Of a stretch of 32,000 bases of DNA, positions 1 through 32,000 are shown piece after piece. The position numbers and the translations under genes are program-made. Numbering within the stretch: the stretch's first letter is position 1; the number at the start of each line of letters is the position of its first letter. This DNA comes from Candidatus Omnitrophota bacterium (GTDB lineage Bacteria > Omnitrophota > Gorgyraeia > Zapsychrales > JANLHA01). The notes under the pieces are model-generated. The model saw nothing but the letters and a program-made list of their open reading frames with translations. It was not told where the DNA came from and did not search any database. Where the stretch lies: positions 2,640,001 to 2,672,000 of the forward strand of contig OY759724.1 in assembly GCA_963662715.1 (NCBI GenBank). The letters are read 5' to 3'.

Positions 1-189
1 AACCGTTAATTGATTTTCTTGCATGAGGCGTTGGACACAATTTTTGCCAATTTTGTAATGTTTACGGTTGTTTAAATAGGCCCAGACTGAACGGTATCCC
101 CAGAGGGGATGTTGCTTTTTAATTTGTCGGATTTTGACTAAATGTTTTTGGTCTTGTTCGATACGCTTTAGAGAACGGCGTCTTTTCAT
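1..189 (-). CDS. IS3-family transposase OrfB, N-terminal 63 aa (partial)
   Basis: My translation of the minus strand from ATG 189-187 is MKRRRSLKRIEQDQKHLVKIRQIKKQHPLWGYRSVWAYLNNRKHYKIGKNCVQRLMQENQLTV. The HP.WGYR...L......KRV.RLM pattern matches the HTH region that precedes the rve/DDE core in IS3 OrfB proteins. The ATG overlaps the OrfA TGA as ATGA. Confidence 0.8.
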   Translation of the reverse strand, partial: MKRRRSLKRIEQDQKHLVKIRQIKKQHPLWGYRSVWAYLNNRKHYKIGKNCVQRLMQENQLTV

Positions 190-491
190 AACTCGTACTC
201 GTTTTTTTTTAGTTCAACGGTCAAGTCGCCGATGATGCGTTTGAGTTTGGCGTTTTCTTTTTCAAGACGTTGCTCTTTCTGGGACTGTTGTTTGATGTCA
301 AAGGCCATATGGCATTCTTTGAGGAACTGGTCGCGCCATTTGTAATATTGGGTTTGGCCAATTTGGTATTTGTTACAAAGTTTACTGATGTCGATTTTCC
401 CGCTGAGGCCTTCAAGCACGATTTGGGTCTTTTGTTGGCTGGTCCATTGGCGTTTTTTCATGGGAATTGGGCTCCTTTCCTTGGAACTCAA
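186..491 (-). CDS. IS3-family transposase OrfA (HTH plus leucine-zipper type)
   Basis: The 101-aa product contains KKRQWTSQQKTQIVLE...ISKLCNKYQIGQTQYYKWRDQF followed by a coiled-coil tail (EKENAKLKRIIGDLTVELKK). This is the typical IS3/IS911 OrfA architecture. Confidence 0.85.
   Translation of the reverse strand: MSSKERSPIPMKKRQWTSQQKTQIVLEGLSGKIDISKLCNKYQIGQTQYYKWRDQFLKECHMAFDIKQQSQKEQRLEKENAKLKRIIGDLTVELKKNEYEL
202..210 (-). other. A9 run, candidate -1 programmed frameshift site producing an OrfAB fusion
   Basis: The minus strand reads CTA AAA AAA AAC in the OrfA frame. The A AAA AAA heptamer lies 6 codons before the OrfA stop. The -1 frame is open from here (ACT AAA AAA AAA CGA GTA CGA GTT ATG) into OrfB. 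Confidence 0.5.
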
Positions 492-528
492 TTCTACACC
501 ATTTGTTTAAATTTGTTAACTAGGGTCA

Positions 529-2079
529 CTATACTTGTTCTTGCGGGAGATGCCTCATCCGGCGGGGTTTGCGGAATCCCAGCTTTCCCGTGATGGTCCG
601 GTAGATATGAAAGAGATAGTACTTGGCATAAATGATGTGATCCGCTTCCTTTGTGAGCAATCCGGAGAGCAGGTCAAGCGTAAAAGCTATCCCTTCGTTA
701 ATAAAAGGCGGAATCGCTTTGAAAAGACCCGGTTTAAGCTTTTTTCGGAATCTGACCGGTGTATAGGGAAGAAGTTTATAGATAACCTGGTAGATTTCGT
801 AAATTTTGAGCTGGTCTTTGGAAATTAAATTATGGCTGTGTTTAAATGAATCCAGGGAAATGCCTTCATTTAACCGTTCGGCATCTTCGTGTGTGATAAG
901 TCCCATCTCAAGAGCCGTTTTCTGAATGGCTGTCCCCGGATAAAAATTGACCCAGTAGGAATGGATTCTGGAGGGTGTGTTCCGGACATAGAACTGGCGG
1001 GCTGTCTCTTGCGCTTCGGGCGGTTCCCCGGGCAATCCCAGCATATGGTCTATGCGCGCCCGGATGCGGTATTTCTTTGTCAGGCGGATGATTTCGGCGG
1101 TTTTTTCTTTTGTCTCATGGCGTTTCAGATACTTGCGTTTGTATTCATCATCCAGGGACTGCACCCCTATCTGGGCGGCATAGCAGCCCGCGGCGGCGAG
1201 GCTTTTCACGGTCGGTTCGTCCAGATGGTTGACATGTGAGAAGATCTGGAAGGGTATCTGAATGTCTTTTTTATACGCTTCCAAGAAAGAATTCAGCCAT
1301 TTTTTATCAAACGTGAAAACATCATCAAAAAATTCTATCATACGGACGTTATACCGTTTTTTTGCCCAGCGCAGTTCCGTGAGCACATGATCGGCAGAAC
1401 GATAACGGACGTATTTCCCTTTATCTTTCTCCGGCAGATCTGCGAAAAAGCTGTTAAAGCAAAAGGTGCAGCGGTAGGGGCAGCCCCGGGACGCCATTGT
1501 GACATAATAGTCCGATAAATTAAAATAATCTTCCCATAAAGATTTATCGAAAAAGGGTAAGCTGTCCAGATCCTGAATAAATCCTGTCTGCGGGCCTTGA
1601 ATGATCTGTCCGTCAGCCGATTTGTATCTTGTGTTCGGCAGGGGAGAGGTGACCTCTCCTTTCTCAACCGCCTCCAGTATTTCTATAAAAGCGATATCCC
1701 CTTCTCCCAGGCAGATATAATCGACTTCCGGGCGGGCTATGACGCGTTCCGGAACGGCTGTCGTATGGACGCCGCCGAAAACTGTTTTGACGTGCGGGAA
1801 TATCTCTTTGGCTTTTTGTGCAATCGTGAGGGACCAGCGATAGGAACCTGAAAGGGGAGAAAAAGCAATGATGTCCGGCCGGTAATGTTCGATGGTATGC
1901 AGGACATCTTTTGTGTCATCAAAAAACCGGGATACAGGAGGGCAGGTCATATGCAGCCGGTCGTTGAATAAAGCAACACTGAAGGCCAAACGGACATCAT
2001 GACCGCGCTGTTTAGCCAGGGCTGAGAGGATGCTGATGCCGAGTTGTTCGTACCCGATGGCTACAAAAAGAATGCGCAT
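529..2079 (-). CDS. B12-binding-domain radical SAM protein (class B rSAM)
   Basis: The N-terminus is a Rossmann-like cobalamin-binding region (MRILFVAIGYEQLGISILSA...IIAFSPLSGSY...VFGGVHTT...DYICLGEGD). It is followed by the rSAM cluster motif ASRGCPYRCTFC (CX3CX2C). 516 aa. Confidence 0.8.
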   Translation of the reverse strand: MRILFVAIGYEQLGISILSALAKQRGHDVRLAFSVALFNDRLHMTCPPVSRFFDDTKDVLHTIEHYRPDIIAFSPLSGSYRWSLTIAQKAKEIFPHVKTVFGGVHTTAVPERVIARPEVDYICLGEGDIAFIEILEAVEKGEVTSPLPNTRYKSADGQIIQGPQTGFIQDLDSLPFFDKSLWEDYFNLSDYYVTMASRGCPYRCTFCFNSFFADLPEKDKGKYVRYRSADHVLTELRWAKKRYNVRMIEFFDDVFTFDKKWLNSFLEAYKKDIQIPFQIFSHVNHLDEPTVKSLAAAGCYAAQIGVQSLDDEYKRKYLKRHETKEKTAEIIRLTKKYRIRARIDHMLGLPGEPPEAQETARQFYVRNTPSRIHSYWVNFYPGTAIQKTALEMGLITHEDAERLNEGISLDSFKHSHNLISKDQLKIYEIYQVIYKLLPYTPVRFRKKLKPGLFKAIPPFINEGIAFTLDLLSGLLTKEADHIIYAKYYLFHIYRTITGKLGFRKPRRMRHLPQEQV

Positions 2080-2127
2080 AAAGATTTCCCGCTGAAAAAG
2101 TGGATCATCATATATTACTTCCGGGCC

Positions 2128-2156
2128 ATTATAATATGATTCCCCTTGGGAAGCAA
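2128..2156 (-). promoter_or_regulatory. Possible sigma70-type promoter for the rSAM gene
   Basis: The minus strand reads TTGCTT, then 17 nt, then TATAAT. This is the reverse complement of aagcaa at 2151-2156 and attata at 2128-2133, and it ends about 50 nt upstream of ATG 2079. Pattern match only. Confidence 0.3.
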
Positions 2157-2241
2157 TAAGAAGGAGGATATTTGCTCATTCCGGGGAAGGAAAAGGCGGG
2201 AACAGTTTGAAAATATCTTCCGTCAGGAGGGAAGTCTGGGT

Positions 2242-3762
2242 TTAGAGGGTGAATTTTCCTAAGAGAGCCGTTAGTTTTTCAGCTTGTTTATTGAGATTTT
2301 CAACAGACCCGGCCGTAGTTTCTATCACAGCGGTAAAATGCTGGGACAGGGCGTTGATGTGGTCAATCTTTTCCATGACAAGCTGTCCTGCCTCTTGTTG
2401 CAGCAGGGTCGCTTTTCGGATGTTTTCTGACGTTTTGCTGGATTCTTGTGCCAGTTCCAGGGTTTGTATAACCCATTGGGCGGATTCTTCTATATCATTG
2501 ATAATGGTATGAATCTCCCCCTGAATGCTGGTCGTGATCTGCCGGATTTCATCGGTCGACTCGGCAGAGCGGGTCGCAAGTTTTTTAACCTCATGGGCCA
2601 CCACAGCGAACCCTCTTCCGGCTTCTCCTGCTCTGGCCGCTTCAATGGAAGCGTTGATCGCCAGTAAATTGGTCTGTTCAGAGATGTCGTCAATTAAAGT
2701 TGTCATATTCCCGATAGCATGAGACTGCTCTTTCAATGAAAGTAAATGACGGGTCGTTTGATTTATTTTGGAATGCATTTCTTTCATTTTTGATAATGTG
2801 TTCTGATTGGCCTCTGCGACCTCTGAGGCGCTTTCTGCGATGAGGTTCGCGGAAGAAAAGAATTGGCCGGTTACCGCAGACACTTCCATTATGGCCGTAT
2901 TTTGTTCCGTAGAGCCCGACATTTGTTTTACGGTATTGTCTTTGATAAGCTGGGTTGATGACGATAACTCCCGTCCGACGTCACGGATCTGAGTTATCAT
3001 CTCCCACAAGCTCGAAAGAAGTGAATTGTAAGCCTTCCCCAATTTTCCTAAAACATCGTTTGTCCCGATATGGATCCTTTGCGTTAAGTCGGCAGACTTG
3101 TCGGCGATGGCGTGAGTTGTCTTGAGGATTTTTTTGATAGGGACTGTTAAAGAATATCCCATCAGTAAGGCGATAACAATCGCCGTCCCTATGCCGCCCC
3201 ATATGCTATTTGAAAGAATCTGGTTTGTTTCTTTTATGCGGGCAAGAATATCTTGGTTCGATGCTTCCATGGATTTGTTAATTCTGTCGTTCAGCTGCAG
3301 GGATAGATTGTTCGTCTTTTTTGCTATGGATAAGACAATATCCTCCATCTGCAATGTCATTGATCCGCTGGGATCGTTCTGGAACTCGTGATCGAGGGTG
3401 ATGGCGGCAACCTTAAAACGTTTGGCTTCCTGGATATACTGCTCCAGAATATCCGCGTCACGTCCCCCCAGCATGCTTATCAATTGGGTCGCCTCGGAGA
3501 TGGATTTGTCCATTAAAGGGATAGCTTCTTCCATGCTGTCTATTTTTTCCCTGGAGAAAGCGTAATAAATGTCTTTGGCCTGCTGGAAATTCTCCCTGAT
3601 AATTTGAAACTTTTTCAATCGGGGCCGTTCATAATCCATAACAGAAGTCACGTTCTGCTGGATTTTTTTGAGGTGGGAGATGGTTGTCCATCCTGTCATT
3701 ACAAGGATCAATATCAGGCCCACAAGTCCCATATTTTTGATAAAGTCGAAAGAAAGTTTCAT
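2242..3762 (-). CDS. Methyl-accepting chemotaxis protein (two TM segments, HAMP, MA domain)
   Basis: The highly conserved MCP signalling hairpin [35 protein letters not shown] is present. There are two hydrophobic segments ([14 protein letters not shown] and [15 protein letters not shown]) followed by a HAMP-like region. I prefer ATG 3762 (MKLSFDF), which has AAAGGTG 6 nt upstream, over the track's GTG 3771. Confidence 0.85.
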
Positions 3763-3830
3763 GAAACACACCTTTATGTTGGTTTCAATTAAGAATTAAA
3801 GGTCGCGCCCTTTCCCCGGGCTGTGCTCTT

Positions 3831-4733
3831 TTACAGACTTTTTTGCGAAAGCTCCTGTTCTCCGAACTGCAGCGTCAGAGCCTCGGAAATGTCTCCTGAG
3901 TTAAAAAGAGGCTGTTCAATATCCGGCTGAGGTTCAGAACCGGCAATTTCAAAACGGGAAATCCCGAACAGATAACTTTGAGTCAAATCAAAGGCAACAT
4001 CATCTTCATGACCGGTATCCAAAGCCCGCGAGAATTCAATGGTCCAGCGGCCCTGCGCCCATTTGCCTTTGGCCTTAATATCGGCTCTGCTTCCCGTGGG
4101 GTCTTGCAGAGTGAATGGAGGCATTTTCTCCTTTTCGTAATCAACCACGATATTGTTTTTATATGCGCTGGCTCCTTCGTCGCCTCTGCGGACCAGATAC
4201 ATGTCCTGACCGCTTTTAGAAGTGACCTTTTTCGCCTTTTTCTGTTTCGTCCTTGAGAATTGTTGATATTTATCATCGGCATATCCCACAGGATCCGTCC
4301 GGACCGCTTTCCAGAACCAGATATCGGCCATGAATTCGTCGTCGCTTTTTACGGACAAATCGACCGGCCTGCTCTCCATGTTCCATTTAAAGATAAAAGT
4401 GTCTTCCCGTTCAGGCCCCGGTTTATAGATCTGCTCCTCTTTATCCCATGTCAATGCCTTGTGAGTTACCGATTCATCGGGGTCAGGATAAGAAACCAGG
4501 AAGAAAATTTGCTCGTCCGTATACAGGGCTTTGATCGTAACCGGGATTTCTGCGGTCTTGTCCATCGTTGTATATTCGGTTGCGAATTCCCAGACATGAT
4601 CAGTCCCGTCCCCGTCGATGACTGGAGATTTGTCGACTTTTTGCGCGATGATGGTTTGGTCGGCCGATGAAAAAGAGGACAAAGAGGATAACAGAAATAC
4701 TATGATCAAAATAATCCAACGTGAACAGTTCAT
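3831..4733 (-). CDS. Secreted DOMON / EB_dh-like (ethylbenzene-dehydrogenase-gamma-type, putative heme-binding) protein
   Basis: There is a signal peptide (WIILIIVFLLSSLSSFSSA). The motifs VIDGDGTDHVW...IKALYTDEQIFFLVSYPDPD and DIWFWKAVRTDPVGYADD resemble the EB_dh/CBM9-like DOMON fold as I remember it. The SD AAGGAAGG lies 5 nt before the ATG. Confidence 0.5.
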   Translation of the reverse strand: MNCSRWIILIIVFLLSSLSSFSSADQTIIAQKVDKSPVIDGDGTDHVWEFATEYTTMDKTAEIPVTIKALYTDEQIFFLVSYPDPDESVTHKALTWDKEEQIYKPGPEREDTFIFKWNMESRPVDLSVKSDDEFMADIWFWKAVRTDPVGYADDKYQQFSRTKQKKAKKVTSKSGQDMYLVRRGDEGASAYKNNIVVDYEKEKMPPFTLQDPTGSRADIKAKGKWAQGRWTIEFSRALDTGHEDDVAFDLTQSYLFGISRFEIAGSEPQPDIEQPLFNSGDISEALTLQFGEQELSQKSL

Positions 4734-5220
4734 TTTTACCTTCCTTGAAATAAATTTATTAAAATGGATTCAGCCAAAATCCCAATCTATATTAGCGCTA
4801 ACTCTTTCTTATATAAAGTTTTATTTATTTTTTTTAGGTCGGAAACCAGGGTTTGTCTAAATAGAAAATAATTCTGTCCGCCCGCAGGGGGAAATCCCAG
4901 GGAATAGTTTGACTGATAGGACTGATATGCTAATATGAAGGCGAACTGTTCCGGGGCACGGGGCACCGCAAGAATCATTGCGGCCCTTTTCCCTGTGCTC
5001 CAACCTTATATGTCAGATATTATTCTGATATTCTCCCCGGGTTCTGTTGCCAGGCGATTATGAAAAACGTAGAAACGGACATCCACGAGATAAAAGATGG
5101 TTTGCTTTTATAATATTTTAGAGAAAGCTCAGAAAATATTCAAAGACTTGTGATTTCATGCAGGGCGTCTCATGATAGAATACTTCCGGATTGGAATTTC
5201 ATTGTGAGGAGGGCTGTTTT

Positions 5221-6363
5221 GTGAAAATCGAACAAAAGCGATGGACGAAAGATACGGGCTGGGTATTTCTTTATGAACAGGGGCTTCAGGAAAAGGCCCA
5301 ATTGCTGTTTCTTTTCGGTAACCGGCATATGTTGAAAAATTTTCAGCTTTTTGACGAAATTAAAGCCGCTTATCCGAACGCCCATATTTTAGGTTGTTCG
5401 ACCGCCGGAGAAATTGCCGGTACACAAGTCCATGATCATTCTTTGGTCGCCACAGCGGTTTATTTTGAAAAGACGCCCGTTAAGGTTGTCAAATCCAAGA
5501 TCGATCAGTACGGAAGTTTTCATGTCGGCCAGCAGTTGGCCCGTTCCCTGGACAAAAATGGTTTGAGCCATGTTTTTGTCCTCTCCGAAGGATTGAATGT
5601 TAACGGGACAGACTTGGCCAGGGGGTTTGTTGACAGCCTGCCCCGGCAGGTTGCTGTTACCGGAGGGTTGGCGGGCGATCAGAATTTATTCGAGGAGACA
5701 TTGGTGTTTTCAGATGGTCCGCCGGAAAAAGATGTTGTGGTCGCCGTCGGTTTCTACGGTGAGGCCATTCAGATAGGATATGGGTCTATGGGCGGCTGGG
5801 ATAGTTTCGGCCCGGAGCGGCTTGTCACGCGTTCCCAGGGGAATGTCCTTTACGAGCTTGATGACCATTCCGCCCTGGAACTTTATAAAAAGTATCTGGG
5901 TGATCATGCCCGGGGCCTTCCGGCCACAGGTTTATTATTCCCTTTAAGCATACGGACCGAGGATAATGCCCAAAGTCTTGTCCGTACGATTTTGTCGATC
6001 AACGAAGAAGCCGGGAGCATGACTTTTGCCGGAGATATCCCGGAAGGAAGCTACGCCCGTCTTATGAAGGCTAATCTCGAGCGGCTTGTGGACGGCGCTT
6101 CCGGGGCCGCGGATATCTGTGCCAAGACCTCGGCAGTTGCCGGAGTGCATTTGGCGGTCTTAATCAGTTGTGTCGGCAGAAAACTGGTTCTTAAACAGCG
6201 TGTTGAAGAAGAGATAGAAGCTGTACAGGAGAGATTGGGAGAACAGGCGATCCTGACCGGCTTTTATTCGTATGGAGAGATTTGTCCCGGAGGGCCGACA
6301 GACAATGTTTGTGAACTCCATAATCAGACGATGACCATAACGACTTTTTATGAAAAGATATAA
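5221..6363 (+). CDS. FIST-domain signal-transduction protein
   Basis: The layout matches FIST_N/FIST_C: ...AHILGCSTAGEIAG..., ...VAVGFYG..., ...LISCVGR... and the C-terminal GFYSYGEI. I prefer GTG 5221, preceded by GAGGAGGG (5206-5213) with a 7-nt spacer, over the track's TTG 5191. Confidence 0.8.
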   Translation: MKIEQKRWTKDTGWVFLYEQGLQEKAQLLFLFGNRHMLKNFQLFDEIKAAYPNAHILGCSTAGEIAGTQVHDHSLVATAVYFEKTPVKVVKSKIDQYGSFHVGQQLARSLDKNGLSHVFVLSEGLNVNGTDLARGFVDSLPRQVAVTGGLAGDQNLFEETLVFSDGPPEKDVVVAVGFYGEAIQIGYGSMGGWDSFGPERLVTRSQGNVLYELDDHSALELYKKYLGDHARGLPATGLLFPLSIRTEDNAQSLVRTILSINEEAGSMTFAGDIPEGSYARLMKANLERLVDGASGAADICAKTSAVAGVHLAVLISCVGRKLVLKQRVEEEIEAVQERLGEQAILTGFYSYGEICPGGPTDNVCELHNQTMTITTFYEKI

Positions 6364-6375
6364 AGGAATAAAAGG

Positions 6376-8115
6376 ATGAACAAGCTTCTTGCTCGTCAGG
6401 TCAAAAAATATTTGGGTTCTTTGCCGGACATCCCGGAAGAATGGCGAGGGTTCCTGAAAGCCGTTGATGATGCCTATAACGGGTTCGATGCGGACCGTCA
6501 GCTGACAGAACGTGCTTTTGAGATCAGTTCGGCGGAAATCACAGATATCAATAAAAGATTAAGATCGGAAATTGAAGAACGAAAGAAAATCGAAAAATCT
6601 ATCGCCGCGGAAAAGGAACGTCTTTCTGTCACGTTACGGTCTATCGGAGACGGTGTTATTACCGTTGACCGCCAGCAACGCATCACGTTAATCAATAATG
6701 TCGCAGAGACTCTGACCGGATGGTCCCAGCAGGACGCTGTGGGGAAGAACTTCGATGAGGTTTTTGCCATCCTGGATCCCAAAACACGGCAGCGGAGGGA
6801 CGGTTTGCTGGGAAGTGTCCTGACGCATGGCGTCCTTTTGGAAATTACCTTGGGAATCCTTGTGTCCCGGGACGGGAAGGAACGGCTCATTACAGACAGC
6901 ATTGCGGCCATCCGGGATTTCGAGAGTACTATTATCGGCGCGGTCTTGGTTTTCCGGGACATTACCGAGAAAAGGAAAATGGAGGACGAAGTTTTTAAAA
7001 AGCGGAAGCTCGAGTCCCTGGGCACCCTTGCCGGAGGCATTGCGCATGATTTTAATAATATCCTCACGGCCATTGTCGGGAATCTGACGCTTTTAAAAAT
7101 GGCCACTCAGTCCAAAGAAGATATTGCCCCTTTGCTGAAAGACATTGAAGCCCAGTCCATCCGGGCCCAGGGATTGACCCAGCAGTTGTTGACTTTTTCC
7201 CGGGGAGGGACTCCCGTCAAAAAACTCTCGTCCCTTAAAGACCTCATCAGGGAATCCGCGAGCTTTGTTCTGCATGGTTCAAATGTGTCTCTGCGTTTTC
7301 TGCTTCCTGACGACCTGTGGTCGGTTGAGGTGGATAAAGGACAAATCAACCAGGTGATACAGAATATTGTCCTGAACGCCAAACAGTCTATGTTGCAGGG
7401 GGGAGAGATTACGATTGAAGCGAAGAATTTGATTATTGATCAGAAAGGTTCTCTGCCTTTAGGGAAAGGACAGTATATACGGATATCCATTTCAGATACG
7501 GGGGACGGGATCCCGGAGGAATATTTATCCAGGATTTTCGACCCTTATTTTACGACCAAGACAACGGGGAATGGTCTGGGGCTGGCAACGGTTTTTTCGA
7601 TTCTGCAGCGGCACGACGGTTATATTACAGTCGATTCCGAAATCGGAGCAGGAACGACGTTCCATTTTTACATACCGGCGGCGGGCTTCTCCTCCACCCA
7701 GGAAGCGAATTCGCATGACCCGGCTTTTTCCATCGGTTCCGGGAAGATCCTTCTCATGGACGATGAGGAGTCTCTCCGGAAAGTCCTTGAGCGGATTTTG
7801 CGCAATATCGGCTATCAGGTGGAATGTGCGAGCACAGGAGAGGAGAGCATTGCCAAATACCAGCTGGCCATGAAAGAGCAGTCGCCTTTTGACGCGGTTA
7901 TTTTAGATCTGACGATCAGAGGGGGCATGGGTGGAAAAGACACCCTCGAACAATTACGGCAAATGGATCCGGATGTCAAAGCCATTGCTTTTAGCGGGTA
8001 CTCAAACGATCCCATTATGGCGAACTATCAAGAATACGGGTTTAAAGGCATGCTGGTCAAGCCGTTTAAATACGATGAATTATGTGCTCTTATTAAAAAT
8101 GTGATAGGAAAATAA
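6376..8115 (+). CDS. Hybrid sensor histidine kinase (coiled coil, PAS, HisKA, HATPase_c, REC)
   Basis: PAS region: SIGDGVITVD...TGWSQQDAVGKNF. H-box: GGIAHDFNNILTAIVGNL. N and G boxes: NIVLNAKQSM, DTGDGIP, GNGLGLA. C-terminal receiver: KILLMDDEE...VILDLTIRGGMGG...LVKPF. It starts 12 nt after the FIST gene. Confidence 0.9.
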   Translation: MNKLLARQVKKYLGSLPDIPEEWRGFLKAVDDAYNGFDADRQLTERAFEISSAEITDINKRLRSEIEERKKIEKSIAAEKERLSVTLRSIGDGVITVDRQQRITLINNVAETLTGWSQQDAVGKNFDEVFAILDPKTRQRRDGLLGSVLTHGVLLEITLGILVSRDGKERLITDSIAAIRDFESTIIGAVLVFRDITEKRKMEDEVFKKRKLESLGTLAGGIAHDFNNILTAIVGNLTLLKMATQSKEDIAPLLKDIEAQSIRAQGLTQQLLTFSRGGTPVKKLSSLKDLIRESASFVLHGSNVSLRFLLPDDLWSVEVDKGQINQVIQNIVLNAKQSMLQGGEITIEAKNLIIDQKGSLPLGKGQYIRISISDTGDGIPEEYLSRIFDPYFTTKTTGNGLGLATVFSILQRHDGYITVDSEIGAGTTFHFYIPAAGFSSTQEANSHDPAFSIGSGKILLMDDEESLRKVLERILRNIGYQVECASTGEESIAKYQLAMKEQSPFDAVILDLTIRGGMGGKDTLEQLRQMDPDVKAIAFSGYSNDPIMANYQEYGFKGMLVKPFKYDELCALIKNVIGK

Positions 8116-8216
8116 TTTCTCAAGAGGGCTCCAGAACATCATATGTTTGAAAATTGGACGTGCCCGGGCCGGTGCCCCGGGCCCTTGTGAAAGATGTGCG
8201 CTTAATATCTCTTCTT

Positions 8217-9851
8217 ATGAAAACACAAAAAGTATTCCCGGATTTAAAACGGCTGTCAATTTATTCGAAATTCAATTTTTTCCTTATTTTTTGTGGCATC
8301 CTTTTTCGGGGGATTCATTACTTTCAAAAGACCTCATTTTGGTTGGATGAAGTTAATATTGTCCTGCCGACACAATTTGTTCCTTTTCGTAATTTCCTCA
8401 GCGGAGGTTTTTCTCACCCGAGTGTCCCCATAAAACCTCTTATCTTTAACTTGTTTTTAAAAAGCCTGGGGAGCCTGTTTGGTTTTTACGAATGGATTAT
8501 GAGAGTGCTCCCGCTGACAGCCAGTGTGCTTGCGCTTTTTTTGTTTTATTATGTTGCCAAACAATATTTATCTGAAAAAAAGGTCCCGTTGGCCCTGGGC
8601 CTGTTCGCCTTTTCTCCCGCGCTTATCGATTATGCCGCAGAGGTTAATACATATGCCAGCGACGTGTTGGTGGCCGTCGCGGTCTTGGCCCTGTTTTTAT
8701 ATGTCCAGACCAGAGGGCTCCTGAAAGAACATATTTATTTCATGGGATGGGTCGCTATGATAACCCCTTGGCTGTCATATTCGGCCCCGTTTATTTCGAT
8801 CCCGGCCGCCGTCTTGATCTTTGCCCGTCTTTATCAGGAGAAAGACCGGGAGCGTTTGTTCGCTTTTTTCTCCATGTGCGTTTTCGGAATGGTGTCGCTT
8901 TTGAGGCTGTACCAATATTATGCTCTGCCCACCCTTCATTCGGAAGAATTCATCGTGGACCGTATGGTCTATTTCCCAAAGGTTGCAGGGCTGCCCGGGG
9001 TATTCCCGCTGCTGTTTAACTTGGTCCGGACATTTACCTATGAGTCTCTGGGCATGCGATATCCTCTCTTGATTGGCCTCCTTGTCCTCTGGGGAACGAT
9101 CGCCTGTCTGCGCAGAAAAACTCACCGGCATGTTTTGCTTTTGATGCCTTTTTTATGTGTGGCGGCCGCTATTATGTTAAGAATCTATCCGTCTTACGCC
9201 AGGTCGCTTTTATTCCTGTCTCCTTTGATGTATTTAATCCTTTCCGAAGGTGTGGATTTCATGGCCCGGGGGATTCGCCGGGGAAAACTCATTATCATAT
9301 CGTGTGTTGTAACCATGCTTTTTTGTCCGCCGTTTATCCAGTCCTTGGATGATTTGAAAAGTGTCCAAAACAGGGAAGACAACCGGCAATCGATGGAATT
9401 TTTCATGGCCCGGTATGTTCCGGGTGACGGAATCGTCTTGTCGGAATTCGGTCTGCAGATTTTTGTTTACTATCTTAATAATTTCAGAAGCCGAAAACCC
9501 GGTCTTGCAGATCCCGTCAGCCGCAACGCCCGGCAGTTGAATGAACTCGCTGTCTGGCGGCTGGCACAGAACCTGCATTCCCAAGATCAGCCCCCGTCCC
9601 TGGACATTTTCGAGTATAAAACAACGGACCGGCTTTTATTCGATCATAAAGACAGGGATATGACTATTACGGCGTCTTCTCCGTTGTTTTTGGAGCATTC
9701 CAAGAGAGTGTGGCTGATTTTGTTGCATTATCATCATGATGTTAAGAATTTTATGGACAAATATTTTGCCTCACACGGGCAAATGGTTGATAAATATGAG
9801 GGGAGAGGCGCGGCCGTTTATTTGTACGAACTGGAGGCCCGGACAGAGTAG
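8217..9851 (+). CDS. Polytopic GT-C-fold glycosyltransferase (family 39 / ArnT-PMT-like)
   Basis: The protein has at least 10 hydrophobic segments. An acidic motif in the first loop (FWLDEVN) resembles the DE motif of GT-C enzymes, and there is a soluble C-terminal domain. The start is taken at ATG 8217 (MKTQKVF) rather than the track's 8154. Confidence 0.5.
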   Translation: MKTQKVFPDLKRLSIYSKFNFFLIFCGILFRGIHYFQKTSFWLDEVNIVLPTQFVPFRNFLSGGFSHPSVPIKPLIFNLFLKSLGSLFGFYEWIMRVLPLTASVLALFLFYYVAKQYLSEKKVPLALGLFAFSPALIDYAAEVNTYASDVLVAVAVLALFLYVQTRGLLKEHIYFMGWVAMITPWLSYSAPFISIPAAVLIFARLYQEKDRERLFAFFSMCVFGMVSLLRLYQYYALPTLHSEEFIVDRMVYFPKVAGLPGVFPLLFNLVRTFTYESLGMRYPLLIGLLVLWGTIACLRRKTHRHVLLLMPFLCVAAAIMLRIYPSYARSLLFLSPLMYLILSEGVDFMARGIRRGKLIIISCVVTMLFCPPFIQSLDDLKSVQNREDNRQSMEFFMARYVPGDGIVLSEFGLQIFVYYLNNFRSRKPGLADPVSRNARQLNELAVWRLAQNLHSQDQPPSLDIFEYKTTDRLLFDHKDRDMTITASSPLFLEHSKRVWLILLHYHHDVKNFMDKYFASHGQMVDKYEGRGAAVYLYELEARTE

Positions 9852-9941
9852 TCTGTGGCTTTTAGCAAAGACGCGGGTTGCGCGCTTAGTTTATTTTAGA
9901 AAAGTAATAATTTTTAAGAAATTATATATAAAAAAAGCAAA

Positions 9942-9970
9942 TTGACATCCTATTTAATATAATGTATATT
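9942..9970 (+). promoter_or_regulatory. Possible sigma70-type promoter
   Basis: TTGACA (9942-9947), a 17-nt spacer, then TATATT (9965-9970). It sits in an AT-rich intergenic region about 95 nt upstream of ATG 10063. Confidence 0.35.
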
Positions 9971-10062
9971 TGTAATAGTAGTTAACTCACCCTTTTGCAG
10001 TAATATTTTGTCCCTTCAAGCAATACCTTTTCTTAATCTTTCAAGAAAACTGACGGTGTTCT

Positions 10063-10920
10063 ATGTTTCCAACAGCAAAAGAAAACTGTATTGGGTTTAG
10101 AAAAGCTTATTTAAAATTTTTAAAAGTTGTTTTATGTCTTTCCTTAATTCTCTCTCCTAATTATACTTACGCTCAAAGCCTTTCTCCGGAAGCCTTGGGA
10201 TTGCCCCCTTTGGGACACATGGTTTCCACAACGGACAGCTATATCCCGATGACCATGAAAGGCCTGACAATCTATTCTCAGGATCCCTTCAAATTCGACT
10301 TTATCATGAATACCGGCGATTCCGGGCTGGAAGGAGAGGCTTTCCGGGAAGAAGCCCGGAAAATTATCCTGTATTTCTTGGCGACTTTGACGACGCCGGA
10401 AGAGGAGATGTGGGTCAATTTATCTCCGGAAGAAAAAGACCGCATTATTCCTGACCAGTTGGGGAGAACGGAACTGGGTGTCGCCATGCTTTCCCAGGAT
10501 TATGTCCTTAAGCAATTGACGGCATCAATGATATACCCTGATCATGATCTGGGACGGGATTTTTGGGACCGAACTTATAAAAAGGTCTCTGAACTATATG
10601 GGCACACCGATATCCCGGTTAATACATTTAACAAAATTTGGATCTTCCCTGATGAGGCCGAGGTCTATGAGTCGCAGGACAGCGCTTTTGTTGTCAGGCA
10701 ACATTTAAAAGTGATGCTGGAAGACGATTATAAAGTGCTGAAAAGCCATATGAAGAACAACCATCTGGGGATGGGGAAGATTCAGGAAAAGGACGCGGTT
10801 GTGCTGCAGGATGCCGCGGCGGATGTGGTCAGAGAGGTCTTGATCCCGGAAATTGAACGGGAAGTGAATCACGGGAAGAATTTTGCAAAGCTCCGGCAGA
10901 TTTTCAGCGCGATGATCTGA
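10063..10920 (+). CDS. Secreted conserved hypothetical protein, 3'-truncated by IS insertion (stop codon supplied by the IS inverted repeat)
   Basis: There is a signal peptide (VVLCLSLILSPNYTYAQS). The ORF has no native stop: TGA 10918-10920 is the first 3 nt of the IS terminal repeat TGACCTGCCCCC. The function is unknown to me. Confidence 0.6.
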   Translation: MFPTAKENCIGFRKAYLKFLKVVLCLSLILSPNYTYAQSLSPEALGLPPLGHMVSTTDSYIPMTMKGLTIYSQDPFKFDFIMNTGDSGLEGEAFREEARKIILYFLATLTTPEEEMWVNLSPEEKDRIIPDQLGRTELGVAMLSQDYVLKQLTASMIYPDHDLGRDFWDRTYKKVSELYGHTDIPVNTFNKIWIFPDEAEVYESQDSAFVVRQHLKVMLEDDYKVLKSHMKNNHLGMGKIQEKDAVVLQDAAADVVREVLIPEIEREVNHGKNFAKLRQIFSAMI

Positions 10921-10930
10921 CCTGCCCCCA

Positions 10931-11782
10931 TTAGTTGTGCCAAAAGTTGTGAGAGTTTAACGGAGATGGCTGAAGCCATCTTGGTTGAATAGCTTCCGGT
11001 GCCGGAGGCTTATAACCCAATGATCCATGCGGACGGATCGTATTATATTCCCACCGCCAGCGTTCCACCAACACCTGAGCTTCATACAATGTATCAAAAA
11101 TTTCCAGATTTAACAACTCATCCCGTAGTCGCCCGTTAAAGGATTCAATATATCCATTTTCCCAAGGGCTTCCCGGTTCAATATACAACGTTTCCACTCC
11201 GATCCGTCTCAACCACCAACGGACGCGTTCAGCGATAAATTCCGGCCCATTATCCGAACGAATATATAACGGCACTCCTTTTTCAATAAACAATCGAGAT
11301 AAAACATCAAGCACATTCCTGGAATTGAGTTTGCGCCCAACTTCTATGGCCAGGCATTCCCGGCTATACTCATCAATGATCGTTAACATCTTTATTGGTC
11401 GGCCATTTGATGTCCGGTCATGAACAAAATCATAACTCCAGACGTGGTTGTGATGTTCTGGCCGTAATCGGATGCAGGAACCGTCATTCAGCCATAACCT
11501 CCTTCGTTTAGGTTGTTTCATCGGAACTTTAAGACCTTCCCGTCTCCATAAACGTTCGACTCGTTTATCATTTAATGGCATCCAGCCCGATTCGCGTAAC
11601 AATTCAGCAACTTTTCGGTATCCATATCGTCCATATTGCTTGACCATATTGATCATAGCCTCAACTAATGCTCCTTCATCATATCGGCCTGAACATCTAT
11701 ATTGCTGTGTTGATCTTGCTTGGCTAAGAATTTTACACAACCGCCTTTCTGATACTTTGGGGAATTTCTCCTTCGCCCACAT
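10931..11782 (-). CDS. IS3-family transposase OrfB (rve/DDE catalytic core)
   Basis: Motifs present: [19 protein letters not shown] and [13 protein letters not shown] count 35 residues between the second D and the E, giving DD(35)E. An HTH_21-like N-terminus ([32 protein letters not shown]) precedes the core. It is probably made as an OrfAB fusion. Confidence 0.9.
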
Positions 11783-11786
11783 AATC

Positions 11787-11821
11787 GCCCGGCGTTTCTT
11801 GGCCGGGCTTAGAAGTTTCCC
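11787..11821 (-). other. -1 programmed ribosomal frameshift signal: G GGA AAC slippery heptamer plus downstream hairpin
   Basis: The minus strand reads GAG GGA AAC TTC TAA in the OrfA frame. The heptamer G GGA AAC (11821-11815) fits X XXY YYZ. After a 6-nt spacer comes a perfect 7-bp stem GCCCGGC/GCCGGGC (11808-11802 and 11793-11787) with an 8-nt loop. The -1 frame reads [19 protein letters not shown] and runs into OrfB. Confidence 0.6.
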
Positions 11822-12084
11822 TCATTGACTTCCTTCAAAATAGCGTTATCTAATGATAAGTCAGCCACCAGTTTCTTTAACCGGGCATTCTCCCGTTCTA
11901 ACTCTTTATACTTCTTGGCTTGATCTATTTTCATCCCGCCGTATGCCTTGCGCCAACGGTAATAGGTCTGTTCCGATATGCCCGCTTGTCGGCAGGCATC
12001 TCCGGTGTCCAGCCCTTTACCAAGGTGTATTTCAACTTCTCGTAATTTCGTAATTATTTCTTCTGATTTGAATCTTTTACCCAT
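11809..12084 (-). CDS. IS3-family transposase OrfA
   Basis: The 91-aa product has an HTH ([19 protein letters not shown]) and then a leucine-zipper-like tail ([25 protein letters not shown]). Confidence 0.9.
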
Positions 12085-12141
12085 TTTTGCCCCTTTCTGT
12101 TATCATTATTCTATCACAAAAAGTGGCTCAACTTTTGGGGG

Positions 12142-15100
12142 GTGGGTCATATTTCGGCGGCCAAATCATATCAGGACAATAAAATTTTAATGATAGGGAA
12201 TTTTTTTAAAGAGCCGCAGACCATTGAAGTCTCTGTTCATGATGAATTCAATTTTTCCCCCGAGGATACGGTTGAGTTTGAGAATCTGCTTGATCCCTCA
12301 GAAGAGGTGGTCGTTGAATCCGGGGAACTGTCCTATTCCCTGGAACCGGGTGAGTTTGCCGTCTTGCGCCTGAAGTCTGCATCGCTGGCGCCTGTTTTAA
12401 GCTCATCCCCGATTACGGCACCATGGGATTGGGACGGCAACAAAAATAAGACGGTCATGGTTCATCAGGGCCAGGCTTTGCTGATAGAGAATCCCCAGCC
12501 TTTTGAGGTCCATTTTATTGCCAATGCCACAGGCCGGAGAGACATGGCCGCGGCGACGCGGGAGGCGGATACCGGCCCGTATCAAGTGAGTTTAGGCGAC
12601 CTTGAACCGGGCGATTATTCGATAACCTTCCGCTGGCCGGGCAAGCAGACGAATGACGGCTGGGAAGGAGAGGACGGTATAAAGTTTTATCACTTTACTG
12701 TTTTACCCGAAGGCCCGGCCAATTCTCAAGGACGGTTGTCCATCCGGTTGACCCGGGATGATTTTAACGCCTATCCCCACCATACGGTGACCTTGTCGAA
12801 CGGGATTGGGAGTATTTTAAGAATGCCGGTCAGGCCCCTGAACCGCGATCAGCATGAGGGGGGGATTAGGATCGGCGGGCATGTCAGTAAATATGACGGG
12901 TTTCTGGTGAACTTGATGAAGCGCGGGACCCCGGATGAAGCTAAACGGGTCGTCTACCGGGGCACGGTGGATGATGTCACGCTTCACTTTTCCGACGGAC
13001 GTACAGGACGCTATCATCTTGATGCCTCAACGTTTGACCATTTTGAACGCTATCCTCTGCCGTCCTGGACGTACGTTATTCAGGAGGGGGGGGAGAAAGT
13101 TGTTGTTGAGAAGACGGTGGTGTTAAAGCAAAATGAAAATGCTTTTGCCTTGAATTACCGGATCATCTCCGCCACGCTGGGAGTCGAGAATACAGAACTT
13201 TTCGTCCGTCCGGATATCGACCAGAGAACCCACCATGAGACAACGACAATCACTCCTGAGAGTATGGGGTGGTGGGCCGGTAAGCATGCCATGTATCTTA
13301 ATCCCGATAATCAGCCGGTGGGATTTGTTTTGCACCCTGTCAATGAAGCCTGGCGGGACTGGTACCCGGGATTTAACGGCATTCAGATGTATGCGACACA
13401 GGGGCGCTATCAGGAAGCTCATGAGCGGCATTACAGCGACAATCCTTTGGAGACAGAGAGAGGCCAGGGAGAATATACGGACAGTTACAGCCCGGGATTT
13501 TTTAGCTCTTCGCTTATGCCGGGGGACAGTGCCAGTATCGTGTTTTCAAGCATGGATATTAACACCCCGAGCCGTCAGTATTCAGAAGAGGATGTCCAAA
13601 GCACGATGCAGGAGAACATCGCTTTAATGGAAGAAAGGCTGGATTTGATTAAAGACCGTGCGGCCAGGGCGGATCCTTTTGTGCAAAAACTTGTTTTGGC
13701 CCTCTGGGAATTTATTGTGGAACGGGATGAGTTTTTTACTGTGATCGCGGGGCATCCCTGGTTTTCCGACTGGGGGCGGGATACGTTTATTGCTTTTGAC
13801 GGGATTTTAGCGGCAGGCATGGATGAGGTGGCCCGGGGGCTGATCATGGCTTTCGGTAAATTCGAAGGCAAAGACGGGAATAAAGGTATGCTGCCGAACA
13901 TCATCAACGGGTCAAACGCCGGCAACTGGGATACCGTCGATGCTCCGTTACTGTATATTCTGGCTGTACGGAATTATATCGAGAGCACGAAAGACACTTC
14001 TATCCTGTCGGCGCGGACAGGAGGCCGGACGATCAGAGAGATTATAGAATCCATTATTGAAGGTTATCAGAACGGAACCCCCAACGGTATTCGTATGGAT
14101 TCTGAAACAGGACTCATCTATTCCCCGGCGCATTATACCTGGATGGATACGAATTATCCTGCCGCGACCCCCAGAGAAGGCTACACGGTGGAGAATAACG
14201 CCCGTTGGTTTGAAACCCTTATGTGGGTGTCGGATATATATAAGAAGGAAGAGAATTTTACTAAAGCCAAAGATTATTCGCAGCTCGCCGGCCAGGTTCA
14301 GGAGAATTTCAATAAATTGTTCTGGAATGAGGCGGGTGGGTATCTTGCCGACACGATCAAGGCCGGGCCAGGAGTCAGCGCCCTGTACGGGGAGCAGGAT
14401 AATGCTCTTCGTCCCAATCAGCTGATTGCGGTTCTTTCCCGATACGGGCTTCTTTCTAAGGACCGGCAAAGAAAAGTCGCCAAAATAGTTGAGGCCAAGC
14501 TTCTTGTGCCGACCGGTCTGCGCACTCTATCCGAGGATACGCAATCCAGTTCGGAATACCCTTATCAGGGGATATATGAAGGCAGCGATGATCATGGCCG
14601 GAAACAAGCTTATCACAACGGAACCGTGTGGCCGCATCTTTTCGGAGACTGGGCGTTAGCCTATGTTACGGCGTATGACTTTTCTCAGGAGAGTATCCAT
14701 TACGTTTTGCCCTATTTTTCTCCCATTGAACAGCATTTGAAAGAGGCCGGCGTCGGTTCTGTTTCGGAAGTGAGGGACGGGAATTATCCTCACCGCCCCA
14801 GGGGCACTGATGCTCAGGCTTGGAGCGTTGCTCTTCCTCTGGCGGCTTATATGGAAATCAAGTATGGACAAGATTCTGCGGCTTTGTCATCCCCTTTGAA
14901 TATTTTGGCCGGAGGCCAGGCAGATAATGTTTCATCTCCTCTCAGCCGTTTGACAGATATAGAAACACAGGGAGAAAGTTTTGGTGGTATTGATCTTAAT
15001 GCCGAGTTAATGAATCTTAAAATAAAACGTGATAACAATGGCGTTTTACTGTCTCCCCCGCAGCAGCCTATGCAGAATCTGCAGATAGAAGGACTCTTTC

Positions 15101-15159
15101 CGGTTATCATTCATGTGGCCCCCGTTGATCTTCCTTTAATTATCGGGTTAAAAGATTAA
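12142..15159 (+). CDS. Glycogen-debranching-type enzyme (amylo-alpha-1,6-glucosidase / GDE_C family), 5'-truncated by the IS, with a non-catalytic C-terminal tail
   Basis: Hallmark GDE motifs are GHPWFSDWGRDTFIAFDGIL and YHNGTVWPHLFG. The first ~80 aa (KILMIGNFFKEPQTIEVSV...LEPGEFAVLRL) look like the C-terminal beta-sandwich of a GH13-type amylase whose catalytic domain is missing. The only upstream start (GTG 12142) lies inside the IS repeat. The first native ATG is 12190. Confidence 0.75.
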   Translation: MGHISAAKSYQDNKILMIGNFFKEPQTIEVSVHDEFNFSPEDTVEFENLLDPSEEVVVESGELSYSLEPGEFAVLRLKSASLAPVLSSSPITAPWDWDGNKNKTVMVHQGQALLIENPQPFEVHFIANATGRRDMAAATREADTGPYQVSLGDLEPGDYSITFRWPGKQTNDGWEGEDGIKFYHFTVLPEGPANSQGRLSIRLTRDDFNAYPHHTVTLSNGIGSILRMPVRPLNRDQHEGGIRIGGHVSKYDGFLVNLMKRGTPDEAKRVVYRGTVDDVTLHFSDGRTGRYHLDASTFDHFERYPLPSWTYVIQEGGEKVVVEKTVVLKQNENAFALNYRIISATLGVENTELFVRPDIDQRTHHETTTITPESMGWWAGKHAMYLNPDNQPVGFVLHPVNEAWRDWYPGFNGIQMYATQGRYQEAHERHYSDNPLETERGQGEYTDSYSPGFFSSSLMPGDSASIVFSSMDINTPSRQYSEEDVQSTMQENIALMEERLDLIKDRAARADPFVQKLVLALWEFIVERDEFFTVIAGHPWFSDWGRDTFIAFDGILAAGMDEVARGLIMAFGKFEGKDGNKGMLPNIINGSNAGNWDTVDAPLLYILAVRNYIESTKDTSILSARTGGRTIREIIESIIEGYQNGTPNGIRMDSETGLIYSPAHYTWMDTNYPAATPREGYTVENNARWFETLMWVSDIYKKEENFTKAKDYSQLAGQVQENFNKLFWNEAGGYLADTIKAGPGVSALYGEQDNALRPNQLIAVLSRYGLLSKDRQRKVAKIVEAKLLVPTGLRTLSEDTQSSSEYPYQGIYEGSDDHGRKQAYHNGTVWPHLFGDWALAYVTAYDFSQESIHYVLPYFSPIEQHLKEAGVGSVSEVRDGNYPHRPRGTDAQAWSVALPLAAYMEIKYGQDSAALSSPLNILAGGQADNVSSPLSRLTDIETQGESFGGIDLNAELMNLKIKRDNNGVLLSPPQQPMQNLQIEGLFPVIIHVAPVDLPLIIGLKD

Positions 15160-15516
15160 TTTTTTTAATATTGTGAAGGGATTCCACAAGAACCTGCCCC
15201 CCCCAGTTGTCATGGGGTCCCGCCACGTTTTGCTCATTTGAAGATTTGGTTCAGAAGCTGTCTTGTCATTGAAATCAAGGGTAATAAAACGGTAAAAATT
15301 ATGTGAAAAAACTTTACGATGTGTTTTTTCTGTGCTAGGTTTAAATTATGTTTTCCTAAATATAATTGTTTTAGCATGTTATGCTATATATATCCTCGAG
15401 AAGATTTTTTTTTCTTCTTGCCCGTGGAGGCCTTGAGGGGAAGTCTTTTTATGGGGCAAGAGGAGCGCTAAGAAAATCAGGCAAAGATATACTGAACCAG
15501 CAAAGAGGAGGCGGTT

Positions 15517-16827
15517 ATGTTCAAACAAAGGGTGTTCATCAGGTGTCTTGTGTCGGCTGTTATAGGTGTATTTGTCCTGTCGTCTCCAGGGATGGCGTCG
15601 GATGATGTGATAAGGACTCTTACAGAAAGATTGGACAAGTTAGAACAGGAAAATGCCGAATTAAGAGCTGAGATTAATGCTATAAAAGGGCAAGTTGAGG
15701 GAGTGAAGAAGGAGACTCGTGATTCGAAAACAATGGGGGGAGAAGAAAGTGAAGGAAATTTGATTGTTAACAAGCCCCCGGTTCAAATAGAAGTCTACGG
15801 GATGATCAAGACGGATATGATTTATAATGATTCACAGGCCGGGGAAAGCGGCAGCCAGGCACCATCGGAGAGCGAGGGGGCCCGTGATAATGATGAGTTT
15901 TTGTTTAATGCGCGGGATTCTCGTATAGGTTTAAATTTCATCGGGCCAAAAATATTCGATGATGGAGAAATGAAGGGAAAAATTGAATTTGACTTTAACG
16001 GAAGCAGTGACGATCATTCGACCTCCTCCCAGCCAAGATTCCGTCACGTGTACGCCCAGGCATCCTTCCCAAACTGGAGTCTGTTGGCCGGGCAGACAAA
16101 CGCTTTTTTTTCTCCTTATAACCCGACGACTCTCACGGTTTACTCTATGAGACGGAAAGGAAATGTGGGATATCGGCATGCTCAGCTGAGGCTGACGAAC
16201 ATGTGGGAGAATATCCCTGGCGGAGATTTGAAGACAGACGTGGGGTTGATAGAAACAGATGACCTGAACGCAGATGCGGGGTCTCCTGATTTTGTCGGAT
16301 ATATCACTTATACAACGGAGCTCCTGGATCGGCCGCTGGAGATCGGTGTCGGCGGTCTTTATGGGCAGGCAGATATCTCCAGTACGGTGGATAAAAACGT
16401 TGATATATGGGCCGTAACAGGCCATATAAAATATCAGCCTCTCGATGAGTGGCAGTTGTTGACGGAATTTTTCAAGGGGGCTGGTTTGACCTCTTACCGG
16501 GGCTTAGGCCCATCTGAAGTCACCAATGCCAGCGATGAGACCGCGAAAGCCATTGCCGGCAGCGGCGGATGGGTACAGATTAAATATAATCCTAACGATA
16601 AATGGGAAATCAATAACACTTACGGGATTGAGGATATTAAAACGACTTTAGGCGCGGCGGACACGACAACCTGGGATTATCAATATTCTCATCTCCATAA
16701 TGTGTTTTACAAGATCACGAACAACGTATCTGTGGGCCTTGAATATCAGAGAATTGTCGCGAAATTCAAACAAAAGGACGGCGGAGATTTGAACCGCTGG
16801 ATGACGTCTATCATTTACAAATTTTAA
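15517..16827 (+). CDS. Outer-membrane beta-barrel porin with N-terminal coiled coil (DcaP-like architecture)
   Basis: There is a signal peptide (VSAVIGVFVLSSPGMA), then a heptad coiled coil (LTERLDKLEQENAELRAEINAIKGQVE). Alternating-hydrophobicity beta strands follow, ending in the OMP signature ...SIIYKF. The SD GAGGAGG lies 5 nt before the ATG. Confidence 0.6.
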   Translation: MFKQRVFIRCLVSAVIGVFVLSSPGMASDDVIRTLTERLDKLEQENAELRAEINAIKGQVEGVKKETRDSKTMGGEESEGNLIVNKPPVQIEVYGMIKTDMIYNDSQAGESGSQAPSESEGARDNDEFLFNARDSRIGLNFIGPKIFDDGEMKGKIEFDFNGSSDDHSTSSQPRFRHVYAQASFPNWSLLAGQTNAFFSPYNPTTLTVYSMRRKGNVGYRHAQLRLTNMWENIPGGDLKTDVGLIETDDLNADAGSPDFVGYITYTTELLDRPLEIGVGGLYGQADISSTVDKNVDIWAVTGHIKYQPLDEWQLLTEFFKGAGLTSYRGLGPSEVTNASDETAKAIAGSGGWVQIKYNPNDKWEINNTYGIEDIKTTLGAADTTTWDYQYSHLHNVFYKITNNVSVGLEYQRIVAKFKQKDGGDLNRWMTSIIYKF

Positions 16828-16851
16828 CCTGATAAGAAATAACCGCAAGAG

Positions 16852-16884
16852 CCGTACAGGAACCACCCTGTGCGGTTTTTTTTT
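16852..16884 (+). terminator. Rho-independent terminator
   Basis: A 9-bp stem ccgtacagg/cctgtgcgg (one G-U pair), a 6-nt loop aaccac, then T9 (16876-16884). It begins 25 nt after the porin stop. Confidence 0.7.
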
Positions 16885-17031
16885 CGGTGTATAAAGAGCT
16901 GTGTGAACTTGCTTTGTGTGGGCATGTTTTTTGTGCTAGAATTAATGTCCATTAGGATTGAAGAAAATCAGGGGACCGTAAACAGAACCGTATAATTTTT
17001 TATTAACGAATAAATAAGGAGGAATGCTGTC

Positions 17032-17544
17032 ATGGGAACCAGAGGAAGAGAGATACTGGAGTCTTTAGGAATTAAAATCCCTGAGCTGATTCATTTATTG
17101 AATAAAGCTTATGCCGATGAATGGTTTGCTTATTACCAGTACTGGCTTGGGGCCAAAGTGGCCGTGGGGATCCCGCGTGAAGCCGTTGTCGCCGAGCTGG
17201 TCCAGCACGCCGCGGATGAATTGCGGCACGCCGGGATGGTTGCGGACAGGATCATCCAACTGGGAGGAACCCCGCTGCTTGAACCGCAGGACTGGTACAC
17301 CTCGACAAACTGCGGTTACGATAAGCCCGAGAATCCGGATGTGCGGGTTTTGCTGGATCAGAATATTAAAGGGGAACAATGCGCCATCACCGTCTATAAA
17401 AATTTAATGGATTATACGAAAGATAAAGATCCTGTCACGTATGATATTGCTCTGCAGATTATGACAGATGAAATCGAGCATGAAGAAGATCTGGAAGCGA
17501 TTAAAGAGGATATCAAGATGGCATACGGACAATACAAAAAGTAA
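17032..17544 (+). CDS. DPS-like (DPSL) ferritin-superfamily di-iron antioxidant protein
   Basis: The four-helix-bundle metal ligands follow the pattern E...ELRH ... E...EIEHE. The stretch GEQCAITVYKNLMDYTKDKDPVTYDIALQIMTDEIEHEEDL closely resembles the archaeal/Bacteroides DPSL sequence as I recall it. The SD AAGGAGG is well placed. Confidence 0.75.
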   Translation: MGTRGREILESLGIKIPELIHLLNKAYADEWFAYYQYWLGAKVAVGIPREAVVAELVQHAADELRHAGMVADRIIQLGGTPLLEPQDWYTSTNCGYDKPENPDVRVLLDQNIKGEQCAITVYKNLMDYTKDKDPVTYDIALQIMTDEIEHEEDLEAIKEDIKMAYGQYKK

Positions 17545-17571
17545 CGGGTGCTTCCCGTCATATTTTTTATA

Positions 17572-17602
17572 AGAGGCACATAACTATGTGCCTCTTTTTT
17601 TG
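17572..17602 (+). terminator. Rho-independent terminator, possibly bidirectional between convergent genes
   Basis: A perfect 9-bp stem agaggcaca/tgtgcctct, a 6-nt loop, then T7. An A-rich tract on the other side (ttttttataag) could serve the convergent MCP gene. Confidence 0.75.
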
Positions 17603-17697
17603 CCTTAAAAGGACATGCGCTTCAGCCGCCGGGGCGGTTTGAATCTATTGATGATTTTGCGGAAAGGGAAGAATGCGTGTTGTCAGGCCGTTTTGGC

Positions 17698-19176
17698 TCA
17701 TTCCTGGATTTTGAATTTTTTGACCAGCCCCTTCAGCAATAATGCCTTGTCGTATAAGTTCCGGGCGGACTCGGCCAGATCAGCGGAGGACATCGTGAAG
17801 GCCTGAGTAATGCCGGAGTTCGAGTCCATGGCGATCTGCTGCTCTTCGGTCGTCTCCGTAATGTCCCGGATCTGTTGGGCAATGGATGTCATGGCCGCAA
17901 CAATTTTCTTGACATCTTCGCTGGCTTTTCGTGAGAGAGAAACGCTCTCTGCGACCTGCTGCAAACTGTCATGGATAACGTTTGTGATCCCCTGTGCTGA
18001 TACGGCACTGCGTTCGGCGAGTTTCCGCACTTCATCGGCCACAACGGCGAAGCCTTTCCCGTGTTCGCCGGCACGGGCCGCTTCAATAGCGGCGTTTAAG
18101 GCCAGAAGATTTGTCTGTTCCGCAATTTCCGTAATGACATCAACGATTTTGTTGATCTCTTTAAAACAAAGCTCTACAGAATTAATGGCCATCGTTGAGC
18201 TATCCATGGCTTGTCCGGTTTCTTCGGCCCTGACGGCGGCCTGGCTGGAAAGTTTGACGACTTCCCGCGCTTTTGACGTGTTTTCCTCCACCGAAGCAGA
18301 GAGTTCTTCGAAGCTCGAAGCTTGCTGTGTCGCCCCTTCCGAAATGGAATTGGCGCCGACGGCAATTTTTTTGCAGTCAGCTGAAAGGCTGTCGGCCGAC
18401 ACCTTGACATTAAGGAGGAGATTTTGAATTTTTTCACAGAACATGTTGAAAGCAGCCGAAAGCTTCCCGGCCTCATCTCCGCTTTCGCAGGCGATCCGTT
18501 TTGTTAAATCGCCTTCTCCCCGGGCGATGTTCTGCAACATTCCCGCGACTTTTTTGATGGGGCTGGCGATGCTCTTGTCAAGCCAGAAAACCAGGGCGCC
18601 GCCTAATAAAGCGGCTATCGTTGTCAGAAAAACATTAAACCAGAGGGTGCTGCGGGCGATGATATTCACCCTCCCCAGAGATTGTGACATATGACGCATA
18701 TCTTCTTCCTGGAAATCATCAAGAAGGAGATGGATTTTCTCACTGTTTAACCGGACCGAAAAGGAGGATCCCGGGCCAGGGCCTGCCGTGGGCTGTGTTT
18801 TATGCAAATAATTCAGGTGTTTATGAAATAATTCTTTTATTTCAGAGAGTTCCCTAAGACGGGTTTCGTTGTCTTTGAGGTCTTCTTCGAGTTCAGAAAG
18901 GTTGCGAAGAAATCTCTCTTCGAGAATTTTTAATTTTTTCAGATCCCCGGGGTTTGGCGACGCAGGCCCTTGAGTGTGAATTTGCTGCATTTTGAGGACC
19001 GTTTCTTTCATGTCCGTGCCGTAATTCAGATGGGTGAAATCGTGATGCTCAACACAGTGGGTATTTTCTTGAATTTCCAGCAGCGTATAAATACTGCAGA
19101 TGCAGACGGTCATTAAAAATAAGAAAATGATTCCGGATGAAAAGAATAATTTTGTCTGAATATTCCAGTTTTTCAT
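17698..19176 (-). CDS. Methyl-accepting chemotaxis protein (HAMP plus MA domain)
   Basis: The conserved hairpin [39 protein letters not shown] is present. There are two TM segments ([16 protein letters not shown] and [17 protein letters not shown]) and a HAMP region. Confidence 0.85.
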
Positions 19177-19675
19177 GTCGAGGATATTACAGTCTTTGTC
19201 CCTTTTCCTGGGGGCAGTGATTATTTGTCAAAACCAAGGATGCTCTTTAATCCTGAACGAAAAGATAGTTCAGCGCATCTCGGCCGGGGTGAAGGGGGCG
19301 TATAATAGAAGAAGAGGCAAGAAAAGAACTCATTCCCGCAGGCTTTGCCGTGTTATAATGCCGGGAGACACTGAAAATGATGTCCCAATAAATCATTCCG
19401 ATCGTTAGCGTTACAGTTATATTATTCTAAACACAAATGAACCGGCAATCTATGAATTTTTTTCTTTTTTGCCCCTTATCATATCTTTTTGCCGCCCGGA
19501 AGTATAAGGCGATCTTTTTTTTTCGCCTTTTAGTTAAAATGGATGTTGTTCATGAATAATATTTTTTAAAAGAGTGTTAGATATAAGGGCCTTGCAACGT
19601 CTTAAATAGTAACAAGGCTTTTTGTTTTTTTGGGGTGAAAATCTATTAATATCAAAATCGTTTCAGGAGGTGACT

Positions 19676-22600
19676 ATGGGATTGAGAATTCGAATAGTGT
19701 TCGTGGCCGTATTGTTATCATTCTTCCTGACTGGTGTCTGCGCTGCCGGTTTGGTCTATCAGGATTTTGAGGAAGGCAACGGCTCCGGGACATACGGGTG
19801 GGGATTTAATTCTGCCGTTACGGAATTTTCGGCAGGAGAGGAGCCTGTTTATTCCGGGGCGCGTTCGTGGAAGATAACATCTCCCGGGGACTGGGGGGGC
19901 ACGGGCATCGCTTCCCAGGTGCAGACCTGGGACATGGATTTTGAGCCTGACCGGCACGACCGTCTGGTCTTTTGGGTTTATGCCCTTCCGGAAGAGACGA
20001 GCGAGAGCCTGGATAATGGCGTGGCCGTGAAGTTTTTTGACCGGGAGGATTACCGGAGCTCCGGCTTTGAAGTCTGGACAAGTAAGGCGGCAAAATACGG
20101 GGAATGGACACAGCTTTCGGTTCTTTTTTCCCAGCTTCCGGACGGATTCAATCTTAACAGAATAGACAAGATAGAATTCGTCAATGAAAATCCCGGCACA
20201 TATTATCTGGATGATATCCATGTCGTTTCCGCTGACCGGACATATCAGTCTTTTGAGCCGATTCTTTATGACCCTTATTTTACCGGTGAGGAATATGAAA
20301 AATACGGCTGGGCCTGGTTCGGGATCGTGGATCTTTTTGTCGATGATCAGATTGTCCAGGAAGGACAGCAGTCCTGGATGCTGGACACGCATGACCTCAT
20401 GGGAGGGACAGGGGTCAAATCCCAGGAAAAGAAATTTGTTGATAATGAACAGTCTCCCTGGTACGTGGATTTGCTGGGGGTTCGGGATCCGCTTTTACCG
20501 GAGGACAGCCCGTATGACCGGGTGACATTTTGGGTTTATTCCCTGGCAGAGAACGGATTGGATAATAATATCGGCATGCAGTTTTTTGACCACAATTACT
20601 GGGTGGAGGATTTGGAAAATCCGGAGGAACGCAATCCGTTTATATTGTGGACCGAAGGGACGGCTGATTACGGGGAGTGGAAAAGATTCACGGTCAAGTT
20701 CGATGAACTGCATTCTGGCGATCCTGCCGAACCGCCGGTGGATTTGCAGAATCTTAATAAGATCCAGTTTCAGGTGTACTGGCGAGGACGTTATTTCTTC
20801 GATGACATTCGGGCGACGAAACCGTTCCCGGAGATCGATAGAATATCCTTAAAAGACGGCACAGCCGAATGGAACACAATAGCCGGGGCGGATATTTATG
20901 TCTTGCAGCAAAGTTCAGCGGGGGCGAATGGCCCGTGGGAAACGATTTATGAAGGGCCTAGCACAAACGTTCCGGTCAGCAGGGTTTCCCAAGTCTGGTT
21001 ACGGGTCGCCTGGAAAGAAGCGGTAGACCCGGCGAGCAATCCCGTCCCTTACATGTCGGATTGGAGCGATGTGGCCAGTTATACACCGGCGCCGGTCCTT
21101 ATCAGTAAGGACGCATTGAAACAGGGCACCCTGCAATGGTCTGATCTGCCCCAGGCCACGCAATATGAGGTTGAGATGGCCAGCAGTAAACGCGGTCCGT
21201 GGATTCCTGTTTATAACGGGCCTTATACAACACTTGCGGCAGCAACCGGGATATGGTACCGGGCCAGAGCGCTTATTGAGGACAGCGGGGCTGTCGTGGA
21301 TACGGGCGAATGGAGTCCGGCGCAGACCTACACGCCGGGGACAGGATACATTAAGGCTGTTGGAAAGATTCTTAAAGAAGAGGACGGAACAGGAGATAAT
21401 ATTATTCTCCGGGGCGTGAATTTGGGGAATTATCTTCTGATAGAACCCTGGATGACCGGAATAACTCTTGATACGAACCAGAGAACGGAAGATGACTGGA
21501 ATATCCGGGAGGAGTTGATCCAGCGTTTCGGGGCCCAGGAAGCCGACCGTTTGCTGGGAATCTATCAGGATGCCTATATCACGGAAACAGACCTGAACCA
21601 CATCCTGCGAAGCGGAGCCAATTTGATCAGGCTTCCTATTTACTACCGGGCGCTCCGGGAGCTTGATGAAAATACCGGGGAATGGGTTGCCGGCACAGAT
21701 TATAATTTTGACAAGATAGATGCTGTTGTGAATCTCTGCGCTGACCGGGGTATTTATGTCCTGCTGGATTTGCACGGCGCTCCGGGTGCGCAGAGCAAGG
21801 AATTTCATTCCGGCCGTACTTCGGCAGAAAGTCCGGGCCAGGGATTTTATCATAAATTGTTTGACCCGACAGATGATACGTACCGGCAGAGAACCACAGA
21901 GCTTTGGCAGGCTTTAGCGGATTATTACAAAGATAATACGACAGTCGTGGGGTATGATCTTTTGAACGAACCCTTCGGAGCCGTCGATGCGTATTATTAC
22001 GCCAATTATCATGATGGGTTAACGGCGCTATGGACTCTCTATGATCAGCTGTATGACGCCATTCGCGCCATAGACCCCCATCACCTTATCGTGATGGAAG
22101 CGATCCCCAGTGACAAAGACTGGGAAACTTTGCCTGACCCGGACGGGTACGGCTGGACAAATGTCATGTATCAATTCCACTACTACGGGTTCAAGCTTGA
22201 CGAAAACGGCAGCATCAACGGCGTGCTCGATGCGGATCAGCAGAAGGCCTATTTGGTCAGCGGGAATGACCCGGAGTGTGCTGTGTACCCGGATGATGAT
22301 AAGTTCTGCGGAAAGGTTTTTTATTCTCAACAGGACGAATATGATGTCCCCGTCCTCATCGGGGAGTTCAACGGGTTTGATCAGCGGGAAGTTTGGGACC
22401 TGTTTTTAACGACGTTCAATAAACAGGCCTGGAACTGGACGATGTGGTCTTACAAGCATCACCCCAAAAGAGAATCATGGGGGTTATATACGCATGTGAA
22501 TTATGATGAGGATGCTCCCAACGTCAGTCTCGATGACACCGCCACTTTAGAAACAAAATTGGCAAAATATGATACTTTTGTTCACCATGAACCGAATGTG

Positions 22601-23446
22601 ACTTTAAACAAAGTCCTTAAAAATTATTTGACCCAGCAAACCCTTGTTACCCAACCGGCTCTGGCGGGCCGCACCGCCGATGAAGTCAATCATCGTTGGT
22701 CTTCCGTTGACTTTGCGGACCGTTTTAAGAAAAAACCGGTGTTGGTGGCAGGAATTGAAACATATAACGGCCCCAATACTGCGGGCTTGAGAATCAAAAG
22801 CCTGAACAAAGGACGATTTAAAGTGAAAATCGAAGAGGAGCAGTCAGGGGACCCGGAAACAATTCATACGACAGAAGTCGTGAGTTATCTGGCCCTGGAG
22901 CCGGGTATTGTTCTGGATGATACGGGCACGGTTATCGGTGAAGCAGGAAGCGTCACGGCCTATCAACGCAACGGCGCCCAGTGGCATACGGTTACGCTGG
23001 AGCAGGAATATTCCAATCCCGTTGTTCTGATGCAGATGACAACCTATCATGGCCGCCAGCCTTCTCATATCCGTTTAAGGAATGTTTCCGGCCATTCCTT
23101 TGAGTATCAAATCGAAGAATGGGATTATCTGGATCAGTGGCATTTAACCGAGAAAATCAGTTATGTCGTTTTAGAACAGGGCGTTCACACTCTTACCAAC
23201 GGCCAGACTATTGACGTGGGCACCGTGGATACGGATGAAAACTGGATAACGGTCCCGTATGCCGCGAGTTTTAATGCGGCTCCGGCCACAATAAGCCACT
23301 GTCAAACGTATAATGCCGGACAGGCTGTGATCACGCGCGAACAGAATGTGTCAAACAGCAGTTTTGAAGTCAAGCTGCAGGAAGAGGAGGGCGGAGCAGG
23401 TCCTCATCCGGTGGAGACAATCGGCTACATTGCCGTTGAGTTATAG
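19676..23446 (+). CDS. Secreted multidomain glycoside hydrolase family 5 enzyme (2 CBM-like, 2 FN3-like, GH5, 3 H-type-lectin-like repeats)
   Basis: GH5 signatures: RGVNLGN, RLPIYY, LLDLHGAPG, the acid/base motif YDLLNEP (E codon 21968-21970) and the nucleophile motif IGEFNG (E codon 22364-22366). The start is taken at ATG 19676 (MGLRIRIVFVAVLLSFFLTGVCAA), with AGGAGGTGA upstream, not the track's 19622. Confidence 0.8.
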   Translation: MGLRIRIVFVAVLLSFFLTGVCAAGLVYQDFEEGNGSGTYGWGFNSAVTEFSAGEEPVYSGARSWKITSPGDWGGTGIASQVQTWDMDFEPDRHDRLVFWVYALPEETSESLDNGVAVKFFDREDYRSSGFEVWTSKAAKYGEWTQLSVLFSQLPDGFNLNRIDKIEFVNENPGTYYLDDIHVVSADRTYQSFEPILYDPYFTGEEYEKYGWAWFGIVDLFVDDQIVQEGQQSWMLDTHDLMGGTGVKSQEKKFVDNEQSPWYVDLLGVRDPLLPEDSPYDRVTFWVYSLAENGLDNNIGMQFFDHNYWVEDLENPEERNPFILWTEGTADYGEWKRFTVKFDELHSGDPAEPPVDLQNLNKIQFQVYWRGRYFFDDIRATKPFPEIDRISLKDGTAEWNTIAGADIYVLQQSSAGANGPWETIYEGPSTNVPVSRVSQVWLRVAWKEAVDPASNPVPYMSDWSDVASYTPAPVLISKDALKQGTLQWSDLPQATQYEVEMASSKRGPWIPVYNGPYTTLAAATGIWYRARALIEDSGAVVDTGEWSPAQTYTPGTGYIKAVGKILKEEDGTGDNIILRGVNLGNYLLIEPWMTGITLDTNQRTEDDWNIREELIQRFGAQEADRLLGIYQDAYITETDLNHILRSGANLIRLPIYYRALRELDENTGEWVAGTDYNFDKIDAVVNLCADRGIYVLLDLHGAPGAQSKEFHSGRTSAESPGQGFYHKLFDPTDDTYRQRTTELWQALADYYKDNTTVVGYDLLNEPFGAVDAYYYANYHDGLTALWTLYDQLYDAIRAIDPHHLIVMEAIPSDKDWETLPDPDGYGWTNVMYQFHYYGFKLDENGSINGVLDADQQKAYLVSGNDPECAVYPDDDKFCGKVFYSQQDEYDVPVLIGEFNGFDQREVWDLFLTTFNKQAWNWTMWSYKHHPKRESWGLYTHVNYDEDAPNVSLDDTATLETKLAKYDTFVHHEPNVTLNKVLKNYLTQQTLVTQPALAGRTADEVNHRWSSVDFADRFKKKPVLVAGIETYNGPNTAGLRIKSLNKGRFKVKIEEEQSGDPETIHTTEVVSYLALEPGIVLDDTGTVIGEAGSVTAYQRNGAQWHTVTLEQEYSNPVVLMQMTTYHGRQPSHIRLRNVSGHSFEYQIEEWDYLDQWHLTEKISYVVLEQGVHTLTNGQTIDVGTVDTDENWITVPYAASFNAAPATISHCQTYNAGQAVITREQNVSNSSFEVKLQEEEGGAGPHPVETIGYIAVEL

Positions 23447-23469
23447 TCTTCTAATTGTTTGCTTTATGC

Positions 23470-23522
23470 CGGGAGTCCTAAGATGTTTTATTTTATAACA
23501 TTGGGGCTCCCGTCGTTTTTTT
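23470..23522 (+). terminator. Probable rho-independent terminator
   Basis: A long interrupted hairpin. The outer stem is cgggagtcct/ggggctcccg (two G-U pairs) and the inner stem is atgtt/aacat. It is followed by tcg and T7, and begins 24 nt after the GH5 stop. Confidence 0.55.
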
Positions 23523-23560
23523 CTGAATTGTGTTTTTCGATAAGATTACAAGAAAAAATT

Positions 23561-23582
23561 ATGCTTTATTTTTATAAAGCAT
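23561..23582. promoter_or_regulatory. Perfect 9-bp inverted repeat ATGCTTTAT-N4-ATAAAGCAT, candidate operator upstream of the TonB-dependent receptor gene
   Basis: Read directly from the sequence. It ends 58 nt before ATG 23640 in an AT-rich putative promoter region. The binding protein is unknown. Confidence 0.3.
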
Positions 23583-23639
23583 TGTATTAAAATAGCTTAA
23601 ATATTGTTAGCGCTATTTTGTAAGGATATATGATTTTTT

Positions 23640-25526
23640 ATGAAACCCCGTTTACTTGCTTTGAGCTTACTGTTTTTTTTCTTCCTGCCACTGTCTTTTT
23701 CTCACGCTGCCGAACAGAATGATTCTCAGGAAAAATCAATTATTTACCTTAAACCGATCATTGTTTCTGCCAAACGCACGGAGTCTTTTGGGCTGGAGGA
23801 ATCGTATGTCGCAGAAAACGCCACAGTGATCACCCGGGATGAGATAAATAATTTGCCTGCCCGTAATTTAACTGAAGCCTTGCGATATGTCCCCGGAGTG
23901 GATATAGCTCCAGGGTTTAAATTCGGTCAGGCTTCTGCGGTGACTATTCATGGTTCCAATGCCAGACATGTTTTACTGATGGTTGATGATATCCCTTTTA
24001 ATACGCATCTCTCCGGCCAGGCCAATCCCACACAGATTCCGTTAATGAATGTCAAACAAATAGAAGTTATCAAAGGCGCTTCTTCCAGCGCCTGGGGATC
24101 AAGTTTGGGAGGGGTGATCAATGTCCTGACGCAGGATGTCGGGGACACCGCTGTCCCGAAAATATCTTTAAAAGAAACGTATGCGGAATATGAGACAACA
24201 CAGCATGACTTGAATTTGTCCGGAAAGATTCAAGATGCCGGATATCTTTTGAGCGGCAGCTTTTTTTCAGCCGACGGGATAGGAGCCAATGATGATGTGA
24301 AGGAAAGCAAATTTTTTGGAAAAATAGCGCAGCCCCTGGGTGAGGATTTTAATATTTCCGCTTCGTTCGGCTACAGCGGGGCCAAGGCTGTGGATGAAGT
24401 CATCCGCAGTCATCGTTTATATGAGAGGCCTTATCAAGCCCGTTATGGGAAACTGCAATTGGGATACGAGCCGCGGGATGATTTCAACTGTAAAATAGCC
24501 TATAAATATAACAACCAGGACATCTCAACAGATATCTACAACACTCTAACTGCCCAGCAGCTGTCTTCCACTGTAAGCCATCATGTCTTTCACGGCCTGT
24601 CCCTGAACGCGGATTACCGCTTTGAAAATGATGACCTGCTGGTGGCGGGCGCTGATTTTGAATGGCAGGAGATAAAATCCAATAATTACTTAACGAGCAG
24701 CCAGGACATCAGCATACAGGCGCCTTATATGAATTACACGTTTCAGCAGGAGCGTTGGGAGCTCATCCCGGGGATAAGATTTGATAATGCTGACCGTTTC
24801 GGAAATCAATGGAGTCCCAGTCTGGGGTATGTTTACCATTTCAATTCAAATACTCTGGGCCGGGCCAAGGTGGCCCGTGACTTTAATGCCCCGCCGTTAT
24901 TATGGATTTTTAATGATGACCCGACTCTTTTGGTCGGTCCGAATCCTGATTTAAAAGCCGAAAGGGGTATTTTGTACGAACTGGGCCTTGAAACAGAGGT
25001 GAAGAAACTGAACGCCAAGCTGAACTGGTATTGGGCGGACATTAAGGATGCTTTGAATATTGTTTTTAACAGTGATCTGGGGGTTTTCCGGGCGGAAAAT
25101 GTCCGTAAGTTCCGCCGGCAGGGGGTCGAAGGGAACCTGAGGTATAAGCTTTCACCGGAATGGCAAATTTACGGAAACGCGGGATTTAATCATTCCGTCA
25201 ACCGCACGACCCGGCAGATTGTCCGCGGGAACGGAACGGCCCGGCAGAGTTTTCAGTTGGGTGTCCAATATAAACATGATAAAGGATTCGGATGTCATTT
25301 ATTGGGTTCCTATAACCGCTGGGACTCTGTCCCCTCCCAGGAGCCTAATGATAGAAAACCTGTTTTTGATTTAAAGGTGACCCAGGATTTCAAGCGGATA
25401 TTTCATCACACAGATGTGCAGTTTTTTGTTCATGTTTATAATATTGCCAACAGCAAATACTGGTCTGATATTTCTTTCCCTGACCCTGAGCGTTATTTTG
25501 AAGGCGGTTTTGTGCTCAGCTTTTGA
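23640..25526 (+). CDS. TonB-dependent outer-membrane receptor (small, BtuB-sized, 628 aa)
   Basis: There is a signal peptide. The plug domain reads VITRDEINNLPARNLTEALRYVPGVDI...IHGSNARHVLLMVDDIPFN...IEVIKGASSSAWGSSLGGVINVLT. A long beta-barrel follows, with a terminal aromatic residue (...GGFVLSF). Confidence 0.85.
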   Translation: MKPRLLALSLLFFFFLPLSFSHAAEQNDSQEKSIIYLKPIIVSAKRTESFGLEESYVAENATVITRDEINNLPARNLTEALRYVPGVDIAPGFKFGQASAVTIHGSNARHVLLMVDDIPFNTHLSGQANPTQIPLMNVKQIEVIKGASSSAWGSSLGGVINVLTQDVGDTAVPKISLKETYAEYETTQHDLNLSGKIQDAGYLLSGSFFSADGIGANDDVKESKFFGKIAQPLGEDFNISASFGYSGAKAVDEVIRSHRLYERPYQARYGKLQLGYEPRDDFNCKIAYKYNNQDISTDIYNTLTAQQLSSTVSHHVFHGLSLNADYRFENDDLLVAGADFEWQEIKSNNYLTSSQDISIQAPYMNYTFQQERWELIPGIRFDNADRFGNQWSPSLGYVYHFNSNTLGRAKVARDFNAPPLLWIFNDDPTLLVGPNPDLKAERGILYELGLETEVKKLNAKLNWYWADIKDALNIVFNSDLGVFRAENVRKFRRQGVEGNLRYKLSPEWQIYGNAGFNHSVNRTTRQIVRGNGTARQSFQLGVQYKHDKGFGCHLLGSYNRWDSVPSQEPNDRKPVFDLKVTQDFKRIFHHTDVQFFVHVYNIANSKYWSDISFPDPERYFEGGFVLSF

Positions 25527-25721
25527 TATTCCCCTGCCTGTAATTTAAGAAATTCCCCTTAAATATGTTATAAATTATTTATTTATTAATATTTTACAAT
25601 AAAAAGTATAAAAAAGTCAGTTCAGGGGTGAATGGCCCTATTTACGAATAAAATTATTGAGTTAAAATAAATAAGAGGATTAGTATTAAAAAAGCCAGAT
25701 ATTTTTATTATTCCATCAGCT

Positions 25722-27413
25722 ATGTTTTCAGTACCCCGGAAAAAATTTTTGTTTGTTTTATGTGTTTATTTTCTTTTTTTCACATTAATACTGTTAAATG
25801 TTAATAAGTATTCCTGGGCAGAAGATCAACAATTACTTAGTGAAAAACAGGCTCTCCCGATCCATTCACATTCACCGGAATATGGGGGGACGTTGGTATG
25901 GGGAACAACAGATCCGCCAACGGTCATTAATCCCGTTTTTACGCGTTATAGTATTTCAGCTTCTTTATTGGAGTTGATATTTGATTCTTTAGTACGAGTT
26001 CATCCCCAAGGGCATGTTGTCCCGGGGCTTGCTGAGTCATGGGAGATTTCGGATGACGGGTTAGAATATACCTTTTATCTGAAAAAGGGCGTGCATTTTC
26101 ATGACGGAGTGGAATGCACGGCCGAGGATGTGAAATTCACTTATGAAGCCATTGCTGATCCTCAAAATAATTCCCCCCGTCTTGTATGTTTAAACATCAT
26201 TGACAGATGGGAGATAGTAGATAAATACACGATACGGCTCGTATTAAAGAAATCTTTTTCTAAAATTCTTCATAGATTGACTATTGAAATTGCTCCTAAA
26301 CATATTTTAGACGGCGAAGCCTTACTCGCTTCTCCCTTCAATTATTCACCTGTCGGGACCGGGCCGTTCCGTTTTAAAGCATGGGACAGGAGAACGGATG
26401 AAATTGAACTGGTTGCTAACGAGGATTATTTTGAAGGCCGGCCATATCTTGATAGAATTTTAATTCATATTTATCAAGATAAATCCTGCTTGTGGGCGGC
26501 TTTGATGCGCAATGACGTGGATTTATGTATTTTTCTTGATCGAGAGGATTACATGACTATCAGGAATGATCCGGCTTTCAGGACTTATGAAATTACCGGG
26601 GAGCTTTATTTGGCCATAGCTTTGAATGCCAAGGATCCCATTTTTTTTGACAGAGAGGTTCGCAAGGCCATGGCATACGGGATCAATGTTGATGAAATTA
26701 TGGCTTATACCTCTTCCGGCGGGATAAAAAGCACCGGGCCGTTTCATCCGGGTTCCATTGGTTTTAATCCGGGAGTCAGGCCTTTTGAGTATGACCCGGT
26801 GATGGCGAGGATGATTCTGATGCATCGCGGCTGGTGGGATAAGGATCATGACGGGATCGCAGAAAAAGGTGGGCGGGAACTCGAATTGCGTTTATTGGTG
26901 GATCCTAGAAGTGAATTTTATAAAGATTTGGCTATGCTGATTCGCCAGCAATTGGCAGAGATCGGGATAAAAGTGTCTGTGCTTCTTCATCCGGAGGAAA
27001 GGACTCTTGAACAAACCTTTTTAGATCAGAACAAACCGCAGGGATGGTTAAGATATTTTTTGGGTTATGGATTTGGAGGTTATGATGCCGCTGTCAGCTG
27101 GACGTCCTCGTTAAGCCCCTATGAGAGACTTTGGAATTATCGGAATGACGAAATCGATAAATTGTTTGGTACAGCCGTTGCAACACAGGATCCCCAGGAA
27201 TTAAGCGAAATTTATCAGCAGATTCATAAAATTGTTTATCAGGATCAGCCGGCCTGTTTTTTGTTTTATCCCAGCAGCTATCATGCTGTTGCGGCAAAAT
27301 TTTTTAATACGGACGAATTTTTTTCCGATTTTATGCCTGTTTATACGATTAAGGATTGGTATTTAGGCCCTGCGGCTAAAGACGTCCAGCATAATGATTC
27401 CGGGCTGAAGTAG
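25722..27413 (+). CDS. Periplasmic solute-binding protein, family 5 (peptide / nickel / metallophore type), orphan with no permease genes nearby
   Basis: There is a signal peptide. The SBP_bac_5 pattern is present: GGTLVWGTTDPPTVINP...DSLVRVHPQGHVVPGLAESWEISDDGLEYTFYLKKGVHFHDGVECTAEDVKFTYE...PVGTGPFRFKAWD. Confidence 0.85.
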   Translation: MFSVPRKKFLFVLCVYFLFFTLILLNVNKYSWAEDQQLLSEKQALPIHSHSPEYGGTLVWGTTDPPTVINPVFTRYSISASLLELIFDSLVRVHPQGHVVPGLAESWEISDDGLEYTFYLKKGVHFHDGVECTAEDVKFTYEAIADPQNNSPRLVCLNIIDRWEIVDKYTIRLVLKKSFSKILHRLTIEIAPKHILDGEALLASPFNYSPVGTGPFRFKAWDRRTDEIELVANEDYFEGRPYLDRILIHIYQDKSCLWAALMRNDVDLCIFLDREDYMTIRNDPAFRTYEITGELYLAIALNAKDPIFFDREVRKAMAYGINVDEIMAYTSSGGIKSTGPFHPGSIGFNPGVRPFEYDPVMARMILMHRGWWDKDHDGIAEKGGRELELRLLVDPRSEFYKDLAMLIRQQLAEIGIKVSVLLHPEERTLEQTFLDQNKPQGWLRYFLGYGFGGYDAAVSWTSSLSPYERLWNYRNDEIDKLFGTAVATQDPQELSEIYQQIHKIVYQDQPACFLFYPSSYHAVAAKFFNTDEFFSDFMPVYTIKDWYLGPAAKDVQHNDSGLK

Positions 27414-27480
27414 CAGAGAAGTAAGGAGATCATGCATAATCATTTTCCTAAATTTAAAATCATGAAAGGAGGTGATGATC

Positions 27481-27588
27481 ATGGAAATACTGAGACCCGG
27501 AACCGATGATGTCATGGAGCTGTCCGTGAGAGGATGTTGTTGGCCACCAAGTATAGATAACATTACAGTTCCCGAACCCGAAGAGTAA
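27481..27588 (+). CDS. Unannotated 35-aa ORF, candidate RiPP precursor peptide MEILRPGTDDVMELSVRGCCWPPSIDNITVPEPEE
   Basis: My own translation; the ORF is below the track's length cutoff. The SD is near-perfect: AGGAGGTGA, with AGGAGG at 27467-27472 and 8 nt to the ATG. It lies 72 nt upstream of, and on the same strand as, an rSAM/SPASM enzyme. It has a Cys-Cys pair followed by potential acceptor residues (W, S, D, N, T, E). The evidence is position, SD and composition only. Confidence 0.5.
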   Translation: MEILRPGTDDVMELSVRGCCWPPSIDNITVPEPEE

Positions 27589-27594
27589 TTCCCG

Positions 27595-27632
27595 GGGATT
27601 CCGTTGGCCCCTGTCTCTGTTAACGGAATCCC
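27595..27632 (+). promoter_or_regulatory. Intercistronic stem-loop between precursor ORF and maturase gene
   Basis: A perfect 11-bp stem gggattccgtt (27595-27605) / aacggaatccc (27622-27632) with a 16-nt loop. It begins 7 nt after the peptide stop and is followed by a moderately T-rich stretch (tgtatattgtttg). Confidence 0.5.
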
Positions 27633-27660
27633 TGTATATTGTTTGCGGAAGAGGTTTTTT

Positions 27661-29013
27661 ATGAAATATTCTCATTATACGATTATCGTTCATGATTATC
27701 CTCAGGAAAAGCAGTATTTGCTTTTCAATACCCGTTCCCAGGCCCTTGTGAAGATCGAGCAGGAATTAAAGGATGTGATTGAAAACTACCGGGCCCCGGA
27801 ATATTTCCGGCAGAGGTTCCAGTACAGCCAGGAATTGGCACAGCTGCATCAGATGGGAGTGATCGTCACGGATGAGCAGGAAGACAAAACCAGACTGGAG
27901 GATTTTTTTAGGCAAATAAAATTTGGGCTGGATACGAAGGTGTTGTCCGTGAATATCCTTACAACGTATGCCTGCAATTTTAAATGTGTGTATTGTTTTG
28001 AAGAAAGCAGCCGGGAAGATGAGCAGATGGACCTGCTGACCTGCGATATGATTATGAGTTGGCTCAAAAAACGTATGCAACGTTTTGGATATGAAAAATT
28101 ATATTTGATTTTTTACGGCGGGGAACCATTATTAAATACCAAAGCTATCGAGTATATGGCGGGACACATGCAGAAATGGTGCCGTGAACAGCATAAAGCA
28201 TTCAATTTTATGCTGCAGACAAACGGATATCTGTTCTCTCCTGATATCGCGGAACATTTGTTGCCGTTAGGGCTGGACAATGTCCGCGTAAGTCTGGACG
28301 GCCCCCAGGAGGATCATGACCGTACACGTCCTCTGGCTTCAGGGGGAGGGTCTTTTTCCCGGATTGTAGAAAACATCTTGTCCAATATTAACCGGGTGAA
28401 AATCAGTGTTTCCGTGAGTTATCAGCAGGGAAAAGTTGACCATATACAACGGTTGCTTGATTATTTTGAAGAACAAGGGATTTTATCTAAATTGGGACGC
28501 TTTATTTTTGCTCCTGTTTATGCCTCTCTGGGTGCTCCGGGGACTCCGGACAAGATCCGGCACAGGGAATGTTTAGGCAATTGCCAGCCGGAATATATGG
28601 TGCCGGCTGTCAGAAAAATAAACCAGATTTTGCAGTCCAAGCAGCTTGCGAACACTCATGGTTTGGGAATGAGTGCCTGTCCATTGACCCGGGAATACGG
28701 AGGCATAACCATTGATCAACAGGGCCGTGTTTTTAAATGTAACATGATGCTGGGACATCCCGAATATGCTGTGGGTGACGTCTGCTTTGAAGGATTTAGC
28801 CGCAGACATGAGGAGTTCCGGGATCTTGATGTCTGGCGGCAGTGTCCCGAGGATTGTCCATATCTTCCGCTTTGCGCCGGAGGATGCCGTTTAGCGTCGT
28901 TCCTGGCCCATCAGAATTTCCATACACCCGTGTGCCACAAAGCCTATTTAGACGCTATGGCAGAAGATTTTATTAAGCAGGAATACCGGGAATTGCAGGC
29001 GAAGCAAGGCTAG
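27661..29013 (+). CDS. Radical SAM / SPASM-domain peptide maturase with RRE-sized N-terminal extension
   Basis: Numbering is from M at 27661. There is a ~95-aa N-terminal extension (YTIIVHDYPQEKQYLLFNTRSQALVKIEQEL). The rSAM cluster motif is C105-X3-C109-X2-C112 (YACNFKCVYC), followed by GGEPLL. The C-terminal SPASM pattern is C340...G..C360...C395-X3-C399-X5-C405-X3-C409...C425. The start is taken at ATG 27661 rather than the track's TTG 27604. Confidence 0.85.
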   Translation: MKYSHYTIIVHDYPQEKQYLLFNTRSQALVKIEQELKDVIENYRAPEYFRQRFQYSQELAQLHQMGVIVTDEQEDKTRLEDFFRQIKFGLDTKVLSVNILTTYACNFKCVYCFEESSREDEQMDLLTCDMIMSWLKKRMQRFGYEKLYLIFYGGEPLLNTKAIEYMAGHMQKWCREQHKAFNFMLQTNGYLFSPDIAEHLLPLGLDNVRVSLDGPQEDHDRTRPLASGGGSFSRIVENILSNINRVKISVSVSYQQGKVDHIQRLLDYFEEQGILSKLGRFIFAPVYASLGAPGTPDKIRHRECLGNCQPEYMVPAVRKINQILQSKQLANTHGLGMSACPLTREYGGITIDQQGRVFKCNMMLGHPEYAVGDVCFEGFSRRHEEFRDLDVWRQCPEDCPYLPLCAGGCRLASFLAHQNFHTPVCHKAYLDAMAEDFIKQEYRELQAKQG

Positions 29014-29031
29014 GGGGAGTGTTTTAAAAAT

Positions 29032-30897
29032 ATGGAATCCAAAATAAACATGAAAAAATTGTTTTTTCCCTACCGAATGTGGCAGCAGATTTTTATTCTT
29101 TTAGTCCTTCTCGTGCTCATTCCCCTTGCTTTGTTAGCGAAACTTATTATGGATACAAGTCAAAAAGCCATTAAGACATCAGTTTTGCGGGACCGGCAGG
29201 AACTTGTCATGCATACGACAGGAGAGGTGAAAGCTTATATTCAAAATGCCAAGGACGCCTGCGTTACGCTCGCCGCGCTCCTGGGCACTTTACCCGACGA
29301 CCTGTGGCGGCAGGAGACCGCGATCGTTGAACTGGCGTTACATCATCCCGAGTTCCAGAGGATTTCTTTGCTGAATTTGGCGGGAGAAGAAACAGTCACC
29401 TCTCAGTTGGGAAGTGAATTGAGAAACCGGGCTCATGAAGAGGCTTTTCAGAGGGTGCAAGAGGGGGAGGTTGAATATATCTCGGACGTGAAAATCAACG
29501 AAGAATCTTTCGCCACTATGACATTAGCGGTGCCGATTAAACGGAGCGGAAAAGTTTCGGGTATTCTTCTGGCGGACGTGAGCATCCGGGGGGTGTGGCA
29601 GATGGTGGATCAAATAAGAATAGGAGAATCCGGACGGGCGTATCTTGTGGATTCCCAAGGCCGGTTACTTTCTCATCCGGATAAGAAGCTGATTTTTCAG
29701 CCTGATAAACTTCTTAACCCTATTATTATACGGAATATTTTATCCGGTTATGCCGGTGAATATGAAGAAATTGCCCCTTCAGGAAAGCATTGGTTGATTG
29801 CCTATGCGCCTATTGATGTGTTGAACTGGGGGCTGGTCATATTCCAGCCTGTTGAAGAAGCCTTTGTTTTTTCCAAGGTCATGAGGCAGCAATCCTGGAA
29901 GTTTATTGTCCTGATTATTTTTTCTTCCATTTTGATAAGTTTCCTTATGTCGCATTTTTTGAGCCGTCCCATACATAAGTTGATTTCGGCCATGCAGCGT
30001 GTATCCGTGGGTAATCTGGATGAAAGGCTGGATATTGCGAGAAAGGATGAAATAGGCGAACTTTTTGAGTCATTTAACAGGATGACAGTCAAGTTGAAGG
30101 AAGCCAAACATTCTGAGAAGCTTTCCACAATCGGAAAAGCAGCGACGGCTATTGCCCATGAACTCAAGAATTCCTTGGTGATGGTTAATGCCTATATTGA
30201 TTTATTGCCGGAACGCCATATGAACCGGAAGTTTATACAAGACTTTTCTAAGAATGTATCCGAGGAGCTCGATTCCTGGAAAGCCATGTTGCAGAATATG
30301 ATGGAATATTCCAAGTTTTTTAAGTTTAGAATGGAAAAATTGGACGTCAATGAGTTGATGGTGGATATTAAAAGTCTGGCTTATCAGCGGACCCAGCAGA
30401 AAGGCGTTGATTTGATGATGCATGCGGGGTCTTTTATCCCGCCTGTTATCGGTAATGCGGCAAAATTGAAAGAGGTCCTGACGAATTTAATCAATAATGC
30501 GGTAGATGCGACCTCTCCGGGAGGAGTGATTACGCTATCGATGGATTTCCTTGAGCAAGCATCAGAGTGGGGCAAACCCCATGTGCGGATTCAGGTCATT
30601 GATTCCGGAGAAGGCATAGCGGAAGAAGATATCGATAATATATTTGAACCTTTTTATACAACCAAAGAAAGCGGGCTGGGATTAGGGCTGGCCATCAGCA
30701 AAAAGATCATTGAATATCATGGCGGAACCCTTGAAGCCATGAAAGGTCGCTCAAAAGGGGCGGTCTTTACCATTCGGCTTCCGATCCTTAAGAAATTTTA
30801 TGAACGCCGAAATCAGCAGGGGAAGGAGGATGGCTTTAAGGCATCTTTGCCCGGCAGGAACCAAAGAGGCGGTTATAAAAACTTTTTGAAACAGTGA
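29032..30897 (+). CDS. Sensor histidine kinase (TM, Cache-like periplasmic domain, TM, HAMP, HisKA, HATPase_c)
   Basis: Cache-like motif: GESGRAYLVDSQGRLLSHPD. Second TM: FIVLIIFSSILISFLMSHFL. HAMP: PIHKLISAMQRVSVGNLDERL...IGELFESFNRM. H-box: AIAHELKNSL. N and G boxes: NLINNAVDAT, DSGEGI, GLGLGLA. It starts 18 nt after the maturase stop. Confidence 0.85.
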   Translation: MESKINMKKLFFPYRMWQQIFILLVLLVLIPLALLAKLIMDTSQKAIKTSVLRDRQELVMHTTGEVKAYIQNAKDACVTLAALLGTLPDDLWRQETAIVELALHHPEFQRISLLNLAGEETVTSQLGSELRNRAHEEAFQRVQEGEVEYISDVKINEESFATMTLAVPIKRSGKVSGILLADVSIRGVWQMVDQIRIGESGRAYLVDSQGRLLSHPDKKLIFQPDKLLNPIIIRNILSGYAGEYEEIAPSGKHWLIAYAPIDVLNWGLVIFQPVEEAFVFSKVMRQQSWKFIVLIIFSSILISFLMSHFLSRPIHKLISAMQRVSVGNLDERLDIARKDEIGELFESFNRMTVKLKEAKHSEKLSTIGKAATAIAHELKNSLVMVNAYIDLLPERHMNRKFIQDFSKNVSEELDSWKAMLQNMMEYSKFFKFRMEKLDVNELMVDIKSLAYQRTQQKGVDLMMHAGSFIPPVIGNAAKLKEVLTNLINNAVDATSPGGVITLSMDFLEQASEWGKPHVRIQVIDSGEGIAEEDIDNIFEPFYTTKESGLGLGLAISKKIIEYHGGTLEAMKGRSKGAVFTIRLPILKKFYERRNQQGKEDGFKASLPGRNQRGGYKNFLKQ

Positions 30898-30964
30898 AAA
30901 GCTTAATTCTAACGTAATTTCCCTTAAAGGCTGTGGCCTGTGAAAGGGAGGAAAGGCTGGGGAT

Positions 30965-31672
30965 ATGCTTTCAGACAAGATTCTGGTTATTGACGACGAT
31001 CCCAAAATTATCCAGACGATTGATTTGATTTTCCGAGAATACGACATCATTGGTTTTCAGGACGGGAAAAGGGCCATAGAATATCTAAAAAAACCTAATA
31101 ATGTCCTGATCGTTCTGCTTGATGTCTGCATGAAGACGATCAACGGACTGGACGTTCTGCAGGAGATTAAAAGGATCGACAAAAATATTGCCGTTATTAT
31201 GATGACGGCTTTCGGAACCAAGGAAGTCGTGCTTGAAGCCTTGCGGGGGCATGCAGATGACTTCTTGGACAAGCCTTTCCATGTTGATGATTTAAGATAC
31301 AAAGTGAAGATTCATCTTAAAGACCGGATGTTGAAATGTCATGTCGGAGAGAACAGCCGGGTTGAACGGATCAAACGTTATATTGAAAGAAATTCTGACG
31401 TTGTCTCTCTTGAGCATGTCGCGGAAGAGTTGAATTTAAGCCCCCAGTATGTCAGCCGGTTTTTTAGAGAGCACAATATTAAGGGATTCAGGGATTATAA
31501 AATTGAAATTAAGCTCACCCGGGCAAAACATTTGCTTAAAAATACAACTTTCTCCGTAAGCCAGATTGGAGAACAGCTGGGGTATCAGAACCCCGAATCA
31601 TTTATGAGAATTTTTAAGAAGAACACCCAGGTCACCCCTTCGCAATTCAGAGAACGGGCCCTGGATTCTTAG
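30965..31672 (+). CDS. Response regulator with AraC-type HTH output domain
   Basis: REC region: KILVIDDDPKII...VLLDVCMKTINGLDVL...MMTAFG...FLDKPF. AraC HTH region: LEHVAEELNLSPQYVSRFFRE...SQIGEQLGYQNPESFMRIFKKNTQVTPSQFR. Confidence 0.85.
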   Translation: MLSDKILVIDDDPKIIQTIDLIFREYDIIGFQDGKRAIEYLKKPNNVLIVLLDVCMKTINGLDVLQEIKRIDKNIAVIMMTAFGTKEVVLEALRGHADDFLDKPFHVDDLRYKVKIHLKDRMLKCHVGENSRVERIKRYIERNSDVVSLEHVAEELNLSPQYVSRFFREHNIKGFRDYKIEIKLTRAKHLLKNTTFSVSQIGEQLGYQNPESFMRIFKKNTQVTPSQFRERALDS

Positions 31673-31935
31673 GCCGTCAGGATTTCCTCCCGGTCCCGAA
31701 TCAGTTTTTCCTCAGGTCATTTGAGGGCAATAACGGATTTTTTGCATTTATTCCCCTGCTGTGAGCATGAATTTTTAGGGGAGTTTAAGAAAAGTCAGTT
31801 TAAAGCCTTCTTGTCCTATTTACATATTTTAAAAACGTATTATAACTATTTTATGAACGCAGCCGTAGGCCGCGGATTAACTTTGTCCTATGAAGGTGAG
31901 AATGATCTATCGTTCCCATATCAAGGAGATGAGAC

Positions 31936-32000
31936 ATGTTGAAACCTATTAAAACGCTTTTAATTGAAGATGACCAGAGCAGTGCGGATCTTATTTCGGA
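31936..32000 (+). CDS. Response-regulator receiver domain, N-terminal fragment (runs off the right edge)
   Basis: My translation from ATG 31936 is MLKPIKTLLIEDDQSSADLIS, the canonical LLIEDD receiver start. AAGGAGA lies 6 nt upstream. Confidence 0.5.
   Translation, partial: MLKPIKTLLIEDDQSSADLIS

Follow-up and report, generated by a model that had tools for sequence, protein, structure and literature searches.

A candidate Cys-Cys precursor peptide between a family-5 binding protein and a radical-SAM/SPASM maturase in Candidatus Omnitrophota

In the window (the whole 32,000-nucleotide stretch of Candidatus Omnitrophota DNA analysed here), two real genes flank a gap of 247 nt, and the gap is occupied by a reading frame of 35 codons. 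The gene downstream encodes a radical-SAM/SPASM maturase. A preliminary description of this DNA had proposed a hidden peptide gene in the gap. The locus raises three questions: whether the frame is a gene, whether its product is the substrate of the maturase, and what the cell would do with a modified peptide of this kind.

The precursor gene and its conservation

The gap and the gene that follows it contain these features:

27467..27475, + strand, Shine-Dalgarno sequence of the precursor gene, AGGAGGTGA
27481..27588, + strand, precursor peptide gene, 35 aa plus stop, MEILRPGTDDVMELSVRGCCWPPSIDNITVPEPEE (conserved ORF, third-position-biased divergence, profile matches)
27481..27534, + strand, leader region, residues 1-18, MEILRPGTDDVMELSVRG (M-E-I-I/L-x-x-G-T/S-D-D-V/L motif conserved)
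27535..27585, + strand, core region, residues 19-35, CCWPPSIDNITVPEPEE (CC invariant in all family members)
27593..27634, + strand, 16-bp stem-loop between the precursor stop and the maturase gene (MFE -25.8 kcal/mol, z -2.8)
27661..29013, + strand, radical-SAM/SPASM peptide maturase, 450 aa, with an N-terminal RRE-like domain (NCBIfam, PF04055, AF2 model, CteB match)

The frame runs from ATG 27481-27483 to TAA 27586-27588, with position, codon number and product (MEILRPGTDDVMELSVRGCCWPPSIDNITVPEPEE by ORF translation) as first described. It is preceded by a Shine-Dalgarno sequence whose GGAGG lies 8 nt from ATG 27481, the end of the full 9-mer being 5 nt from the ATG. The exact 9-mer AGGAGGTGA is found only twice in 32 kb, the other copy at 19665, so the earlier remark that this is the strongest such site in the window was essentially right. 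The context AAAGGAGGTGA recurs in L161 and L162, the two closest relatives, and in most orthologues, and the orthologue peptides start at the equivalent M-E/D-I with identical spacing. Two other in-frame starts from the ORF-tool list, GTG 27472 and ATG 27475, were rejected: both lie within or against the Shine-Dalgarno sequence, and orthologues start at the equivalent of ATG 27481. The gene had also been described as missed by the ORF track. This holds for length-filtered tracks only; the exact 35-aa product of the source genome is public in NCBI and ENA (P0126), and the peptide is uncalled in L161 and L162. A 40-aa in-frame extension of the peptide, used as a protein-database query, retrieved the peptide itself only.

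In about 15 fetched loci, orthologous maturases have an equivalent small ORF directly upstream, and in about 55 fetched loci an equivalent ORF with a Shine-Dalgarno sequence precedes related maturases. A profile built from 15 members reached 43 further called peptides. An exhaustive phmmer search with the single peptide as query gave six matches, two of them chance matches to large repeat proteins; P0171, a large repeat protein that matches by chance through GCCGDPSIDN repeats, was rejected as a relative. The clade peptides share the consensus MEIIxxGTDDVxxMAALSCCWPPG[TS]E. Codon positions 1/2/3 show 11/6/21 differences from one of the two closest relatives and 9/6/24 from the other. Most changes thus fall at third positions, and the RGCCWPP block has only synonymous ones. 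Among orthologous loci the frame is unbroken and its start retained, in line with the conservation that the preliminary description had asked for. The overlapping frame 27432-27509, which that description had named as a competitor, is rejected as a gene: it has stops in relatives, and the DNA upstream of the Shine-Dalgarno sequence, which holds most of it, is unalignable.

Judged from these comparisons, 27481-27588 is under protein-level selection, and we take it as a translated, selectively maintained gene. That it is instead non-functional (a chance ORF, a regulatory uORF or attenuator that controls the maturase gene by being translated and not through its product, or a bystander of a real gene at 27432-27509) is hardly credible and already contradicted by the aligned loci. 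The ORF is short, chance ORFs are abundant (8 kb contain 99 that reach 20 aa or more) and a hairpin follows it. But dozens of loci retain the amino-acid sequence, the length and the spacing although synonymous divergence is saturated, and the other five frames have stops or are unconserved in relatives.

The hairpin itself, at 27593..27634, has no adjacent T-run and so is not a canonical terminator, and a pattern scan for a canonical intrinsic terminator after the peptide gene found none. In 22/22 related loci examined, a strong hairpin lies at this position too, unrelated in sequence and in some loci with T-runs. Intercistronic hairpins after the precursor gene are common in PqqA/PqqE- and MftA/MftC-type operons. 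We infer that the element is a partial terminator or stabilises the mRNA and sets the precursor:enzyme ratio, such that precursor mRNA would exceed enzyme mRNA.

A Cys-Cys peptide and its maturase

The peptide and enzyme form a pair that recurs in a large cross-phylum family. In its peptides, a leader of about 18 residues, containing a beta-strand motif and a Gly, precedes an invariant Cys-Cys and a tail of 11-18 residues. The leader-to-CC distance is exactly 18 residues in 14/15 clade members. The leader-like N-terminal half noticed earlier is a conserved leader across the family, and the description of a precursor-type peptide with leader and Cys-Cys core, directly upstream of a radical-SAM/SPASM maturase, stands.

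Cys19-Cys20 (27535-27540) is the presumed modification site. CCWPPG[TS] is the clade consensus and CCWPPSI the variant of the window, where TGYTGYTGGCCNCC occurs a single time. F, Y or M follows the CC in 9/43 family members; among the wider geopeptide relatives the residue there is T, S, A, G, K or P. Because this residue varies, the Trp-centred core chemistry suggested at first (CTQ, streptide or darobactin-like) is less likely. The Asp, Glu and Thr acceptors suggested with it are conserved in part. Position CC+5 is T, S or C in 40/43 members, and its Thr is the best acceptor candidate in the clade, but the window has Ile there; at CC+6, about two thirds of members have E or D. No thioether acceptor downstream of the CC is universally conserved among family members. 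An acidic tail like the EPEE of the window is common, though not universal, since some members end in basic tails.

The maturase starts at ATG 27661, where the orthologue consensus N-terminus is MKLS..TIIV. A TTG start at 27604 from the mechanical ORF list was rejected: orthologues start at MK.S, and the extension would span the hairpin. The best NCBIfam match is TIGR04280 (geopeptide rSAM maturase), at 264.1 bits over the full length, followed by CefB, TIGR04463, FlmE/OhkG and PapB; PF04055 also matches (Pfam). In 49 homologues the CX3CX2C motif (C105/C109/C112) is invariant, as are C340, G355, C360, C395, C399, C405 and C409 of the SPASM domain, and C304 and C425 are conserved in at least 90%. 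A structure search matches the SPASM fold to CteB, anSME and SuiB. The AF2 model has a pLDDT of 92.9 and an N-terminal beta3-alpha3 domain (strands 7-11, 18-23 and 29-33; helices 34-41, 46-54 and 56-64; pLDDT >95), predicted to be a RiPP recognition element of the winged-helix type. This RRE-like assignment rests on the model, since no Pfam PqqD match was found in the maturase. CteB (5WGG) ranked first both by Foldseek and by phmmer, and the structural match is full length and includes its RRE.

By the maturase, the closest named relatives are Candidatus Omnitrophota MAGs. A single-sequence scan of species-representative genomes with the maturase gave no match; relatives were found there by an alignment-based scan. 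A metagenome scan yielded, among the matches listed, mostly distant relatives.

We take the geopeptide system to be a TIGR04229 peptide with a TIGR04280 maturase, found in Geobacter and Desulfuromonadales and defined by computation only. Like it, the clade has a peptide of 27-35 aa whose gene directly precedes that of the maturase in the same orientation, an I/V-x-V/I-L-x-x-G leader, an invariant CC and a short tail, and a TonB-dependent receptor and a kinase adjoin. In a profile-profile alignment (hhalign) of geopeptide and clade peptides, the match runs from leader through CC, with the leader motif aligned to geopeptide IEVLDEG (P 8e-4). Geobacter-type upstream peptides match TIGR04229 at 20-35 bits and their enzymes score 625-645 bits on TIGR04280, whereas the window maturase reaches 264 bits against a cutoff of 400 and the window peptide does not match TIGR04229 (curated cutoff 30 bits) even at E<=10. 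Only 2/15 clade peptides match that model, weakly, the best orthologue at 20.6 bits. The enzymes are 27-29% identical. Geopeptides have the core CC[TSAG]xxSxR[SAK]; in the clade the core resembles CCWPPG[TS]E and the tail is longer and often acidic. The clade cassette also has co-directional genes for a family-5 binding protein, an AraC-type regulator and, usually, an ABC exporter. The system of the window thus appears to be a divergent sister branch of the NCBIfam geopeptide family (TIGR04229/TIGR04280), outside its models.

In enzyme architecture (RRE, radical-SAM TIM barrel and SPASM domain with two auxiliary clusters) the pair resembles CteB/CteA (thermocellin, SCIFF) and further ranthipeptide or sactipeptide synthases, PapB and QhpD-like ones among them. 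CteB is the best match by sequence and fold and likewise acts on a substrate with donor cysteines. For CteB acting in vitro, a Cys32-Thr37 spacing has been reported (PMC8326336), and the clade consensus Thr, five residues past the second Cys, reproduces this spacing; in the window it is replaced by Ile. Sequence identity to CteB is only about 16-18%. Unlike SCIFF, the six-Cys-in-forty-five peptide (TIGR03973), the window peptide has two Cys, and it has no NCBIfam match. The maturase scores 96 bits on TIGR03974 (SCIFF; cutoff 425) and 123 bits on PapB (cutoff 340). It is also unlike the QhpC/QhpD (CTQ) system: it scores 92 bits on TIGR03906 (cutoff 453), the cassette has no dehydrogenase subunits (QhpA/B/C partners), and the Trp after the CC is not conserved across the CC-peptide family.

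On these comparisons, 27481-27588 probably encodes the substrate (precursor) peptide of the 27661-29013 maturase. RRE-leader binding and a mechanism have been described for CteB with CteA (PMC8326336). By analogy, the leader would dock as a beta-strand on the N-terminal RRE-like domain of the maturase, and the fixed 18-residue spacing would place Cys19-Cys20 in the active site. A Cys thiolate would bind the open iron of an auxiliary SPASM cluster, and the 5'-deoxyadenosyl radical would take an H atom from a downstream residue, leading to one or two intramolecular thioether rings. A Cys thioether is the most likely chemistry, as it fits the closest characterised enzymes (CteB, PapB and QhpD-type models); for ring formation just as with CteB, we put the chance at a little under even.

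The cassette and the fate of the product

The peptide and maturase genes are accompanied by four others in the window:

23640..25526, + strand, TonB-dependent outer-membrane receptor, 628 aa, Plug and beta-barrel (PF07715, PF00593)
25722..27413, + strand, periplasmic solute-binding protein of family 5 (peptide/nickel type), 563 aa (PF00496, E 1.9e-72)
29032..30897, + strand, sensor histidine kinase, 621 aa, periplasmic dCache_1, HAMP and HATPase (domain search, clade synteny)
30965..31672, + strand, response regulator, 235 aa, receiver and AraC-type HTH output (domain search, synteny)

The order in the clade is receptor, AppA-like binding protein, peptide, radical-SAM enzyme, (ABC exporter), dCache kinase and AraC-type regulator, and these seven genes form a conserved arrangement in Omnitrophota, Planctomycetota and Auribacterota. 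The receptor, encoded by the first gene, has no N-terminal signalling extension; among NCBIfam models it comes closest to BtuB-like and siderophore-receptor ones, without reaching the cutoff of any of them. The preceding gene ends in a terminator-like hairpin with a T-run at about 23471-23520. A conserved block was also seen upstream of the receptor gene, at 23561-23591.

A TonB-dependent receptor adjoins in 44/45 CC-peptide loci with enough flank, the window included, as opposed to 5/41 non-CC relatives. This association is new and lies outside the curated geopeptide definition. The best solved relative of the binding protein is the oligopeptide-binding AppA of B. subtilis (1XOC, E 1e-60), followed by NikZ/NikA/CntA-type proteins; the NCBIfam NikA, Opp4A and CntA models match below cutoff. 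Its gene is syntenic in all Omnitrophota-type loci, and no cognate permease or ATPase is encoded in the cassette. A homologue of the kinase is found in 28/35 CC-peptide loci having both flanks. The response regulator is 76-77% identical in L161 and L162 and syntenic across the clade. Most orthologous cassettes carry an MsbA/HlyB-type ABC exporter, without a C39 peptidase domain, between the radical-SAM and kinase genes. It is absent from the cassettes of the window and its closest relatives, and no protease gene is present in the cassette, so the genes of the window explain neither export nor removal of the leader.

The adjoining uptake receptor, usually with a sensor kinase, suggests that the peptide is released and then retaken or sensed. 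The modified peptide would leave the cell, in most orthologous cassettes by the exporter that the window lacks. The co-encoded receptor would return it across the outer membrane, the AppA-like protein would bind it in the periplasm, and the dCache kinase and AraC-type regulator would sense it. We consider this course of secretion, recapture and sensing somewhat better than an even bet. Release, recapture and sensing would in turn make the product a metallophore or a signal.

Ribosomal peptides that the cell deliberately takes up again are rare, and methanobactin is the paradigm. As with MbnA, MbnT and MbnE, the gene of a (here presumed) Cys-modified peptide lies beside those of a TonB-dependent receptor and an OppA/AppA-type binding protein, with a dedicated regulator and no dedicated inner-membrane permease. 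MbnT/MbnE are the precedent for such a route without a known inner-membrane importer (PMC7558416). The modifying enzyme here is a radical-SAM protein, however, and neither an MbnB (DUF692)/MbnC pair nor an MbnA-type precursor was found between 23640 and 31672. A two-component regulator takes the place of the ECF sigma/anti-sigma pair. An MbnE-like identity of the binding protein was considered and is not supported, AppA and NikA-type proteins ranking first, and this counts against a metallophore. So does the lack of a metal-related regulatory signal: no Fur-box-like site was found within 3 mismatches, and no Rfam family, cobalamin and NiCo riboswitches included, in the window or 8 related loci. 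The metal binding first suggested from the acidic tail and the thiols draws indirect support from the conserved TonB-dependent receptor and the binding protein of peptide/nickel type, but signalling would suit them just as well. A thiol- or thioether-based metallophore, on the model of methanobactin, is thus a possibility that we hold tentatively.

A self-produced signal, an autoinducer, is a slightly less likely alternative. Here the modified peptide would be an extracellular cue, passed by the receptor and the family-5 binding protein to the dCache kinase, with the AraC-type regulator turning on the cassette and possibly other genes; metal would be irrelevant. The kinase and regulator are kept in the cassette across phyla, the closest relative of the binding protein, AppA, binds oligopeptides, and a permease or ATPase for cytoplasmic import is missing. 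In the sister family from Acidobacteriota, the genes for binding protein and kinase are neighbours and the receptor is usually absent, an arrangement that fits a binding-protein-dependent sensor. For a signal, entry through a TonB-dependent receptor would nevertheless be unusual and costly in energy, and the conserved block upstream of the receptor gene is the only candidate regulatory site seen. Nor does the two-component system favour either model, since siderophore and chalkophore systems too have dedicated regulators that respond to their ligand once loaded.

The product might also stay in the cell as the precursor of a redox-active or metal-binding cofactor, in the style of PqqA/PqqE and MftA/MftC. 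The receptor and binding protein would then scavenge the cofactor from neighbours, as PqqU does PQQ. In favour of this, the precursor is very short, like PqqA, it lies beside an enzyme of the RRE, radical-SAM and SPASM type, as are PqqE and MftC, the NCBIfam model of the PQQ-specific receptor PqqU matches the window receptor weakly (60 bits), and exporter and protease are absent from the cassette of the window and its nearest relatives. Yet most orthologous cassettes place the ABC exporter directly after the radical-SAM gene. The window peptide has neither the E-x3-Y of PqqA nor the C-terminal GVY of MftA, the maturase scores 58 bits against the MftC cutoff of 265, and the downstream tailoring genes (PqqB/C/D/F or MftD/E/F equivalents) are absent. 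There is no conserved cofactor-dependent enzyme nearby, and only the CC is invariant in a peptide whose tail is variable. We regard a cofactor as unlikely.

Still less probable is an antimicrobial, a bacteriocin-like sactipeptide or ranthipeptide directed against competitors, for which the receptor, binding protein and two-component system would serve regulation or be unrelated. Many radical-SAM/SPASM thioether peptides are antimicrobial (PMC8326336), and the ABC exporter of most orthologous cassettes would suit one, but there is no immunity gene, the exporter lacks a C39 peptidase domain, the very small core is hydrophilic or acidic, and a near-obligate uptake receptor in the producer (44/45) is not a bacteriocin trait.

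Comparable gene sets exist in Bacteroidota. In the Bacteroides itf cluster and its relatives, the genes of a short precursor and a radical-SAM/SPASM enzyme are accompanied by those of an ABC transporter and a TonB-dependent one, joined in a Parabacteroides example by a two-component system (PMC11002830, PMC9389541). They differ from the present cassette in their unrelated precursors (an Ile-Thr-Phe motif or a 61-mer), an extra YcaO enzyme, a transporter with C39 peptidase and a Trp-Ile C-C link.

Significance of the CC-peptide family

We found no paper on 'geopeptide', TIGR04229 or TIGR04280, and none combining Geobacter, radical SAM, precursor peptide and TonB; the surveys of Omnitrophota biosynthetic gene clusters that we found are not specific to the 27481-27588 cluster. 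In the literature found, the geopeptide family is a computational model only, and neither its biochemistry nor its physiology is described. The CCWPP clade lies outside the existing models, so pipelines call the enzyme a 'radical SAM protein' and mostly miss the peptide or leave it unnamed. Genome mining yields new radical-SAM RiPP families in large numbers, so one more is not in itself surprising. What the comparison adds is that a 35-aa 'hypothetical protein' can now be read as the central substrate of a seven-gene cassette conserved in several phyla that have received little study, and that the near-obligate receptor (44/45), with a peptide/nickel-type binding protein and a kinase, gives a testable functional lead.

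The CC-motif peptides as a whole, the geopeptide superfamily with the CCWPP clade, may possibly be an unrecognised class of metallophores or receptor-gated autoinducers made by radical-SAM enzymes. If so, the class would be widespread in anaerobic diderms (Omnitrophota, Planctomycetota, Nitrospirota and Desulfuromonadales), and every peptide would be matched by a dedicated TonB-dependent importer, a periplasmic binder and a two-component sensor. A metallophore or receptor-gated signal that anaerobes make with a radical-SAM enzyme would add a new function to those of natural products, and the CC-peptides would be the radical-SAM counterpart of methanobactin, perhaps with new Cys-Cys chemistry.

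A conserved precursor gene in front of the maturase

The 35-residue ORF is a real, conserved, peptide-encoding gene paired with a CteB-like radical-SAM/SPASM enzyme, and the preliminary description was correct in its main reading of an rSAM precursor peptide. The ORF, its Shine-Dalgarno (SD) sequence and its translation are also as described there. The ORF lies within the 247 nt that separate the radical-SAM gene from that of a family-5 solute-binding protein (25722-27413).

Features of the precursor-maturase region
27467-27475 (+), SD AGGAGGTGA of the precursor gene, read from the sequence
27481-27588 (+), precursor peptide gene; ATG 27481, TAA 27586-27588, 35-residue product MEILRPGTDDVMELSVRGCCWPPSIDNITVPEPEE
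27593-27634, stem-loop with a 16-bp stem, after the precursor stop and before the maturase start; -25.8 kcal/mol, z -2.8
27661-29013 (+), radical-SAM/SPASM maturase; true start ATG 27661

A mechanical ORF list opens the precursor frame at GTG 27472, and ATG 27475 is likewise in frame. Both were rejected as starts; they lie inside or abut the SD, and orthologues begin at the equivalent of 27481. The exact 9-mer AGGAGGTGA occurs only twice in the 32-kb window. The other copy (19665-19673) falls 43 nt past the TTG that the ORF list gives as the start of a GH5 cellulase-family gene (19622-23446, +; 1274 aa); the true start of this gene is therefore probably slightly downstream of 19673.

All close orthologous loci fetched have a small SD-bearing ORF 60-150 nt 5′ of the maturase, the conservation that the preliminary description had proposed to look for.

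Upstream peptides of orthologous loci
L161 (one of the two closest relatives), MDIVRPGSDNLKDLAVRGCCWPPGLDRIEIPTQED
L162 (the other), MEIIRPGSDDLKVLSVRSCCWPPGMDSMERPEPED
L001, MEIINEGTDDVNQMSALSCCWPPGTQTTTFPTE
L004, MEVIKEGTEIVHEISVLGCCWPPGTVSWTNPEPEE

The window ORF differs from those of the two closest relatives by 11/6/21 and 9/6/24 changes at codon positions 1/2/3. The RGCCWPP block has synonymous changes only (AGA GGA TGT TGT TGG CCA CCA vs CGC GGC TGC TGC TGG CCG CCA). A non-functional or regulatory ORF is extremely improbable. The overlapping frame 27432-27509, named in the preliminary description as the rival whose conservation would count against the precursor, is not conserved. The remaining reading frames are interrupted by stops in relatives, and the DNA 5′ of the SD, which carries most of that ORF, cannot be aligned with them; the rival frame is therefore rejected as a gene.

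The window peptide is present in public proteins (P0126; NCBI, ENA), i.e., it is annotated in the source genome. Public gene calling on the L161 and L162 contigs omits their precursor genes (L161 7823-7930; L162 7818-7925, with a GTG start codon). A 15-member peptide profile searched against a 5.8-billion-protein collection recovered 43 called peptides, P0126 included, all unnamed or labelled "hypothetical protein." The family is systematically under-annotated.

The family consensus is M-E-I-I-[NK]-x-G-T-D-D-[VIL]-x-x-M-A-A-L-S-C-C-W-P-P-G-[TS]-E-x3-4-P-E-x. The initiator Met, the adjacent cysteines (CC; Cys19-Cys20 in the window) and the Pro two residues past them are invariant in the 15-member alignment, where the spacing from the N-terminus to CC is 18 residues in 14 members and the tail varies from 11 to 18 residues. 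Among the 43 peptides, CC is followed by W (34), F (7), Y (1) or M (1), 40 carry T, S or C at the fifth position after CC, and about two in three have E or D at the sixth. The window peptide groups with those of its two nearest relatives in a subclade that has I/L/M at the fifth position, D at the sixth and a tail ending P-E-P-E-E/D. The acidic tail noted in the preliminary description is frequent in the family, but not universal. An unrelated 1034-aa protein (P0171) contains three FRQTSKGCCGDPSIDNVRV repeats (residues about 175-215, 450-490 and 730-770) that resemble the window core GCCWPPSIDNITV. We judged this likeness to be chance, not homology (E 4e-4 in a 1.8-billion-protein search).

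The stem-loop following the precursor looks like a conserved structural feature. A strong hairpin is found at the equivalent position in all 22 loci examined; the sequences are unrelated and some have a T-run, which the window's hairpin does not. RiPP operons usually rely on a hairpin after the precursor to maintain a surplus of precursor mRNA. This one probably sets the ratio of precursor to enzyme transcript.

The maturase, the geopeptide system and possible chemistry

The maturase has 805 homologues in the database at E ≤ 1e-20, many of them full-length, 40-60% identical and chiefly from Candidatus Omnitrophota MAGs. The homologue consensus begins MKLS..TIIV, and the extension to TTG 27604 was rejected as an artefact. 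The CX3CX2C motif (C105, C109, C112) and the cysteines of the SPASM region show no variation across 49 homologues. In the AlphaFold2 model (pLDDT 92.9), a TIM-barrel core is preceded by an N-terminal domain of three strands and three helices and followed by the SPASM region at the C-terminus. The model's top Foldseek match is the CteB thioether synthase 5WGG (full length, E 3e-20, TM 0.68), followed by anSME, SuiB, TigE and ChlB; phmmer against PDB sequences agrees in its ranking of CteB.

The best NCBIfam model is TIGR04280, "geopeptide radical SAM maturase," at 264 bits full-length (cutoff 400); CefB, TIGR04463, FlmE/OhkG, PapB, Clo7bot, SCIFF maturase and QhpD-type models rank lower, all far below their cutoffs. 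Distant relatives of the maturase (25-30% identical; Desulfuromonadales, Nitrospirota and others) likewise have an SD-bearing upstream peptide, e.g., MAIEVLDEGVENAAMVSACCTAASGRS. These peptides are laid out like the window peptide, in their case with an I/V-x-V-L-x-x-G leader, an invariant CC and a tail of 6-12 residues. They score 20-35 bits on TIGR04229 ("geopeptide") and their enzymes 625-645 bits on TIGR04280. One Omnitrophota peptide scores 20.6 bits on TIGR04229, and the window peptide does not match it. A profile-profile alignment of clade and geopeptide-type peptides covers the leader to CC (P 8e-4). We conclude from these sequence comparisons that the window pair branches off as a divergent sister of the geopeptide system and falls outside both curated models. 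Geopeptide is a known kind, yet uncharacterised and defined by computation only; no paper in the library searched names geopeptide, TIGR04229 or TIGR04280.

As described for CteB (PMC8326336), the leader docks on the RRE as a β-strand, the open iron of one auxiliary cluster can take up a substrate Cys, and Cys32 forms a link to a Thr at a distance of two residues, or of five in vitro. The clade's C-W-P-P-G-T has the same Cys-to-Thr i+5 spacing as CteB in vitro, whereas the window peptide has Ile in place of Thr; the shared spacing may serve as a lead. The precursor leader would dock on the maturase RRE and modification would follow at Cys19/Cys20. Thioether ring formation seems the likeliest modification, at slightly less than even confidence. 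Some clade members have another residue in place of the Trp, and the wider family lacks it, which argues against the Trp-centred chemistry raised in the preliminary description as the core reaction of the family.

A sister family in Acidobacteriota/Vicinamibacterales (among loci L016-L117), with an rSAM 25-29% identical to the window enzyme, has a precursor-like single-Cys ORF 3′ of the maturase (L017 6389-6490; about 50-100 nt past the rSAM stop in L026, L050 and L100). Its consensus, MKI[KT]VIKKA...KPQx[FY]CPWxxD[DE]...KK, is present in 24/31 loci checked. Downstream of this ORF are genes for a family-5 binding protein and for a kinase, an NtrC-type regulator lies upstream in L017 (homologues in many such loci), and the TonB receptor is usually absent.

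The receptor cassette and its possible function

Precursor and maturase are members of a CC-peptide family that spans phyla and is linked to a TonB-dependent receptor. The cassette genes run in one direction throughout.

Cassette around the precursor and maturase
about 23471-23520, terminator-like hairpin of the preceding gene, 5′ of the cassette
23640-25526, TonB-dependent receptor, co-directional, first cassette gene
25722-27413, family-5 binding protein, co-directional, between receptor and precursor
29032-30897, dCache/HAMP histidine kinase, co-directional, after the maturase
30965-31672, receiver + AraC-HTH regulator, co-directional, after the kinase

Loci from Omnitrophota, Planctomycetota and Auribacterota show the same order of receptor, binding protein, precursor, maturase, kinase and regulator, with proteins that are 25-77% identical. 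Among all fetched CC-peptide loci with 2.5 kb or more of flanking sequence upstream, 44/45 have an adjacent receptor homologue, vs 5/41 relatives that lack a CC peptide. A perfect palindrome, ATGCTTTAT-TTTT-ATAAAGCAT, followed by TTGTATTAAA (23561-23591), lies about 50-80 nt 5′ of the receptor gene and is a candidate cassette promoter or operator; L161 and L162 retain the TTGTATTAAA block and some of the left arm. No Fur-box-like site or riboswitch was found.

Several other genes in the window are outside the cassette: another, unrelated radical-SAM gene whose product has a B12-binding domain and a gene for an ethylbenzene-dehydrogenase-like (EB_dh) protein (529-2079 and 3831-4733, both −), two for MCP chemoreceptors (2242-3771 and 17698-19176, both −) and one for ferritin (17032-17544). 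An insertion-sequence transposase with an rve-type integrase core and HTH_21 is at 10931-11782 (−).

The binding protein is nearest to the oligopeptide binder AppA of B. subtilis (1e-60), then to NikZ/NikA/CntA-type proteins, and no permease or ATPase genes lie alongside it. Methanobactin operons have an MbnT receptor and an OppA/AppA-like MbnE, with the inner-membrane step unknown (PMC7558416), an arrangement mirrored by the window's receptor and AppA-like binder without a permease. Some Bacteroidota rSAM-RiPP clusters likewise carry TonB-dependent transporters (PMC11002830, PMC9389541). Most orthologous cassettes add an MsbA/HlyB-type ABC exporter of about 570-590 aa, without a C39 peptidase domain, between maturase and kinase (e.g., L001 6371-8080; L004 6438-8198). 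This exporter is absent from the interval in the window (29013-29032), L161, L162, L007 and L011, nor did the rest of the window yield one.

This gene context slightly favors a product that is released and then recaptured or sensed. Such a product is possibly a metallophore, which we propose only tentatively, and a signal is a little less probable. An intracellular cofactor precursor is unlikely, and an antimicrobial peptide slightly more so.

One further rSAM-RiPP family is in itself unsurprising. With release followed by recapture or sensing as the favored reading, the conserved uptake and sensing cassette offers a family defined by computation only a specific hypothesis of function that can be tested.
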